Source: Candidatus Dojkabacteria bacterium (lineage in GTDB: Bacteria; Patescibacteriota; Dojkabacteria; JAOAGR01). Taken from it: a DNA stretch of 60,616 nt. The stretch covers positions 1 through 60,616 of the forward strand of contig JAOAGR010000001.1 in the NCBI GenBank assembly GCA_026415655.1, read 5' to 3'. Made by a program: the position numbers and the translations under genes. This document shows, one piece after another, positions 1 through 60,616 of the stretch. Position 1 is the first letter of the stretch; every line of letters starts with the position of its first letter. The notes below the pieces were generated by a model, which saw only the letters and a program-made list of their open reading frames with translations, was not told the origin of the DNA and did no database searches.

Positions 1-92
1 GTTTGAATACGTTGTATATTAATGAACTTATCATGAAAGAATATATTAATTTCTTTTTTAAAGATTTGTTATATACTCTAAGGTAAAATTTT

Positions 93-797
93 ATGCAAAT
101 ATATAGAGACTTAAATCTAAAGGTAATATCAAAAGAATTTATCTCTTCTAATGTTATTTTTTTACGTGTGGAGCCTGATAGATTATTAAGATATGAAGCT
201 GGTCAATATTTTTCTTTTTCTATAGAGCCTAAGGTAAATAGATCTTATTCAGTTGCTTCTGCACCTGGTGATGAATTTATTGAATTTCTGATTGATGTCA
301 CAAATCCTGGTAAGGGAGCTGATTTTGTTCGTGGCCTCAATGAAAACGATAGCATTGTGTGCATCGGACCTTTGGGATTTTTCACTTTATCTAAAACTAA
401 TCATGAGAATGCAAGTCAATTTTTACTTGTTGGTACCGGGACGGGTATAGCACCTCTACGTAGTATGATTAGAGAACTATTGATCTATAAACAAGAAACA
501 AGAAAAATAATTCTATATTTTGGACTTAGGTATGGTGAAGATATGTATTTATATGATGAATTTGTAGAACTACAAAAAAAATTTCCCAATTTTCTCTTTA
601 ATATGGTTATATCACGTCCTTCTGACAATTGGAGAGGGTTAACAGGATACTGTCAACATCATATTGGTTCGGATGGTATAGACTTAAATACTAATGTCTA
701 TATTTGTGGTAGTACAAAAAATGTTAATAGTATAAAAGAACATTTAATCAATATTGGTTGTCCTAAAGCAAAAATATTCGAAGAAAAGTATGGCTAA
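93..797 (+). CDS. FAD/NAD(P)-binding oxidoreductase, ferredoxin-NADP reductase (FNR)-like family
   Basis: RSYSVAS FAD motif, GPLG, GTGTGIAP NAD(P) motif, YFGLR, YICG. Confidence 0.9.
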   Translation: MQIYRDLNLKVISKEFISSNVIFLRVEPDRLLRYEAGQYFSFSIEPKVNRSYSVASAPGDEFIEFLIDVTNPGKGADFVRGLNENDSIVCIGPLGFFTLSKTNHENASQFLLVGTGTGIAPLRSMIRELLIYKQETRKIILYFGLRYGEDMYLYDEFVELQKKFPNFLFNMVISRPSDNWRGLTGYCQHHIGSDGIDLNTNVYICGSTKNVNSIKEHLINIGCPKAKIFEEKYG

Positions 798-1051
798 TCT
801 TCCTTATGAGTAATTTTATATAATACGGCTACAATAAACATTGTTGCGGGTGTCAATAAAGTACTTCCGATAAGTAGTGTGAGCCAGAGGTTTCTGTCAG
901 TATCTTCATAATTTTTGTAAGCTTTCATAAGTGCATCAAACCAAAGATAAAATCCACCAAAAATAAATATCATCCCGATTATTATTACACAACAAGTAAT
1001 CCAAAAACCGTAGCTAAGCATAAAATCGGCTATAGCAGAATAATGATCCAT
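794..1051 (-). CDS. Small membrane protein, two hydrophobic segments (PLDc_N-like)
   Basis: 85-aa ORF with TM-DRNLWLTLLI-TM pattern; AGGA just upstream of the ATG. Confidence 0.6.
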   Translation of the reverse strand: MDHYSAIADFMLSYGFWITCCVIIIGMIFIFGGFYLWFDALMKAYKNYEDTDRNLWLTLLIGSTLLTPATMFIVAVLYKITHKED

Positions 1052-1056
1052 ATCCT

Positions 1057-1098
1057 ATTTTATCACAGATTACACAAATTTTATCACAGATTACACAA
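1057..1098. repeat. Perfect 21-bp tandem direct repeat, 2 copies (ATTTTATCACAGATTACACAA)
   Basis: 1057-1077 is identical to 1078-1098 and fills most of a 66-bp intergenic gap. Confidence 0.95.
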
Positions 1099-1117
1099 AA
1101 TCATCTTTGTAGTTATC

Positions 1118-1687
1118 TTAACTTTGTCTTCCTTCAATGAGCGATAGAAGAGTACAACCAGCTAGAGCAATATAAAAATTATAGGGGTTATTAGGATTAT
1201 ATACCACTATATCTGCATGATACACAAATGGATTAAATTTTTGGTTTAATTCGAATATTTTTTGATTCATAACAACTCCATCATAACCCTGGGGTATCAG
1301 ATTAGATAAAAATCTTCTAGCTAATGCTAATATGGGCATATCTTCAGTTATTTCTCCTATAACATTGTCGTTGATGTCCAAAATTAGCCATTTATCTCGA
1401 AAAAGTGAATTTACAAAATCACGCCTCAAAGCACCCACCTTTTGTCCATTTGCTAGCCAAACATCATAGATAGCACCAAAATCTAATATACTTCTTGCCC
1501 TTATAACCATAATCAATTGGCTTTTGGATTCATTTGTGAAAATCTGGATATCCTCTTTGAGTTTAAATGCTTTTTGCTCGATATAGGCTATCAAATTATT
1601 CTGCTGATTATAGATTCTTACGGCACCTCCAAATAGTTTGAAAAACTGTTTCTTTATCTGAAACATTTGTATGTTGTTTTGTGGCAT
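1118..1687 (-). CDS. LURP-one/scramblase (tubby C-like) family protein
   Basis: QKAFKLKEDIQIF, ARSILDFGAIYDV and KVGALRR match this family's pattern. Confidence 0.7.
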   Translation of the reverse strand: MPQNNIQMFQIKKQFFKLFGGAVRIYNQQNNLIAYIEQKAFKLKEDIQIFTNESKSQLIMVIRARSILDFGAIYDVWLANGQKVGALRRDFVNSLFRDKWLILDINDNVIGEITEDMPILALARRFLSNLIPQGYDGVVMNQKIFELNQKFNPFVYHADIVVYNPNNPYNFYIALAGCTLLSLIEGRQS

Positions 1688-1695
1688 AATTAATA

Positions 1696-2673
1696 TTATA
1701 TTTTTTGTAGATTATTTTCTAGCCTTGCCAGTAAATTTAATATGATCGTATCTTTTTTGTTGGTATAAATATATTCTAATCCCCAAAGATATATTTTTTG
1801 TATAGATATAAGTGAGCTTATCTTTTCATAGTATTGAATGATATTGTCAAAGTCTATATATTTTTCTGCGCCTTTAGCAATAAAATCAGTTATATAATAA
1901 AAAATTCTTGGATATTTACGCATTAATTTTTCATACATTGGTAAAAAATTATTGATGGGATTTCCTATGATCCAAGGTTCAAATTGAAATTCGGTGATTA
2001 TTATATCCTTTTGTGGATACTTCTCTTTTATAAAGTTAATTGTTTTTAAGCATTTGTCTATTGTAAAGATATTTTCTATTTTATTCTTACGTCGATCGTA
2101 CATTTCAAAATAGAAATTTAATCCAATAATATCTATATCTTCTAATATCCCCATGTACTGATTCCTTTTCACTAATTCATTGCCCCAAAAATTAATACAT
2201 ATGTTTGATATATTATTTTTCCTAAACAGTCTGATTTCTTCAACTAAGATTTCAATCGGTATTGTCTTCCAATGTGGGGGAGATGGGTCTAGAGGCTCAT
2301 TTTCTATTTGCCATTTTTTGATGCATTTGTATTTTTTCAAAATATCGATACTTTTTTTAAGGTAGTGAAATAAATATTTCTTGTTGTTTTCAAATTCATA
2401 TGGATTTCGTAACCAAAAGGGAGGATAAAATTCGGGGATTCTTGGCGATTTGAGTCCTAGACAAATAGTTACATTTATATTATTTAGTTCAAAAAAATCC
2501 AGTATCGACAAAATTGAATCAAATACAAATATTCCTGGTTTGGATTCGATCTCGTCCCAGTATAAGCCCATTCTAATTTCTGAAAAATTTAAGATTTTTA
2601 TCCAATTTAAAAAATCAGCCACCGGAATATTTAGCATTTTTAGTTGTCTCTGTGAAAGGTTTCCAGCTAACAT
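1696..2673 (-). CDS. Putative clan GH-A glycoside hydrolase (TIM barrel)
   Basis: YWDEIE-x-PG-x-F-x-F, WQIENEP (acid/base Glu), IITEFQFEPW (nucleophile Glu). Confidence 0.7.
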   Translation of the reverse strand: MLAGNLSQRQLKMLNIPVADFLNWIKILNFSEIRMGLYWDEIESKPGIFVFDSILSILDFFELNNINVTICLGLKSPRIPEFYPPFWLRNPYEFENNKKYLFHYLKKSIDILKKYKCIKKWQIENEPLDPSPPHWKTIPIEILVEEIRLFRKNNISNICINFWGNELVKRNQYMGILEDIDIIGLNFYFEMYDRRKNKIENIFTIDKCLKTINFIKEKYPQKDIIITEFQFEPWIIGNPINNFLPMYEKLMRKYPRIFYYITDFIAKGAEKYIDFDNIIQYYEKISSLISIQKIYLWGLEYIYTNKKDTIILNLLARLENNLQKI

Positions 2674-3696
2674 CTAAATTATGATTATTGGTATATTTTC
2701 TATTTCTGTTCGAAAATTTCTTACGATCTGTTTTATGGTTAAATCATTTGATCTAGGTATCCTAAATCCTGCAGCACGTATGTGTCCTCCACCGCCAAAA
2801 TGCTTGGCGATTTCTAGTACACTGGGACTTTTGGGCTTAGATCTTAATGAACATATTATAAAATCCTGGCTAGGGTAGAAAAATGCACTGACTTCAACAC
2901 CATAAAAATTCTGAGAAAAAACAGTTGAATACAGAGATTTTGCCTCGGATATCTCGTAGTCGTTATAGTTTTCTAATATTACCTCTGATAGATAAGAAAT
3001 TATTATTGAAAACCTATGTAATTTAATAATTTCTACATTATTCAATGCTTCCTGAATCAGAGGGATTAACTTTGTTTCAAATCCCATATATGTTTTTTTA
3101 AGGTGAGATATATCAATGTTAAATTTATTTATTAGATCACCTATTAGATGAAATAATTTACTATTTTGTGGCTTTATAAATTCAAATACATTTGTATCTC
3201 CCATTATGCCCAAAAGTGTAATGATGGCTATCTCTTCGTTATAATCTTCATCTTTCCATAAAATATCAAAAATAAGCTCTGCACAAGAAGATGCGTTAAT
3301 GTCAATATATTGGAGATCAAAATAATCGGGATCTGATGCATGATGATCTATACAAATTAACCGTTTGTCATTTAATATCGAGCAATCATTGATACCTATC
3401 TGTTTATATGAGTTTGAGTCTAGAAATATAATTAAATCGCTATTATTAAGTAGTACATTATCAATATCGGTCGTATAATTGACTAATTTGGATAAGGGAA
3501 ATTTCACTTTAATATTTCCGTTGTTTGATGTCTTATAAATTATTTGGATTTTCTTATTTGGAAATTTTTTAGAAATGAAGAGATAGAGTAGTAAAGTAGA
3601 TGCTAGGGAATCAAAATCAGGATTAATATGGGAAGTTATAATTATGTTCTTATATTTTTGTATATCTAAATTGAATTGGTCCTTAAAGCTGTACAT
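2674..3696 (-). CDS. nrnA: DHH/DHHA1 phosphoesterase (NrnA-like oligoribonuclease/pAp phosphatase)
   Basis: HINPDFDS, IFLD, IDHH, GIMGDT, SLRS, GGGGHIRAAG. Confidence 0.88.
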   Translation of the reverse strand: MYSFKDQFNLDIQKYKNIIITSHINPDFDSLASTLLLYLFISKKFPNKKIQIIYKTSNNGNIKVKFPLSKLVNYTTDIDNVLLNNSDLIIFLDSNSYKQIGINDCSILNDKRLICIDHHASDPDYFDLQYIDINASSCAELIFDILWKDEDYNEEIAIITLLGIMGDTNVFEFIKPQNSKLFHLIGDLINKFNIDISHLKKTYMGFETKLIPLIQEALNNVEIIKLHRFSIIISYLSEVILENYNDYEISEAKSLYSTVFSQNFYGVEVSAFFYPSQDFIICSLRSKPKSPSVLEIAKHFGGGGHIRAAGFRIPRSNDLTIKQIVRNFRTEIENIPIIII

Positions 3697-3737
3697 AAGA
3701 AATTATATAAGATATGCCGATTTTATGGAAAGTTTTG

Positions 3738-5042
3738 TTATTCTTTAAATAAAAATCTCTTTAGAGCATTTCTTTGTTCTCTTATCACCTTGTAGAACCA
3801 ATTGAAAGTTTCGGACATCAACAACTGTATATGTGTATGTTGATTGTGTAAATCACGAATATATTTTCGGAAAGCTGACCAATCTTGATTGTTTTGGGGA
3901 TGCTCAATTGTCCATGCAGCATCGTTTTGGTGTCCACCACTTTGATTGTTTGTTTTTGATTTAAGCCATGAAACCCAATCTGTTTTGCCATGATTGAATA
4001 TTTTTACAATACCAAGATTTGCAGAATCTATAAGTAAAAGTATATCATAGTCAGCTCTTCGTGTTTCTCTAATTGTTGAGTTGGTAATGTGCATTTGATT
4101 TGCAATTTTGAGTACAGATTTGATTACATCTCCCATCTTCTTTATTGCTTCTGATTTAATATACGATACAGTACCCCTACCTTGACATATATGATCTGGT
4201 TTATTGTTATTTTCGTCTGTGACCGATATATAAATAAGTCGTACTTTTTGGGCTTCAATATCAATTAGATTGTTTACTTGATCAATTTCTTTCAATCTAT
4301 CTGGAAGATTGGGATTTAAGGATTTAAGCAATGATGATATCTCGTCATCATTTACAGGACACCCGCTGATGTTGTTATCTTGCATTATAAGAGTTTTTAG
4401 TTCTTCTAGACTTTTTGAAGCATTGTCTCCTATTATGCCTAAGATAGCCAGTCGTAACATCAATTCGTCCTGTCGTGGATTGTTTTCGGGGTTCTTTGCA
4501 ATTTCTTGCCATATTTTGTACATGAGTACGCTGTTTGAAGGTGCCGGTCTTATATAGTAAATGTTGTTATTTTGGTCTTCGCGAGAATGCGGATAGTCAT
4601 TTACGTGATGATCGATCACTATGCACTCTGCACATTGATCATCTTTCTGTTTGGGTAGTAATTGTTTGTTTGAAGCAACTCTATTGGGATTTGTATCTAC
4701 TACTATATTTAGTGTATTTGAAGGTACTGGATGGTTAGGTTGATTGTTTTGTGTATTGGTTGAATTATTTCCATTTATTAATTCATCGATTAATAGCAAC
4801 ATATCTTTTCCATATAGAAGTCTGATCAGTATTAGTGTATTTTCATCAATATTTATTGATGCTTGCGGATTCAGTATCTTACAGATAGATACGGACATTA
4901 GAATAGATGCTAACGCATCAAAGTCCGGAGAAACATGGGTATGTATTATGATGTTATTATGATCTTTAATTTTAGTCGCTATTTGTTGACATATCGTTAT
5001 TTCTTTACTTTCGTATGGATTTCTTTGTTGTGGTTCGCTCAT
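3738..5042 (-). CDS. Divergent DHH-family phosphoesterase
   Basis: HVSPDFDAL, VVDT, VIDHH, GIIGDN, SGGHQNDAA; N/Q-rich insertions. Confidence 0.75.
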   Translation of the reverse strand: MSEPQQRNPYESKEITICQQIATKIKDHNNIIIHTHVSPDFDALASILMSVSICKILNPQASINIDENTLILIRLLYGKDMLLLIDELINGNNSTNTQNNQPNHPVPSNTLNIVVDTNPNRVASNKQLLPKQKDDQCAECIVIDHHVNDYPHSREDQNNNIYYIRPAPSNSVLMYKIWQEIAKNPENNPRQDELMLRLAILGIIGDNASKSLEELKTLIMQDNNISGCPVNDDEISSLLKSLNPNLPDRLKEIDQVNNLIDIEAQKVRLIYISVTDENNNKPDHICQGRGTVSYIKSEAIKKMGDVIKSVLKIANQMHITNSTIRETRRADYDILLLIDSANLGIVKIFNHGKTDWVSWLKSKTNNQSGGHQNDAAWTIEHPQNNQDWSAFRKYIRDLHNQHTHIQLLMSETFNWFYKVIREQRNALKRFLFKE

Positions 5043-5089
5043 AGGATATATACTGAGATTACAAACACAAATACATATACATCGTTAGA

Positions 5090-6352
5090 CTAAAAATATT
5101 GATTATATAAAGTTAATAGTGAAGTGTTTGGTACTAATATTATCCATTTTTTACCTCGTTCAAATATATATTCTTGTGATGGATTTTCAGCAAAGAAATA
5201 TCTTGTTTTGCTATTATACGAATCTTTCTGCCAAATTACTTTGGTTATCTTCCCATTTTCCAATATGTATCCATCGCCTTTACCTATCACTTCTTGGACA
5301 ATTCTCCCTTTACTATCCCCATTGTAATAACTCTTAATACCTTGAACAATTAAAGTCTTGGTTTTGACTGGTTGGCCGTTGTAATCTGTATAATTGTTGC
5401 CGGATCTTGGGTCGACACGATAATAAAATCCGTCCTCTTTATTATATCTCCAGACAGATGAGTAATCATCTTTTGTTCCGCTGAAATTTATTTCTATTGA
5501 CTCCTTTTCTATCGAATTATTGTTGACATTATTGTGTCTTTCTTCTGCAAAGATCCATGTTTGTAATTGGTTAATGTCAGAAGTAAATCCATATTGTGAG
5601 GCTATTCTCCAAAGTCTCGCTGTATCACTCCAAGCACAATGCTCCATTGCCTTGATCCTTTGACATTCTATATCTCTGGTAAATGAATATTCTCGGGTTT
5701 CTTTGTCTGTCAAGTCGCTTAGTCTTCTAACCTGATATCTATTCATTGCATCAATAGCATTCACGTCGCTACTTCCGGTAGCATATCCTATATGCATAAG
5801 AACAGGATTGTTATATTCACCTAGTAATTCTATAAAGTATTTTCTTACACTCCTTATACTTTGTATTCTATTAGTGTCATTTTGCCAATAAATAAACATA
5901 AATCGAGTAATTCCTGACTCTACCAAAGTTTCATAGACTAAATCAGCTTCATTTATACCAGCTTGAGGTCGAGATTCTACATGATTTTGTACAATTACTG
6001 CTAGGACCGGGCGATTTTGAATCTGCAAGAAGCGTTCCTCAGGTATTTCTTCACCATTTATTGGATTGTAATATTTCTTTGGAATAGGTGTTGGGGTAGG
6101 GGTAGGAGATAAGAGATGTTGTGTTGATGTAATTTCTTCAGATTTTTTTTCTTCATTATTAAATATTAGATTATTATTTATTTTTTGTGATGTAAGAAAT
6201 AAAAAAATAGGTATAAGTATTATAACTATTACGATTTTTATAAATAATATTTTTTTAAGATTTTGGTTTTTAGTGAGTTTATCAATAAAGCTTGGTTTAT
6301 TATTTGTGTTTTTATCTTTTATTTCTTCTTTTTTTAATTCTGATAAATTCAT
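5090..6352 (-). CDS. DUF3048 (YerB-like) membrane-anchored protein
   Basis: N-terminal TM, PTPTPTP linker, RPVLAVIVQNHVESRPQAGINEADLVYETLVESGITRF, IRSVR. Confidence 0.85.
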   Translation of the reverse strand: MNLSELKKEEIKDKNTNNKPSFIDKLTKNQNLKKILFIKIVIVIILIPIFLFLTSQKINNNLIFNNEEKKSEEITSTQHLLSPTPTPTPIPKKYYNPINGEEIPEERFLQIQNRPVLAVIVQNHVESRPQAGINEADLVYETLVESGITRFMFIYWQNDTNRIQSIRSVRKYFIELLGEYNNPVLMHIGYATGSSDVNAIDAMNRYQVRRLSDLTDKETREYSFTRDIECQRIKAMEHCAWSDTARLWRIASQYGFTSDINQLQTWIFAEERHNNVNNNSIEKESIEINFSGTKDDYSSVWRYNKEDGFYYRVDPRSGNNYTDYNGQPVKTKTLIVQGIKSYYNGDSKGRIVQEVIGKGDGYILENGKITKVIWQKDSYNSKTRYFFAENPSQEYIFERGKKWIILVPNTSLLTLYNQYF

Positions 6353-6361
6353 ATGTAGCGA

Positions 6362-7939
6362 TTATAGACTATTTTTTTTATTTATTTGAATGTTATTAAT
6401 CAGTAGATTATCGTGAGATACAAGTATGATTGGACCTTCGAAGTCTTTCAGTGATTTTTGTAAGGCCTCTTGAGATATAAAATCTAGATTGTTGGTTGGC
6501 TCATCAAGTATTAGAAAGTTTGAGCCGCTAAAAAATAGTTTAGCAAGCCTTAGTTTCATCTTTTCACCTTCGGAAAGTGTAAATATTGGTTCGTTTATTT
6601 TTTCATCGTCAAATTCATAAAACCTCAAAAAATCTTTTGCTTCGTCCTCATCAATATCTCTTCTGATACTCAAAAAATCTTCTATAATACTTTTTTTAAT
6701 GTTTAAAAATTTATTTTTTTGAAAGAAATAGCCGACTTTTATATCTTTTCCAAATATTATTTCTCCGCTAATTTTTGGAATTTCACCAACAATCGTTCTA
6801 AGTAATGTTGTTTTTCCTGATCCGTTTTTTCCCTGTATTAGCAATCTGTCATTTTTATTTATAGTAAAGTTAATATTTTCTAATAATATAGTATCAAAGC
6901 CTATAGTTAGATTTTTAACTTCTAGAACAGTATCTGCTGTCACTGGTGTATGTGTAAACTGTATTCTCATACCCCAATATTCCTTTGGGATATGTAATGT
7001 TTTTTTTATTTTACTAATTCGTTTTATAAATTGAATTTTTTGCTGATTTAACTTCTTACTTTGACGTTCTAACTTTGATTTAAATGCTATTTTATTGTTA
7101 TCTTTAATCCTTTTTCTTTTATCCAATATTTTATCTTTTATATTGATAGCCTCATTTAATTGATTTATCTTTTTAATTTTTTGTATTCTTTCCCGTTCTT
7201 CATGAATCTTTTTATTTATTAGCTGTTTTCTAAATACTGTATAATTACAATCGTATTGTAAAATTGATTTTTCTTCAAAATATAGTATTTTGTTAACTAT
7301 AGACAATATATTTCTATCATGAGTTGCAATCAGAATAATTTTGTCTTGTTTAGACTGAATCAACGTTTTAAAAATCTCTAATCCTTCGGTATCGAGATGA
7401 TTTGTTGGTTCATCCAAGAGATAAATATCAGCATTGGTAGAAAACATTGATGCAAGATAAAGTCTTTGTCTCTGTCCAGGAGATAGATATTTAATTAGCT
7501 TATTTTTGTCTAATTTCACAATTTGACATGTTTTTTCGATCTCTTCCTCTATTTTATAACCATCCTTTTCACGGTATTGTGAAATTAATAGCTCTAAGTT
7601 AGGATCATTATATTGATTAATTTGTTTATAAATTAGATAGAGCTCTCTATCTATGTATGAATATATGTATTCAAAAACAGATAAAGAGTTTATTTCAGTA
7701 TCAACTTCGAATGAATCTATTTGACTAATATAAAATGTACTCAAATTATTGTTTGAATACGAAATTTTTCCTGTGTATTCTCGTATTTGACCTGATAGAA
7801 ATTTTAAAAAAGTAGTTTTACCGGTACCGTTGTTACCAATAAGACCATATACATTATTACTAGATAATATAACATTTACGTTCTTCAGAATTAAAAAGTC
7901 ATCCAATTTAATGTTTATGAAATCGCATTTAACATACAT
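6362..7939 (-). CDS. ABC-F family ATPase (two ABC domains, no TM segment)
   Basis: GNNGTGKTT, LSPGQ, LLDEPTNHLD; GKNGSGKTT, LSEGEK, LILDEPTNNLD, VSHD. Confidence 0.92.
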   Translation of the reverse strand: MYVKCDFINIKLDDFLILKNVNVILSSNNVYGLIGNNGTGKTTFLKFLSGQIREYTGKISYSNNNLSTFYISQIDSFEVDTEINSLSVFEYIYSYIDRELYLIYKQINQYNDPNLELLISQYREKDGYKIEEEIEKTCQIVKLDKNKLIKYLSPGQRQRLYLASMFSTNADIYLLDEPTNHLDTEGLEIFKTLIQSKQDKIILIATHDRNILSIVNKILYFEEKSILQYDCNYTVFRKQLINKKIHEERERIQKIKKINQLNEAINIKDKILDKRKRIKDNNKIAFKSKLERQSKKLNQQKIQFIKRISKIKKTLHIPKEYWGMRIQFTHTPVTADTVLEVKNLTIGFDTILLENINFTINKNDRLLIQGKNGSGKTTLLRTIVGEIPKISGEIIFGKDIKVGYFFQKNKFLNIKKSIIEDFLSIRRDIDEDEAKDFLRFYEFDDEKINEPIFTLSEGEKMKLRLAKLFFSGSNFLILDEPTNNLDFISQEALQKSLKDFEGPIILVSHDNLLINNIQINKKNSL

Positions 7940-7981
7940 GACATCTATTCAAATAATTACAGAGAACTTAAATCTACGGTT

Positions 7982-8746
7982 TTATTTGTTCCTTAGAGAA
8001 TTATCTGAATTATTATTCGATTTATTATCTGAATTTGAGTTATTTTTTTGTTCACTTCTCTCGACTTTAAATTCTGTAATTAAGCCATCAGAGGCATTAA
8101 TTGTGGTACGAACAATGTAACCACCAAACGGTCCCCATATTATTTGCCCTCCACTCTGACCATCTACAGGGATATTTTCACTGGATATCTTATTTTTATA
8201 TTCTTCACAGAATTTGGATGTGTTTAACGGTTGTATATCCTTTGTAAATTGTTCGTATGAGTATTTAGATTTTAACTGATCGGAAAAAGCAGTATCATAG
8301 AATTCTCGAGGTTTTATATAAAGTATTATGTCTTTTTCTTCAATTCTATATTTTGAAAAAGCTTCTGCAAATTCTTTTTGGCCTTTTTCATCAAATTTGA
8401 TCTCGCATACATCATTAAACAAAGCAAAAGTTTTTATCATAGGTTTCATAGCATTTGGTAACACATTCCATACATACAGAAACATAAATGTAAAAAATCC
8501 TACACAAAGTAAGATTACAGTGATACAACCTACTATGACCCCACCGATAAGACAACCTTTATTGGATTTTTGTTGTGACATTTGAGGTGGATATGGAGCG
8601 TTAGGAAAATTTGCATTGGGCATTGAGTTAAATCCGCCGTTTGGTAACGGTTGTTGTGACATGTTATTGGGCATGGGAGGTAATGGTTGTTGCATTTGTG
8701 GTACTTGAGGATATGCTTGACTAAATGTGTTATTATTAATAGGCAT
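7982..8746 (-). CDS. Hypothetical single-pass membrane protein with P/Q/N-rich N-terminus
   Basis: Low-complexity N-terminus followed by KGCLIGG TM segment. Confidence 0.7.
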   Translation of the reverse strand: MPINNNTFSQAYPQVPQMQQPLPPMPNNMSQQPLPNGGFNSMPNANFPNAPYPPQMSQQKSNKGCLIGGVIVGCITVILLCVGFFTFMFLYVWNVLPNAMKPMIKTFALFNDVCEIKFDEKGQKEFAEAFSKYRIEEKDIILYIKPREFYDTAFSDQLKSKYSYEQFTKDIQPLNTSKFCEEYKNKISSENIPVDGQSGGQIIWGPFGGYIVRTTINASDGLITEFKVERSEQKNNSNSDNKSNNNSDNSLRNK

Positions 8747-8817
8747 AATCTAAATCATATAATCTTTTGATAAATTTTACAAATTATAAGTCCGAATGTG
8801 ATAATATTAATCCGCAG

Positions 8818-11800
8818 ATGAATAACAAACTAATAACTAATTTCTTTGAACTTTATAATCAACTAAATAATGAACAGAAAAAGGCTGTAGATATGATTGA
8901 TGGACCTGTTATGATATTGGCCGGTCCTGGTACTGGTAAGACTCAAGTTTTAGCGCTAAGAATAGTTAATATCCTGAGGCAAACAGATGTAGAACCAAAT
9001 GATATCTTGTGCCTTACATTCCAAGATGCTTCTGTACAAGCAATGCGTAATCGGTTGATACGTTTTTTAGGAAATGATGCATACCGAATCAACATACATA
9101 CTTTTCATTCCTTTTGTAATGATGTAATACGTACATATCCAGATATTTTTAATTTCAATCTAAATGTAAGTACTATCTCTGATGTGGATAAGTTGGATAT
9201 TTTCAGGGATATAATTTTAAATAATAAGCTTGATCAACTACAATTTACTAACGATATTTTAGGTTATTTTTCTTCGTTAGTTCGTACAATATCTAATCTT
9301 AAAAAAGAATATATAACACCAGCAAAATTAAAAGAAATAATTCAGATATGGGCGCAAGGTGATCAGGATGTTGAACTGCGCAAGTTAGAACGGATGAACC
9401 AATTGGTTATTTTCTATGAAGAATATCTAAGAATAATGAAAGAAAGGAGTTTAATAGATTTCGATGATATGATCTATTATGTTACTGAGGAATTTACGAA
9501 AAACGATGAATTAGTACGTATTTATCAAGAAAATTTTTTATACACACTTGTCGATGAGTTTCAGGATACAAATAATGCCCAACTTGAAGTAATAAAACAT
9601 GTTGCAAATTACGAAGGTCTAAATTCTAATATATTTGTTGTTGGTGATGACGATCAGACTATCTTTAGATTTCAAGGCGCGTCTCTGAGTAACTTTTCAT
9701 CATTTTTGGAAATATTCCCTGATACAGAAATTATTGTTTTGAAAACTAATTATCGTTCAGGACAACAGATAATTGATGTCTCTGAAAATGTAATAAAAAA
9801 TAATGAACCATTTCGATTAGTTAATAATGATTTCTTAAAATCACGAAATTTAGATAAAAATTTTGTTTCAGGTAGAGGTTTAGATTCGAGAGTATCGGTT
9901 CATGAATTTAACAATGCTCTACATGAAGACTATTTTATAGCTAGTTCTATCAAGTCGCTTATAGATTCGGGTGTTGATCCAAATGAAATTGCGATAATTA
10001 CACGTAATAATAGACAAATATCTAATATTACAGGGTTTTTAGATGCTTTTAGGATAAAATATAAAATTAAAAAATCTAATAATTTGTTGGATGATAACTT
10101 TATTCTTGATATTATTACTATTTTCAAAGCAATAAATGATCCCAAACTTTTGTTTGATGATAGATTTATGTGGGACTTTTGCAATGTAAAATTCTGGGAT
10201 TTAAATATATATGATCTTCTTGCACAGATGCACAAATCGCGTGAAAGTAATAAATCTTTCTATGAACTCATCAAAAATAGCAATGATATTTTATATATTA
10301 AATTTAAAGGCGTTTTGGATGAAATTGTTAATTTATCAAAGAAGATTTCAGAATTTTCGGTTGAAAATATTTTTATTAAAATGATTAATAAACTAGGTAT
10401 ATTGGAATATCTAGGGAAAATTGATGATTCTCATTTGTATCTACATAAAATTGGTATTTTTTATCAATATATACAATCAAGACAGAAATTTTATCAGACT
10501 TATTTTGGAAACAAATATAGCTATATATTGCAAAAATTAATATCTGATCTGGATAACATGCAAAAGCGTGAAGTTATAATACCTATTGATATATCTGATG
10601 TGGAGCAGATGGATGGGATAAACGTTATTACAGCTCATTCATCAAAAGGTCTCGAATTTGAATATGTTTTTCTCTATCAGTGTATCGAAAATAACTGGGA
10701 GAAGGTCCAAGGTAGGGTAGATCCATTTAAATCACCGTTGTTTAATAATTTAATACCATCAGAACTTAACGAAAAAGAATATGACGAAAGAAGGCTTTTC
10801 TATGTGGCCTGTACTAGAGCTAAGAATGAATTAATTATTACATTTGCGAATAAGTATCCTGCATCAAGTAGTGGTGAGCTTGATTGGAAGGAAAAAAACG
10901 TTAGTAAATATGTGCTTGAAACAAATATTGAAAAATTTATTAGACATGATGAACTGATAGATCAAGATGAAAAAATAAATCAGATATTGTTATCAGACAT
11001 AGATGATGTAGTATTTGATGATAATACTAAACAGTATTTATCGAATATCATTCAATCAAATTTTACTTTATCGTTTACTGGGCTCAAGAAATATTCAGAT
11101 TACTGTAAATATAAGTTTTTATTGGAAAATATATTCAAAGTACCTACGCCTACTAGTGCGGAGTTACTGATAGGTACTTTTGTTCATGAGGGAGTAGAGA
11201 ATATCATTAAATATGGAGTTAACAATGAAAATACGCTAGATAATTTGATAAAAAAAATATTAGAAAAGGCAGAACAAGAGTATCACTCAAGCGATTTTAT
11301 TTTTGAGGTTTCTTTAGACAAGATAAAAGATAAAATTAGTAAAAGTATAAAAGCTTATTTTGAATATTATCAAAATAATTTCTCCCTAAGGGTATATTCT
11401 ATTGAAACTAATATCAAAGCATGGTTTGAAAATATTCCAATTAACGGCAGGGTAGATATGATAGGTTTTGAGCAGGGAGCTTATGTTATTTCTGATTTCA
11501 AAACTATTTCAAAAATTCCTTCGATAGGTGATTTTTTAGGTATAAATAAAACATCACAAAATCAGCATTTACAGCAGTTACTTTTTTATAAATTATTGAT
11601 TGAAAAGTGTAGTTATCAAAATATAAAGTTGTTAAAAAATAAAATAAAATCACTTCGTATTGAGTATATTGATACTACAGATTACAGAGTAATTCCTTTT
11701 GAGATCCCGGCATTTGGTATCTATGAATATCGTAAAAGAGTTAATTCTAAAGAAACTTCCGAGTTTGACCTAGATCAGGTATACGAAGAGTTAAAAAATT

Positions 11801-11904
11801 CTATAAAAGATGTTTACAATTCGATTGTAGCATTAGATTTTAGAAAAACTGATGATTTGTCAAAATGTGAAAAATGCCCATTTAGAAAACATTGTCGTAG
11901 GTGA
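8818..11904 (+). CDS. UvrD/PcrA-family SF1 helicase fused to C-terminal PD-(D/E)XK nuclease
   Basis: AGPGTGKT, LVDEFQDTN, VGDDDQTIFRFQGA, NYRS, TAHSSKGLEF, ERRLFYVACTRAK; GRVD..ISDFKT, QLLFY, CEKCPFRKHC. ATG 8818 chosen over TTG 8767. Confidence 0.93.
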   Translation: MNNKLITNFFELYNQLNNEQKKAVDMIDGPVMILAGPGTGKTQVLALRIVNILRQTDVEPNDILCLTFQDASVQAMRNRLIRFLGNDAYRINIHTFHSFCNDVIRTYPDIFNFNLNVSTISDVDKLDIFRDIILNNKLDQLQFTNDILGYFSSLVRTISNLKKEYITPAKLKEIIQIWAQGDQDVELRKLERMNQLVIFYEEYLRIMKERSLIDFDDMIYYVTEEFTKNDELVRIYQENFLYTLVDEFQDTNNAQLEVIKHVANYEGLNSNIFVVGDDDQTIFRFQGASLSNFSSFLEIFPDTEIIVLKTNYRSGQQIIDVSENVIKNNEPFRLVNNDFLKSRNLDKNFVSGRGLDSRVSVHEFNNALHEDYFIASSIKSLIDSGVDPNEIAIITRNNRQISNITGFLDAFRIKYKIKKSNNLLDDNFILDIITIFKAINDPKLLFDDRFMWDFCNVKFWDLNIYDLLAQMHKSRESNKSFYELIKNSNDILYIKFKGVLDEIVNLSKKISEFSVENIFIKMINKLGILEYLGKIDDSHLYLHKIGIFYQYIQSRQKFYQTYFGNKYSYILQKLISDLDNMQKREVIIPIDISDVEQMDGINVITAHSSKGLEFEYVFLYQCIENNWEKVQGRVDPFKSPLFNNLIPSELNEKEYDERRLFYVACTRAKNELIITFANKYPASSSGELDWKEKNVSKYVLETNIEKFIRHDELIDQDEKINQILLSDIDDVVFDDNTKQYLSNIIQSNFTLSFTGLKKYSDYCKYKFLLENIFKVPTPTSAELLIGTFVHEGVENIIKYGVNNENTLDNLIKKILEKAEQEYHSSDFIFEVSLDKIKDKISKSIKAYFEYYQNNFSLRVYSIETNIKAWFENIPINGRVDMIGFEQGAYVISDFKTISKIPSIGDFLGINKTSQNQHLQQLLFYKLLIEKCSYQNIKLLKNKIKSLRIEYIDTTDYRVIPFEIPAFGIYEYRKRVNSKETSEFDLDQVYEELKNSIKDVYNSIVALDFRKTDDLSKCEKCPFRKHCRR

Positions 11905-12062
11905 TTGTATATTTTGGAATAGATAAAATAAATTCAATAAAGTAAAAACAAAAAAATGCATACATGCAAATAATTTCTTATATTTATTTAATAAAACAAA
12001 TGTTCTTGAATTATATTGAAGTTAATAGTCTGGTTATATTACCATAATGTATTATTGTAAAT

Positions 12063-13403
12063 TCATGGACAGGGTACATTGCGCAGTAGATGCCAATACT
12101 GGGTTACTATTCCATTTGGTTTTCCGTCACTTCCTACATGTACTAAAACAGCATAATATGCAGGATCATTTTTAAAAGTGCCGTTATAATCATAACAACC
12201 ATATCTAATATACCCATCAGACATAGCGTATATTGGTGCACCATGATAGGACGCGATATCAACCGGACCTCCATGTGCTACTGATGATTGAGTGATCACG
12301 TAGTTAAACATTGGGGGATGAGAGACTAAATTATTATTTGCTCTTCCGGGCAGATATGTATCTGCATTTTTTCTTTGACCATTTACTATGACTTCTAGGT
12401 GCAAATGTGAGCCTAGAGAAGGGTATTGTACAGGATCATAGTAGTACCAATTTGGTCCCAAATGACTACAATAATTATTTGTTCTTGGTACTGGATTTGC
12501 AGGATAATAGCTACATGAAAAACCTGTTCTTCCTTGAAATCCGATCACCTGTCCTGCCTTTACAAATGCTCCTGATGGCGGCATGACAGCAAGTTTTAAT
12601 CTATATTCGCTTAGTTCCCGTTCTAATCTTTTCATTTCTTCAGAGAGTTGAGCATCTTTAGAAAATAAATCTTTTTGATTATTGAGCGATTCCTGGATTT
12701 GTTTGTCTTTGTTTTGTTTTTGCCATTCGAGTGCCTGTTGTTGCATTTTTAATCCTTCGTATTTTGATACTGTTTCTTCTTTGATTTTGTTTATTTCATC
12801 TTTTTTTTGAATTATTGTTTGCTTTTTTTCTTGTAATTCATTTTCAAATGTAATAATTTCTTCTTTTTTGTTTTTAATTATTGTTGTTATTGCTTTTTGT
12901 TTTTCTTGCTCTAATATCGCATTTTCTAGACTTGTGGATTCATAAAGTAAACTTGGTGAGCTAATCTGGCGTTTGTATAAAAAGTTTATCGAAATTTCAT
13001 ATTCGTTTTGTAATCGTTTTAATTCTTCATTTAATTCTTTTATTCTATCTTCAAGTTTTGCTTGTTCATCTATGAGAATACTGAGTTCTAATTCTAATTT
13101 TTCTATCTCCAAACTTAGTGTCTCTATCATTATTTCGTTTTGTCTAATAGTAGAATCTAAAACGACCTTTTGCTGCTTGAGACTAGCTTGTTTTTGAGCT
13201 TCTGACAATATAGTATTTTTTATTTTCTCTCGCTCTTCTTTTAATTTCCTCAATTTTTCTTCGGTTTCTTTTAGTTTTTGTTGCATTTCACTTGTTGCTT
13301 GTGCGTGTACAAATTGGCTAGTTATGACATTTACATGTAGTAAAATCATTACAACAACACCTATTAAAATAAAAATTATTTTTTTTGCGGTTCTGTTTAT
13401 CAT
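12063..13403 (-). CDS. Secreted coiled-coil M23/LytM peptidase (EnvC/PcsB-like FtsEX partner); M23 domain circularly permuted
   Basis: Signal peptide, long coiled coil, GQVIGFQGRTG..GSHLHLEV followed by HGGPVD..GAPIYAMSDG..TQYWHL; directly downstream of ftsX. Confidence 0.85.
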   Translation of the reverse strand: MINRTAKKIIFILIGVVVMILLHVNVITSQFVHAQATSEMQQKLKETEEKLRKLKEEREKIKNTILSEAQKQASLKQQKVVLDSTIRQNEIMIETLSLEIEKLELELSILIDEQAKLEDRIKELNEELKRLQNEYEISINFLYKRQISSPSLLYESTSLENAILEQEKQKAITTIIKNKKEEIITFENELQEKKQTIIQKKDEINKIKEETVSKYEGLKMQQQALEWQKQNKDKQIQESLNNQKDLFSKDAQLSEEMKRLERELSEYRLKLAVMPPSGAFVKAGQVIGFQGRTGFSCSYYPANPVPRTNNYCSHLGPNWYYYDPVQYPSLGSHLHLEVIVNGQRKNADTYLPGRANNNLVSHPPMFNYVITQSSVAHGGPVDIASYHGAPIYAMSDGYIRYGCYDYNGTFKNDPAYYAVLVHVGSDGKPNGIVTQYWHLLRNVPCP

Positions 13404-13406
13404 TTG

Positions 13407-14369
13407 CTATTTACTAACATATTTTATTACAGCTATAAAGCTACTCATACAGCCCAATATTGCACCGGCCAATGAAACATATAAATAAAACTGTAATATA
13501 AGATAAGAATCAATTTCAGGCCATGGTACAGTGCCGATTATACCGAGTATTTGATTGATAGAATTTGGATAATAAGTAGTAATCAAATAATACGATGCCC
13601 AAATCATGCTTACAGATATTATTCCACTGATTAGACCATATAATGCACCATTTATAATGAATGGTGTTCTTATAAACCAACCCTGTGCGCCGACTAGATT
13701 CATTATCTCTAGCTCCTTAGAATGATAACCTATACTAAGTTTTGTAGTAATAAATATAAGTATCATGGATACCGTTGCCAATAGCCCTGTTGCCACTATA
13801 CCTGCGATTTGCACAAATTCATTAAGAGATCTTATAAAGTCTGCCTGTCGAATGTCAAAATTATACCAGCCAAATTTGTCTATATTTTGTTTATCAACAA
13901 GAGATAAAAATTCTTCATCATTTTCTAAATAACTAATAAGTTTTCTCAGCGTTTCTTGGCTTTCTCCTCTGATAAACGCAATTCGTGGTAAAACACCTTC
14001 TAACACAGAATCATCAACTTCAATATCTTTAATTTTTTCTTTAAAATCACGTTTTGAAAATTCATAGTCTTGTAAATTAACATCAACATTTAGTCCCGAA
14101 CTCTTTATCTTGTCTAAGAATTTCTGCCCTTCTTCATCGGTCAAGTTGCCTTTTAGATAAATAATCAACGGGGGTTTAGAATCTATATATTCAATTATTT
14201 TGGCAGATCCGTAATAAAGAATCAAACACAAAATAATTATAAAAAAAGAAAGTGTCATAACCGTCATCGAAGCTATACTAAGCCCAATATTTCTCCACAT
14301 GTATTGGAAAGCAGTCTTAAAAAGTCTAGCAATTATAATAAAAATGTTTGTTTTATAGTTCATAGCCAC
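13407..14369 (-). CDS. ftsX: Cell division permease FtsX
   Basis: WRNIGLSIASMTVM, ELEIMNLVGAQGWFIRTPF; follows ftsE. Confidence 0.92.
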   Translation of the reverse strand: MAMNYKTNIFIIIARLFKTAFQYMWRNIGLSIASMTVMTLSFFIIILCLILYYGSAKIIEYIDSKPPLIIYLKGNLTDEEGQKFLDKIKSSGLNVDVNLQDYEFSKRDFKEKIKDIEVDDSVLEGVLPRIAFIRGESQETLRKLISYLENDEEFLSLVDKQNIDKFGWYNFDIRQADFIRSLNEFVQIAGIVATGLLATVSMILIFITTKLSIGYHSKELEIMNLVGAQGWFIRTPFIINGALYGLISGIISVSMIWASYYLITTYYPNSINQILGIIGTVPWPEIDSYLILQFYLYVSLAGAILGCMSSFIAVIKYVSK

Positions 14370-15045
14370 CTATATAATCTCTTATAACTCTTCCGTTTTC
14401 AAATGCAATAACACGCTTATTAAGTGAATTTACCACTTCGACATCATGAGTTGCAACAATCACCGTTGTACCCCAATTATTGATTTTGTTTAACAATTGT
14501 ATTATATCCCATGTATTGCTCCTATCCAGATTACCTGTTGGTTCATCTGCTATGAGCATTAATGGTTCATTTACTACTGCTCTTGCGATTGCAGCTCTTT
14601 GTTGCTCACCTCCAGACAAAGTTTTAGGAAAAGCATCTTTTTTATCAAGTAAACCAACCAAATCTAGTACATATTCTACAGCTTTTTTTATCTCTCTTGT
14701 GGGTTTACCGCATACCTCGAGAACAAATGCAACGTTTTCCCAGACAGTTTTAGTCTCTATTAGCTTAAAGTCTTGAAAGATAATTCCAATCATTGATCTA
14801 TACTTTGCTAGTTTACTTCCAGAAAGTTTATCGACCCTTATTTTTGAATTAAATATTATTTTTCCTGACGTTGGTTTTTCCTGTTGTATTGCTAATTTCA
14901 CAACCGTGGATTTACCAGCGCCAGAGGGACCTACCAAAAATACAAATTCCCCTTCGTCTATGGCAAAGGTAACATCGTCTAATGCGTATTTGTCTTTATA
15001 TCTTTTTGTTACGTTTTCAAAGATTAACACAGTATTTTTATTCAA
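14353..15045 (-). CDS. ftsE: Cell division ATP-binding protein FtsE
   Basis: GPSGAGKST, IFQDFKL, LSGGEQQRAAIARA, ADEPTGNLD, GTTVIVATHD. Confidence 0.95.
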   Translation of the reverse strand: MNKNTVLIFENVTKRYKDKYALDDVTFAIDEGEFVFLVGPSGAGKSTVVKLAIQQEKPTSGKIIFNSKIRVDKLSGSKLAKYRSMIGIIFQDFKLIETKTVWENVAFVLEVCGKPTREIKKAVEYVLDLVGLLDKKDAFPKTLSGGEQQRAAIARAVVNEPLMLIADEPTGNLDRSNTWDIIQLLNKINNWGTTVIVATHDVEVVNSLNKRVIAFENGRVIRDYIGGYEL

Positions 15046-16324
15046 TTGGTATTATAACAATAATAATGTTTTTTTCATCATTTGATATTCGATGAAACCA
15101 GAAGGGCAGATTTGATACTTCTAAATCAATCTCATATCTTTCTAAATATTCTAGTTTATCTAATACTTCTTTTGCTTCATTAATATTTTTTGATTTTATT
15201 CTGTTTGCAATTTGTTTTTTATCTATTTGTGGTTGGGCTATGCCGTTTATCCTAAACTCTATAGCTACAGAATCTGTTTCTGATCCTACTACATTAACAA
15301 TAAAATTTTCTTTATTTCCATCCCATATATAACTCTTGGGTAATCTTTGTTTGATAAGATCATTCTTTATATCATTGAATTGATTTTTTTCAAATGCTTT
15401 TATTATGCCTTTGGCATTCATTCGAATATTGAAGGTTTCTGATTCATCTTCAGCTTTCTTGTTAATATTAGAATCAATTATTTCCAATCTAAATGTATTC
15501 TCGGCTATTAGATATGTATTTGTATAGTTTTTATTTGTTTTTATTTTAGTTAATATTTGAGTTTTTAATGATTCTTCTATATTTTTAAGGGCATTCTCGA
15601 TATCTTGTTGAGTTATTATTTTCACTTTTTCTGCCTTTGTGCCGCCTGTAATTGATGTTGTGTTCGTCAGAAAAACCTCATTTATATGATCATAACTGCC
15701 TACGGAGAATCGTGCTCCGGCTGGTATATTGTATTTTTCGCTTATTTCCGAAGCTTCTATCTTTATTTCACCTTGAGAACTAAAACCAGAAACTTTTACC
15801 TCACTCAATAAAATATATTCTAAACCTGCGCACAAAGAAGATACACATTTTATTTTTGTGTTTATTGGTAGGCGAATTTCCTTGTCTGTAGAATTAAAAA
15901 TTGCTACTTTTCCTGTTGCTTTGCTTCCCTTAATTTTTTCTCCTGTAGCATTATATTCAAGATCAAATGCATCTTCTAAAGTCAGTTCTGTAGTTTTTAG
16001 CTTATTATCATTAATATTAAATGATAAAACTCTATTTATACTGATTTTTTGTGTTTTATAGTATATACGTATGTATGTTTTTGCATATGCGTCTACATAG
16101 GTATTTAATCCTATAAATCCAATGAATAATAATATAATTATTGATATTAATATAAGCCTAAATAGCTTTGAATTTAAAGGTTTATTCAAGACATTATTTG
16201 ACTTTTTAGGACTTAATTTATTCTTTGTTACATTCTTTTTATTTGAAGGGATCTTATTTTTCTTTGTTTTATTGTTTTGTATTTTATTTGTTATTAATGA
16301 TATAAACTTCAACATTATTAACAA
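15038..16324 (-). CDS. Membrane-anchored baseplate-J-like protein (C-terminal part of the CPR ftsA-adjacent family)
   Basis: Basic N-terminus, TM, ATGEKIKGSKATGKVAIFN, EKYNIPAG, ITGGT, IITQQDIENA; start codon uncertain. Confidence 0.65.
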   Translation of the reverse strand: MLIMLKFISLITNKIQNNKTKKNKIPSNKKNVTKNKLSPKKSNNVLNKPLNSKLFRLILISIIILLFIGFIGLNTYVDAYAKTYIRIYYKTQKISINRVLSFNINDNKLKTTELTLEDAFDLEYNATGEKIKGSKATGKVAIFNSTDKEIRLPINTKIKCVSSLCAGLEYILLSEVKVSGFSSQGEIKIEASEISEKYNIPAGARFSVGSYDHINEVFLTNTTSITGGTKAEKVKIITQQDIENALKNIEESLKTQILTKIKTNKNYTNTYLIAENTFRLEIIDSNINKKAEDESETFNIRMNAKGIIKAFEKNQFNDIKNDLIKQRLPKSYIWDGNKENFIVNVVGSETDSVAIEFRINGIAQPQIDKKQIANRIKSKNINEAKEVLDKLEYLERYEIDLEVSNLPFWFHRISNDEKNIIIVIIPIE

Positions 16325-16330
16325 AATTCA

Positions 16331-17176
16331 TTATTTTTGTTTGGATTCTAAAGAAAACAAATCATGATTAGCGTAGAATATAAGTTTTCGCGTACTTTTG
16401 TTTGTGTATTTTTTGATTTTTATATTTTTTCCATTATTTTCCTCATTTAAACGACTGGTTTTATTCTCTTCAGTGTTATTCTCTTCTGTGTTATTTAAAG
16501 ATCTTTTTGACTGAGAAGGTAGTTCCTCATCATCCAAATTGAATTCATGCGATATTTGTGTGGATTGAGTTTCCTCTACATCATCTGAACTTACTTCTAT
16601 TTCTTGATCAATATTGACTTCAACATAATTTGGTTGATTTAGAAAAACTATATTTGTATCAGTTACTTCTTTATTAACCTCAGTTATATCATTTTCTTCT
16701 TCACTTAAATTTTTTTGTTCTTGATCTCTTTTTTCTAAATCGTTGTTTATTAGGTCTTTAAGAGATAGTTTTGGCTTTTGACCTTCATCTTTCTCTTTTT
16801 CATTAGGTTTAGCAACAACCTCTTCTATAGCAGATGGAATATAGTATGTTCGACTATTGTATTGTTTTATAGCTTCAAACTTTTTCTTTTGTACCTCTTC
16901 CCAGATAGTGTTATTTATTTCTCCTATGCGTGAAACTACTACAAATCCGACTTTCTGTGCTAATCTATAGCCATTTGGATCCAAAGTAACAATCACTACT
17001 AATTTGTCACTTTTATCAATTACGCGTTTTAATAGTTTCAATGTTGGTACCGAATTAAATATAGAAGCGCGATCAGGTATTACTAGACATACTCTTTCAT
17101 CTTTTGCGTAAATAATCTTTTCAAGAATAAAAGTAATTTCGTTATCAGTATCTATAAATATTTTCGTAGAGTCCAT
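16331..17176 (-). CDS. Cytoplasmic protein matching the N-terminal domain of CPR baseplate-J-like proteins, plus acidic low-complexity tail
   Basis: IFIDTDNEITFILEKI..VCLVIPDRASIFNSVPTLKLLKR..VIVTLDPNGYRLAQKVG. Confidence 0.65.
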   Translation of the reverse strand: MDSTKIFIDTDNEITFILEKIIYAKDERVCLVIPDRASIFNSVPTLKLLKRVIDKSDKLVVIVTLDPNGYRLAQKVGFVVVSRIGEINNTIWEEVQKKKFEAIKQYNSRTYYIPSAIEEVVAKPNEKEKDEGQKPKLSLKDLINNDLEKRDQEQKNLSEEENDITEVNKEVTDTNIVFLNQPNYVEVNIDQEIEVSSDDVEETQSTQISHEFNLDDEELPSQSKRSLNNTEENNTEENKTSRLNEENNGKNIKIKKYTNKSTRKLIFYANHDLFSLESKQK

Positions 17177-17178
17177 AA

Positions 17179-18384
17179 TTAGTAGTTTAATATTTCTAGC
17201 AAAAATCGTGTAATAGATGCAGGTGTTACATCATCATACCCGGATAATAAATTTGTCTGATCTATTATTCCCTCTAAATCTTTTGGTAATAGATAATTTA
17301 CTTTTGGTGCACGATTGAATGGTAGCTCTTTTGTCCATGGGTATTCGATAAGTGCAGTTTTGATCTCTGGTAGGTACGATCCCCCACCACATAAATAGAA
17401 TTGAGATGGAAACCCATTAGTAAGTGTTAAAAATTCTTCCAATCCAATAGCTACTTGTGCGGCCCAGATAGGTGTATCCTTTAAAATGCTATTTCTTACT
17501 TCTGAAATTCTGATTTCTGTTAATTCGCTATTTGAATATTTAATCTTAAAATCTTCGGCTTCAGGTATGGATATTCTTAGATCATTAGAAATTCTTTTTG
17601 TAAATACACGACCGCCAAAAGCAAGCATTTGTGTACCGAGCACTATTCCGTTTTTGACTAAAGCTAGATCAGTAGTGCCACCACCAATATCAATAATAAT
17701 TCCCGAGAATTCCTCATTTTTTGAACCTTTGATTGATCTAGCTATAGCAAAAGGTTGGGAGACTATACCCAAAAGAGGTAGATTTATGTGATTAGTTATT
17801 GATTTGAGATAATTTACGTGTACAATAGGGGCAAACGTAAAATAAAATTTTATAGTTACGTTAGTACCTGTCATCCCGATAGGATCTTCTACTCTAAAAT
17901 TATCTATTCTGCTGTCAATGATTATTACATTGACAAGTTCTATATGAGAAATTTCACCCGTAGTATCACCTATATGGCCAAAAATGAGATTTTGAGCTTC
18001 TTTGTAAGCTTCTTCTGTAATTAATTCTTGGACTTTTATAATTTCGTCACGGGTAATTTGAGAATTTGGCTTTTTGCGGGTATATTTTGCTTCTACTGTA
18101 ATCCCTTTTACTAATTCACCAGCTATTCCCATTATTACTCCATCAAACTCTTTTGCATCAAATTTTAGATCCATTAATGCCTCTTCAATAGTTTCTATAA
18201 CTCTTCTAATGCTAGTGATAGTTCCATTTTTCATCGCTACAGAATGTTGTTTTTTCTTCAAATATTTTTCTATTACTACATTATTATCTTCTACAGCAAA
18301 AAACACTATTTTCAAAAACTCCGTACCGATATCTAAAGTTATATATTTGTTATTTGTATTCTTTTTTGTCTTTGTAAAAATCAT
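17179..18384 (-). CDS. ftsA: FtsA-like actin-fold ATPase
   Basis: LDIGTEFLK, DNFRVEDPIGMTG, IDIGGGTTD, FGGRVFT, AEDFK, LCGGGSYL. Confidence 0.88.
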   Translation of the reverse strand: MIFTKTKKNTNNKYITLDIGTEFLKIVFFAVEDNNVVIEKYLKKKQHSVAMKNGTITSIRRVIETIEEALMDLKFDAKEFDGVIMGIAGELVKGITVEAKYTRKKPNSQITRDEIIKVQELITEEAYKEAQNLIFGHIGDTTGEISHIELVNVIIIDSRIDNFRVEDPIGMTGTNVTIKFYFTFAPIVHVNYLKSITNHINLPLLGIVSQPFAIARSIKGSKNEEFSGIIIDIGGGTTDLALVKNGIVLGTQMLAFGGRVFTKRISNDLRISIPEAEDFKIKYSNSELTEIRISEVRNSILKDTPIWAAQVAIGLEEFLTLTNGFPSQFYLCGGGSYLPEIKTALIEYPWTKELPFNRAPKVNYLLPKDLEGIIDQTNLLSGYDDVTPASITRFLLEILNY

Positions 18385-18413
18385 GGATCTGATATTATTC
18401 TATCATAGCAAAT

Positions 18414-18791
18414 TTATTGGTTAGATGATTGTTTCCTTTTATATTCTCTAATAATTTTGTCTATTAAAAACTTTAACCAGGCATCAGTAGAATTTACATC
18501 TGCATTATAATTATTTTGCAGAATTTTCTTTACTTGTGATGGAGATGGAGTAGGACCTGTGGAAATCATTTTTTTAATTACTTCAATTATTTTTGATACT
18601 ACATCCGTTTGTTGAGTAGTTTGCTGAGGTGATTGAATAGGTTGGAATGTGGTTACTTGAGATTGATTTACCTGAAGATTCGATGATATTACATTGGGGA
18701 GTACAGAACCTCTTTCGATGTCTAAGACTCGTTTTTCATTTTGTGATACTAGATTCTCGGGGTTTGTGGGATATATTCTGTTGCCTTCCAT
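18414..18791 (-). CDS. Hypothetical protein
   Basis: 125-aa ORF tightly packed between smpB and ftsA. Confidence 0.6.
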   Translation of the reverse strand: MEGNRIYPTNPENLVSQNEKRVLDIERGSVLPNVISSNLQVNQSQVTTFQPIQSPQQTTQQTDVVSKIIEVIKKMISTGPTPSPSQVKKILQNNYNADVNSTDAWLKFLIDKIIREYKRKQSSNQ

Positions 18792-18795
18792 AATT

Positions 18796-19218
18796 TTAGA
18801 TTACCATTTTTTTAATCTCTCTTTCTAGTATTCGTTTTTGAGTGCTACGTTTTTGCTCTTGTTTTTTATCAATTTTTCTTTTAATTACGCCTAATACTAT
18901 AATTGCTTTTATTTTATTTCCTCTATTAATTATGCTTGTAACTAGACCTCTTATTCTCTTATCTTTTTTTATAGATTTGATTTTTTCTATTTCTTTTTTA
19001 TGTAATAAGAGTTTTATTGATGCCTGGTTATCTGCATTGTCGAAAACTATATTATCGATAAATACCTCGTTATTTCTTAAGTTTACTACACTTTCAGATA
19101 TCTCAAATTTATTTGAACGTATGCTTTTTACTTGCGCTCCATTTAATACTAAACCAGCTTCAAATTCTTCATGTATATCATAGTCATGCAAGACTTTTTT
19201 ATTACTCTTAATTACCAC
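18796..19218 (-). CDS. smpB: SsrA-binding protein SmpB (divergent)
   Basis: NKKVLHDYDIHEEFEAGLVLNGAQVKSIR, KLLLHKKEI. Confidence 0.88.
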   Translation of the reverse strand: MVIKSNKKVLHDYDIHEEFEAGLVLNGAQVKSIRSNKFEISESVVNLRNNEVFIDNIVFDNADNQASIKLLLHKKEIEKIKSIKKDKRIRGLVTSIINRGNKIKAIIVLGVIKRKIDKKQEQKRSTQKRILEREIKKMVI

Positions 19219-19230
19219 AGCCTTATGAAA

Positions 19231-21456
19231 TTATAATATGATCTGATATATTACATCTTTCTGACCTATATAAAGATACTTACCGTCAGCCGTTATTATT
19301 AGATCTGTTGCTTGAGAAATATCCACAGGTGAGTTATTGGTTGTCCTTATCTTTATTGATTCAACAAATTGGTATTTTTTATTTCCATTTGGGTTTAAAG
19401 TTTTTTCATAGACTACAATTCTACTATTATCTTTGTCTAATACGTAAATATAATTTGTTTTTTCATTAGTTACTATTTCTGTGGCATTTTTCCATTCGCC
19501 TAGAGGGGTATCTAGACCATTAAATTCATTTGCTGATACCAATTTCCCAGTATAAAATCTTCTTAGGGTTCCATCACTTGCCAGTTCGTATATTGATCCA
19601 TCTATTGCAAAACCAGAGGTGTTTTGTCCAAATCCAACATCAGTGTTCCACTTACTTGGTGTAGTAAACCCTTCTCCACTTCTTTGTATTCTAATAACTT
19701 CATTTTGACTTCGTCGATACAAATATACGTTTACGGTATTTCCGATTTGATATATTTTCATATCATTAGTATTTTGGCCTAATGATTTTAAGGCGGTATT
19801 TGATGTAAATTTTCGAAATATTCTTGTTGATAAATTAAGTATGGTTATTCCATTTTCTTCATCTAATACATAACATTCTGTTTGTGAGCATTCGATAAGT
19901 TTTAGTTTTTGCAAGGTCGAATCACTTGCAAAAGCTTCAATCTTGCCTGTTGTTGTATTAGTGCGAAGTATTTGGTTACTATTGGAGTCTATAGCATAGA
20001 TTGTACCGTTACTTTCAGCAATATCGATGATATTGACATTTTGATCATCAGGTAAATACACTAGATTTGGCTTTTCCAACCTTTTAATATTAAATAATGT
20101 TTCTTCGTATGAATATACTTCATTTAATTTTTCATTAATAAAGCTAGATTCTAATTTTAATTGCTCAGCTTTTTTTATCTCTTCAAAGAATTTATTTAAA
20201 TTTGAATTAAAACTAGTATAGTCAGATTGTATTTGGTTCTTTTTGAGTTCGGTAACTAGGTTCTGTATTTCTTGCTTTAATATCTCATTCGGATTTATAT
20301 TATTTGTATTACTGGCACTCTGGTTCGTATTCGTATTCGAAACGTTATATGAGGGAGCACTAACTTGTTTCGGGATTAATTGGTAAATGATAAAAATACT
20401 TAATACTGCAAGAATTATACTTAATAATATTTCGAATTTTTGTTTTCTGTTGCTCTGTACTAATCGTTTATAGGCAACGGTATCTTTTTTGTAAAACAAT
20501 GCAATCAGAAATTCCACCAAAAACTGACTGATACTAAGATAAAATTTGGTAATAGATTTGATTGTTTTTTTTACTATTTTAGAGCTTTTTTGTAGTAAGC
20601 CATTGATTTCGATTTTCTGTACGTATTGGTAAATATTATTCAGTGAATTCTGAAGATTTATTTTATTTTCTGGTTTTATATCCGGTGCTTTAGTTGATCT
20701 AGTAGTTTTGGCGTCTTCTTCAAATTCTTTGTGTGACAATATTTTCACGTTACTATCAATATTTTCTTCTTCAAATTGACTTAAATTAACAGACTCGGTT
20801 TTCATTTCTTCTTCATTGTCTGTACTTTCCAAGAATTTTTGTTCTATAGGTTCTGTGGCAAAATATTCGTCATGATGAATGATGATACAAGGAAATTTTG
20901 GGTCAATATTATCTGCAAACGAGAATGGGTCTTCTAACGGTTTTTCCAGGTACTTTGTGTCACTTATATATATAAGGTCGCCAAGTTCCAGTTTTGTGGA
21001 ACCGTAGAATTGTAGCTTTTCTTTGTCATCATTTACTAATATTGTTTGATCTCCTCTATAGATACGTACGTTCACATCACCATCGAGCCAAATTCCGATT
21101 TTCCCAAAACCTAGCGCAATAGCACATACACTATAGTCTACATCATCTAATCTTTCATTATTATTGTGCAATTCGGATGCTAAAAAATCTCCACTATCAA
21201 TGATACATTTATGCAGAGTAGATAATATCTCATCAGATTCAGAGTTAGTATATATCTCTTTGAATTTATCTAATGCTAAATTAACATAATATTCCAAGTC
21301 TGATATATATTCGCCAGATAGTTTTGCAAACACAATTATATCAAGACCATTGTGAAAGAAATTTTTATATGAATATGAAATATGAGGGTTACTATTTTGG
21401 GTGTAAGTAAAAAAATTTGTATCATGAACTATCCTGCTATCTTGTTGTGTTTTCAT
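19231..21456 (-). CDS. Membrane protein with degenerate PP2C-like N-terminal domain and C-terminal beta-propeller
   Basis: GDVNVRIYRG and KLELGDLIYI; central TM; FAIDGSIYEL and YIYVLDKDNSRIVVY propeller blades. Confidence 0.65.
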   Translation of the reverse strand: MKTQQDSRIVHDTNFFTYTQNSNPHISYSYKNFFHNGLDIIVFAKLSGEYISDLEYYVNLALDKFKEIYTNSESDEILSTLHKCIIDSGDFLASELHNNNERLDDVDYSVCAIALGFGKIGIWLDGDVNVRIYRGDQTILVNDDKEKLQFYGSTKLELGDLIYISDTKYLEKPLEDPFSFADNIDPKFPCIIIHHDEYFATEPIEQKFLESTDNEEEMKTESVNLSQFEEENIDSNVKILSHKEFEEDAKTTRSTKAPDIKPENKINLQNSLNNIYQYVQKIEINGLLQKSSKIVKKTIKSITKFYLSISQFLVEFLIALFYKKDTVAYKRLVQSNRKQKFEILLSIILAVLSIFIIYQLIPKQVSAPSYNVSNTNTNQSASNTNNINPNEILKQEIQNLVTELKKNQIQSDYTSFNSNLNKFFEEIKKAEQLKLESSFINEKLNEVYSYEETLFNIKRLEKPNLVYLPDDQNVNIIDIAESNGTIYAIDSNSNQILRTNTTTGKIEAFASDSTLQKLKLIECSQTECYVLDEENGITILNLSTRIFRKFTSNTALKSLGQNTNDMKIYQIGNTVNVYLYRRSQNEVIRIQRSGEGFTTPSKWNTDVGFGQNTSGFAIDGSIYELASDGTLRRFYTGKLVSANEFNGLDTPLGEWKNATEIVTNEKTNYIYVLDKDNSRIVVYEKTLNPNGNKKYQFVESIKIRTTNNSPVDISQATDLIITADGKYLYIGQKDVIYQIIL

Positions 21457-21469
21457 ATTTATTAATAGA

Positions 21470-21703
21470 TTACAACAATAGAATTATAATTACAAATAAT
21501 AATATTAGATGTAAAAATACATATATAACACTAGCTATTTTCAAATATTCATCAGCTGATGTTTTCACTTTTTGTCTCAAAATTTGTAATTGTCTTAGTT
21601 GTAGTGCAATATATACAGCCACCCATATATAGAGAACAATAACTAATATAGTTAGAATTTGATCGAGAATAATGCTTGTATCTATTGTTGGATTAATAAA
21701 CAT
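21470..21703 (-). CDS. Small two-TM membrane protein
   Basis: 77 aa, two hydrophobic helices, operonic spacing. Confidence 0.65.
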   Translation of the reverse strand: MFINPTIDTSIILDQILTILVIVLYIWVAVYIALQLRQLQILRQKVKTSADEYLKIASVIYVFLHLILLFVIIILLL

Positions 21704-21705
21704 AC

Positions 21706-22386
21706 TTAATTTTTAGATATTTTTTCTTTTACTGCTAAAATCACGTCTTGGATGAAGTCACGAATTTTATGAGCTTGATAAACATTTGGAAGACTAAATG
21801 TCGTTTTTCCTGATGCTGTCAGAACTTCTACATCACCAAGTCCAAATATAGTCTGGAAAACACCGGTCTGACGGTTTTTGACGTCTTGTATATCTTGCAA
21901 TGCTGTAGTTTCTACGCCAACATTAAATATTGTTTGATAATCAAGATCAACGAATCTCTTGTTAGTGACTATATTAATATTATAAAACCACTTAAAAAAT
22001 ATATTAAAGTAACTTATTAACCCATAAGATAACATAAAAACAATAAAGACTAGCCACCATTTGCTCGCTGTTAATACTTCTGTCTTAATAATTATGTTGA
22101 TATTTTGTCCGACGATATTTAGCCCTTTTATTGCTAATAGTATCAAAAATGGTGCCAATGGTACTATAAGATTAATTAATAGATCTATAATGAGTATAAT
22201 TTTTGCCTGTCTGACAAAAAGTAACATGTATTCATCGGGATCTTGATCAACAAAACGGACACATCCTGGAAATGTTGCTACACTAGTAAATGGGCTTACG
22301 TTTTGTTTTAGCTTTGGCGGTTGTGATAAATCGATTAGATTATATTTGGTAGATTCTACGTTTTGATGATTTTGCTGGTTATTCAT
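21706..22386 (-). CDS. Membrane protein with bacterial PH domain
   Basis: IVTNKRFVD, IQDV, QTIFGLGDVEVLTAS. Confidence 0.8.
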   Translation of the reverse strand: MNNQQNHQNVESTKYNLIDLSQPPKLKQNVSPFTSVATFPGCVRFVDQDPDEYMLLFVRQAKIILIIDLLINLIVPLAPFLILLAIKGLNIVGQNINIIIKTEVLTASKWWLVFIVFMLSYGLISYFNIFFKWFYNINIVTNKRFVDLDYQTIFNVGVETTALQDIQDVKNRQTGVFQTIFGLGDVEVLTASGKTTFSLPNVYQAHKIRDFIQDVILAVKEKISKN

Positions 22387-22433
22387 TAATGTATAATTAT
22401 AATATTTATTTTTTATATAAAAAAGTGCATAAA

Positions 22434-24137
22434 TTACTCTACTTTACGAATTTCAAATTCGGTACTGTATATATAGTCTCCATCTGGTACTATAATGTTG
22501 TATATTGCACGAAAGTCCCAACCTGTTAATGTTTTCTTAATTCCGTTTTCACCATACAAATGTATGCGACTTACTCTATTGGACACATCTTTTATTATTT
22601 CTATTTTAACTATTTTGCCGACATTTGTGCGGCTGTCTCTTTTTAATATTTCGGATAATTCATCGTAAGAAAACGAATTAGTGCGCCATATCCAATTATA
22701 TGGATAAATAATGTCTGGTTTACACAATGGATCTTCACTGTTTGTACATTTATTTTTATAAGGATTTGTAGTGTAATAGGTTTTGGTTGCCCATTGGTCA
22801 TCGTTAACTGGTTGAATATATGGTTTATCAGTACTTCCCCATGCAGAGTTGATTGTAGTACTATGTCCTCTATGACTTGCAGAATAATATGCTACAATGG
22901 GTTGACCTTGATAGGTCATTACTTTTCCTTTTGTTTCTTCTACAAATTTTCTTTTACCTTGACCTCCTATATATACTTGACAGGCTGCTGATCCGCATAT
23001 CTCACATACTTTTTTGTTGCCACACGTTCCCATAAGATAAGTCCGTGCAGCTACAACCTGGGCTTTTACTGCTTCTGCAGGCCAAGTATTTGGTACTTCA
23101 CCAATTCCAGATAGATAATCATCAACACTAAGTTCGATACGTGTTGATATTCTTCCTGTACTATCAGTTGTGACAATTACTTTTTCTGGCTCATCATAAT
23201 CCGTAATTTCGATACCTGTGTAATAGTGCTTAAGTATCTGTTCATAATTAAACCCTGCAATTGCCATTCCATGAGCTCCCCACTGTGACATGCCAAGTCC
23301 GTGTCCTTCAACAAGATCTCTTCCGCGTCCCGTGAAATAATATTCACCTGGTTCTAATGGATATACCATTGCTCTTTGTCCACTATTCATACGTCTTTTT
23401 TCTTCTTCAAGTAACCTTTTTTGTTCGGCAGTAAGAAAATTTAATTGAGACATTACAGACGCTAGGTTTGATGAAAGAGTATTTATTTGTTGTTGTGAGG
23501 AATTAATTACTGAGTTGTTGTATGCAATTTGCTTATTTATTTTTTGTATTTCATCAGATAATTCTTCTAAATATTTTTTATTCGTTTCACGGTCAGAAAT
23601 TAGGCTTGCTTTTGTTTCATTTGTTTTTTGTATTTCTCTATAATATTTTTCAATCTCTTCTTTTAAAATTTTACTTTTAGCATTTGCGCTTAATAAGTCA
23701 TTGATATATTCTAATATTTCTTTATCTTGAGATATTATTTGATTGTCAGAATAGAACGAGAGCTTAAAAAGATAATTCATTTGAAGATTAATCTCGTCTT
23801 GTCTTTCTTTTAATTTTTGTTCATAGAGATTTAGAAGTTCTTCGGTTTCATTGATTTTTTGGTTTAGATTTTGAATTGCTTCTTTAATTTCACTTTCTTT
23901 TTGTTGTAATTCCGAAAGTTTTAAGTATAAATTCTTATTGGATGAACTGATGATGTTTATTTGATTTTTTAATTGATTAATTCTTTTTTCTAATTCCTGT
24001 TTTTCCTTATTTTTCTGTGCTATTTCTTGTCTAATTTTATTTAAATCTGAAGCAAAAACGGTAAAAGTAGAAACACTTAAAAAGTTATAAAATAGTATAG
24101 AAGTTATCACAAAAACAAAAATGACTTTTTTAATCAT
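22434..24137 (-). CDS. Secreted coiled-coil SpoIID/LytB-domain lytic transglycosylase
   Basis: GHGLGMSQWGA, YEQILKHYYTG, EVPNTWPAEAVKAQVVAARTY, CQVY, AYYSAS. Confidence 0.88.
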   Translation of the reverse strand: MIKKVIFVFVITSILFYNFLSVSTFTVFASDLNKIRQEIAQKNKEKQELEKRINQLKNQINIISSSNKNLYLKLSELQQKESEIKEAIQNLNQKINETEELLNLYEQKLKERQDEINLQMNYLFKLSFYSDNQIISQDKEILEYINDLLSANAKSKILKEEIEKYYREIQKTNETKASLISDRETNKKYLEELSDEIQKINKQIAYNNSVINSSQQQINTLSSNLASVMSQLNFLTAEQKRLLEEEKRRMNSGQRAMVYPLEPGEYYFTGRGRDLVEGHGLGMSQWGAHGMAIAGFNYEQILKHYYTGIEITDYDEPEKVIVTTDSTGRISTRIELSVDDYLSGIGEVPNTWPAEAVKAQVVAARTYLMGTCGNKKVCEICGSAACQVYIGGQGKRKFVEETKGKVMTYQGQPIVAYYSASHRGHSTTINSAWGSTDKPYIQPVNDDQWATKTYYTTNPYKNKCTNSEDPLCKPDIIYPYNWIWRTNSFSYDELSEILKRDSRTNVGKIVKIEIIKDVSNRVSRIHLYGENGIKKTLTGWDFRAIYNIIVPDGDYIYSTEFEIRKVE

Positions 24138-25573
24138 AATATAACTATAAAATGCAAGTTTTTGTTATTTTCGATTGATTTATACAATTCAACAAGAAAA
24201 TTTTCAACATTTTCATCATGGTCTTGTAAAAATATAAAATGTTCTTTATCTTTTTGATAGTATCTTTCTAAGAAAATCTGTACGAATGCAATGATTCTTT
24301 CCTTGTAACTTAGTGATACAAATTCGTTCGATATGTTATTATATGCTGCTTGTTTTTTTAATAGTGATTGAATTGTGGAATTAATTTTATTTAGCGTATT
24401 TATATTTTTTAATGACTCCTTGTTTGTGTTGATCATTTTGTTTAAAATATCTCGTATCTCGGACAATATTCTATCTATCTCATTCTTTAATTCATAATCG
24501 TTATTAAATGTGCGATTAATGTAGTTAACTGCAGATTCTAAAAATGTTTTCTTTTGTTTGAATCTCAGTAGTTTCTCTGGCAATGCTGGATCTAATTGTT
24601 TTATTTTATATTCAAGATTAATTAATTCTTTCTGTAGTTCTTGAAGTTTTTTCTCTTTGTCTGATAAATTCAAAGTGCTTATCAAATTGGTTCTTTCATT
24701 TATTAGTTCTCTGATATTCTTTTCGACACTGGCAATAAAGGCTTTATCAATGAAAAATTTTTCTAGGTCTGTATACCCTGCTATCCTAAGTAGAGATATT
24801 TTATATAGTTTTAAACGTTCTATTTCTTGGTTATTGCGTTTTTGTATGGTGTTAGAGATTTCTTTTTCGACTGTTTTGAATGAGTTGATGAAAACTATCA
24901 ACGCTATTGTTATACCCGTTCCAAGTACAATTGCTTGTATCAAAAATTCTATATTTAATATAAACAATATTACATTAACGAAAAGTGTTAGAAATAGAGT
25001 AAAAATACCTATGGTGAAAATGCCAAAATCTATTTTTCTTGTTTTTTGTTTAGCAACTTTGATTAAGGATTGTGTCAATTCGATTTCTTCCTGTTCTAAA
25101 GATTTTATCTTTTTTTCAACCTCTATGATATCGTTTGCCAGTTTATTTAGATCTAAATTGATTATATTACCAAATTTACTTAGTTCTAATTTTTTTGTCT
25201 GGATTTGGGCGTCGATTTTATGAATTTCCGTAAATTCTTTTTGTATTGTATTAACCTCATTTTTCGTGTCATCATATTTTTGAATTAAACTATAAGATTC
25301 ATTTAGTTCGTTTATTTTCGTCTCAAGAAAGCTTTTTTCTATTTCTATTTGTGCTTGATTCGGCAATATTTTAAGATATTTTTGTATTAAAACGTGATAT
25401 TCTACATCTGTTAAATACGCTGTCAGCTGTGTTTCTTCATCAGTAAAATGTTGCTCTTGTGTGAATATATTGAGAGTATATGGTATAAAAAGATAAGTAT
25501 CTAACGTTGCAAAGTCTATACCATCCAAAATATAATATCCATTATTCAGAATTTTGCGACATTTTAATATCAT
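24134..25573 (-). CDS. Coiled-coil protein with central two-TM hairpin
   Basis: 479-aa ORF, heptad-rich, two hydrophobic helices; stop overlaps the next start codon. Confidence 0.7.
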   Translation of the reverse strand: MILKCRKILNNGYYILDGIDFATLDTYLFIPYTLNIFTQEQHFTDEETQLTAYLTDVEYHVLIQKYLKILPNQAQIEIEKSFLETKINELNESYSLIQKYDDTKNEVNTIQKEFTEIHKIDAQIQTKKLELSKFGNIINLDLNKLANDIIEVEKKIKSLEQEEIELTQSLIKVAKQKTRKIDFGIFTIGIFTLFLTLFVNVILFILNIEFLIQAIVLGTGITIALIVFINSFKTVEKEISNTIQKRNNQEIERLKLYKISLLRIAGYTDLEKFFIDKAFIASVEKNIRELINERTNLISTLNLSDKEKKLQELQKELINLEYKIKQLDPALPEKLLRFKQKKTFLESAVNYINRTFNNDYELKNEIDRILSEIRDILNKMINTNKESLKNINTLNKINSTIQSLLKKQAAYNNISNEFVSLSYKERIIAFVQIFLERYYQKDKEHFIFLQDHDENVENFLVELYKSIENNKNLHFIVIL

Positions 25574-25970
25574 TGATAGCTATTTTTAATATCATTATTA
25601 CAAAATTCAATCAAGACTAACAGGTATTGATATACAATTATTGTATTTGGTAATTTTGTATTAAACTCTATATTAATGAAAAGTGAATTTAAAGAGAATC
25701 ATTTTTTATACTTTTTGTAGATTAGAATATATAAATGAAATTTAAAAAAGGTATCCTTTAAAATTTTTATTAGATGTTTGGAAATTGAAGAGTAATTTTA
25801 TTATTAATTTGCTTCGGGAGTGATGGAATTACGTTAATTTTTTTATGATTTAGTTAGATTATTATCATGACTGGCTCTGTTTATATATAAAAATTCGATT
25901 ATTTATTAAACATTCTGGTTATCATATTTTGACAATCTAACCTTTATTGTTTGTGTCGGATCATAGTTAA

Positions 25971-25999
25971 TTGACAAAAATATTCTGAGTTTTTATATT
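25971..25999 (+). promoter_or_regulatory. Sigma70-type promoter TTGACA-17 bp-TATATT
   Basis: Consensus -35 at 25971-25976 and -10 at 25994-25999, upstream of ATG 26022. Confidence 0.65.
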
Positions 26000-26021
26000 G
26001 ATATTATTAATAGATATATAC

Positions 26022-27728
26022 ATGTTTGGGAGCAATAGAACAGTAATAATTTTTGACTTTTCTTCAGATAACATCTATGCCGTATTAGTAAGTCTTGTCA
26101 AGTCAGGGGCTCGATATAAAGCAGATATTCTGCGTATAGATAATGTTGATATTTCTCGTAGTGAAATTATTGAGGGCGGAATAATTTATGATTATGAAAC
26201 GGTCAAGAGTTACGTTAGAACGCTGATTACTAACATAGCACGCGATCAGAAAAAAATAGATACAGCATGGATAGTTGTTCCATCAAATAAAGCAGAAATA
26301 GTGAAATTCGATGTACTTAAGGAAAGTTTTGAATTACAAGACTCACAGTTTGCGGCAGTAGTTGAGGATGCATTTAGAACTCCAATGCAAAATTTACATG
26401 TGGAATATAAACCTATACATGAATTGAATAATAGAGTTTATTCACTTGCATATGGAATAAAACATGAGCATCTGTCGCCGTATTTGCAAATATTTTCGGA
26501 GCTTAATTTAAACGTAGAAGTTGCATATCCCAGATTCGATGCTTTGTATGAAGAGAAACGTGATTATTTTGATATACCAACACTATTTTTATATCCATAT
26601 AAACGAGGTTTTAAATTTTTAGTTGCGGATGTTGATGGAGTGCACATGCATGCTATAGGGGAACATAACATAGTTGATTTTAATGAGCATTTTGATAAGG
26701 CTTTAATAGAAGTTATTTCATATGCGAAGCGTGACAAAAATGTAGCTGTTCCTATCAAAAAGATTCTGGTTTTAGAGTCGCATGATTATGATGCTGAAAT
26801 GGTAGAGTTATATCTTCGAAAAATTGGTATTAGTTATGGTTGGATAAAGCTTGAGGATTCTTATGGATATGATCAACTCACTATTTTATCAATAAAAGGG
26901 GCAATAAAAAAAGCCCTGAAAAATGAAACTGGTCTAATTAGCAGTGAAAATAATCAGAGGTCAAGAGACACCACAAAGTTGCAGTCTAGCTTTAGTTATT
27001 TGTCTTCAAGAAAGCCTTCTGAAGAAACCAATTTTAGAAATTCTTATTCAGATTATGAGCTAACGCAAAGCAGGCCAGTGGTAAAACAATCCTTGGGTCA
27101 TGAAAGTCTTTATAAACCTAGACAAAAATACATGACACAAGAAAATGCTCTTACGAGGTATATTGATATAGAAGATGAAAAAGGTAGTCTTTTGAATTGG
27201 AAAACTGTTTTTGTAACGACTATAGTTGTTTTTATCATTTTAGCCTTGGTTTATCTGGTAGGAATAAATTTCCTTAGGAATAGCTCAAATAATCAGATAA
27301 ATACATCCCAAAATCAGAATATGACTGACATAGACATTACATCTAGTCCAACAAATGTACCAACTCCTACATTGGACGATGATTTCTTCTTTGTACCAAC
27401 AGAAACTATTCAAACTCCATCACCAACACCAACTTCAATACCATTTGGCAAATCTGATGTAAAAGTAAAAGTTCATAATGGTACAACAAAGGCATTTGAG
27501 GCGGCTAGGATTAGTACAATTTTGAAGAATAATGGATTCAATACGCTTGAGCCAGCAAATCACACGTCAAATAATGTTGCTAATACTATAATCTATTATC
27601 GTGATCAACGTAGTGAGGCCTTAGCAAAAGAAATAGTTACACTTATTGAATCATCTTATCCTACAGCTTCTATAAAATATGATGAAACCATATCTTTTGA
27701 TATACTAGTTGTATTAGGGGCTAATTAA
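26022..27728 (+). CDS. Membrane protein: PilM/FtsA-like N-terminal region, TM, P/T linker, LytR_C-like C-terminal domain
   Basis: IIFDFSSDNIYAV and IIEGGIIYD; VKVHNGTTKAFEAA, TIIYY, DILVVLG. ATG 26022 preferred because TTG 25998 overlaps the -10 box. Confidence 0.7.
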   Translation: MFGSNRTVIIFDFSSDNIYAVLVSLVKSGARYKADILRIDNVDISRSEIIEGGIIYDYETVKSYVRTLITNIARDQKKIDTAWIVVPSNKAEIVKFDVLKESFELQDSQFAAVVEDAFRTPMQNLHVEYKPIHELNNRVYSLAYGIKHEHLSPYLQIFSELNLNVEVAYPRFDALYEEKRDYFDIPTLFLYPYKRGFKFLVADVDGVHMHAIGEHNIVDFNEHFDKALIEVISYAKRDKNVAVPIKKILVLESHDYDAEMVELYLRKIGISYGWIKLEDSYGYDQLTILSIKGAIKKALKNETGLISSENNQRSRDTTKLQSSFSYLSSRKPSEETNFRNSYSDYELTQSRPVVKQSLGHESLYKPRQKYMTQENALTRYIDIEDEKGSLLNWKTVFVTTIVVFIILALVYLVGINFLRNSSNNQINTSQNQNMTDIDITSSPTNVPTPTLDDDFFFVPTETIQTPSPTPTSIPFGKSDVKVKVHNGTTKAFEAARISTILKNNGFNTLEPANHTSNNVANTIIYYRDQRSEALAKEIVTLIESSYPTASIKYDETISFDILVVLGAN

Positions 27729-27735
27729 GTTTAAT

Positions 27736-28659
27736 ATGCCTGTAAATAGTCAAAATAGTAATACTAGAGTTGTGTATCCAGGACAAAATAATGCACCTAA
27801 TCCTATGGTTAATAATCGTAGCTTACCAAATGTTTTATCTAATCAGTCCTCTAGGCAAAATAATGTAATACAGAATATACCTCCTAATCAACAAAATTCT
27901 GCACAAAATCCGCCTTTACAAAATCCACAAAGACAGAATCTTAACGTAAATCAGAATCGTTTTCAGGCAAACAATAACCAAGTATTGCCTCAGAATAAAA
28001 ATATCTCATTTGATCAGAAATTTGTAAACCAATCTGGTCCACAAAACACTAATGTTAATATTCAACAAACAAATCAAAATAGACAGAATATTCAGTCGCA
28101 GCAATCTATACCAAGATCAAATATCATTCAACAAGGGAATTTAGATCCTATTAATCCTAAATCTAATAACTCACAGATTCAAACTTCCAGATCAGAGTTT
28201 GAAAATATAAATCAGGCTTTGAATGTAGATTTAAATTTAGATGAAATAGCAAAAATCAACGAGGCAAGACAAATTATAGAAGAGGAAGAAAGTAAAACTG
28301 GCAGTTCAGAATTACAATTAAAATCATCGTCTAGGGATACCTATAAAGTTTTAAATCTGTGCTTGTATGTGGTTCCATTAGTAGCGTATGTTGTCCTAAT
28401 CTCTCGCTCTATTAAAGACGAGGATGTGATGTGGCACGCAAAGCAAAGTGGAATTGCTCAACTATTTTGGTATGGTATTTTGATAGGCCTTTCTGTATTA
28501 AATTTACCACGACTTGGATTTATTGAATTCGTACCGTTTTGGAATTTGATCGCATATTCAGCCTTAGTGGTTGCCGGATGGAATGCATATAATGGCATCA
28601 GATGGCCAATACCTTTGGTGTTTGAAATTTTTGGCTGGATTTATAATAGGGAAGAATAA
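27736..28659 (+). CDS. Q/N-rich protein with C-terminal DUF4870-like membrane domain
   Basis: LCLYVVPL..DEDVMWHAKQS..AYNGIRWPIPLV. Confidence 0.65.
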   Translation: MPVNSQNSNTRVVYPGQNNAPNPMVNNRSLPNVLSNQSSRQNNVIQNIPPNQQNSAQNPPLQNPQRQNLNVNQNRFQANNNQVLPQNKNISFDQKFVNQSGPQNTNVNIQQTNQNRQNIQSQQSIPRSNIIQQGNLDPINPKSNNSQIQTSRSEFENINQALNVDLNLDEIAKINEARQIIEEEESKTGSSELQLKSSSRDTYKVLNLCLYVVPLVAYVVLISRSIKDEDVMWHAKQSGIAQLFWYGILIGLSVLNLPRLGFIEFVPFWNLIAYSALVVAGWNAYNGIRWPIPLVFEIFGWIYNREE

Positions 28660-28662
28660 TAT

Positions 28663-30540
28663 TTAGCGACAGAATTTTTTCTCTAAATCATCAAATGGTA
28701 TTTCATAAATTATTGGTCTACCATGAGGGCAAGAATAAGGATTTTCACAAGATAATAATTTGTTTATTAAATCAATGATTTCTTCTTTTTTAAGCGGATC
28801 GCCAAATCTGATTGCAGTATGACAAGCCATTGTGGCAGCTATTTTTTTGATTGATTTTTCTAAGTCGAAGTTTTCATTAAATTGGCCTATGAGTTCTTTT
28901 ATAACTTTTTTATAGTTAAAAAACTTAGTACCTGCTGGTATGGCATTTATAATAATTTTATCTTTTCCTATTATTTCTATATCAAATCCTATCTGTTTAA
29001 AAATTGGCAAATTAGTTTCTATTATTTCAATTTCCTCTATTGTAAATTCAATTACTTCTGATACAAGTAGGTTTTGCTTGTCTAGATTTTTACTTTTCAA
29101 ATATCTGATAAAGTATTCAAAAAAGTATCTCTCTGATGCTGCATGTTGGTCAATGATAACAATACTCTTTTTTGTTGATAAAACTATATAACTATTATTT
29201 ATTTGGAATACATTTGACAAGTCGTAGTCATCAAATGTTTTTTCTAATCTTTTGTATTCTAAGTTTTGGATATCTAAATTTGTATCATCTGTTTTCGTAT
29301 CATTTTGGTATGTGTTTTCTTTGATTGTATCATAAATATTTTGGTTAAATTTAATCGCTTTATCAATTAAGAAACTACTTTTTATATTTGGTTTTGCTTT
29401 AGATTGATATTCTGAAACTGATGAAGTATTTTCAGGATTGTAATAATGTTTTTCCTCGTTTTTTAAGAATTCTTCAAATTCTTGAATAGTAAAGTCAGGG
29501 TTTTTAACTTGGATATAAGTATTTGTGTTTTCAGGTTTTATTTCTGCAATAGTGTCTTTTACAAAAGACTTTAGATGATTTTTCAAAATTGTAGATATTA
29601 TATCTTTAATTATATTAAATATCTTATTTTGATCAGAAAATCTTATCTCACTTTTGCGGGGATGGACGTTAAAGTCCACTTCAGCTGGATTGATCTCTAT
29701 GAAAAGTACAAATCCAGGATAAGTATTATTCATGAGAAATGTACCATATCCTACCTGTACAGCTTTGGGTATATTTTGGTCAAATATGGGTCGATGATTG
29801 ACAAAGAGATATTGTTTTTTTTTATCAAATATTTGTTTTTTAGGAAGTGTAGTATATCCAAAAATTTTTAGTTCATTATCATAATTTAATTCAAGCCAAT
29901 GTTGTTTTTCAATTTTTGTAACATCACAAATTCTATCAATCAATTCAGATTTGGGGTATATTTTAAGATGACGATCTATTTCTATTTCAAATCTGATGTT
30001 TGGATATGAAAGGACATAACTCAAAATAACTTGCCATATAGCGATATTTTCGGTCCTCGGAGATTTTAAAAATTTTTTTCTTGCAGGTATGTTTTCAAAG
30101 AGGTTTTTTACTTTTACTATGGTTCCTTTTGTGATGGATGTTGGTGATATAGTTATCTTTCCATCATAGTGTTTTATTAAACTACCGTTTGATTCTGATT
30201 GATGTCTTGTTAATATTTCGATGTCGGATACTGCAGCAATAGAAGCTAGCGCCTCACCTCGAAATCCCATTGTGTCGATTTTTTCTAAATCATCAATTGA
30301 AGAGATCTTGGATGTAGCATGTCTTAAAAATAGTTTGTCAAAGTCTTTAGAATGGATCCCATCACCGTTATCCTCAATTTGAATTAATTCAGTACCATAT
30401 TTTAATGCTTTTATTTTTATAATATCAGCTCCTGCATCTATTGCATTTTCTATCAATTCTTTGACTACAGAGGCTGGTCTTTCTACCACTTCACCAGCAG
30501 CTATCTTATTTATTACATCTTTTGAAAGTATATTAATCAT
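28663..30540 (-). CDS. mutL: DNA mismatch repair endonuclease MutL
   Basis: IAAGEVVERPASVVKELIENAIDAGA, GFRGEAL, NVHPRK, DQHAASER, ACH, CPHGRP. Confidence 0.98.
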   Translation of the reverse strand: MINILSKDVINKIAAGEVVERPASVVKELIENAIDAGADIIKIKALKYGTELIQIEDNGDGIHSKDFDKLFLRHATSKISSIDDLEKIDTMGFRGEALASIAAVSDIEILTRHQSESNGSLIKHYDGKITISPTSITKGTIVKVKNLFENIPARKKFLKSPRTENIAIWQVILSYVLSYPNIRFEIEIDRHLKIYPKSELIDRICDVTKIEKQHWLELNYDNELKIFGYTTLPKKQIFDKKKQYLFVNHRPIFDQNIPKAVQVGYGTFLMNNTYPGFVLFIEINPAEVDFNVHPRKSEIRFSDQNKIFNIIKDIISTILKNHLKSFVKDTIAEIKPENTNTYIQVKNPDFTIQEFEEFLKNEEKHYYNPENTSSVSEYQSKAKPNIKSSFLIDKAIKFNQNIYDTIKENTYQNDTKTDDTNLDIQNLEYKRLEKTFDDYDLSNVFQINNSYIVLSTKKSIVIIDQHAASERYFFEYFIRYLKSKNLDKQNLLVSEVIEFTIEEIEIIETNLPIFKQIGFDIEIIGKDKIIINAIPAGTKFFNYKKVIKELIGQFNENFDLEKSIKKIAATMACHTAIRFGDPLKKEEIIDLINKLLSCENPYSCPHGRPIIYEIPFDDLEKKFCR

Positions 30541-31357
30541 TTTGTAGTTTCGTTAATTCGATAAGATTATCAACTAATCCCCAAATTGTCATTGGGCCCA
30601 CCCCTCCTGGTACAGGAGTTATATTTTCTACTATATCTTTAACATTATCAAAATCAACATCACCACAAATCTTGCCATTTTCATCAAAGTTAATTCCAAC
30701 ATCTATCACTGTTTGACCTTTTCTAAAATATTTAGAAGTTAAAAATTTAGCTTTTCCAATGGCTGATATTACTATATCTGCATCTTTTGTAATTTCTTCC
30801 AAGTTATTTGTGTGTGAATGACATATAGTTACTGTGGCATTTTCTTTTAATAAAGCTATAGATAACGGTTTACCGACTAAATTACTTCTTCCGATGACAC
30901 AAACATGTTTACTAGTTAATTCAATTTTATAATATTTCAATAAATGAATAATTCCTTTTGGAGTGGCGGGATAAATTTTTGAATTATCCGTAAGAAATCT
31001 ACCAATACTGTAACTGTCTAAACAGTCAACATCCTTTTCAGGTATTATACGATCTAAAATTCTTTGTTTGTTGAGATGATCTGGTATAGGTAACTGAACT
31101 ATTATTCCATTTGTACTTTCATCAAAATTAAGTTTATTAATGATTTCAATTAATTCATGTTCTTTTATTTTAGTTGACAGGTTTATTAAATTGAAGCTGA
31201 ATCCTAATTTGGTCAGAAAAATTCTCTTAAATTTTAGATATTTTTTTGAAGATAGATTGTGCCCGATTTGTATGGCGGCTAGTGTTGGTTGAAGATTGAT
31301 ACCTTGGATAGATTTTTGTGTCAAAAATTTTTGGGCTTTTTTACCATCAAGAAGCAT
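30533..31357 (-). CDS. folD: Methylenetetrahydrofolate dehydrogenase/cyclohydrolase
   Basis: GIIVQLP, KDVD, GRSNLVGKP, ATVTICHS, IDVGIN, TPVPGGVGPMT. Confidence 0.97.
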   Translation of the reverse strand: MLLDGKKAQKFLTQKSIQGINLQPTLAAIQIGHNLSSKKYLKFKRIFLTKLGFSFNLINLSTKIKEHELIEIINKLNFDESTNGIIVQLPIPDHLNKQRILDRIIPEKDVDCLDSYSIGRFLTDNSKIYPATPKGIIHLLKYYKIELTSKHVCVIGRSNLVGKPLSIALLKENATVTICHSHTNNLEEITKDADIVISAIGKAKFLTSKYFRKGQTVIDVGINFDENGKICGDVDFDNVKDIVENITPVPGGVGPMTIWGLVDNLIELTKLQND

Positions 31358-31388
31358 AAAATTTATTTGGATTATATCATTGATGATT

Positions 31389-31586
31389 TTATTGACTGAT
31401 AATTGTTACAAAAGCTGCGGATATTATTGAAAGTGCTACTGCTGAAAGGATTATTATTGCTACTGTACGTATTAATAACTCTTTTAAATTTTTATTTAGT
31501 GATTTTTTATCAAAACTAAATATTTTTTTATTCTTAAAATAAACAGTTCTTTTATATATCTTTATTCCTAATTTCCTTTCCAACAT
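31389..31586 (-). CDS. Small protein with C-terminal TM helix
   Basis: 65-aa ORF co-oriented in the gap between neighbouring genes. Confidence 0.5.
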   Translation of the reverse strand: MLERKLGIKIYKRTVYFKNKKIFSFDKKSLNKNLKELLIRTVAIIILSAVALSIISAAFVTIISQ

Positions 31587-31601
31587 AAGTATTTGGTTAT
31601 T

Positions 31602-32216
31602 TTATTGGCATGATCCTATACCATCACCAAAAGTTACGTCAAAAACGATCTGTTGTTGACATAGTATATTTTGTTCAGGTCTACCGTTATTGCCTAAACC
31701 TAAGACACCCACAATAATAAAAGTAATAATAAAATAGCTAAATATGCCAACAAGTATATAAATTATTGAGTTAGTAATGCCCTGCCAACCTTTTTGTTTT
31801 TGCTCGGCGTTGTCGCTTGAGGTTGATATTAATATCGTAGATTTACCCAATCCAAAGGCTGAGACAGCACCTAAAACCATATAAATAAATGTAGTAATAC
31901 GAATAATAATTGTTTCTATAATGTTGGGGCCAAGGCATGAAAGATCATACTGTTTTTGAGATGGATTAGATACGTCTACTAGTACATTACCAGATAAGGT
32001 TAAAGAAGCTTTTTTATTTTCCAACGATGAAATATAACTTTTTACAATATCTGGACAATCAGAGTCCTGAACTAATTTAACAAATTGTGGGGTAATTTCA
32101 AAGAGCTTTTCTGAATCAGCATGTAATAAGTTAGTATATGTATTTATTAAGTAGAATATTATGAATATAAAGAATATAAATTTAACCATGATTTTCATAT
32201 CTATGAATTCTAACAT
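31602..32216 (-). CDS. CPR-type pilin-like protein (VirB2/TrbC-like helical hairpin)
   Basis: Signal-like N-terminus; TM-STSSDNAEQKQKGWQGITNSII-TM; paired Cys. Confidence 0.65.
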   Translation of the reverse strand: MLEFIDMKIMVKFIFFIFIIFYLINTYTNLLHADSEKLFEITPQFVKLVQDSDCPDIVKSYISSLENKKASLTLSGNVLVDVSNPSQKQYDLSCLGPNIIETIIIRITTFIYMVLGAVSAFGLGKSTILISTSSDNAEQKQKGWQGITNSIIYILVGIFSYFIITFIIVGVLGLGNNGRPEQNILCQQQIVFDVTFGDGIGSCQ

Positions 32217-32280
32217 TTACAGACCCAGATGTTAATACAATAGTGCTTGATTAAATATTTGATTTAAAATAAAATAAAAT

Positions 32281-33459
32281 ATGTTTCTGTTCATCAAAAA
32301 ATTTTTATTTTTCTTGGTAATAATTCTATCTTTAAGTGCAAATTTGGCATTTTCCTATTATATAAATCCTAGAACATATGCACAAACGGGTGAACCTCCA
32401 CCACCGCCTTCAGATATAGATCAAGTAGATCAATACGACGTGGTGTGTACTTATCAGAATTGTCCTTCTAATAAAATTTTTCCTTGTAGCGAGAACGTTC
32501 CAAATAGAGCTAATTATTTGTGCAGATGTCCAAAAAACAAGTGTCGTTTATCTATTTTACCATATCAAAATGACAGTGAGGCGAGGGGAAGGACTTTTGT
32601 GGCTGCTACCGTAGGCGGAATTCTTGCAGCAGTTGCAGTGGGTGTTGGTATAGTTGCGACTGGTGGGGTTGGTCTTATTCTGGGTACTTTAGGAATATTG
32701 GGTTCGGCTATAGTTGGAAGTGCTGCTGGTGCTACTGTAGGTGCTTGGACTTGGGGATTTTTCGATGATAGAATATCGGGAGTACCAACGGAATCGCTTT
32801 ACATATGCTTTGATGAGGGAACTAAGATAACACTTAAACTATTGGAATCTATAGATCAAAACAAATACGGCTTTTTTGCGGTGAAGAAGGGTGGTGTCCT
32901 TTACAATAATGAAAAAAAGACAGACGACGATCCTAATTTAGAATATGTTTTATCAACTAATTTCCGGAATGATTTTTCATCTCCTGTTGGTAATCTTGTA
33001 CCAGATGGATCCGAATGTAAACTGACATCAGATGGAAATCAAGCTTATTGGTCATTTAATGTATATAAGTTTTTGAGTGATACACAGGGAAGTGAGCAGA
33101 ATATACTGTTTAAGAATTCGACATTCTGTGAAAATCCTATACTTAGTTCTTATGATCTAAGAGGATTACCTGTGGATGGTACATTTACATTTTTTGGATG
33201 TTTACCAAATTCGATAAATGGTTTAACATCTTTTATAGTACGATTACTGGTTGGATTAAGTGTATTTATCAATTTATTGATTATTTTGATTAATGTTTCT
33301 TTTGTTCTTTCTGATCCGACGAATCCTGATTCTATTGGAGAATCACAGAAACGAATAATAAATTCAATTTTAATTTTGGGATCCATATTGTTTGGAATAT
33401 TCTTTTTGAGGATTTTTGGTATAATTCTTTTTGATCAAACGATTATATTGGGAGGATAA
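32281..33459 (+). CDS. Extended CPR-type pilin-like protein with Cys-rich region and glycine zipper
   Basis: Signal peptide (TYAQ); C-terminal FGCLP..TM-SDPTNPDSIGESQKRIINSI-TM; internal GxxxG-rich segment. Confidence 0.65.
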   Translation: MFLFIKKFLFFLVIILSLSANLAFSYYINPRTYAQTGEPPPPPSDIDQVDQYDVVCTYQNCPSNKIFPCSENVPNRANYLCRCPKNKCRLSILPYQNDSEARGRTFVAATVGGILAAVAVGVGIVATGGVGLILGTLGILGSAIVGSAAGATVGAWTWGFFDDRISGVPTESLYICFDEGTKITLKLLESIDQNKYGFFAVKKGGVLYNNEKKTDDDPNLEYVLSTNFRNDFSSPVGNLVPDGSECKLTSDGNQAYWSFNVYKFLSDTQGSEQNILFKNSTFCENPILSSYDLRGLPVDGTFTFFGCLPNSINGLTSFIVRLLVGLSVFINLLIILINVSFVLSDPTNPDSIGESQKRIINSILILGSILFGIFFLRIFGIILFDQTIILGG

Positions 33460-33465
33460 TCATAT

Positions 33466-36102
33466 ATGACAAAAATATTTTTTAAAAAAAAACTAAAGTA
33501 TATAAAAAATTCTAAATTTTTCAAACTCTTGTTTGTTCTCTTACCAGATAAAAAATTTTTTGTAAATACATTTAATTTGTTCTTAGCTTTTTTGATTTTT
33601 TTGATATTCTTTCTTATTTTTTATAGTACAGGTAGTACTCAACTAGCTAATGCCGAATCACCATTTGGCGATAAAATTGATAGTACGATGGATGGTGCCT
33701 TTTCTTATCTTACGGGATCATTCGGGGGACAAATGTTTAATTGTTATTACGCAAACACCCCGATAGGCAAAACAAGTGGAAATGATATTGATTGTGAGAC
33801 TGGAAATATAAATCCTAGTAATATACAAGCTATAATACAGGGAACATATGCAGGACCTCTATTATGGAAAGCAGATGCTGGTGCGATAGGACGTTTGGTA
33901 AATGCTACAAGAGCAGTTTCTACTGTGAGAGTTTTGAATCCTGGTGAAACAGCATTATATTATGCTAAACAAGCAAGAAACGAAGTTTATGCTCAATCTA
34001 TAGAGATACAATCTGGCCGAAACGTACTGGCACCTGTGTTTTTTCTTTATGAAACAACAAAAAATTTAGCATTGAGTATTATTGTGATTATTCTTACGGC
34101 AGGAGCTTTTAGCATATTAATATCAAATCTCACATTTTCAGAAAGTAAATTAAATATAGTACAGCTCTTTTTAAATACAGGTATCACTACCGTATTTATA
34201 CTTTTATACTACGAGATAGCAGCTATAATATATGACTTGACCGTTAATTATGGAAATGCGCTAGTTGCTGGAGTTTTAACTCCATATATAAATGCAAGGG
34301 CTGTCCTTGAAAGACTTCAACCGGGTGGTGACCTTAGTATTATGGCACTTTTTAGTACTATGTATTTTGTAGGCGTGAACGACGCCTTAATAGTTGTATT
34401 AAAATCAATTTCGTCATATTTTGAACCAGTTCTATACCAAACAGCACAAGCTACTCAATCTATACTTCCTGGTGCAACAGGATATGCACTAGGAGGAAGT
34501 GGGGTTGCCAATCTTATTTCAGCTACAGTTTCAAGTATGACAGGATTTGTTGTTGGCCTATTCATACCAGGTATAAAATATATTCTTTCAGCAAAACCTT
34601 TATTTGATACGATACTGGCTTTTATCATATTTTTTATGCAATTAAGAATATTTTTTACTCTTTTGTCCTCATTTGTTGGTTTTATATTAATGACGGGATT
34701 TGGACCCATAATGATAGTAAGTTCTGGTATAAATGAGGGTTGGGAAAATGGAATACTGCCTAAAATTAAAATGCTCATGGCTAATGGTTTAGTTTTTCCT
34801 GTAACCTTTTTCTTTATTTTGCTTGCCGCTATTACATTTAATATTCGTATGCCAGAGTCTATTATCGCTGATATGGGTGAAAACGTAAGAAAAGAACAGA
34901 TTTGTAGTTTTGATACAGCTATAAGTAATATAAATGGCGGAGCAGTCAATGAACAGGCTGATCGACTTTATTCAGACGCATATTATAGTCATAAGGTAGC
35001 TAATACTTTGAATCAAAATATATTTGATACTGTTCCTTCTTATCCTGGCTCTTGTAATACTTCTTTTGTAAGTCTCCCTTGGATGTATTTTCCCGCGCCT
35101 TTGGGTATTATTGGTCCACCATCAGAACAGCCATTGGTGGTAACTGGTTTAGTTATGACTTTTTTGGGCGTAGGATTCATAGTATTGGCTTCTCTTAGAT
35201 CATCACAGTTTGTATCAGAACTTTTGGATGTCAAGCCAGAGTTTCAATCTTTATCAGGTATAGTAGGTGATACGTTGAGAGTTGTTAAAGCAGTGCCTAC
35301 CGTAGCTACTATAACAGTACCGGTAACAGCTGGTCTAACTTCACTTGGCATTAGAGCTTTTATAGCCGGTGGCACATTTGTTGGAAAGCGTGGAATGGGA
35401 TGGTTATTTCGACTCTTGGATAACACTATTGGAAGACGTTTTACTTCTACATCTGGTGGATCTACAACACCACCATCCGGTACTGGACAGAATATCCGAC
35501 CGAGAGCAGGCTGGAGAGGTCCTGGTGATAGGCCACGGGTAGCTCCTCCTAGACGTGGTCAAGGAAGGCAAGCACAAAATTTACAACAAACACCTAATAA
35601 TCAAGCTAATAATAATAATAATCAAGCTGCAGCTAATAATCAGGCTCTCACAAGAGCAGAGAGAATATATATGGGATTACGACAATTACTTACAGGAAGT
35701 AGGAATATAGGAAGAGAGACATTAGCGGATTACTATGACGATTGGGTGAGACCGCGATCTACTGATTTAACTGGGGCCGAAGATTCAGCGACAGGTAGAC
35801 AATTGACCTATGAGGAATATGTTAATAGTTTGAGTAATAGAGTCGCTACAAGAGTAGGACGACAGGCGGGAGTCATAGGACCTAATCAGAAAACAACAAT
35901 TGCGGGTTTACCTCCTCATTTACAGAGTACTGCCTATCAACAGTTTGCAGAATCATTGCAGAGAGGAACACAAGGTATACAAAATCTTTCAAATGCTGCT
36001 ACGCAAGCAGCAAATGGTTTGAATACATTACTTAACCTCATAAATCAATTGGTTGGACGAACAGGTGAATTTTTAAAAATTATTGATACATTGGTAGGTT
36101 AA
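33466..36102 (+). CDS. Polytopic membrane protein, VirB6/TrbL-like, with long C-terminal tail
   Basis: Many TM helices including LMTGFGPIMIV..KMLMANGLVFPV; flanked by pilin genes and an M23 gene. Confidence 0.55.
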   Translation: MTKIFFKKKLKYIKNSKFFKLLFVLLPDKKFFVNTFNLFLAFLIFLIFFLIFYSTGSTQLANAESPFGDKIDSTMDGAFSYLTGSFGGQMFNCYYANTPIGKTSGNDIDCETGNINPSNIQAIIQGTYAGPLLWKADAGAIGRLVNATRAVSTVRVLNPGETALYYAKQARNEVYAQSIEIQSGRNVLAPVFFLYETTKNLALSIIVIILTAGAFSILISNLTFSESKLNIVQLFLNTGITTVFILLYYEIAAIIYDLTVNYGNALVAGVLTPYINARAVLERLQPGGDLSIMALFSTMYFVGVNDALIVVLKSISSYFEPVLYQTAQATQSILPGATGYALGGSGVANLISATVSSMTGFVVGLFIPGIKYILSAKPLFDTILAFIIFFMQLRIFFTLLSSFVGFILMTGFGPIMIVSSGINEGWENGILPKIKMLMANGLVFPVTFFFILLAAITFNIRMPESIIADMGENVRKEQICSFDTAISNINGGAVNEQADRLYSDAYYSHKVANTLNQNIFDTVPSYPGSCNTSFVSLPWMYFPAPLGIIGPPSEQPLVVTGLVMTFLGVGFIVLASLRSSQFVSELLDVKPEFQSLSGIVGDTLRVVKAVPTVATITVPVTAGLTSLGIRAFIAGGTFVGKRGMGWLFRLLDNTIGRRFTSTSGGSTTPPSGTGQNIRPRAGWRGPGDRPRVAPPRRGQGRQAQNLQQTPNNQANNNNNQAAANNQALTRAERIYMGLRQLLTGSRNIGRETLADYYDDWVRPRSTDLTGAEDSATGRQLTYEEYVNSLSNRVATRVGRQAGVIGPNQKTTIAGLPPHLQSTAYQQFAESLQRGTQGIQNLSNAATQAANGLNTLLNLINQLVGRTGEFLKIIDTLVG

Positions 36103-36113
36103 GCTTACTATTT

Positions 36114-38930
36114 ATGTTAATTTTAACAGCATTAGCAGGAATTTTACCAATTAGACATATATCTAGACATATACCTAGTTTTATTAATAGTTCTGATTCA
36201 GACAGAGGGAAAAATTCGTATCGAGGCACCGTTGTTGTTTCTTCAGATTATGATCGTCCAGCTATAAGTTTATCTAGAGTTGTTCAAGAGCTCGGTAAGG
36301 ATAGGACCCTGCAACGACCGAATAATGAATATAATAATGGTGAATATCAGTCTGATATTCTTACTAGATTAAATACTTTTTACAATGCTTCCAAGACGTA
36401 CAATACGTACAATAAGTATGAAAATTATTTAAAAGATCTTGGTAAATTTAATTATAGTGAGAAGGAAGGACAGAATAAGTTAAGAAAAAGTATAGTTGGA
36501 ATAAAATCAGACTCAACTAATAATAATGAAACAAAATATGAAAAAGAAGGCCATGATATAAATAGTATCCAATCGAGTATCCCTAATGAGAGATTAACAG
36601 TAGAAAAGAGAGAAAAAATAAAGAGAATTTTTTATTCATTACGAGGTATAAGTAGAGAGAAATCTAGCTCTGACTCGGGTACTAATAGTCGTATATCTAA
36701 TGAATCTTCTAGAGTTTCTGATTCTTCGTATAATGATGGAAAAATCAATATAGATCCTAATCCAAATGCGCGGAGATTCACACAAAGTAAATTTTCTGGT
36801 TCTGTCGATGGTCAGCAATTATATTCAAAGCCTAATTCAAGCTTTGATAATAAACAATTATTCCAACAAGGGGGTACGAATCTACGACCTTATGATAGTT
36901 TGGCATCAACACTTAATCAACCTGATATTTACAATAGAAAAAGTAGCGTATATGGTCAATTAGGTGTTGGATCATCGAAAAACAACAATGATAGACAAGG
37001 AGAACAAACAAGCCCTAATTATTCTAGTAAACATGATATTAATACTCTTTTAGACGATGAATATCTTGATTTAGGTAGAGAGAGACAAGCTAATGGAATA
37101 CTAGATTGGCCTGACATTATTAAACAGGAACAGCAAAAACAACAGACAGAAAATCAAGTAGAAGATGATGATAAAAAAGGTAAAGATAAAGATAAAGATA
37201 ATGATAATGATAATGACAATGATAATAAAGAATCAAATATTCAGAAAGAATTTAGTGATATTAAATCTCCAGAGAAAGTTCAGTCATATTCTCCCAATTT
37301 ATCAATAGAAAAAGATGAAAATAATTTTGTAAAAGAACAAAATAATGAAGCAGAAAAAGCAAAAGATATAAAAGAAAGTCTTAACAAAGCTACAGATCAA
37401 TTAACGAGTCTTAAAAATAAAACAAAATCAGTTCAAGATGCCGCAAAAGTGGCCACAAAGGCAGCCAAGACTGCGGGAGTAATCTCTCGAGCTGGTGCAG
37501 CTATTGCTGCTGCCTTTAGTAATCCTGTTACAGTGACAATAATAATTATTTTAATAATTTTATTGTTATTATTCTTGATATTAATTTCTATCAACACCCG
37601 TCCCGCCACAGAGACAGCAGCAAATGATGTAATAAGAAATTCTATGTCCAAACTCACGACGGGTAATCTCATTATTGTTACTTACCCCAAGGACGCATCG
37701 ACATCGTCTACATCGTATAACGCAGCGGGTGAAATACAGATTCAACCTAAGAGCACAGACGGTGGCAGAAATATTTATGAATTCAAGTTTGTTGCGAATT
37801 ATCAGATAGATTTAGAGAATTTTATAAACAAAATTTTTTATGGTGCTTCTGGGTTGATAGAACAATATCGAGTCTTAATAACGAAAATTCAGGAGAAGAT
37901 AACATTTAATAGCTCAAATGTTGAGATAAGAAGTATATCGTTTTTAGATGCGACAGGTACAAGACTATCTGCAAGTCCAAATTATACTATCGAAACTGAT
38001 GACGAAACTGGTCTTGCTTCGATTACTTGGAATGTTGAAAAATCCGGGTGGGATAGTTCCATTTCTTATCCGTGTAAAATGAACCAGAACTCTGAGAAAA
38101 AATGTACGGGTGACGTAAAATTTTCCATAGAGTATGTATTAAAAAATAACCCTAGTGAGCTGAAAAATCATATGTTCTCTGTTGTTCATGAGGTAACAGC
38201 AGATGTACGAATCATTAAAAATGCACAGGGAGCGCAAATATATAATTATTCTTTGCCATCAGTGTCATATACTCTTTGTCGTAATAGAGCTGGAGGCGTA
38301 TTTTTGTGTAGCATAGGTTCACCGGGATTAGAGGATGGGGAGGATCCCTGGGCGGGTGTTACCATAGAAGGAGTTAGAAATGAAGTAGTGTCGATCGGCG
38401 ATCTGACTTTGGCATGTCCACTGAATAATACGAATGATATAAGATGTACAGCAGGACGTAATTATCCAAAGAATCTAGATAACGCATATGCCGGTAAACC
38501 CCATAATGCTTTGGATTTAGTTCCTAACCCAGCAAATAAAACAGTATACATAGCATCAGAAGCACAACGCATCAAAATTAACAACACAAATCCAAAGTGT
38601 GGGGCTACAGTTATTTTATATAATGACAATCTTGCAATTTTATATGCACATGTGGACGGCGATGCCGTAGCAAGTACTTCTGCCTCTTTTAAAAATGCGA
38701 TGGATCAACAAAACAAAGTTGTCGAGATAAATGAGTTACAGGTTGGAGGTCCGATGGGTTGGTTAAAGGAAATAAATGGAAATACATATTTTTCTAATGG
38801 TACCTTGTGTGCAACTGGAACACACCTACACTTTACTATACTAAAAACTGATGGAACGCCTACAGAGGGTTTATATGATAAAGTGAACGAAGCGTGCGGT
38901 GGTAAAATATCCAGATGTCCTGATGAATAA
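36114..38930 (+). CDS. Large single-pass protein: low-complexity N-terminal half, TM, C-terminal M23 peptidase
   Basis: Ala-rich segment then TM (IIIILIILLLLFLILI); HNALD, LYAHV, ATGTHLHF in canonical order. Confidence 0.8.
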   Translation: MLILTALAGILPIRHISRHIPSFINSSDSDRGKNSYRGTVVVSSDYDRPAISLSRVVQELGKDRTLQRPNNEYNNGEYQSDILTRLNTFYNASKTYNTYNKYENYLKDLGKFNYSEKEGQNKLRKSIVGIKSDSTNNNETKYEKEGHDINSIQSSIPNERLTVEKREKIKRIFYSLRGISREKSSSDSGTNSRISNESSRVSDSSYNDGKINIDPNPNARRFTQSKFSGSVDGQQLYSKPNSSFDNKQLFQQGGTNLRPYDSLASTLNQPDIYNRKSSVYGQLGVGSSKNNNDRQGEQTSPNYSSKHDINTLLDDEYLDLGRERQANGILDWPDIIKQEQQKQQTENQVEDDDKKGKDKDKDNDNDNDNDNKESNIQKEFSDIKSPEKVQSYSPNLSIEKDENNFVKEQNNEAEKAKDIKESLNKATDQLTSLKNKTKSVQDAAKVATKAAKTAGVISRAGAAIAAAFSNPVTVTIIIILIILLLLFLILISINTRPATETAANDVIRNSMSKLTTGNLIIVTYPKDASTSSTSYNAAGEIQIQPKSTDGGRNIYEFKFVANYQIDLENFINKIFYGASGLIEQYRVLITKIQEKITFNSSNVEIRSISFLDATGTRLSASPNYTIETDDETGLASITWNVEKSGWDSSISYPCKMNQNSEKKCTGDVKFSIEYVLKNNPSELKNHMFSVVHEVTADVRIIKNAQGAQIYNYSLPSVSYTLCRNRAGGVFLCSIGSPGLEDGEDPWAGVTIEGVRNEVVSIGDLTLACPLNNTNDIRCTAGRNYPKNLDNAYAGKPHNALDLVPNPANKTVYIASEAQRIKINNTNPKCGATVILYNDNLAILYAHVDGDAVASTSASFKNAMDQQNKVVEINELQVGGPMGWLKEINGNTYFSNGTLCATGTHLHFTILKTDGTPTEGLYDKVNEACGGKISRCPDE

Positions 38931-38948
38931 TTTTGTTATCATTTATAT

Positions 38949-39974
38949 ATGAAGATTGCAAATGAAAAAAAGGCAAAAGTGAGTAAAATACGTTATTTTA
39001 TTGTTATTGTAGTATTAATCATTGTCCTTGGACTTGTGATATGGTATGTTTGGAATCGTAATAATTCTGAACCAGAAGTTAAAAGACCATATCCATATGT
39101 TGAGATAGATTTCCGTTCTGTTGATAAGTATGGCACAGAATATCGAATCGTCAACGCTGAGCCATTTAAACCTGATACATCAAAATCTCCTATTAAGTAT
39201 TATGAGGTCGACTACACAAATATCGATGCCACCGTAGTTCAACGACTTACCTCCCTAGCGGCTTCAAAATTTGGATTCAACAACAAATTAGAAAGCAAGC
39301 AGCAAAGCTTAGTTGTATGGTCTGTTGATGGTTCCCAAGATTCTGTTGCAAAGTATGGATACATATCATATGGATATAAAACTAAGATTATTACTCTTTT
39401 TATAAATTCTGATGATATAAAATATCCATTAGAAAAAGATGATGAAGAAAGTATAAAAAAAGTAATATCAGAAGACTTCGGGTTTTTGCCAAATAATATT
39501 GTATTAAAAGAAAAATTAGATAAAGGTAATGGAGTTTATGAATATCATTTCATAAGTAAGATTGATGAATATATGATATTTCGTCCATCATATCAATCAA
39601 GTCATTTGGTTGTAAGGGTAAAAGATAATAATATAAAACATATAGATTATGTAGTTATTCCCAATGTGCTTGTTGAAAAAGGTAGTCTCACACCGTTAAA
39701 AGAGATAACTATTGCAAACGCCGCACGACTAGATATTGATGCCAGATTTGAATTAACAACTTTCAAACCTTATTCTGCAAATCAGGTAATAAAATATCCT
39801 ATCAAAGTAAGATTAGATAAATTAGAAGAATATATGTATTACATGTATGTTGACTCTATAAATGATAAAAAAGTTTTATTTTTGCCTGTTGGTTATATCA
39901 CTGCTCAGTTTGAAGATACTGATGGTATGAGAGGTATTGGGAGGTTATATGTCGTAAATCAGCAACCTGAATAA
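38949..39974 (+). CDS. Hypothetical membrane-anchored extracellular protein
   Basis: Basic N-terminus plus TM; 341-aa ORF in operon. Confidence 0.7.
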   Translation: MKIANEKKAKVSKIRYFIVIVVLIIVLGLVIWYVWNRNNSEPEVKRPYPYVEIDFRSVDKYGTEYRIVNAEPFKPDTSKSPIKYYEVDYTNIDATVVQRLTSLAASKFGFNNKLESKQQSLVVWSVDGSQDSVAKYGYISYGYKTKIITLFINSDDIKYPLEKDDEESIKKVISEDFGFLPNNIVLKEKLDKGNGVYEYHFISKIDEYMIFRPSYQSSHLVVRVKDNNIKHIDYVVIPNVLVEKGSLTPLKEITIANAARLDIDARFELTTFKPYSANQVIKYPIKVRLDKLEEYMYYMYVDSINDKKVLFLPVGYITAQFEDTDGMRGIGRLYVVNQQPE

Positions 39975-40012
39975 TTGTCTAATTTTTGTACTTTTGTAAT
40001 AATGATTTGTCT

Positions 40013-40666
40013 ATGCCAAATACCACTACTAATGTCAAAACTGATTACTATGTGCCCCCAGATCCAAAAGTCGAGATAAAAGAAAAAATTAGAGCGTTCT
40101 TCAATGCTTTCGGAAATCTAATTACAGTAATAGCACTTATTGCTATACTTGGTGTAATATCTTATTTTTTTATATTTCCTTTCAATGTAGTCGATGGTAT
40201 ATCTATGCAACCAAATTTTTGTAATGGTGATATCTATATTACGAATAAGATTACTGATTATTTTAACAATTATTCAAAAGGTGATGTAATTGCCTTTAAG
40301 TATAATGAGAAAAGTAATTATATAAAGCGTATCGTTGCTATGGAGGGCGATACTGTAAAAATAGAGGGGGGGAAAGTATATGTAAATGGCTTAGAAATAG
40401 AAGAGCCTTATTTACCTGAAGGTCGAACTACTGAGGTAGGCGGGTGGAGCCAACTTGCCGAAGGAATGGAATATATTGTACCAAAAGGTCATTATTTTGT
40501 ACTCGGAGACAATAGACATTTTAGCTCTGATTCAAGAGATTTTTTGGCCATTTCACCATCGAAAAATCCAATGAACGGCAATGTGATAGTTATAGTCTGG
40601 CCACCAGAAAGAATGAGGATTTTTGATAAAAATCAAGGTTTGCCAGAAAATGAATGTAATAAATAG
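40013..40666 (+). CDS. lepB: Signal peptidase I (S26)
   Basis: VDGISMQPNF, YIKRIVA, FVLGDNRHFSSDSR; ATG 40013 chosen over TTG 39986. Confidence 0.95.
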   Translation: MPNTTTNVKTDYYVPPDPKVEIKEKIRAFFNAFGNLITVIALIAILGVISYFFIFPFNVVDGISMQPNFCNGDIYITNKITDYFNNYSKGDVIAFKYNEKSNYIKRIVAMEGDTVKIEGGKVYVNGLEIEEPYLPEGRTTEVGGWSQLAEGMEYIVPKGHYFVLGDNRHFSSDSRDFLAISPSKNPMNGNVIVIVWPPERMRIFDKNQGLPENECNK

Positions 40667-40948
40667 CTTTGATTCTAACAACCTGAAAAACCAAATAGTT
40701 ATCATATTAAAGAATTATTTTGTTTTGTAGTTTTCATCTTGTAGGCGAATAAGATCTAATTAGAAAGTTCATTAATAAGTTTTGATTCTGATAAAAGAAA
40801 TTTATACAAAGTAAATTTAAATTTCATCAGTAAAAAATAATAAAAGTTAAGAAAATAGATAGAGAAAAGATAAAGAAAAGGACTAATAGAATCAGAAAAT
40901 CCTAACAAATCGCAATAACACGTAATACATCATGATATTCAATTTCAA

Positions 40949-41851
40949 CTAAATCAAATCCTTTATGTCTTCGGGTTTTATTAACCCTTTCTCAGTAATG
41001 TATCCACCTGTAATATATTTTGCTGGTACGAGATCAAATGCGGGATTGATAATGTGAATATTATCATGTGTGTAATCCCAAACTTCGTCTGGACTACGTA
41101 ATTCTATCAAAAATTTTTCAAGATCCTTTGATCTGGGATCTAATTTCATAGTTTGTGTTACGACAAAAAATGGGATATTAGCTTCATAACACGCTAGTGC
41201 AAGAGAATAAGTTCCAATTTTATTTACTAAATCTCCATTTAGTGTGATTCCGTCGCTTCCCACAATTGCTACCTCAGGATTTTCATAACGATTATCCAAT
41301 ACAATTGAAGATATAAATGAATCTACGTAATGTATTACATGTACACTATTTTGTGTTAATTTTTCTGCGGTGATACGACCTTGAAATTTTGGTCTTGTTT
41401 CTGATTGAAATACTCTTATTTTCTTAACCTTATTTATTCCTATCAATGTATCTCTGACCAAAGAAGAATGACAGTGAGTAATAAATCTAGAGTAATTTTT
41501 CAGGATCATCATCGCATTAGTCCGGATCACTTCATATGATTCATCAATATATTTGAAAAATTGCTCTATTTTATCAATCATCTTTACCCTAAGCTCTTGT
41601 TGATTTTCACACTCATCAATATGAGCCAGTATATATGTCATTGCATTATATGCTATTGGTTCATTTGGTCTTGCCTCTGCCAATGCAAATGCATAATATT
41701 TTATTTTTTGCTTAAAAACTTCAAAATTATGAACTTTTGTGTGAGTTATATAATTCAATAATGCCTTTACAGCAGCTTTGGCTATATTGGTGTTTCCTTG
41801 TATTTTTAGGTCCTTTATATCTTGGATTGTTTTTTCTAGCTCTTTTTCCAT
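40949..41851 (-). CDS. Ribose-1,5-bisphosphate isomerase (eIF-2B-like family)
   Basis: IQGNTNIA, ARPNEP, THCHSS, ETRPKFQG, GSDGI, NKIGT, NPAFD; adjacent to AMP phosphorylase. Confidence 0.88.
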   Translation of the reverse strand: MEKELEKTIQDIKDLKIQGNTNIAKAAVKALLNYITHTKVHNFEVFKQKIKYYAFALAEARPNEPIAYNAMTYILAHIDECENQQELRVKMIDKIEQFFKYIDESYEVIRTNAMMILKNYSRFITHCHSSLVRDTLIGINKVKKIRVFQSETRPKFQGRITAEKLTQNSVHVIHYVDSFISSIVLDNRYENPEVAIVGSDGITLNGDLVNKIGTYSLALACYEANIPFFVVTQTMKLDPRSKDLEKFLIELRSPDEVWDYTHDNIHIINPAFDLVPAKYITGGYITEKGLIKPEDIKDLI

Positions 41852-41857
41852 ATTGTG

Positions 41858-43354
41858 TTAATAAATTACAATGTTTTTATATTTCAAAATTTCGCATGCT
41901 AGATGAACCCTCTTATCGCTTGTAGAGTAAATAGTAAATAGCTTTTCCCCCTTAGAAACAGTTTCTCCGACTTGTTTATGTAGATAAATGCCGGCAGATT
42001 TTATATTTGGCGCTCCAAGTGAATGAGCCAAATCTTTGATCAAATGATTTTCTATGTCTGTTACAACACCATCATGATCAGCTGTGATGTCGCATTGATA
42101 CTGTCCTGGTCTTAGATCTTCAGGCTGTACATTTGGATTTCCACCCTGTGCTGCGATGATTTTTTGGAATGCTTTATAAGCTCTACCTGACTGGAGCTCC
42201 TTCTTTGCTTTTTCATAACCTTTACCAGGTTTTGCTTCCCCACAAAGTTCCAATAGTTCGCCTGCTAGCATAAGTGATACATCTTCAAGAGGTAGGTATC
42301 TGTCGTCACGTTGTAAAAGTACTTTTAATAGATCAATGGCTTCTAATACAGGTCCTATACCACGACCATCAGGACCTATTGCATGTCTAGTGACAACTTT
42401 AATCTTTATACCAAATTTTTCTGCTATAGATTCGAATTTCTTTTGTATCATGTGAACATCCTCGCTGTGGTGTACTTTTGTGTCGGGACCATAAGGTATA
42501 TCCAAGACCAGATGCGTCAATCCTATAGCCACTTTTTTTGCCATTATGCTAACTATAAATTTGTCATAAAGTTCGATCCCAAGGGGCTTTTCTATGTCGA
42601 TAAGTGCTTCATCAGCCGGTGCAAGATCTAAACCTCCTCCCCAGACAATACAAGCATTATTTCTCCGGATCAAATCTTCAATTTCTTCTTTAGAATAAAC
42701 CATATTACATAAAACCTCCATCACATCAGTTGTGCCTGCTGGTGATGTAATAGAACGTGTCGATGTATTTGGTATTACAAGTCCCAAAGACGATATTATA
42801 CTAACTAATATCGGTGTAATACCTTTACCAGCCAGTCCACCTATACTGTGTTTATCTACCACTTTTTCATATGGCCATTTAAATACATCACCAGTGTAGG
42901 CCATTGCTTTCGTAAGATAATATAGTTCTTTATCATTAAATCCAGGATTGAATCCGCAAGCAGCAAAATATGTGGCTTCTATTGTGCCTAAACGACCAGA
43001 AACAATATCCTCAAGGATAGATTTTATCTCGTTATAATTTAATTCTTTACCTAATAATTTTTTTCTTATGCTTAATATTGATTTCGGTTGAGATAAAAAA
43101 TTAACTTCGATAATCTCACCTTCATGTACATTTATTTTTTCCCAAAGAGAATTGGAAATGCCAATCTCGTGGTGAGATACTAATTTTTCAGTGATATCTA
43201 CATTAACGATAAACTTTTTTTTAGAATTTGGTTTGCTAATCTCGAGTTTCGTGTCTGTAGTAATAGCTTCTTCTAAAGCTTTTCTATGATTAATGATTAT
43301 CGTCTTTTTATGATTAGATGATAAATCTATTTTTCTTGCTCTAAGATAAAACAT
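41858..43354 (-). CDS. AMP phosphorylase (thymidine phosphorylase family, archaeal type with N-terminal extension)
   Basis: VDKHSIGGLAG, STRSITSPAGTTDVMEVL, WGGGLDLAPAD, SIMAKK, GRGIGPVLEA, IIAAQGG. Confidence 0.92.
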   Translation of the reverse strand: MFYLRARKIDLSSNHKKTIIINHRKALEEAITTDTKLEISKPNSKKKFIVNVDITEKLVSHHEIGISNSLWEKINVHEGEIIEVNFLSQPKSILSIRKKLLGKELNYNEIKSILEDIVSGRLGTIEATYFAACGFNPGFNDKELYYLTKAMAYTGDVFKWPYEKVVDKHSIGGLAGKGITPILVSIISSLGLVIPNTSTRSITSPAGTTDVMEVLCNMVYSKEEIEDLIRRNNACIVWGGGLDLAPADEALIDIEKPLGIELYDKFIVSIMAKKVAIGLTHLVLDIPYGPDTKVHHSEDVHMIQKKFESIAEKFGIKIKVVTRHAIGPDGRGIGPVLEAIDLLKVLLQRDDRYLPLEDVSLMLAGELLELCGEAKPGKGYEKAKKELQSGRAYKAFQKIIAAQGGNPNVQPEDLRPGQYQCDITADHDGVVTDIENHLIKDLAHSLGAPNIKSAGIYLHKQVGETVSKGEKLFTIYSTSDKRVHLACEILKYKNIVIY

Positions 43355-43441
43355 AGCTTTTTATATTCAAGATAGAAAATCTGAATAAATATTTCAACAG
43401 TGATTGCAATTATCTTTAAAATGATTTATTTTACATTAATT

Positions 43442-44197
43442 ATGAAAACAGTAGTAATCACAGGATGTACAAAAGGAATAGGCGAAGCTTTGGCTTATAG
43501 ATTCGCCAGAGAAAATTATAAAGTCATTGGTATTGCAAGAGATGAAGAAAAATTGAAATTGCTAAAAGAAAAATTAGAAGCAGAATTTAACATTAAATTT
43601 AATTATTTGGTAGCTGATTTATCTAAATATGAACAAGTTAGTAAAACTATTGATTTTTTAAGTGTTAATGATTTTGATGTATTGATAAATAATGCAGGGT
43701 TTGGCTTACATGGAGAATTTGTAGAGCTGGATATAGATGCTCAAATAGCCATGATAAATCTTAATGTTACTGCATTAGTTAGACTAACACATTTTGCAAT
43801 TAATAAATTTAAGAAATTGGGGAAACATGATGCGACCGTGATCAATATAGGTTCTACTGCTGGTTTTATGCCTGGTCCTTATAATGCAATTTATTTTGCT
43901 ACAAAGGCGTTTGTAAATAGTTTTTCACAAGCAATTCATGAAGAGCTAGAAGGTACAGGTATAAATGTACTTTGTATTTGTCCCGGTCTGACAAAAACTA
44001 ACTTTTTTGAAAATGCAAAATGGGATATTAATGGGCAAATGATGACTTCTGAAGAAGTCGCTGATATTACATATCAAAGTTATGTTGAAAAAAAAGTTAT
44101 AGTAGTAACAGGCTTTTATAATGCTTTTATGATCTCAATCATAAAACGATTACCAGAGTCTTGGAAAAGATACCTTACTAAGAGACTTCTTAAGTAG
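43442..44197 (+). CDS. Short-chain dehydrogenase/reductase
   Basis: TGCTKGIG, LINNAGFG, YFATK. Confidence 0.93.
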   Translation: MKTVVITGCTKGIGEALAYRFARENYKVIGIARDEEKLKLLKEKLEAEFNIKFNYLVADLSKYEQVSKTIDFLSVNDFDVLINNAGFGLHGEFVELDIDAQIAMINLNVTALVRLTHFAINKFKKLGKHDATVINIGSTAGFMPGPYNAIYFATKAFVNSFSQAIHEELEGTGINVLCICPGLTKTNFFENAKWDINGQMMTSEEVADITYQSYVEKKVIVVTGFYNAFMISIIKRLPESWKRYLTKRLLK

Positions 44198-44476
44198 ATT
44201 TACGTCTATTTGGGGATTTCGTAAACATTTTTGATTAAAAATTAATTGTAAAACTAAAAATTTCAAGATTTGTATGACTGCATTTTTAGGTTTGTAATTT
44301 AAAAATCTATTTAATTGTTTATAACTGACATAAGAAATGATCTTTGTATTATTTTCTGACTGTTAAACATTGGGATCTTATTGGAGTAATTGACTTTGAA
44401 TAGGGGAAGTTTGATTATTTACCTTATTGATAACTCATTTAAAATCTTATTTCAAACCTTTGTGTTAAAAATATTT

Positions 44477-45190
44477 TTAATTTAATTTCAAAATATATTT
44501 TATGAATTGATATGTATTTTGTATAGAATAGCCTAAAGTATCATTATTAGGTACTTTTACTGATTCTGAGAAATGGATCACAAAATGAGCTATATTTCTA
44601 GCATCTAAAATTTCCCTTTTTGCTGTCAATAGTCGTGAAGTTATATTATTCTTACCTGCCATTTTCATTCTTCTTTTGATTTGATTGAGCGAGTCCGGTA
44701 TGATAAATATAACAAGTAAGTTACACTCGTTTCGTAGAGCATTATAAATACTTCTAGCACCATTATTTTCGCATACCAAAATAGAATTCTGGTGATTTTT
44801 TATCGCATTCATAAGCTCGTTTTTCGGAGTACCATATAGACTACCAGCATGGATGTTGTATTCTAATAGTCCGTATTCTCTGATTAATTGATTAATGACA
44901 TTTGAATCATTTATATCTATTTTATCTGTATCGGGCCTAATGTAATCATCATTTATATTGTCTTTTCTTGTATTGGGGCGTGTAGTAAAGGTACGAACTT
45001 TATAAAATCCTTGTTTAATAAGATATTCTGCAAGTGTAGATTTTCCCGCTGAGCTTGGGCCTATAATTATAATTAAATTATTTTTTTGCGAATCAAAAAC
45101 AAATTTTCTGGTGGCATTTTCATATACAATGTTGAAATCTTCCAATTTTTTAAATTGTGAAAGTATTTTTTTGATAAAGCTAGAAACCAT
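44477..45190 (-). CDS. Guanylate kinase-like P-loop kinase (divergent)
   Basis: GPSSAGKST, TFTTRP, LLEY..YGTP, IFIIP. Confidence 0.75.
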   Translation of the reverse strand: MVSSFIKKILSQFKKLEDFNIVYENATRKFVFDSQKNNLIIIIGPSSAGKSTLAEYLIKQGFYKVRTFTTRPNTRKDNINDDYIRPDTDKIDINDSNVINQLIREYGLLEYNIHAGSLYGTPKNELMNAIKNHQNSILVCENNGARSIYNALRNECNLLVIFIIPDSLNQIKRRMKMAGKNNITSRLLTAKREILDARNIAHFVIHFSESVKVPNNDTLGYSIQNTYQFIKYILKLN

Positions 45191-45228
45191 AGATTGAATT
45201 TTATATTAATTTGTGTCATAGATAAATT

Positions 45229-46587
45229 ATGTTTAGATCAATAAACCCTTACACTGAAAAAGTAATATACGAAAATCCAGAAATTGCAGACGAAGAGTTA
45301 GAAAAAAGATTAGATTTAGCCTTTAGTGCATTTTTAAAATGGAGAAAGATTACATTAAATGAACGGAAAAATTTTATTGCAAAACTAATAGAAATACTTA
45401 CGACTTATAGATCGAATCTTGCTCACCTAATTACTTCAGAAATGGGAAAAACTATTAAGGAATCTGAATCAGAAGTTGATAAATGTGCAAAGTTAATACG
45501 ATACTATACTGACAACATAGATAGATATATTGCTGATGAGTTTATAGATGAGGGTAAGAAAATAATTTACGAACCTTTAGGTCCAATTTTTGCTATCATG
45601 CCGTGGAATTTTCCTTTTTGGCAAGTTTTTAGATTCGTTGTACCGAATTTATTGGCTGGAAATACTGTTGTTTTAAAGCATGCTTCTAATGTCCAAGAAT
45701 CAGCAAAAGTAATTGAATTTATATTTGATAATATTGGATTTGGATCTGGATTACTAATTAATTTACCTATTTCTTCAGCAAGGGTAGAAAGGGTTATTTC
45801 TGATCAAAGAATTTTTGGCGTTACTCTGACTGGTAGTGAGAACGCTGGTAGATCCGTTGCTAGACTTGCAGGTGAATATATCAAAAAAGTAGTTTTAGAA
45901 TTAGGAGGTAATGATCCTTTTATTGTATTTGAAGATGTTGATTTAGATTTTGTCTTAGATAATGCAGCGAAAGCAAGACTCAGAAATGCTGGACAGGCTT
46001 GTAATTCGGCTAAGAGATTTTTAATACATCAGAAAATTTTTAATCAGTTCGTTGATGGGTTGCGAGCAAGGTTTGCATCCGTCAAAGTGGGAGATCCTCT
46101 AGATCGAAATACTGATATGGGACCAGTGGTTTCTGAAAGTGCTAGAGAACAAATTCTTGAACAGATAGAAATTGCCAAAAATAATGGAGCCGAGGTAACT
46201 TGGGGGGGGAGAAAATTGCACAATCAAGGTTATTTTGTTGAACCTACAATTGTGAGTAATGTGTCACAAAACAATCCAGTATTGGATCAAGAGATTTTTG
46301 GTCCTGTTGCATTGGTAATGTCGTTTGGGGATCATGCAGGGGCTATTGAATTGGCAAATAAGACAGCTTTTGGATTGAATTCTTCAGTGTGGACAAATAA
46401 TAAAGAGTATCAAGAGTATGCAATCAAAAATATACAAGCGGGTAGTGTTTTCATAAATCAAATAGCAACTTCTGATGTGATGATGCCTTTTGGCGGAATC
46501 AAAAAATCTGGCTTTGGTAGAGAAATGGGCGAGTCAGGAGTTAGAGAATTCTTAAACATAAAATCTGTTGTTTATAACAATGGCTAG
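45229..46587 (+). CDS. NAD(P)-dependent aldehyde dehydrogenase (succinate-semialdehyde dehydrogenase-like)
   Basis: IMPWNFPFWQ, LKHAS, LTGS, LELGGNDP, NAGQAC, EIFGP, PFGGIKKSGFGRE. Confidence 0.93.
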   Translation: MFRSINPYTEKVIYENPEIADEELEKRLDLAFSAFLKWRKITLNERKNFIAKLIEILTTYRSNLAHLITSEMGKTIKESESEVDKCAKLIRYYTDNIDRYIADEFIDEGKKIIYEPLGPIFAIMPWNFPFWQVFRFVVPNLLAGNTVVLKHASNVQESAKVIEFIFDNIGFGSGLLINLPISSARVERVISDQRIFGVTLTGSENAGRSVARLAGEYIKKVVLELGGNDPFIVFEDVDLDFVLDNAAKARLRNAGQACNSAKRFLIHQKIFNQFVDGLRARFASVKVGDPLDRNTDMGPVVSESAREQILEQIEIAKNNGAEVTWGGRKLHNQGYFVEPTIVSNVSQNNPVLDQEIFGPVALVMSFGDHAGAIELANKTAFGLNSSVWTNNKEYQEYAIKNIQAGSVFINQIATSDVMMPFGGIKKSGFGREMGESGVREFLNIKSVVYNNG

Positions 46588-47341
46588 AAAAGTATTGATA
46601 ACTGGTGCATCTAGTGGGATTGGTTACGAGCTATGTCATGTTTTTGCAGAAAATGGATTTGATGTAGTTGGTGTTGCGCGTAATAGAGGAATACTTGAAA
46701 TGATGAATAATGCTTGGTGTTCCTTGTATAAAACTAAATTTGAATTTTTAGTATGTGATCTTTCAGATAGTGGTGATCTATTAAATTTATTTGACTATCT
46801 AAAAAAAGAAACCGTAGATGTGCTCATAAACAATGCAGGTATTGGACTTTATGGTAAGTTTAACTCGACTGATATTCAAAGGAATCTGGACATTATTGAT
46901 GTAAATATGATTGCGTTAACAAAGCTTACTTATCATTTCCTTAAAAATTCCGAAGTAAAACACAAAACTGTGATAAATATATCCTCAATAGCAGGTTTTT
47001 ATCCTGGAGTGGGTAGCTCAGTATATTTTGCATCTAAATCTTATGTAAATAGTTTTTCTCAAGCTGTTGCTATAGAAAATGAAGGGGTCCATCGTGTAAT
47101 ATGCATATGTCCTGGTGATACTGCAACTAATTTTTTTGAGAATGCGGGTGGAAATGTTCATCAAAATGCTGCTGATCCTAGGGGAGTGGCAAAATTGGTG
47201 TACGATTCTTATGCCAAAAATGCATCACTGAAAATTGTTGGCATCAAGAATAAAATATTGTTTAGTTTATTGAAGATTTTACCAGCATTCTTGGTAAGAA
47301 AATATTCAAAGTATAGGCATATTTTTAAGAAAATTTGGTAG
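46580..47341 (+). CDS. Short-chain dehydrogenase/reductase (paralog of 43442..44197)
   Basis: TGASSGIG, LINNAGIG, YFASK. Confidence 0.92.
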   Translation: MARKVLITGASSGIGYELCHVFAENGFDVVGVARNRGILEMMNNAWCSLYKTKFEFLVCDLSDSGDLLNLFDYLKKETVDVLINNAGIGLYGKFNSTDIQRNLDIIDVNMIALTKLTYHFLKNSEVKHKTVINISSIAGFYPGVGSSVYFASKSYVNSFSQAVAIENEGVHRVICICPGDTATNFFENAGGNVHQNAADPRGVAKLVYDSYAKNASLKIVGIKNKILFSLLKILPAFLVRKYSKYRHIFKKIW

Positions 47342-47425
47342 AGTATTATTCTTTCTTTGCATGAAATGTTTACAGATGTACAGATGTGGTGTTATAATTA
47401 TTGGATTGATACACTTTTAGATCAT

Positions 47426-47836
47426 ATGGAGGTTTCAGATACACGACCGACAAGAAATAATTATATCACAACGTTTGCCAGGTTAGCATATGGATTTGGG
47501 AAGTCTATTGTATACCCTGTAGGACGGAGACTAGAATTGTTTGTAGATCAATGTATATATGGATTATCACCATTGCTGATCCTGGCTAATGCTAACAATC
47601 CATCAATATCATTAATTTTCTTATCTATATTAACCTATGCCTTAGACTATTTCGATAGTAGAACCGGAAATAACAGAAATAGGATCTCTGATATATTTAT
47701 TTCCAGTGTTGGGTTATTTACGAAAATTCTTGCTTCACATGAAGTTATTACACAATTCGTTCTTAGGTATAACTGGAATATCACTGATGTATTATTGAGG
47801 GCTGGATCCAATATTTTATCTACTTTTATTCCCTAA
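47426..47836 (+). CDS. Orphan hydrophobic protein (MEVSDTRPTRNNY...), possibly part of the cassette array
   Basis: ATG 47426 preceded by extended -10 TGTTATAAT (47390-47398). Confidence 0.55.
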   Translation: MEVSDTRPTRNNYITTFARLAYGFGKSIVYPVGRRLELFVDQCIYGLSPLLILANANNPSISLIFLSILTYALDYFDSRTGNNRNRISDIFISSVGLFTKILASHEVITQFVLRYNWNITDVLLRAGSNILSTFIP

Positions 47837-47972
47837 TCCACAGACTACATGGAACTTTGTAGAACAATATATAATGTTGCCTAATAAAAATAGATCAGTC
47901 TATACATATTCCATCAATACATAATGGACAGCAGTGTACTTGGTATTTTCTTCATTTGTCATGTACCAATTC

Positions 47973-48015
47973 TATTTTAACCTTCCATCTCTAAAACAGA
48001 TCCTTTATGAGGACC
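47973..48015. repeat. Degenerate third copy of the att-like core
   Basis: 27 of 43 ungapped matches to 49289-49331 by eye; followed at a similar offset by GGGATGCTTTTTATT versus GGAATGCTCATTTATT. Confidence 0.55.
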
Positions 48016-48277
48016 TTAAATTTAGCATGAAAATAGATAAAAACAGTATATGCATGGGATGCTTTTTATTCCATATTTTGCGGCTAATATTCGAAATATT
48101 ATTATCAAAACAATAATTTGTATAAGGGACATTGTATTGATTAATTGTGGCTCTCTTGTTATAGCTAGTTGTGTAATCATGCTGTGAACTATAGACGGTA
48201 ACGGTAGGCTATCAACAGAACAACACTGTAAACTATATTCATTTTAGACTCAATACACACAATGGACAAGACAAGAC

Positions 48278-48770
48278 TTGAATAAAGTTTCGGCAAACAT
48301 TTATCGCTCATTATTGGTATTTCGTCCCTTTCCGGCCATTCTAAGAGGTGTGGTGTTGAATCAGTTTATTTCATCATTTATTGGTTTGGTAGGGAGTGGT
48401 GGTATATATGATCGTTTATTGGTTAATTTTTGTTATATCATTGAAGGGATGGTCACATTCATTGGTGTATGGGGTTTTCCAAAGACTGAAGGTACTCAAA
48501 AATTATGATATACTGCTATGGATAAAAAACTCTCAACTTATGTTGATCGTACTGAACAAACAGACATCGGTTCGCAAGTTTAAGACATTCGTCGGGGTTA
48601 ATGAATATCGTGATCCCATATCAGGAAAAGCTCATGGTTTTGTTGGCATTTCTAATCTGAATTAATTCCCTTACCGAATTCGCATTAGTATGCCGTTATC
48701 GATGAAGAAACAACTAGGGTTAGGCATTTTGATTACAGTAAGTTCAAAAGTTAGTCGTCATTTGAGATGA
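48278..48770 (+). pseudogene. Disrupted paralog of 49521..50126
   Basis: SGGIY/SGDIY, KTEGTQKL/KTEGCQKI, QTDIGSQV*/QTNIGSQVY, RISMPLS..LGLG..HLR*/RISMPLS..LGIG..FLR*; internal stops; 5' end not resolved. Confidence 0.85.
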
Positions 48771-49259
48771 AAGTATCCTATTTGTTCTATATCTTAAGGG
48801 ATTTTCTTAACTTGTATTCAAGGTTTCTGTATTGATTTGTGTGGTAAAGAAATATGATGTACATGTTTGTATAACCAAAGGGAAATGAGATGTTATCGTC
48901 AATATGTGGTCAACCTTATACGGTATTACCTATAGTTCTCGCTTGTTAATCGAAGATGATTTTGTTTTATAACATAGGCTATTTTCCGTTATTTTAAAAT
49001 ATATGGACCGTTATCAATATCATTAATCGGTTGAAGTTGAAAATTTATTTGTAGCATTTTCAAGCTCTATAATTGGTTTCAGATGAATGACATTACTGGT
49101 AGGCAGTGAATATCCAATATTTAGTTGGGATGATTTAATGTAGCAATAAATGATAAAATGAACTTTATCTCTTGATAGTTTAATTCCACGTTTGTTTTTA
49201 TACCTACGAAAAACATTCAATGAAATATGTACCTTATACAGAGAATTAGAAAAATCTGC

Positions 49260-49332
49260 TTTGGTCTGCTTATGCTGTATTCTACTGATATGTCAACTCC
49301 CCATCTCAATCGCAAACTCCTCATCAGTACCA
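49260..49332. repeat. Direct repeat (att-like), copy 1: duplicate of the 3' end and downstream flank of gene 51205..51834
   Basis: 69/73 identical to 51172-51244; 49293-49332 is an exact 40-bp match to 51205-51244. Confidence 0.97.
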
Positions 49333-49475
49333 CTGAATGCTTATTAGGGCAATACACCCGGATAATAAGGTCAGGAATGCTCATTTATTGTATAGAGACA
49401 TTTATGAAAGAGGTCTCGCTCCAACCACAAGATATGTAATCTAATTAGAAAGTTTTATCTTAAACCTACATTATA

Positions 49476-49504
49476 TTGCTTTTTATAACAGTTTACTTTA
49501 TAAT
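49476..49504 (+). promoter_or_regulatory. Sigma70-type promoter TTGCTT-17 bp-TATAAT
   Basis: -35 at 49476-49481, -10 at 49499-49504, ATG at 49521. Confidence 0.6.
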
Positions 49505-49520
49505 TATATGCACGAACAAT

Positions 49521-50126
49521 ATGAATAGGTTTATATTTATAGAAGGTGCTGTGCAACTTTCAAAATATGCTTGGGAAAAGTTTGCGAAAAATCCTGAAGC
49601 GAGAAAGTATGCCATTAAAAATGCATCCAATGGGATTGCCACTATGGCTCTCCACATTTTCAGTGTGGTAGGCAATCCACTGATTGCTAATCATCTGAAG
49701 GGACCGATAGATACTTTGTTCCCTACGATGCTCGGCTGGATACCTAGTGGTGATATCTATAGTTGTGTGGCTTATATACCATATTCTGCCTCAGCGTTAT
49801 TGACTGCTGTTGGTTTGTATGACTTTTGGAAGACTGAAGGCTGTCAGAAGATAGTGAGATCGTTAAATGGGACATTTTCATCATTGATCAATCACGCTAG
49901 GCAGACGAATATTGGTTCGCAAGTTTACGATGCTTGGTTAGGAGTTAGTGGACGTTGTTATACTGTGTTGGAGCCTGTTTGCAATTTTGTAGGAAATTTA
50001 ACAAATTCTGTTATAGGTAAAATTCCGGATCGGTGTAGAATCAGTATGCCACTATCACCGAATCGGAGACTCGGAATCGGAGCAGCTAACGCACTCTGTT
50101 CTTTAATGGGCCATTTTTTAAGATGA
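49521..50126 (+). CDS. Orphan cassette protein ORF1 (amphipathic/hydrophobic, about 201 aa)
   Basis: Intact ORF with own promoter; amino-acid-level conservation with the upstream pseudogene supports coding status. Confidence 0.8.
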   Translation: MNRFIFIEGAVQLSKYAWEKFAKNPEARKYAIKNASNGIATMALHIFSVVGNPLIANHLKGPIDTLFPTMLGWIPSGDIYSCVAYIPYSASALLTAVGLYDFWKTEGCQKIVRSLNGTFSSLINHARQTNIGSQVYDAWLGVSGRCYTVLEPVCNFVGNLTNSVIGKIPDRCRISMPLSPNRRLGIGAANALCSLMGHFLR

Positions 50127-50268
50127 AGATATTCAATTTGTTATATATGTCTGGAGATTTTTTATGATTCAGTGTTTTTGTATTGCTTCGTGTAAACGAG
50201 TACAATATCAGGTGACTGTCGATATGTAGTCAACTTGTAGATATATAGAGTCTGGTTTGTTTAGTTAG

Positions 50269-50296
50269 TTGACTATTACCGGTCTTGTGCTATAAT
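50269..50296 (+). promoter_or_regulatory. Sigma70-type promoter TTGACT-16 bp-TATAAT with extended -10 (TGcTATAAT)
   Basis: Near-consensus hexamers 28 nt upstream of ATG 50325. Confidence 0.7.
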
Positions 50297-50324
50297 ATGA
50301 ATAGCTCTAATTAATTAAAACTAT

Positions 50325-50673
50325 ATGGAAAATCCAGAAAAAAAATTATGATTCAATTCAGCGGCTTGGACGCGATATTGCTCCATCGATTTTTACGACG
50401 CTGTTATTTGGTGTTTCCTCATATTTATCCGGAAATGAACCTACTATTTTGCCATTTTTTGAAAAGGCTGTTGTAAGTTTGGGGGTAATATTATTTTTAA
50501 GGGCGTGTGCGTTTATCGCAAGTAGAGAAAAACCAGAATCTTTTTTTAGGGGTGCGTCGTCCTTAGGATTATCATTACATAGTTTTGTTATGCTTGCAGG
50601 AGCTTTTGTAACAGGTGTGTCTGGTGTTAAGGACAAGTTATTACCTCAGCTCTTACCTCCAAATTTACCATAG
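50325..50673 (+). pseudogene. Orphan membrane protein ORF2, frameshifted in an A8 run
   Basis: ATG GAA AAT CCA G-A8 (50338-50345) reaches TGA; A7 gives an open frame MENPEKNYDSIQRLGRD... continuous with ORF 50449..50673. Confidence 0.7.
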
Positions 50674-51171
50674 CATATCTTGGTAGTGTTTTTTGTTCGA
50701 ATATATTTTTTGAGTTCTATGCGATTTACTGGAGTTTCATCTACATGGTGGGATGATTTATGCCTATTTATTCCTGATTTTGTTTATATTGATGTATCCT
50801 GATTACTTCAAGAAAGGGAAGCTGAGCTGATTTAGGAGTTTATGCTACTTACCGTCAAATTTAGATGCGTTTGTACATAGTATCCCTGGCTATAGTTTAA
50901 CTGTGTTGATCATGCATAAGTTATGTTGAGTTAGAATCATTTATTTGTATATTTCGATCTCCCTTTTTTCAAAATTGATTTTCCAACTTAGGGAGGTAGA
51001 TGATTTGTTTCGGGAAATAGGTGGGATGATTTCATGTAACAATAAAAGAAATAAAATAAACTTCTTCTCTTGATATTCTAATTCTCAATTTGTTTTTTTA
51101 CATCTACGCAAGGCACCTATTAGTATATGTATCCTATCCATAAAATTATAAAATAAAAAGTAATTAATTGT

Positions 51172-51244
51172 TTTGGTCTGTTTATGCTGTAGTCTATTGA
51201 TATCTCAACTCCCCATCTCAATCGCAAACTCCTCATCAGTACCA
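51172..51244. repeat. Direct repeat (att-like), copy 2, overlapping the last 12 codons and stop of the HTH gene
   Basis: Minus strand encodes GTDEEFAIEMGS*; matches 49260-49332. Confidence 0.97.
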
Positions 51245-51834
51245 ACAAGTGTGCATTTTGGTAGGACAAGTAAGGAATAAAGTATTGGGTGATTATTACC
51301 TTTTTCTAGTTCAAACTCAGGTTTTGACCAAATTTTGACATATATATCACGACCTTCTCTTGTACGGATGAGAGCTTGGATTTCTTTCAATTTTATCACA
51401 TTTACGCCGTCACCGATGATTACAACATCAGGATTATCTGGATAAGAAGTTTCTCGATTTATAAATGTATGTGTGAGAAATATATATTTGATTTGACCTA
51501 GTTCCTTGTTTTGATAAGTATTCCAAAGTTCAATTGCTAATGGTGAAGTTTTCATTACTAAAGAACGTAATTCATTATAAAAAATAAAAGATGGATTAAG
51601 TATAAATTGTCTTTTTATACCGTCTTTTTTAATAATTAAGAGGTCTATTTTTACAAGTGACATCAGTTCCCTTCGGACAGCATTTATTTGTTCATCAATC
51701 TCGCGACCTACCTGTCGCATATGTCTATACGTATTCGGTTCAGAGAAAAACAGGTATAGTATCTTTCTTCTTACTCTTGAAGTAATAATCAGTTCTAAAA
51801 TGCTATTTGGATTTAACTTTTGACTTAATTTCAT
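51205..51834 (-). CDS. Winged-HTH regulator fused to degenerate nucleotidyltransferase-like domain
   Basis: SRVRRKILYLF, HMRQVGREIDEQINAVRREL, NPSFIFYNELRSLV, PDVVIIGD, WSKPEF. Confidence 0.8.
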   Translation of the reverse strand: MKLSQKLNPNSILELIITSRVRRKILYLFFSEPNTYRHMRQVGREIDEQINAVRRELMSLVKIDLLIIKKDGIKRQFILNPSFIFYNELRSLVMKTSPLAIELWNTYQNKELGQIKYIFLTHTFINRETSYPDNPDVVIIGDGVNVIKLKEIQALIRTREGRDIYVKIWSKPEFELEKGNNHPILYSLLVLPKCTLVGTDEEFAIEMGS

Positions 51835-51901
51835 GGAAATAGTATACAAAATTTAATCGGTTTTGAAAAGTAAAGATATAAAATTTTGATATCATATCAT
51901 T

Positions 51902-52816
51902 ATGTTTAGTCTTATAAACAAAGATTTTCAAACACTACGAAAGTTTTTCACCCGTTGTCCCAGATGTAATACAATATCATCCGAGTGGGAGATACGTAGA
52001 GTAAAATACAATCTTAATCTTTATTTTACGAAATTGACCATCTTTACACTTATCGAAATTGCTTGTGCATCGTGTAAGTATTCTATAAAGATGCATGAGA
52101 AACTTGTGCGACGTATCTTCGCAGGTGGATTTGATGGGAGTAAGTTAATCAGTCAGGCTGGCACATATTATAAATTTGGATTTTGGCATATTTTTTTGGC
52201 TGAGTCTTGGAAAATCTGGTTGTTTGCTTTTCTGATTATTAGTGTTTTTTTGTTTTTTGATTTTTTGAAATATGATGTGGTGTATGGTGAGCCAATTTTT
52301 ATAAATTCACAAGGAGATATTAATAGTGAAATAGTTGGAAAGTATGTTTCAATTGACGGAAAAATAGAATTAGGACAGGTCTATACAGTTGATAAATATG
52401 AGGTAACATCAGATAATAAAACGAGCAATTTAGAAGAATCATTTATTTTTGTACCGCTATATGATAAGGCCGATCAAACACTTTATGTCCTTTTTGCTGG
52501 CGGAAAAGATGTAAAAGACAAGATTATCGATGATGGTATTGTTAATAACTATAATTTAGAAATAAAGCTAAGTGGAATTGTAAAAAATATTGATAAAACA
52601 GATATACCACAAGAGATTAGTGAATATATAAATAAAGATCTGGTACAAAAATATAAATTAAACCCGACAAAGATTATTTTAGATCAAAGATACATTATTG
52701 ATGTGTTTGATCTTTTGCTGAAATATGTACCATTTTATCTTGTAAATTTGTTCTTGTTTATTATGTCATCTTATATAGATTCCCGTATAAATAAACTAAA
52801 ATACACAATAAAATAG
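51902..52816 (+). CDS. Zinc-ribbon-containing membrane protein
   Basis: CPRC...CASC, TM, extracellular domain, C-terminal TM. Confidence 0.7.
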   Translation: MFSLINKDFQTLRKFFTRCPRCNTISSEWEIRRVKYNLNLYFTKLTIFTLIEIACASCKYSIKMHEKLVRRIFAGGFDGSKLISQAGTYYKFGFWHIFLAESWKIWLFAFLIISVFLFFDFLKYDVVYGEPIFINSQGDINSEIVGKYVSIDGKIELGQVYTVDKYEVTSDNKTSNLEESFIFVPLYDKADQTLYVLFAGGKDVKDKIIDDGIVNNYNLEIKLSGIVKNIDKTDIPQEISEYINKDLVQKYKLNPTKIILDQRYIIDVFDLLLKYVPFYLVNLFLFIMSSYIDSRINKLKYTIK

Positions 52817-52835
52817 ATATTTTTATTAACTGCAG

Positions 52836-52886
52836 AAAAATCTAGCCAATAATACTTTATGCTTGGAATTAATTGGCTAGTTTTTT
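52836..52886 (+). terminator. Probable intrinsic terminator
   Basis: CTAGCCAAT (52842-52850) pairs with ATTGGCTAG (52872-52880), followed by a T run; loop is long. Confidence 0.55.
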
Positions 52887-53230
52887 ATTTCGGATTAGAT
52901 GGTTTTGGTATATCACTCATTTAAACTGGTATTTTATAAAAGTGATAAATTTTGGGTGTAGGGCTGGGCAGAAAAATATATTGTTTCTAATAAAATACCT
53001 TATTTGGACGATATATTCCATGTTTATTGTTCTATATAAATCGTAATTGTTCACATTTTGATATAAATAAAAAGTAAGTTTTGAAATAGATTAATCTAAA
53101 TTTTTATCTATATTTTTGTTCAATACTATTGAGATATTATGTCGATTTAAATTGTTACAACAAGAAAATGTACCTCTCATGGGTATACTCTTTTGACTTT
53201 TAACTTGGTTTATTTAATAATATTAATACT

Positions 53231-53845
53231 ATGATAGTAGAAACAATTTTAATTTTCATTTTGTGTTGTGGTATTTTATTTATACTAGGATTAGTTGGTT
53301 ATTTAATATACCTATACAATTCTTTGGCATCATATAAAGTTAGAGTAGAAGAGACATTAAAACAAATCGATGTAAGGCTTCAAAATAGATATGATTTACT
53401 ACCCGATCTGATTAATGCTGTAGAGAAAGCTACCAGTACTGATGAAAATATTCAAACAAAGATTGCTGAACTTCGAAGTGGACTTTCTCAGCTTAAATCA
53501 GTCAAATTAACTCCGGAAAATGCTAATGCTGTATCACAAATGGAGTCTAAGTTACTTTCGAACCTTGGTGCGATAAATGTCGCCGTTGAGGCTTATCCTG
53601 AGATTCAATCACAGGTTGCCATACAAAATTTCATGCAGCAAAATCAACAGATTGAAGAGATGATTGCTGCAGCCAGACAGATTTATAATGCTACGGTACG
53701 AGATTACAATGAAAAGATTGTCACATTTCCAAGTAATATAATTGCTAATATGTTTGGATTCAAAAAAGCAGAGTTTTTTGAATCTACTGCTGAAGCAAAG
53801 AAAGATATAATGCCCGACTGGGGCGGTAACGTCGTAGTACGTTAA
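53231..53845 (+). CDS. lemA: LemA family protein
   Basis: YNSL, QIDVRLQNRYDLLPDL, VEAYPE, ARQIYNATVRDYN, FPSNIIA. Confidence 0.95.
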   Translation: MIVETILIFILCCGILFILGLVGYLIYLYNSLASYKVRVEETLKQIDVRLQNRYDLLPDLINAVEKATSTDENIQTKIAELRSGLSQLKSVKLTPENANAVSQMESKLLSNLGAINVAVEAYPEIQSQVAIQNFMQQNQQIEEMIAAARQIYNATVRDYNEKIVTFPSNIIANMFGFKKAEFFESTAEAKKDIMPDWGGNVVVR

Positions 53846-53854
53846 TATTTGAGT

Positions 53855-54733
53855 ATGTACTCGCAGATTGATAAAAATCGTCTCTTGTCCGTATTTTTAC
53901 TTTTAGGATTTCTAATTTTTGCTATACTTGTAAGTTGGTTTCTTTCATATTTGGTTTCTCAGGATATCATTTCTTCGGTTTTTGTAAGTTTTATATCATT
54001 TGGCATATCAGTATTAGTTTCTTTGGTTACTTACTTTTATGGTGATAAATTTGTGTTGTTTTCAACAGGTTCTATAGATGTTACAGATAATCCCGCATTT
54101 AATCATCTAAATAAAACCGTTGAAATATTATCGATAAAAGCTGGCATACCTAGACCTCGAATATATATAATTCCTGATCCAGCGTTAAACGCCTTTGCTA
54201 CAGGTAGAAATCCTCAGAATTCGCATGTTGCTATTACACAAGGCCTGTATGAAAGAATGAATCAGCAAGAATTAGAAGGGGTAATTGCTCATGAATTGGC
54301 TCATATCAAAAATTTTGATATTAGGTTAATGCTAATAGTTTCGGTATTTGCTAGTGCCATAACCTATATAGCCGACTTTTTCATTCGTGTGATCAGTGGC
54401 AGTGACGAAGACACGCCACCATGGTTGATATTTATCGGTATACTTGTAGCAATATTAAGTCCCATTATAGCTACATTGATACAACTAGCTATTTCTCGCC
54501 GTAGAGAATATCTGGCTGACTTTACTGCAGTAGAGATAACACGTTATCCTCAAGGATTGATCAGTGCGCTTAGAAAACTTCAGGCTGATGATTTACCGGT
54601 TTCTAAAGCCACCGAAGGTAATGCACATATGTTTATAGATTTTCCTTTGAAGAGAACTCATTCTTTTTTTGCAAATCTTTTTTCAACTCATCCACCCATA
54701 GAGGATAGAATAGCCGCTTTAGAAAGATTATGA
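53855..54733 (+). CDS. htpX: M48 zinc metalloprotease HtpX
   Basis: NAFATGR, GVIAHELAH, SRRREYLAD, FSTHPP; follows lemA. Confidence 0.95.
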   Translation: MYSQIDKNRLLSVFLLLGFLIFAILVSWFLSYLVSQDIISSVFVSFISFGISVLVSLVTYFYGDKFVLFSTGSIDVTDNPAFNHLNKTVEILSIKAGIPRPRIYIIPDPALNAFATGRNPQNSHVAITQGLYERMNQQELEGVIAHELAHIKNFDIRLMLIVSVFASAITYIADFFIRVISGSDEDTPPWLIFIGILVAILSPIIATLIQLAISRRREYLADFTAVEITRYPQGLISALRKLQADDLPVSKATEGNAHMFIDFPLKRTHSFFANLFSTHPPIEDRIAALERL

Positions 54734-54787
54734 AATGCATTTTACAAACTTTTACAAATATTCTAATATAAATTAATAAAATCTATC

Positions 54788-55540
54788 ATGTCTAATAACC
54801 TACTTGAAGGTTTAATTGATTTAAACAAAGTAAAGATCAAAATTAAACGAGTTTATTTTCTAGATAAATTCAGAAAGATAAGTTTTAATTTCGTTATTGT
54901 TATTCTATTGATATTAGTAATTTCAGTTTTTACATCCACTTATCTTGTAAATGTAAGCAATAGTAAGTTAGAGGCCGAGTCACTAATTGTTGGTTTAGGT
55001 CATAACTATGACGATATAATTGCTTATAACACTGAAATAGCAAAGAATACTCCTGTTTCTATTGATACGATAAAGATTAATACAGAGAGTGGAGACCCGA
55101 GAGTACTTGCAATATTTCTATTTCTTAAGAAATACAATTCACCAATGGCGACCATGTCGGTCGCTGAGGCATTTGTAATACATGCCGATGAAAATAAATT
55201 CGGCCAACAATGGCCGATTCTAGTCGCAATCTCAGGGGTAGAGTCTGGATTTGGACGGTTAATACCAAGATATGGGAATATAAGTTCTTATAACGCTTGG
55301 GGCTGGGCTGGTGGAAGTAAGTATGGGCGTTGGTCTTATTTTGACTCTTGGGAGCATGCTATAGAGGTTGTAAGTAATGGCTTGGCAAAAGGGTATTCTG
55401 GTACAGGCTATAAGCCCGAGGTTATGGTCCGTTTTTATTGTCCGGATTGCTATGAAGATAATAAAGGCACTAAATGGGTAGGTGGAGTAAATGGATATAT
55501 TAATGAAATAAGACAAATCCATAAACAATTGACATCGTAA
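54788..55540 (+). CDS. Membrane-anchored lysozyme-like/glucosaminidase-type cell wall hydrolase
   Basis: FLKKYNSP, LVAISGVESGFG, YNAWGW, FDSWEHAI, YCP. Confidence 0.7.
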   Translation: MSNNLLEGLIDLNKVKIKIKRVYFLDKFRKISFNFVIVILLILVISVFTSTYLVNVSNSKLEAESLIVGLGHNYDDIIAYNTEIAKNTPVSIDTIKINTESGDPRVLAIFLFLKKYNSPMATMSVAEAFVIHADENKFGQQWPILVAISGVESGFGRLIPRYGNISSYNAWGWAGGSKYGRWSYFDSWEHAIEVVSNGLAKGYSGTGYKPEVMVRFYCPDCYEDNKGTKWVGGVNGYINEIRQIHKQLTS

Positions 55541-55968
55541 TGAAATAATTTATTTAGGTATATTTTAAGTATTTTAAGTGTTTGTATTTCATTTTGAATT
55601 AATTCAATTTCTTAAATTTTTTAAATTATATTGGATTGAAAATCGTGGCTCTTAGTCTGACGGTGTTTTGTAAAGTATGTTGGGTTAATTTAGAATTTGT
55701 ACTGGTGGTTGTGGTTTTATAGAATTTATATTTAAATAATCTTCTCGTAAATTAATATTCGATTAATGAAATTAAAATTTTAAATTATTACTTCCATTAT
55801 AAATTTATATTTAAAAATCTCCATTTCGATATTAAAGACAATATATTACAAATAATAATCTATATTAGAAAATTAGTAATGATTTGTGATTATATGAATA
55901 TTTCTAGAATAGTTTTTATTTATTTAATTAAAATTAACCTAATTTTACTACAACTAACGCAAATTAAA

Positions 55969-56961
55969 TTAATTGATTCCTAATTCTTTCATCATTTCTG
56001 TAAGCATAATTATTTTTTCTCGTGAGTTCAAATTGGTATTTACATACATTGCATATTGGCCATAATTTAGGACAACAATTGCATCAGAAAAATTATTCAT
56101 ATTAATGTATTCTTTCATTGCTAAAATATCACCCATTGTTTCTCCACCGCCATAATTTTTGTAAAAATCCGTAGTGTCAATTCCACGTTCTTCTAAACTT
56201 TTTCTGTAAGCTTCGAGTATGTGTATATAATCTTCTTCTGACTTTGCTTTAAAGATACCGAAATAAATGTACTTTCCGTCTGTTGTCTGGTATACACAAA
56301 CATCTGATTCGGCACGGCCGACGAGATCATCGGTCAATTCTCCTATAGTATATTCACCTTCACCTAAAATTCTTGATGGTTGATTTAATACCTTATTTGC
56401 CATCTCGGTTGTAAAAATTTCACATGCAGTTTTGCCATCCAATTTTCTGAAGGTCCTCTTCTTGATGGGCATATTCCTGATATCGGATGGTGGAGTAACC
56501 GGATAGTTCTCAATAACATTTGGGTTTTTTGTTGGATTTACTGGAGGATTTGTAGGAATTGGTGTATTTTGATATTGTGATGGATTAGTCTGAGTTGGAT
56601 TTGGTTTTGGACTAGAATTCGGAACTAGTGATGGGGAGATTGTTTGTGATTGTGGGGGCTCTTCGGTGGGATTTGGATTATTACCTGCCGCTTGAGTTGG
56701 TTGCGGTGATGGAGTGACATTACCCATATTATTATTCTGATTATTCCTCGCTTGTTCTGTAACTCTTGCCGCGATTTTAGGTTCCTGTAAGGTTTCTACG
56801 GAGTCCCGATTTAATGCTTTTTGTATTTGTGTGAATACATTGTTTGCACTGATAGTCCCCTCGGGAGAATATGAAAATATTACTACACTAGTTAATACCA
56901 TGGATAACACAAATATGGTCACTATTACCAGATTTTTAGTATTTTGATTTGTCTTGAACAC
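55969..56961 (-). CDS. Membrane-anchored protein with P/T/N-rich stalk and Cys-paired distal domain
   Basis: N-terminal TM, proline-rich linker, ACEIFT...CVY. Confidence 0.7.
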   Translation of the reverse strand: MFKTNQNTKNLVIVTIFVLSMVLTSVVIFSYSPEGTISANNVFTQIQKALNRDSVETLQEPKIAARVTEQARNNQNNNMGNVTPSPQPTQAAGNNPNPTEEPPQSQTISPSLVPNSSPKPNPTQTNPSQYQNTPIPTNPPVNPTKNPNVIENYPVTPPSDIRNMPIKKRTFRKLDGKTACEIFTTEMANKVLNQPSRILGEGEYTIGELTDDLVGRAESDVCVYQTTDGKYIYFGIFKAKSEEDYIHILEAYRKSLEERGIDTTDFYKNYGGGETMGDILAMKEYINMNNFSDAIVVLNYGQYAMYVNTNLNSREKIIMLTEMMKELGIN

Positions 56962-57000
56962 AGTCCATTATAACATACATATCTCACATATCTCATGGAG

Positions 57001-58911
57001 CTAAGATATATATTTCTTCACCTGACTTATTAGACCTTTGTCTAGGATATTTGCAAATCTAAGATTGGGAATACCAGATTGTAAAGTGCCATAAACCTCG
57101 CCTGGACCACGAAGCAATAGATCATATTCGGCTAGTTCATAGCCGTTTTCTGTCTTTTCAAAAAATTTTAATCTCTCGTTTGTTTCATAATTCGTTGGTA
57201 TTAAAAAACAATAAGATTGGTCACTACCACGTCCTACACGACCACGGATTTGATGTAGTTGTGCAAGCCCAAATCTTTCTGCACTTTGTATTATCATTAT
57301 TGTTGCATTGGGGTTATTTATTCCTACTTCTATTACAGTTGTACTAACTAAAATGTGGAATTTCCCTTCTATAAAATTTTTTATGATTTCATCCTTTTCC
57401 TTTGCCTTCATCTTTCCATGTAATAAACCGACTTTATCTTCTCCAAATATCAATCTGTAATGTTCATAAATTTTTTGAACTGACTTGAGATCGGATTTCG
57501 AGGTTTCCTCTATCAAAGGGCATACTACATAGGCCTGAACATTTTCCCGAATAATCTTATTTTTTATCCATTCAATCATCTTATTTTCTATCTCCAGACT
57601 ATTTATTATTCTAGTGATGATTTTTTTTCTTTCTGTAGGCTTTTCTATAAAACTTACATCAATATCGCCAAAAAATGTCAAAGCAACGGTACGTGGTATT
57701 GGGGTTGCTGACATTGATAAAGAATGCGGTATTTTGTTTTCATTTTTTAAAGTTGTCAGTATTTCTCTTTGTTTGACTCCAAATTTGTGTTGTTCGTCTA
57801 TGATTACAAGGCCTACGTTGTTCCAATTTTGCGTATGATGTATTAATGCATGAGTCCCTATAACTATTGAATTTGATTGGATATTTTTGTGCTTTATTGA
57901 ACTTGTCCAAAGTATTATGGGAATATTAAATTTCGACAAAATCTTATTAAAAGACTCAAAATGTTGGTTGGCTAGTATTTCTGTCGGCGCCAGAACTAGT
58001 GTCATTAAGTTGTTTTGCGAAACTTGAGATGCTGCAATTATTGCAAGTATGGTTTTTCCAGAGCCTACATCTCCATTTATTAACCTATGCATTGGTTTGT
58101 CTCTAGAGATATCGGCAAAAATCTCATGTATTGCTTCTTTTTGTGAAGCTGTAAGTTCATAATTTAGACTATTTACTATGTTTTTGTACAAATCTTTATC
58201 TATTTTAAGAGCAAATGATTCATGGGCGGTTATGTTAATTTTATTCTCTTTAATTTTTTGAATAAGCGAATAAATTTCTTCAAAAGCTAGTCTTTCTTTT
58301 GATTTTTTGATCTCTATTTCGTTTTCTGGAAAGTGAAGGTATTGTATTGCTAATCTTTTTGATACCAAATTTTCTTTTTCTAATATTTCATTTGGTAAAG
58401 TTTCTTTGATTTCATATACATCTATCGCATTTTTTATGATTTTAGAAATGGTAGCAGAATTTATACCCGCTGTTTCTGGATATTTTACTTCTATTTTAGC
58501 TAGTTTTTCTGGTACCTCCTCGAGACTGTTTAATATCACAAATTTAGGATTGTATATTGATTTGTCGTACACTATTCCAGAAAAAGCAATAAATTTACTA
58601 CTAAGAAGTATCGGTAGTAAATATTCGCTATTAAACCAAGCAATTTTGATATATGATGTATTGTCTTCGACAATAGCTGTGATTAAATTTTTGCCTCTTT
58701 TGGTTTTTATTTTGTTAACATCTTTTATTTTACCTTTCGAATACCAATTTTCATCTTTTGTTAGAAAAATGTCTGAGATTGGTAAATATTTTCTTCTGTC
58801 AATATACCTTATTGGCGGGTGCAACAATAGATCTTCGATATTATGAATTTCTAATTTTTTTAATAACTTTTCTATCCTCGGACTTATGCCTTTGATATCT
58901 GTTAAATTCAC
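57001..58911 (-). CDS. recG: ATP-dependent DNA helicase RecG
   Basis: GDVGSGKT, APTEILANQH, DEQHKFGVKQR, SATPIPRT, AERFGLAQLHQIRGRVGRG, RGPGE. Confidence 0.98.
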   Translation of the reverse strand: MNLTDIKGISPRIEKLLKKLEIHNIEDLLLHPPIRYIDRRKYLPISDIFLTKDENWYSKGKIKDVNKIKTKRGKNLITAIVEDNTSYIKIAWFNSEYLLPILLSSKFIAFSGIVYDKSIYNPKFVILNSLEEVPEKLAKIEVKYPETAGINSATISKIIKNAIDVYEIKETLPNEILEKENLVSKRLAIQYLHFPENEIEIKKSKERLAFEEIYSLIQKIKENKINITAHESFALKIDKDLYKNIVNSLNYELTASQKEAIHEIFADISRDKPMHRLINGDVGSGKTILAIIAASQVSQNNLMTLVLAPTEILANQHFESFNKILSKFNIPIILWTSSIKHKNIQSNSIVIGTHALIHHTQNWNNVGLVIIDEQHKFGVKQREILTTLKNENKIPHSLSMSATPIPRTVALTFFGDIDVSFIEKPTERKKIITRIINSLEIENKMIEWIKNKIIRENVQAYVVCPLIEETSKSDLKSVQKIYEHYRLIFGEDKVGLLHGKMKAKEKDEIIKNFIEGKFHILVSTTVIEVGINNPNATIMIIQSAERFGLAQLHQIRGRVGRGSDQSYCFLIPTNYETNERLKFFEKTENGYELAEYDLLLRGPGEVYGTLQSGIPNLRFANILDKGLISQVKKYIS

Positions 58912-58922
58912 GTTAGATTATT

Positions 58923-59519
58923 TCATGTTTTGTTTATAAAATCACTGATATGGCTGCCTACTATTATACCCTTTACATTTTTATAACTTTCTAATTTTTT
59001 CGATATATCCTTATCAATACCGCCGTCTATGTATATTTGAATCTCTGGGTTGATAGATGTGATTTTTCTTATTTTTTCGTAAGTTATGATGTTAAATTTT
59101 TGTCCTTGTTTACCTGATGGTACTGACATAATTAGTATTTCATCAACCGATTTTATAATTGGCGCATAGTCAAATATATTTGTGTATAAATCGAATGCAT
59201 ATATTATGTTTGGATAGCTTCTGACGTCGACTTCAATCTTACTTTCGATATGTATGAAGATCTTGTTAAAGTATGTTACTGTGTCATCATTTATTAATTT
59301 CCCATCATACTGAGGTGCCATAATATGGATATCAAATTTGACATTTGGGAATCTTTTTACTGAATCGATAATATCATCTATTGTGAGTGTGCCTTGTAAG
59401 TCCTTATAATGATTTGTAACAAGATCCATGTGAATATGAGTAAAATATTTTGTTAATTCGTGTATTTTCAGTAATAAATTATTTTTATCTTCTTCTAATA
59501 TAGCTGGTAAGATGAACAT
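58923..59519 (-). CDS. rpe: Ribulose-phosphate 3-epimerase (divergent)
   Basis: HIHMD, DIHIM, MSVPSGKQGQKF, IDGGI, IVGS. Confidence 0.85.
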   Translation of the reverse strand: MFILPAILEEDKNNLLLKIHELTKYFTHIHMDLVTNHYKDLQGTLTIDDIIDSVKRFPNVKFDIHIMAPQYDGKLINDDTVTYFNKIFIHIESKIEVDVRSYPNIIYAFDLYTNIFDYAPIIKSVDEILIMSVPSGKQGQKFNIITYEKIRKITSINPEIQIYIDGGIDKDISKKLESYKNVKGIIVGSHISDFINKT

Positions 59520-59596
59520 ATCACAGTTTTACTTTATTGTTTAATGTATCATTTGTTAATAATAGTATATTTTGCTAGTATAAGCATGATCTAGGT

Positions 59597-60597
59597 ATGT
59601 TCAATAAACAGAAATTAGATTTATTTGATCCTAGAAAGGATAGGAGAAGGATGATATTGATCATTATCTTTGTATTTATTTTTTGCTCTTGGGTGTGTCT
59701 GGGTATCTGGCGTATACGATAATAAATAGAAATGTGAATCCGGATGATACGGCGGCAAGTTATTGTCGACTATGTTCTCAGCAATATGTTAACTTGGAAA
59801 TTATTAATAGAGGATTAACAAATAAAAAGGCAGAATACGATTCATGTATGAACGAGTGTCTGACGACTACATGTACCCAACAAGATGAAAGCCAGCGGAG
59901 TACATGCCAAAATGAATCTGGATGGAATGTCTGTAATAATATTAAATGTCAATACATTAAACAATCTGTTGATGGGTTACAAGCTTCATATGACATAGCT
60001 AATAAGAATCTACAAGACTGTATTGCCCAAAATTGTCCACTCCCCAATGATCCAAGTAGAATACCAACACGTTTACCCGGTCCAACAACTATGCAGCCAA
60101 CCGCCGACGCGAATGGTAACAGTAACGGATTACCAACAATTACGTCACCTTCAACGGGAGGTAACAGTGGAGGTAGTAACAGTAGTAACAGACCGCCATC
60201 ACAAAACAATCCTCCCACTCAAAACCCGCCATCTCAAAATAATCCAAATCCCCTTGATACACTCCCCTGCGATCAGATAAGTTATGCACAGTGTCCATCA
60301 AATCGCTGCTTACCCATTCGGTGCGATGATGGCAATAACAAATGTGCACCGCCAGGTACACGAGCAGAGAACGTATGTAACCAAGGATGTCATGATAGAT
60401 TCTGTAGTGTAGGTGAATATTGTGCAGGTCAAAGTGCACAAGGACAGGGTGTGTGCTGCCGAGTAAATCAAGACTGTTCTAGTCAGTTGGCGGGTGGCAA
60501 CACTGGTGGCGGTGGTAGCAGCAACACAGGTGGAACGTCAGGTAGTAGTTCTGCACCAAGACCCGGTGGTGGTACATCAGGATCAGGAGGTAGTAGT
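59597..60597 (+). CDS. Cys-rich surface protein with P/N and G/S linkers; frameshifted at a T6 run and truncated by the contig end (absent from the ORF track)
   Basis: Frame is open from 59644 to the end (GYLAYTIINRNVNPDDTAASYCRLC...); ATG 59597 joins it if the T run at 59679-59684 is T7. Confidence 0.8.
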
Positions 60598-60616
60598 CTG
60601 TCTCTTATACACATCT
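60598..60616 (+). other. Tn5 mosaic end / Nextera adapter read-through (artefact)
   Basis: Exact CTGTCTCTTATACACATCT at the terminus. Confidence 0.98.

Follow-up and report, generated by a model that had tools for sequence, protein, structure and literature searches.

The ftsEX operon of a Candidatus Dojkabacteria bacterium encodes a partner protein whose C-terminal domain is, judging from its sequence, a true circular permutant of the M23/LytM zinc endopeptidase domain. The protein, P0001 (446 aa), is encoded at 12063..13403 (-) of the analysed window (the whole stretch of DNA, 60,616 nucleotides), and its open reading frame and translation combine a signal, a coiled coil and the permuted M23 domain. 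It probably represents an exported coiled-coil protein of the ftsEX operon that carries a permuted, active M23 endopeptidase switched by FtsEX. Moreover, the swapped order of the M23 motifs is not special to P0001 but conserved in much of its phylum, the ultrasmall CPR/Patescibacteria.

The first gene of the operon, ftsE (14353..15045 (-)), encodes an ABC ATPase (PF00005 ABC_tran, E 1.7e-33) and overlaps ftsX by 17 nt. The ftsX gene (13407..14369 (-); PF02687 FtsX, 28 bits) encodes a permease with an extracellular domain at approx. residues 53-185, and the start codon of the partner gene is located 3 nt past the ftsX stop; ftsE, ftsX and the partner gene form a tight operon. A promoter and terminator scan of 11700..15600 yielded no signal exceeding the shuffled expectation. 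Residues 1-34 of P0001 (13302..13403 (-)) constitute a putative N-terminal export signal or membrane anchor ending VHA/QA, and residues 35-270 (approx. 235 aa; 12594..13301 (-)) form a coiled coil recognized by its heptad-rich sequence and by weak matches to coiled-coil families; both segments were assigned by reading the sequence. The M23 domain (residues 275-441; 12081..12581 (-)) directly follows the coiled coil, as had been stated in a preliminary description of this DNA, in which the span 12063..12585 corresponds to residues ~273-446 plus the stop codon. It is delimited by one colinear match to a permuted profile (hmm 4-137, 119.6 bits) and by swapped matches to canonical profiles.

Order of the M23 motifs in P0001

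In P0001, the HxH motif (residues 333-335) is followed by the H(x)nD motif (377-382) and then by the catalytic His (438). Canonical M23 domains begin with H(x)nD, and their HxH comes some 30 residues behind the catalytic His. The Pfam model PF01551 aligns to P0001 in two partial stretches, with its positions 59-78 over residues 277-296 and its positions 6-52 over residues 381-439. This swapped order, in place of one colinear alignment, is the outcome that had been anticipated for this comparison. The whole protein scores 25.1 bits against a cut-off of 28.7, and the C-terminal 187 aa alone reach 30.3 bits with the two stretches summed. In a profile match to zoocin A (5kvp_A), residues 15-96 of the chain correspond to the late part of the query and residues 97-115 and 117-126 to the early part. 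Likewise, an hhalign comparison of the permuted and canonical alignments paired permuted positions 37-91 with canonical positions 94-141 (probability 98.7%, E 1.6e-16) and, in a second pairing, permuted positions 111-177 with canonical positions 27-87 (95.7%, E 1e-8). The permuted profile, which has 138 positions, gave a single colinear full-length match in 149 of the 202 matching stored proteins (203 scanned); six of these 149 are tandem canonical M23-M23 proteins, and 143 permuted proteins remain. In the reciprocal test, each of 51 canonical proteins produced two matches to the permuted profile, in swapped order. The Pfam, PDB-profile, hhalign and reciprocal tests all returned the swapped arrangement, in agreement with the earlier proposal of a circularly permuted M23 domain. 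The second M23 domain of the window (36114..38930), which had been put forward as an internal control, does have the normal order (HNALD..YAHV..GTHLHF). All 44 solved chains found are of canonical order or match one half only. The model of residues 272-440 from the ESM Atlas, when aligned to M23 clusters, gave TM values of 0.53-0.59, which are a lead only.

The domain starts with the VKAGQVIGFQGRTG hairpin (12522..12563 (-); Pfam profile positions 59-78), which in a normal M23 domain is part of the C-terminal half; G284, G291 and G294 of the hairpin region are conserved. Next to it lies a Cys/Tyr-rich insertion (residues 295-330; 12414..12521 (-)) that is specific to the protein's own family and missing from most relatives. 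Within this family, C297, N309, C312, Y320-322 and P328 of the insertion are invariant. The Gly of the 'TG' motif is separated from the second His by 40 residues in P0001 versus 7 in 107 of 142 relatives, and the insertion of approx. 30 residues described earlier before HLH is thus real. The HxH motif itself is GSHLH (12399..12413 (-)); by homology, H333 would be the catalytic residue and H335 a Zn ligand, and both His are present in 142 of 142 permuted proteins. Sequence comparison places the junction between the old C-terminus (..N..YL) and the old N-terminus (P..VITQ) at 12306..12377 (-). The distance from the conserved N to the conserved P is 12 residues in 100 of the 142 permuted relatives and 17 in P0001.

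Beyond the junction, HGGPVD (12258..12275 (-)) provides H377 and D382 of the H(x)nD motif, here with n=4; the Asp is kept in all 142 permuted proteins. The M23 zinc motif has been defined as H(x)nD in a review of the family (PMC9662197). Among the 142 permuted proteins, the spacing is x3 in 124, x4 in 5 and x5 in 12, and the four-residue spacing reported for P0001 (H377-x4-D382) is confirmed. H377 sits 5 residues ahead of D382, where 4 is usual, and falls off the canonical His column in the profile alignment; it is therefore uncertain whether H377 serves as a Zn ligand. The GAPIYA strand (12225..12242 (-)), which lies within residues 381-439 (Pfam positions 6-52), belongs to the normally N-terminal half and includes a Pro (P390) shared by 128 of the 142 permuted proteins. 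Near the C-terminus, YWHL (12087..12098 (-)) carries the third catalytic His, H438, which is present in 141 of 142 permuted proteins. In LytM, the additional catalytic His of M23 is His260, located in a YxHL-type strand. According to the own-family alignment, the C-terminal tail LRNVPCP with Cys445 (12066..12086 (-)) is a family-specific extension, and four Cys (297, 312, 403 and 445) are conserved in this family. Only P0001's own family has the ~33-residue Cys/Tyr insertion and the H-x4-D spacing.

Spread of the permuted domain and its relatives

P0001 has 19 close homologues, and its own family comprises 20 representatives among 1.84 billion proteins. The permuted arrangement is distributed far more widely: of 401 genomes sampled from the phylum, at least 71 have a colinear permuted match without a stop, under 35 family labels, as counted by hand over 150 listed rows and including one unpublished genome (G348), without which the figure is 70 of 400. 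Ten further genomes match positions ~4-138 of the permuted profile, and 106 of 118 new database matches are permuted. Among the listed matches, eight carry NCBI names that include an organism; seven of these point to a CPR lineage and one is plain 'bacterium'. The end of the protein is also well defined, as the open reading frame stops 0-5 residues past YxHL in 28 of 29 loci. In 93 of 139 permuted relatives, the chain ends exactly 2 residues past the third catalytic His, and in 90 of those 93 the last residue is Q, R or K. Strong half-matches at eight other loci (L052-L059) were judged by eye to be LysM-type canonical M23 proteins that are irrelevant to ftsEX.

A tree was calculated from 193 sequences, of which 157 were retained after dropping those at least 85% identical, over 128 columns. 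It places 114 of 115 permuted proteins together with 2 of 42 canonical proteins (support 0.913), from a short alignment in which the canonical rows were re-ordered by script and from a biased sample. The exceptions are the permuted P0038, which is found among canonical proteins, and the canonical P0077 and P0081, which lie inside the permuted group with weak support. This topology would fit one main origin of the permutation; a single origin is not claimed.

The phylum also possesses canonical coiled-coil M23 proteins, such as P0050 ('peptidoglycan DD-metalloendopeptidase family protein [Patescibacteria group bacterium]') and the 408-aa neighbour of the permuted gene at locus L042. They resemble the permuted form in architecture, size and intact catalytic residues, and share with it the motifs ITQ.YG, HNGID and GxTGxSTGxHLHF. 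However, their motifs follow the normal order, and their genes are preceded by a Glu-tRNA synthetase gene, not by ftsX, in 12 of 12 loci. Both forms occur in only 3 of 71 genomes counted, where the two genes are adjacent. At L042, the adjacent permuted and canonical paralogues are 33% identical over 375 residues, and in their alignment the HxH segment is an insertion in one paralogue and a C-terminal piece in the other.

Tandem duplication is the classical intermediate of permutation by duplication. The tandem M23-M23 proteins (P0086, P0092, P0148, P0192, P0193 and P0200) resemble the permuted form in that HxH precedes H(x)nD across their junction. They differ from it in that both domains are complete and canonical and in that they have neither a coiled coil nor an ftsEX context; ancestry is only conceivable. 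A comparable arrangement is provided by the permuted NlpC/P60 families (YaeF/poxvirus G6R, LRAT-like; Anantharaman and Aravind 2003, as cited in PMC6403190), a superfamily of cell-wall hydrolases in which the catalytic residues are likewise swapped in sequence and the fold is kept, although both the fold and the chemistry differ from those of permuted M23.

The link to FtsEX and the nature of the partner

FtsX is encoded directly upstream of the permuted gene in 31 of 37 loci, which belong to distant families, and is absent from this position in 6 of 37; it is also directly upstream in L002-L004. The association with ftsEX that had been claimed from the window is thus seen in the tight operon and in related loci, and a model of the complex supports a contact. 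In particular, the tip of the coiled coil carries the motif INFLYKRQ.. (residues 135-148; 12960..13001 (-)), which is predicted from homologue conservation and the complex model to touch the extracellular domain of FtsX, and in which N140 and K144 are invariant among the 19 homologues. The predicted complex of the FtsX extracellular domain and the coiled coil scored 0.80, and the best of three controls 0.02; 116 of 157 solved complexes reach that mark, as do 2 of 215 mismatched pairs, counts that are only rough, with own alignments used. The runs share at least 82% of contacts, with a pLDDT of at least 77 for the partner and 86-87 for the coiled coil, and the predicted interface on P0001 comprises residues 135-137 and 139-148, including both invariant residues. 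The model supports binding of the coiled-coil tip to the FtsX extracellular domain; its score may also reflect memory of the solved EnvC-FtsX structures (6tpi, 8tzl, 8hd0), and it indicates likeness, not binding. The EnvC model NF008644 matches three relatives at 37.5-57.8 bits, over the coiled coil only (cut-off 270), and gives no match in P0001. In the databases, some relatives have a PF24568 (CC_PcsB) match.

EnvC (E. coli, V. cholerae and P. aeruginosa; 6tpi, 8tzl, 8hd0) resembles P0001 in several respects: it is encoded with ftsEX or acts on FtsEX, it combines an export signal, a long coiled-coil hairpin and a C-terminal M23-type domain, and the tip of its coiled coil touches the FtsX extracellular domain, a contact that in the case of P0001 is a prediction. 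The LytM domain of EnvC has the normal order, is non-catalytic and activates the Amidase_3 enzymes AmiA and AmiB. In contrast, P0001 has a permuted order, keeps the catalytic residues and comes from a genome (92% complete) in which no Amidase_3 was detected. A second group of comparable proteins comprises PcsB (CHAP) and CwlO and RipC (NlpC/P60), for which the working model likewise assumes that the coiled-coil protein bound to FtsEX is itself the hydrolase, but which are unrelated cysteine peptidases without a zinc site or a permutation. Hydrolases of this type have been described as auto-inhibited until FtsEX acts (PMC11627006). CHAP-like partners follow ftsX in other genomes of the phylum (L064; read by eye).

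The candidate Zn and catalytic residues of the permuted domain are kept, unlike those of EnvC, as the preliminary description had maintained: none of the 142 permuted proteins lacks the Asp or either His of HxH, and the third His is retained in 141. The median length of the permuted domain is 130.5 aa, and M23 domains in general are given as 131 aa in the review cited above (PMC9662197). The same review describes the groove as lined by both loop 1 and loop 4, which are situated at either end of a domain in normal order. A search of the bacterium's own genome (92% complete) for Amidase_3 (PF01520) found none. The genome does contain two Amidase_2 genes, so an amidase partner is possible. The retained catalytic residues, together with the Amidase_3 result, point to P0001 being an active hydrolase, which is therefore favoured over an EnvC-like amidase activator.

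Several other readings have to be weighed against an active, FtsEX-switched enzyme. LytM factors have been described as catalytically inactive (PMC10336132), and P0001 could, like EnvC, DipM and NlpD, be a catalytically silent LytM-type regulator that activates another hydrolase. The EnvC-like position in the operon, the related coiled coil (NF008644, 37.5-57.8 bits in relatives), the shifted first His of P0001 and the two Amidase_2 genes all speak for such a role, which is nevertheless unlikely: the catalytic residues are kept across the 142 permuted proteins (the third His in 141), Amidase_3, the target class of EnvC, was not found in the 92% complete genome, and the EnvC model scores far under its 270-bit cut-off. 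Circular permutants and domain swaps frequently coincide, which counts for an active site built in trans, in a domain-swapped dimer that joins the HxH half of one chain to the H(x)nD half of the other. The self-inhibited dimer of PcsB offers a parallel (PMC11627006), but a short linker of fixed length bridges the old termini (12 residues in 100 of 142) and the domain, with a median of 130.5 aa, is of ordinary size for M23, so that an intramolecular fold fits; moreover, no sequence feature requires a dimer, and the arrangement in trans is quite improbable.

An active permuted hydrolase might also be co-transcribed with ftsEX and yet escape control by FtsEX, a reading consistent with the 6 of 37 loci in which FtsX is missing upstream and with the canonical coiled-coil M23 genes of the phylum, which at all 12 loci follow a Glu-tRNA synthetase gene instead of ftsX. 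This is very unlikely given the linkage in 31 of 37 loci across distant families, the coincidence of the invariant tip motif with the predicted FtsX contact, and the description of every studied coiled-coil FtsEX partner as FtsEX-regulated (PMC11627006). Finally, six tandem canonical M23-M23 proteins match the permuted profile colinearly across their junction, and a single case could therefore mislead. However, the chance that the order in P0001 results from an assembly error, a frameshift or a functionless, decayed tandem duplication is vanishingly small, as the open reading frame is intact and stops shortly past YWHL without an extra half domain, identical breakpoints are seen again in hundreds of independent contigs, and 93 of 139 proteins end at exactly the same distance from the catalytic His. 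The conservation data refute an artefact.

Proposed mechanism and implications

According to the preferred reading, in which P0001 is an active permuted endopeptidase switched by FtsEX, the ~45-residue segment that normally ends an M23 domain (V.xG..IG..G.TG..HLHF..NP..YL) directly precedes the part that is normally N-terminal (WP..ITQ..H(x)nD..GAPxxA..YxHL) and separates it from the coiled coil. The normally N-terminal part comes last, and the chain stops a few residues past the third catalytic His. The two halves are expected to reassemble as one normal M23 core whose single Zn site would comprise H377, D382 and H335, and at which H333 and H438 would act on water. The protein would thus function as a peptidoglycan endopeptidase rather than as an amidase activator of the EnvC type. 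With the coiled-coil tip placed on the FtsX extracellular domain, the ATPase cycle of FtsE would turn on cell-wall cutting at division, and the proposed switching by FtsEX would resemble that of PcsB, CwlO and RipC. In P0001's own family, the insertion probably forms an aromatic-rich loop beside HxH that is stapled by a disulfide; this loop, the wider His-Asp spacing and the Cys-containing tail probably reshape the substrate groove.

The last helix of the coiled coil enters the HxH-loop hairpin after 5-8 residues. As the permutation would move the chain ends to the cleft, an FtsEX-driven movement of the coiled coil could pull directly on the catalytic half. It is conceivable, if rather doubtful, that the permutation is non-neutral for this reason: both chain ends would lie at the active-site cleft, and movement of the coiled coil would pull on half of the catalytic centre and act as a mechanical on/off switch. 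The free carboxylate at the C-terminus may itself contribute to gating or to substrate binding. The regulation of EnvC uses a 'restraining arm'; if the suggestion is true, a direct mechanical M23 switch without such an arm would be a new mode of control by FtsEX.

The permuted M23 arrangement is apparently undescribed. A literature search for circularly permuted M23 domains found no report, and the word 'permut' does not occur in a review that covers 90,000 M23 sequences with their domain architectures (PMC9662197). Domain libraries give the permuted proteins weak or partial M23 scores, and their names are generic only. M23/LytM enzymes are among the best-studied families of cell-wall hydrolases, and a natural, widespread permutant in which all catalytic residues are retained would imply that the fold tolerates re-wiring. 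The permutation also shifts the point at which the regulatory coiled coil is attached to the enzyme, and genomes with adjacent permuted and canonical paralogues, such as that containing L042, provide a ready comparison. The division machinery of the Patescibacteria has hardly been studied, and for much of this group the permuted gene would represent the ftsEX-linked hydrolase; it may therefore offer a way of learning how force is passed from FtsEX to an active enzyme.

Order of the two M23 halves in the putative FtsEX partner

Three closely spaced genes lie on the minus strand of the window: ftsE (14353..15045; ABC_tran by Pfam), ftsX (13407..14369; FtsX by Pfam), which overlaps ftsE by 17 nt, and an ORF for a 446-aa protein, P0001 (12063..13403), whose start codon lies 3 nt past the ftsX stop. 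As read from the sequence, the N-terminus of P0001 is basic and hydrophobic and ends in VHA|QA; a heptad-rich stretch of about 235 residues occupies the middle, and the C-terminal region of about 170 residues is the M23 part in question. Convergent with this operon is the gene (8767..11904, plus strand) for a 1045-aa, AddA-like protein with a UvrD-type helicase, a C-terminal PD-(D/E)XK nuclease and a Cys cluster at its end.

In the preliminary description, the M23 domain of P0001 was taken to be circularly permuted and was expected to match PF01551 in two exchanged pieces. These pieces were indeed found: residues 277-296 correspond to profile positions 59-78 and residues 381-439 to positions 6-52. 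Over its full length the protein reaches 25.1 bits, short of the 28.7 cut-off, and the C-terminal 187 aa by themselves reach 30.3 bits. When the family profile was compared with all PDB sequences, residues 97-115 and 117-126 of zoocin A (5kvp_A) matched the early part of the query and residues 15-96 the late part. Moreover, hhalign produced two alignments in swapped order between the permuted domains (alignment A3) and canonical ones (alignment A5): A3 37-91 with A5 94-141 (98.7%, E 1.6e-16) and A3 111-177 with A5 27-87 (95.7%, E 1e-8). The canonical alignment takes in the second M23 of the window (36114..38930), which has the normal order attributed to it (HNALD..YAHV..GTHLHF). In the reciprocal test, an HMM of 138 positions built from 33 permuted domains (A6) gave a single colinear match over its full length with permuted proteins and two swapped matches with canonical M23 proteins (HMM positions 50-136 first, 4-48 second). 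The permuted order of the P0001 M23 domain is confirmed, far beyond chance, and we infer that both halves close into one fold.

The region 33466..38930 (plus strand) holds two large neighbouring ORFs, neither of which matches a Pfam family across the full-length protein. One, of 878 aa, encodes a multi-pass membrane protein whose low-complexity tail is rich in Q, N and R. The product of the other, of 938 aa, combines a single membrane span with a low-complexity region that is acidic and rich in Asn; its last 199 aa give a weak canonical-order M23-like match (15.4 bits).

Anatomy and conserved residues

In the common permuted form, the coiled coil is followed after 5-8 residues by xGxxVxxGxxIGxxGxTGxSxGxHLHF..nG..vNP..YL and then by ..nG...WP....ITQxYG...HxGID...GAPxxAaxdGxV......G..v.i.H.dG..t.YwH[LIVM][QRK] and the stop. 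This layout places the cut in the loop that connects the YxHL strand with the V.xG hairpin in normal M23 domains. A short fixed piece bridges the old termini, with 12 residues from the conserved N to P in 100 of 142 proteins. The permuted domain has a median length of 130.5 aa; for M23 in general, a review (PMC9662197) gives a domain of 131 aa and describes loops 1 and 4, at either end of the normal domain, as both lining the groove. The catalytic motifs, whose candidate Zn ligands the preliminary description had listed as kept, are retained almost throughout: both His of HxH and the Asp of H(x)nD in 142/142 permuted proteins, and the third His in 141/142. H377 may be among the ligands of P0001. 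Furthermore, 93 of 139 proteins stop exactly two residues past the third His, 90 of them with Q, R or K in last place.

The window's own family departs from this common form. The Cys/Tyr-rich insertion before HLH and the four-residue His-to-Asp gap, both pointed out earlier for P0001, were borne out by counting. In particular, 40 residues separate 'TG' from the second His, compared with 7 in the common form, and C297, N309, C312, Y320-322 and P328 within the insertion are invariant across the family. The His-Asp spacing is x3 in 124/142 permuted proteins, x4 in five (P0001 among them) and x5 in 12; all spacings other than x3 fall within this family. Its members also carry a Cys-bearing C-terminal extension. 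All four cysteines (297, 312, 403 and 445) are conserved across the family, which, for an exported protein, suggests two disulfides.

Distribution of the permuted form

The window's own family is small: a word-indexed search gave 19 homologues and a set of 1.84 billion proteins gave 20 representatives, all about 360-480 aa long, fragments aside. The permutation is far wider than this family. Weaker matches in a sample of the class cover query residues 70-181, with HLH, the linker, HxxxD and YWHL in sequence, and their ORFs finish at YWHL[KR]. Colinear A3 matches (from position 40 or lower to 172 or higher, without a stop, in frames of 257-528 aa) occur in at least 71 of 401 sampled genomes of the phylum, under 35 family labels, as counted by hand over the best 150 of 753 matches; without the unpublished genome G348, which underlies no other claim, the count is 70/400. 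At least 10 further genomes match A3 positions of about 4-138. In 28 of 29 fetched loci, the ORF is 376-475 aa long and ends 0-5 residues past YxHL. Two permuted paralogues stand side by side in one locus (L024, G042:C1 61733..63618), and three genomes (G212, G307, G524) gave two permuted matches each in the A3 search. At L003 (3058..4570), the permuted gene is seemingly split into two overlapping ORFs, and at L017 it is interrupted by TAA; sequencing errors or gene decay may explain both.

At E<=1e-15, the final database search yielded 2551 proteins. Among the matches listed, 118 proteins were new: 106 permuted, six canonical and six tandem canonical M23-M23 proteins, which imitate the permuted order across the domain junction. 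Eight of the matches listed carry organism names, seven from CPR lineages (Woykebacteria, WWE3, Patescibacteria group) and one plain 'bacterium'. Product names are generic ('peptidoglycan DD-metalloendopeptidase family protein', 'EnvC', 'CwlO-like', 'MepM/NlpD'), and no NCBIfam model scored above its own cut-off. Two full canonical M23 domains in tandem, the classical duplication intermediate, are present in P0086, P0092, P0148, P0192, P0193, P0200 and P0133; some such pairs are embedded in large proteins with further domains (lysozyme-like plus CHAP; peptidase M56).

No report of a permuted M23 was found in full-text searches of open-access articles. No word starting with 'permut' occurs in reviews of M23 (PMC9662197) or FtsEX (PMC11627006), and a paper found to pair 'circularly permuted' with LytM concerns NlpC/P60. 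The permuted profile matches 44 solved chains, none of them with the permuted order. The long matches of two Neisseria M23 proteins, 6muk_A and 3slu_A, are not permuted: in each chain a degenerate repeat lies ahead of a domain of normal order. Their pre-catalytic domain (6muk_A 186-230, 3slu_A 167-210) weakly matches the V.xG..I hairpin half, lacks HxH and resembles a degraded copy of that motif placed immediately before the normal domain.

FtsEX linkage, probable activity and canonical relatives

FtsX (PF02687 and/or PF18075) is encoded by the ORF immediately upstream of the permuted gene in 31 of 37 loci tested, and in L002-L004 FtsE and FtsX are both found upstream. The exceptions are the broken gene of L017, a lactamase-fold gene (L023), the second permuted paralogue of L024, an ORF whose sole match, SH3-like, is weak (L030) and two ORFs without a family (L027, L048). 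The motif at the centre of the coiled coil is conserved, N140 and K144 being invariant in the window's family. A complex prediction for the FtsX extracellular domain (residues 53-185) and the P0001 coiled coil (residues 35-274) passed with a score of 0.80, compared with 0.02 for the best of three controls; of 157 solved complexes, 116 score this high, as do 2 of 215 mismatched pairs, although both counts are only rough here, since the alignments were self-made. At least 82% of contacts agreed between runs, partner pLDDT was at least 77, and the predicted interface comprises P0001 residues 135-148, 170 and 173-174. The model supports binding of the FtsX extracellular domain to the coiled coil, though the passing score may stem from similarity to the EnvC-FtsX complexes already solved (6tpi, 8tzl, 8hd0).

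EnvC-type LytM factors are described as no longer catalytic and as acting on Amidase_3 enzymes, whereas every catalytic residue is strongly conserved in the permuted proteins. PF01520 has no match in the organism's own genome (92% complete), although this does hold two Amidase_2 genes; its best canonical M23 is, by eye, of the LysM type and lacks a coiled coil. From the kept catalytic residues, the lack of a PF01520 match and this canonical M23 without a coiled coil, P0001 is read as the hydrolase itself, like PcsB, CwlO and RipC, which an FtsEX review (PMC11627006) describes as FtsEX partners that are hydrolases themselves.

Canonical-order coiled-coil M23 proteins are common in the same phylum: a query with one of them (P0050) gave 149 near full-length matches among the 150 listed, from at least about 146 genomes. 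In a rough tree, 114 of 115 permuted domains lie on one side of a split (support 0.913), which, given the short alignment, biased sample and re-ordered canonical rows, is read as no more than consistent with one main origin of the permuted form. Apart from the three paired cases described below, the canonical gene directly follows that for Glu-tRNA synthetase in all 12 loci with an upstream ORF (L067-L079), not beside ftsX. Five genomes with the canonical gene (L081-L085) show a prfB-like gene, ftsE and ftsX, then unrelated genes. In five genomes where A3 detected neither form, ftsX is followed, as judged by eye, by a gene for a coiled-coil protein truncated at the end of the locus (L060), only a small membrane protein (L061), another Cys-peptidase-like protein (L062), a coiled-coil protein with a Cys-bearing end (L063) or a coiled coil with a CHAP-like domain (L064).

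Among the matches listed, both forms occur together in only three of the 71 permuted genomes, where the canonical gene is directly beside the permuted one: L042 (G421:C37) 30..3258, G304:C2 9508..11263 and G500:C1 138610..140615. The gene order in L042 is ftsX, permuted, canonical. Its two proteins share 33% identity across 375 residues; in their alignment the HxH segment stands as an insert behind the coiled coil of one and as the C-terminal piece of the other. Such pairs of paralogues, lying behind ftsX in one family of the phylum, are natural material for a side-by-side test of the effect of the permutation.

Follow-up and report, generated by a model that had tools for sequence, protein, structure and literature searches.

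The window (the whole 60,616-nt stretch of DNA that was analyzed) contains an array of two related tandem blocks of orphan genes, 1.3-1.9 kb in size, that lies behind a helix-turn-helix (HTH) gene, and the question it raises is how these blocks came to be there. We conclude that the array was left by gene gain without an integrase, a type of scar that has been described before, and is not a new class of mobile element. Its anatomy is plain, a sister genome holds an empty site, and a young junction lies between two old units. What we infer beyond this is two separate arrivals and the enzyme that joined the DNA, not a dedicated integrase. The features on which the argument turns are as follows.

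47426..47836, + strand: ORF159-type orphan gene, outside the units; ancestral neighbor of the HTH gene end
47977..48016, - strand: far copy, probably a decayed HTH gene end (24/40), 140 bp from the ORF159 stop
48356..48767, + strand: ORF1 pseudogene of unit 1 (residues 64-202, tblastn E 5e-12; interrupted by two in-frame stops plus a frameshift)
49030..49292, - strand: arm 1, 74% identical to arm 2
49293..49332, - strand: middle core, identical to the 40-bp end of the HTH gene
49333..49400, - strand: decayed HTH coding fragment adjoining the middle core (31/68 identical, with stops)
49518..50126, + strand: ORF1 of unit 2, an intact orphan (202 aa from ATG; 216 aa from a TTG at 49476)
50325..50673, + strand: ORF2 of unit 2, about 115 codons long; an A8 run at 50338-50345 holds the frameshift that splits it
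50925..51204, - strand: arm 2, counterpart of arm 1
51022..51032, + strand: motif TGGGATGATTT, with further copies at 49126 and 50749 (of four in the genome, three are inside the array)
51205..51244, - strand: near core, the terminal 40 bp of the HTH gene
51205..51849, - strand: HTH gene, conserved and single-copy, with a homologue in 40 of 41 relatives in the class

The repeat that holds the array together is exact: positions 49293-49332 match 51205-51244 at 40 of 40 bases, as the original prediction had claimed, and the block comprises the last 13 codons and the TGA stop of the HTH gene (51205-51849, minus strand). When the 881,805-bp genome (14 contigs) was searched with this core, as had been proposed, only two matches with up to three mismatches were found, both inside the array, and none on the opposite strand. 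The product of the gene is probably a winged-helix protein with a nucleotidyltransferase-like part, as suggested by family matches that were all sub-threshold (EarA at E 0.05; NTP_transf_2 and HVO_A0114 in 3 of 20 members each). No PDB relative was detected by sequence or by profile, and no relatives of the protein were found in metagenome contigs. Among relatives, none of the 21 loci examined has a duplicated HTH end, so this gene end is no recurrent landing site.

Two further traces of the gene flank the blocks. The degenerate copy placed earlier at 47973-48015 is probably, though not certainly, a real HTH-end remnant, and its best register is 47977-48016. Its score of 24/40 ties for the best non-self score, which is reached at 6 sites in 1.76 million positions. 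When 68 more bases of the gene are included the match is 51/108, a score reached at 9 positions with the two true copies among them, and for a copy on the correct strand inside the 440-bp slot p is ~0.002. The middle copy likewise continues, with weak similarity, about 68 bp deeper into the gene; it matches at 31/68, a score that none of 399 off-register controls reached. Comparison of this fragment with the source genome (G000) and its sister genome G001 gave 7 versus 5 of 17 sites, which does not tell the two lineages apart. At the four sites where the core differs between the two genomes the middle core carries the G000 base every time.

The blocks themselves are related but very unevenly. 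The arms share 73.8% identity over 263 columns (local score z = 37; 0 of 300 shuffles reached the score), ORF1 residues 64-202 are recognizable in unit 1 as segments 48356-48586 and 48669-48767, and a block behind ORF1 is also similar (48774-48842 versus 50130-50193, z = 8). The original prediction of colinear units thus stands for these three parts. It does not extend to the unit leaders (z = -0.1) or the first third of ORF1 (z = 0.1), where no similarity between units is detectable, or to ORF2, which has no counterpart in unit 1. Also as proposed, the unit far from the HTH gene is the decayed one, with a broken ORF1. Identity by segment is 46% for the gene fragment, 100% for the core, 74% for the arm and 58% for ORF1, and under arm-like divergence the probability of a 40/40 core is 5e-6. 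The claim of an identical core between diverged units was therefore borne out, and its counterpart, uniform identity across unit and core, was not what we measured. This strong non-uniformity (31/68, then 40/40, then 74%, then 58%), together with the G000 bases of the middle core, indicates that the middle junction is, judged from sequence comparison, much younger than the divergence of the units. Within the arm, identity is 90% in the 40 bp beside the core and lower farther out, with an 82% block at 49119-49176 between poorer stretches.

The cargo was orphan wherever we looked, in line with the earlier description. ORF1 found only itself when 5.8 billion clusters and 1.84 billion representatives were searched, was assigned to no family and had no credible atlas match. 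ORF2, which has two to three hydrophobic segments and a promoter-like site at 50269-50296, has no homologue in the databases searched. Neither matched Pfam, PHROG or NCBIfam, searches that do not separately cover transposase families, and unit DNA was found in 0 of 40 relatives. The genes had also been called promoter-equipped. Single good matches exist, but the number of promoter-like sites (20, against 24 +/- 4.5 in shuffles) does not exceed chance, nor does that of terminator-like sites (2 versus 2.2). Arm 1 has an open frame of 89 codons (49026-49292, on the minus strand and sharing the frame of the copied TGA) that 0 of 5000 shuffles equalled, while the same frame in arm 2 is open for 39 codons, meets a TGA and continues for 47 more. 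A coding role for the arms is nevertheless doubtful: between the two arms dN/dS is 1.0, the frame is not kept along the whole homologous stretch, and it has no homologue in the databases searched. Reading TGA as a sense codon was also considered for these frames, but long intact ORFs under table 11 elsewhere argue for the standard code.

The state of the locus before the blocks arrived can be read from G001, whose HTH protein is 89% identical and whose flanks are 81-84% identical. There, ORF159, a 127-bp spacer and the HTH gene follow one another with no units and a single core copy (36/40). With conserved flanks and absent units this locus is, on comparison of the two genomes, the empty site for the array that the original prediction proposed to look for in relatives. 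The ORF159 homologue of G001 is interrupted by a stop and lies 127 bp from the HTH stop, a spacing that roughly matches the 140 bp between ORF159 and the far copy. ORF159 shows no similarity to ORF1 or ORF2 and was rejected as a paralogue of either. Neither the arms nor the spacer beneath the far copy showed colinear similarity to the G001 spacer (a lone match at z = 3.4 was out of register). At the opposite end of the same intergenic region, a G001 SDR gene has its end duplicated around a 0.6-kb insert that is absent from G000. The duplication consists of a 77-bp block with one mismatch followed by 39 in-frame codons with dN 0.19 and dS 0.89, a pattern indicating that a functional version of the target came in with the new DNA.

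Further integrase-less insertions occur elsewhere in the genome. A type III restriction-modification island on contig C7 lies between 411-bp direct repeats (95% identical) and is missing at that site in G001, though present elsewhere in G001. A 1.8-kb insert is bounded by repeats of 80-85 bp that span the beginning of a gene; its N-terminus we take to be that of alanyl-tRNA synthetase. The four different duplicated targets in the two sister genomes share no sequence. Insertions of this type with unrelated long duplications in both genomes favor a general mechanism.

The reading we prefer, while holding it at somewhat short of even odds, is serial gain: recombination would have taken place within the 40-bp block, between the chromosome and incoming DNA equipped with a gene end of its own, and host recombination would have joined the two. 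A first block, with ORF1, perhaps ORF2, and an arm as cargo, would have arrived and left a displaced gene-end copy (47977) beside the old downstream spacer. Later a related block would have come in as DNA with its own decayed HTH-end copy, bringing the fragment 49333-49400, a core, arm 2, ORF2 and ORF1, and would have recombined with the chromosome within the 40 identical base pairs. The older block would thereby have been displaced away from the HTH gene, where it decayed. The joining would have been by host homologous recombination, through a Campbell-type single crossover or an equivalent, with DNA acquired from a related population. We favor serial gain because of the empty site in G001 with its matching ORF159 spacing (127 bp versus 140 bp to the far copy), because the middle junction is far younger than the units on either side, because the far unit is the broken one, because of the SDR gene-end duplication and the other integrase-less insertions, and because a footprint of this type lacking mobility genes is described in the available text of PMC2853133. 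Sequencing runs offer a lead only: they contained 0.72, 0.59 (four runs) and 0.29 of the words of the stretch, where 0.714 is expected for the array minus unit 1, 0.584 minus unit 2 and 0.298 minus both, and might represent single-unit and empty forms. The run with the highest share, 0.99 of the words, may be the source sample, and shares of 0.17 or less are uninformative.

Several observations sit less easily with serial gain. There is no second source of a unit, with ORF1, ORF2 and the arm frame free of homologues and unit DNA in 0 of 40 relatives, so that the case for two independent arrivals is the identity pattern. The HTH end is duplicated in 0 of 21 relatives' loci, a block of 40 bp is close to the shortest on which homologous recombination can act, and gene conversion could likewise renew the core. 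Furthermore, the frame of the supposedly newer arm 2 is broken while that of the older arm 1 is open.

Gene conversion is central to a competing account that we regard as possible, if doubtful, in which there was one insertion with target duplication, amplification in place by unequal crossing-over, long divergence and then a recent short conversion of the middle core. Three repeats and two colinear units are exactly what such amplification would leave, units with no relatives elsewhere suit it, and amplification of repeat-flanked units is documented (available text of PMC2853133). The 90% identity in the 40 bp beside the core, falling off beyond, resembles a conversion tract, and the far core, having no flanking homology, would escape conversion. 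On the other hand, the tract would have to be only ~40-80 bp long with an abrupt edge at 49332/49333, and arm identity forms no simple gradient, given the 82% block at 49119-49176. In the SDR case, moreover, both copies are under selection, which decay in place would not give. An assembly chimera, in which two co-existing strains with one unit each were joined at the 40-bp repeat, strikes us as very improbable. The genome was binned from a metagenome, in 14 contigs, and other sequencing runs contain only part of the words of the stretch, but the core-fragment-leader junction (49332/49333) needs a real molecule and is absent from a simple one-unit allele. In addition, the repeat is shorter than a typical sequencing read, and the run that may be the source sample contains nearly all of the words.

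The original prediction itself had the units as minimal mobile cassettes inserted by a recombinase supplied in trans. Spelled out, fragment-core-arm would serve as attP, and a tyrosine or serine recombinase encoded elsewhere, by a CIME- or satellite-like helper, would insert and excise the units. This we consider unlikely. In its favor, the block of identity has sharp edges and a decayed piece of the gene beside it, as is the case in elements that bring along the end of a target gene. The arm is conserved above ORF1 with no codon pattern, copies of TGGGATGATTT are nearly confined to the array and may be protein binding sites, and accretion beside a target gene is known for such elements (available text of PMC5704250 and bioRxiv 10.1101/2020.12.28.424599). 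The genome encodes three recombinases, two tyrosine and one serine, but they are on other contigs, beside tRNA-His, tRNA-Arg and tRNA-Ser, and no recombinase gene is found on this contig or near any core copy. With a core present only twice in the genome, both times in the array, the proposed trans-acting enzyme gained no positive support. A helper recombinase could be missing from the assembly, given a bin completeness of 92%. Still, one site-specific enzyme would not suffice for four unrelated targets in two sister genomes. The core pattern is also absent from the viral and metagenome contigs searched, collections that may omit near-identical records, and with only two G among its 40 plus-strand bases the core can have no dyad symmetry or self-complementarity. 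The prediction's report of no attC hairpins or phage genes agrees with our searches, in which arms plus core showed no excess of folding over shuffled sequence in either strand (z -0.1 to +1.1). No tRNA lies within the window, and Rfam has no match in 47000-52000 at E <= 1. An integron cassette array, which would have an attC hairpin closing each cassette and an intI gene with attI, was rejected because attC-like folding and, on this contig, a recombinase are missing. An IMEX at dif, which would use a 28-bp dif-like site with dyad-symmetric Xer binding arms, was rejected because the repeat is inside a coding region and cannot be self-complementary. We hold it decidedly unlikely that there is an integrase-less family of 1.3-1.9 kb cassettes, with fragment-core-arm as a true attachment site and a trans recombinase capturing and releasing units at a regulator-like gene end. 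If it were so, CPR bacteria would have an integron-like form of gene capture in which a gene end replaces attI/attC, and single-unit and empty cassette forms would coexist in hot-spring populations.

Ultra-small CPR bacteria have few classical mobile elements, and their genomes differ by many small orphan genes. The HTH locus, the neighboring gene end in G001 and two further G000 sites bear the same enzyme-free footprint, which suggests that these organisms routinely gain genes through recombination at duplicated gene ends. We know of no organism in which the mechanism of the long-target-duplication footprint has been established, and a two-unit array with a perfectly sharp junction is a convenient place to study it in populations. 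Among known systems, the rhs and cdiA loci acquire new 3' modules by recombination in a conserved gene-end block, displacing old modules downstream as orphan C-terminal and immunity cassettes, each preceded by a fragment of the conserved block. Here, in contrast, the HTH gene is no toxin gene, and its protein stays unchanged because the duplicated block finishes with the stop codon. The tycheposons of Prochlorococcus, as presented in the available text of bioRxiv 10.1101/2020.12.28.424599, resemble the array in that repeated integration at one site drives the older elements inward, with partial copies of the target and degenerate remnants left behind, but they use tyrosine or serine integrases and tRNA targets, neither of which is in the array. 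CIME accretion at the 3' end of a protein gene (ICESt1/ICESt3-related; available text of PMC5704250) shares the integrase-less units, the attL- and attR-like gene-end copies, and the order of a newer unit beside the intact gene and older ones decaying. It differs in that the array has no parent ICE or IME, cognate integrase or element homology, and its units are only 1.3-1.9 kb. Descent of the units from an ICE or IME found no trace in ORF homologues, in the DNA of 40 relatives, or in a core match among the viral and metagenome contigs. The earlier statement that no known element class applies was nonetheless too strong, since both CIME-type accretion and insertion with long target duplication fit the anatomy. 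The latter (Nobusato et al. 2000, cited in PMC2853133; Furuta, Abe and Kobayashi 2010, PMC2853133) involves, in the text available, a block of <20 kb with no mobility gene and a target repeat of >30 bp that is single in a related genome (here 40/40 plus a weak 68-bp extension). Its repeats overlap gene 3' ends, and later amplification via the repeats has been proposed. By that account the array differs in carrying orphan ORFs in place of the restriction-modification genes of the Furuta 2010 criterion, in having two diverged tandem units, and in a repeat that couples a perfect block to a diverged arm, suggesting incoming DNA with its own target copy and not a target copied on insertion. The type III restriction-modification island on contig C7 is, against the same description, a textbook case in the same genome.

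The array region is bounded by two convergent conserved genes in a genome of 882 kb (14 contigs, 92% complete, 31% G+C), of which the window forms one entire contig. The features on which the analysis rests are listed below.

46568-47341, + strand: short-chain dehydrogenase (SDR) gene
47426-47836, + strand: orphan gene ORF159
47977-48016: probable far copy of the HTH gene end
49030-49292: arm 1, adjoining the middle core, 73.8% identity to arm 2
49293-49332: middle core
49518-50126: ORF1 of unit 2, intact
50925-51204: arm 2, adjoining the near core, 73.8% identity to arm 1
51205-51849, - strand: gene named HTH in the original prediction, conserved, weak family assignment

Homologues of the HTH gene were found in 40 of 41 sampled genomes of the class (this genome counted). 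Judged from sequence, its family assignment is weak: an EarA-like match falls below threshold (E 0.05), matches to NTP_transf_2 and to the winged-helix family HVO_A0114 were each obtained for 3 of 20 aligned members, and a search for PDB relatives found none. As originally reported, the terminal 40 bp of this gene (13 codons plus TGA), here called the core, are exactly duplicated at 49293-49332; no third copy at three or fewer mismatches is present in the whole genome. The far copy matches at 24 of 40 positions, or 51 of 108 when 68 further bases are included. It ranks among the top 7 non-self positions out of 1.76 million, with p ~0.002 for landing in the slot, and lies 140 bp from the ORF159 stop, compared with 127 bp between the HTH stop and the ORF159 homologue in the sister genome, G001.

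The far and middle cores enclose unit 1, and unit 2 lies between the middle core and the HTH gene. The arms, each about 270-280 bp, align across 263 columns (z = 37). The proposed colinearity of the units holds for the arms, for ORF1 residues 64-202, which in unit 1 survive as a pseudogene with stops and a frameshift, and for a 65-bp block beyond ORF1 common to both units. It does not extend to the leaders or the first third of ORF1, where similarity between the units was not detectable, or to ORF2, which has no counterpart in unit 1. In unit 2, a frameshift within an A8 run (50338-50345) separates the ATG of ORF2, at 50325, from its long frame; the shift may be genuine, stem from phase variation or be an error of sequencing. 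The arms also hold unexpectedly long open frames on the gene strand. In arm 1 (49026-49292, - strand), 89 open codons are in frame with the copied stop, a length reached by 0 of 5000 shuffles; arm 2 (50940-51204, - strand) has 39 open codons, a TGA and then 47 more, reached by 13 of 5000 shuffles if the TGA is read through. The homologous frame shifts between the two arms. No selection signal was found for these frames, neither they nor ORF1 and ORF2 have a homologue in the protein collections searched, and the arms showed no Rfam match and no excess folding on either strand.

Along the gene strand, identity of the middle copy runs from 46% (31/68) in a decayed piece of HTH coding sequence at 49333-49400, a value reached by 0 of 399 off-register controls, to 40/40 in the core, then 36/40, about 74% in the arm, with a better-conserved block at 49119-49176, and 58% in ORF1. 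Identity is therefore far from uniform, and a simple old duplication, for which the original prediction had proposed this test, is excluded. Had the core diverged at the rate of the arm, the probability of 40/40 would be 5e-6. The core differs from that of G001 at 4 of 40 positions, and at all four the middle copy carries the base of its own genome. Together with the perfect identity, this indicates an exchange of sequence at the core that took place well after divergence of the units.

In G001, a member of the same genus (HTH protein 89% and flanking DNA 81-84% identical), the order is SDR gene, ORF159 pseudogene, HTH gene, and the SDR and HTH ends are 1.6 kb apart versus 3.9 kb here. This is an empty site. 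A search of 40 relatives found no unit DNA save for the HTH gene end of G001 itself, and at the 21 loci inspected in relatives the HTH end is never present twice. By word content, fifteen public runs from eight studies contain part of the stretch. The shares of words present, 0.72, 0.59 (in four runs) and 0.29, equal those expected without unit 1, unit 2 or both (0.714, 0.584 and 0.298), which is at most a lead, since such values could also arise from evenly spread divergence or from patchy assembly.

Other insertions were found in both genomes. On a G001 contig (C4), two copies of the final 64 codons of the SDR gene (9286-9499 and 10105-10298, native coordinates) flank a 0.6-kb insert with a small acidic ORF on the opposite strand; this insert is missing from our genome, where the site is empty. 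The copies agree at all but one position of a 77-bp block, and beyond it the reading frame is kept for 39 codons (dN 0.19, dS 0.89), so both versions diverged as working gene ends. On contig C7 of our genome, the beginning of an orphan gene is present twice, as 411-bp direct repeats (95%; 10318-10726 and 18254-18663) that enclose an island of 7.9 kb. This island encodes type III restriction-modification (DUF559 endonuclease-like, N6/N4 methylase, RhuM/Fic and type III Res helicase genes) and no integrase; the equivalent G001 site lacks it, although a different G001 contig bears homologues of its genes. It is a textbook case of insertion with long target duplication. On contig C6, a gene of 628 aa, presumably alanyl-tRNA synthetase from its N-terminus, begins within an 80-85-bp direct repeat (96%; 9884-9963 and 11809-11888) that takes in its initial 37 bp and the sequence upstream. 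An integrase-less insert of 1.8 kb, with an orphan ORF of 270 aa, lies between the repeat copies; in G001 this region has another length and is not a clean empty site.

Separate repeats were also observed. Contig C12 (59787-60949) holds a CRISPR-array-like series of 34-38-bp repeats at 66-bp spacing, with one lone copy ~790 bp upstream. Contig ends share 345-bp stretches (C13 31809-32153 with C14 17069-17413, 97%; C14 1-342 with C8 1-342, 87%), which probably represent a repeat at which assembly failed.

Three readings accommodate the exchange at the core. We lean towards the arrival of a second, related unit, which would have entered as DNA already equipped with a decayed gene end of its own; crossing-over within the block of identity could have been the work of host homologous recombination or of some other enzyme. 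This preference derives from the SDR-end duplication in G001, the other integrase-less insertions in our genome and the four dissimilar targets, whose lack of a common sequence favors a general mechanism over a single site-specific enzyme; counting against it, no outside pool of related units was found. The pattern also fits a single repeat-flanked insertion amplified by unequal crossing-over, with gene conversion later renewing the middle core; such amplification is proposed for restriction-modification units in PMC2853133.

The dedicated site-specific recombinase acting in trans that was originally envisaged likewise fits the exchange, and the arm is more conserved than ORF1 without a codon pattern (dN/dS 1.0), while three of the four genome copies of one 11-mer fall within the array. 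The recombinases of this genome, two tyrosine and one serine, however, adjoin tRNA-His, tRNA-Arg and tRNA-Ser genes, none is near the core, and the core + strand holds only 2 G, so no dyad is possible there. We consider this proposal unlikely.

An integron was ruled out, given the recombinase positions and the lack of excess arm folding, as were a Xer-dependent element and a tRNA island. The array resembles CIME-type accretion as described in PMC5704250, yet has no cognate integrase or parent element. The original prediction could not assign it to a known element class, but its anatomy agrees with insertion with long target duplication as set out in PMC2853133, restriction-modification cargo excepted. 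We file the array under this known kind; its particular value is that two old units meet at a junction that is both sharp and young.
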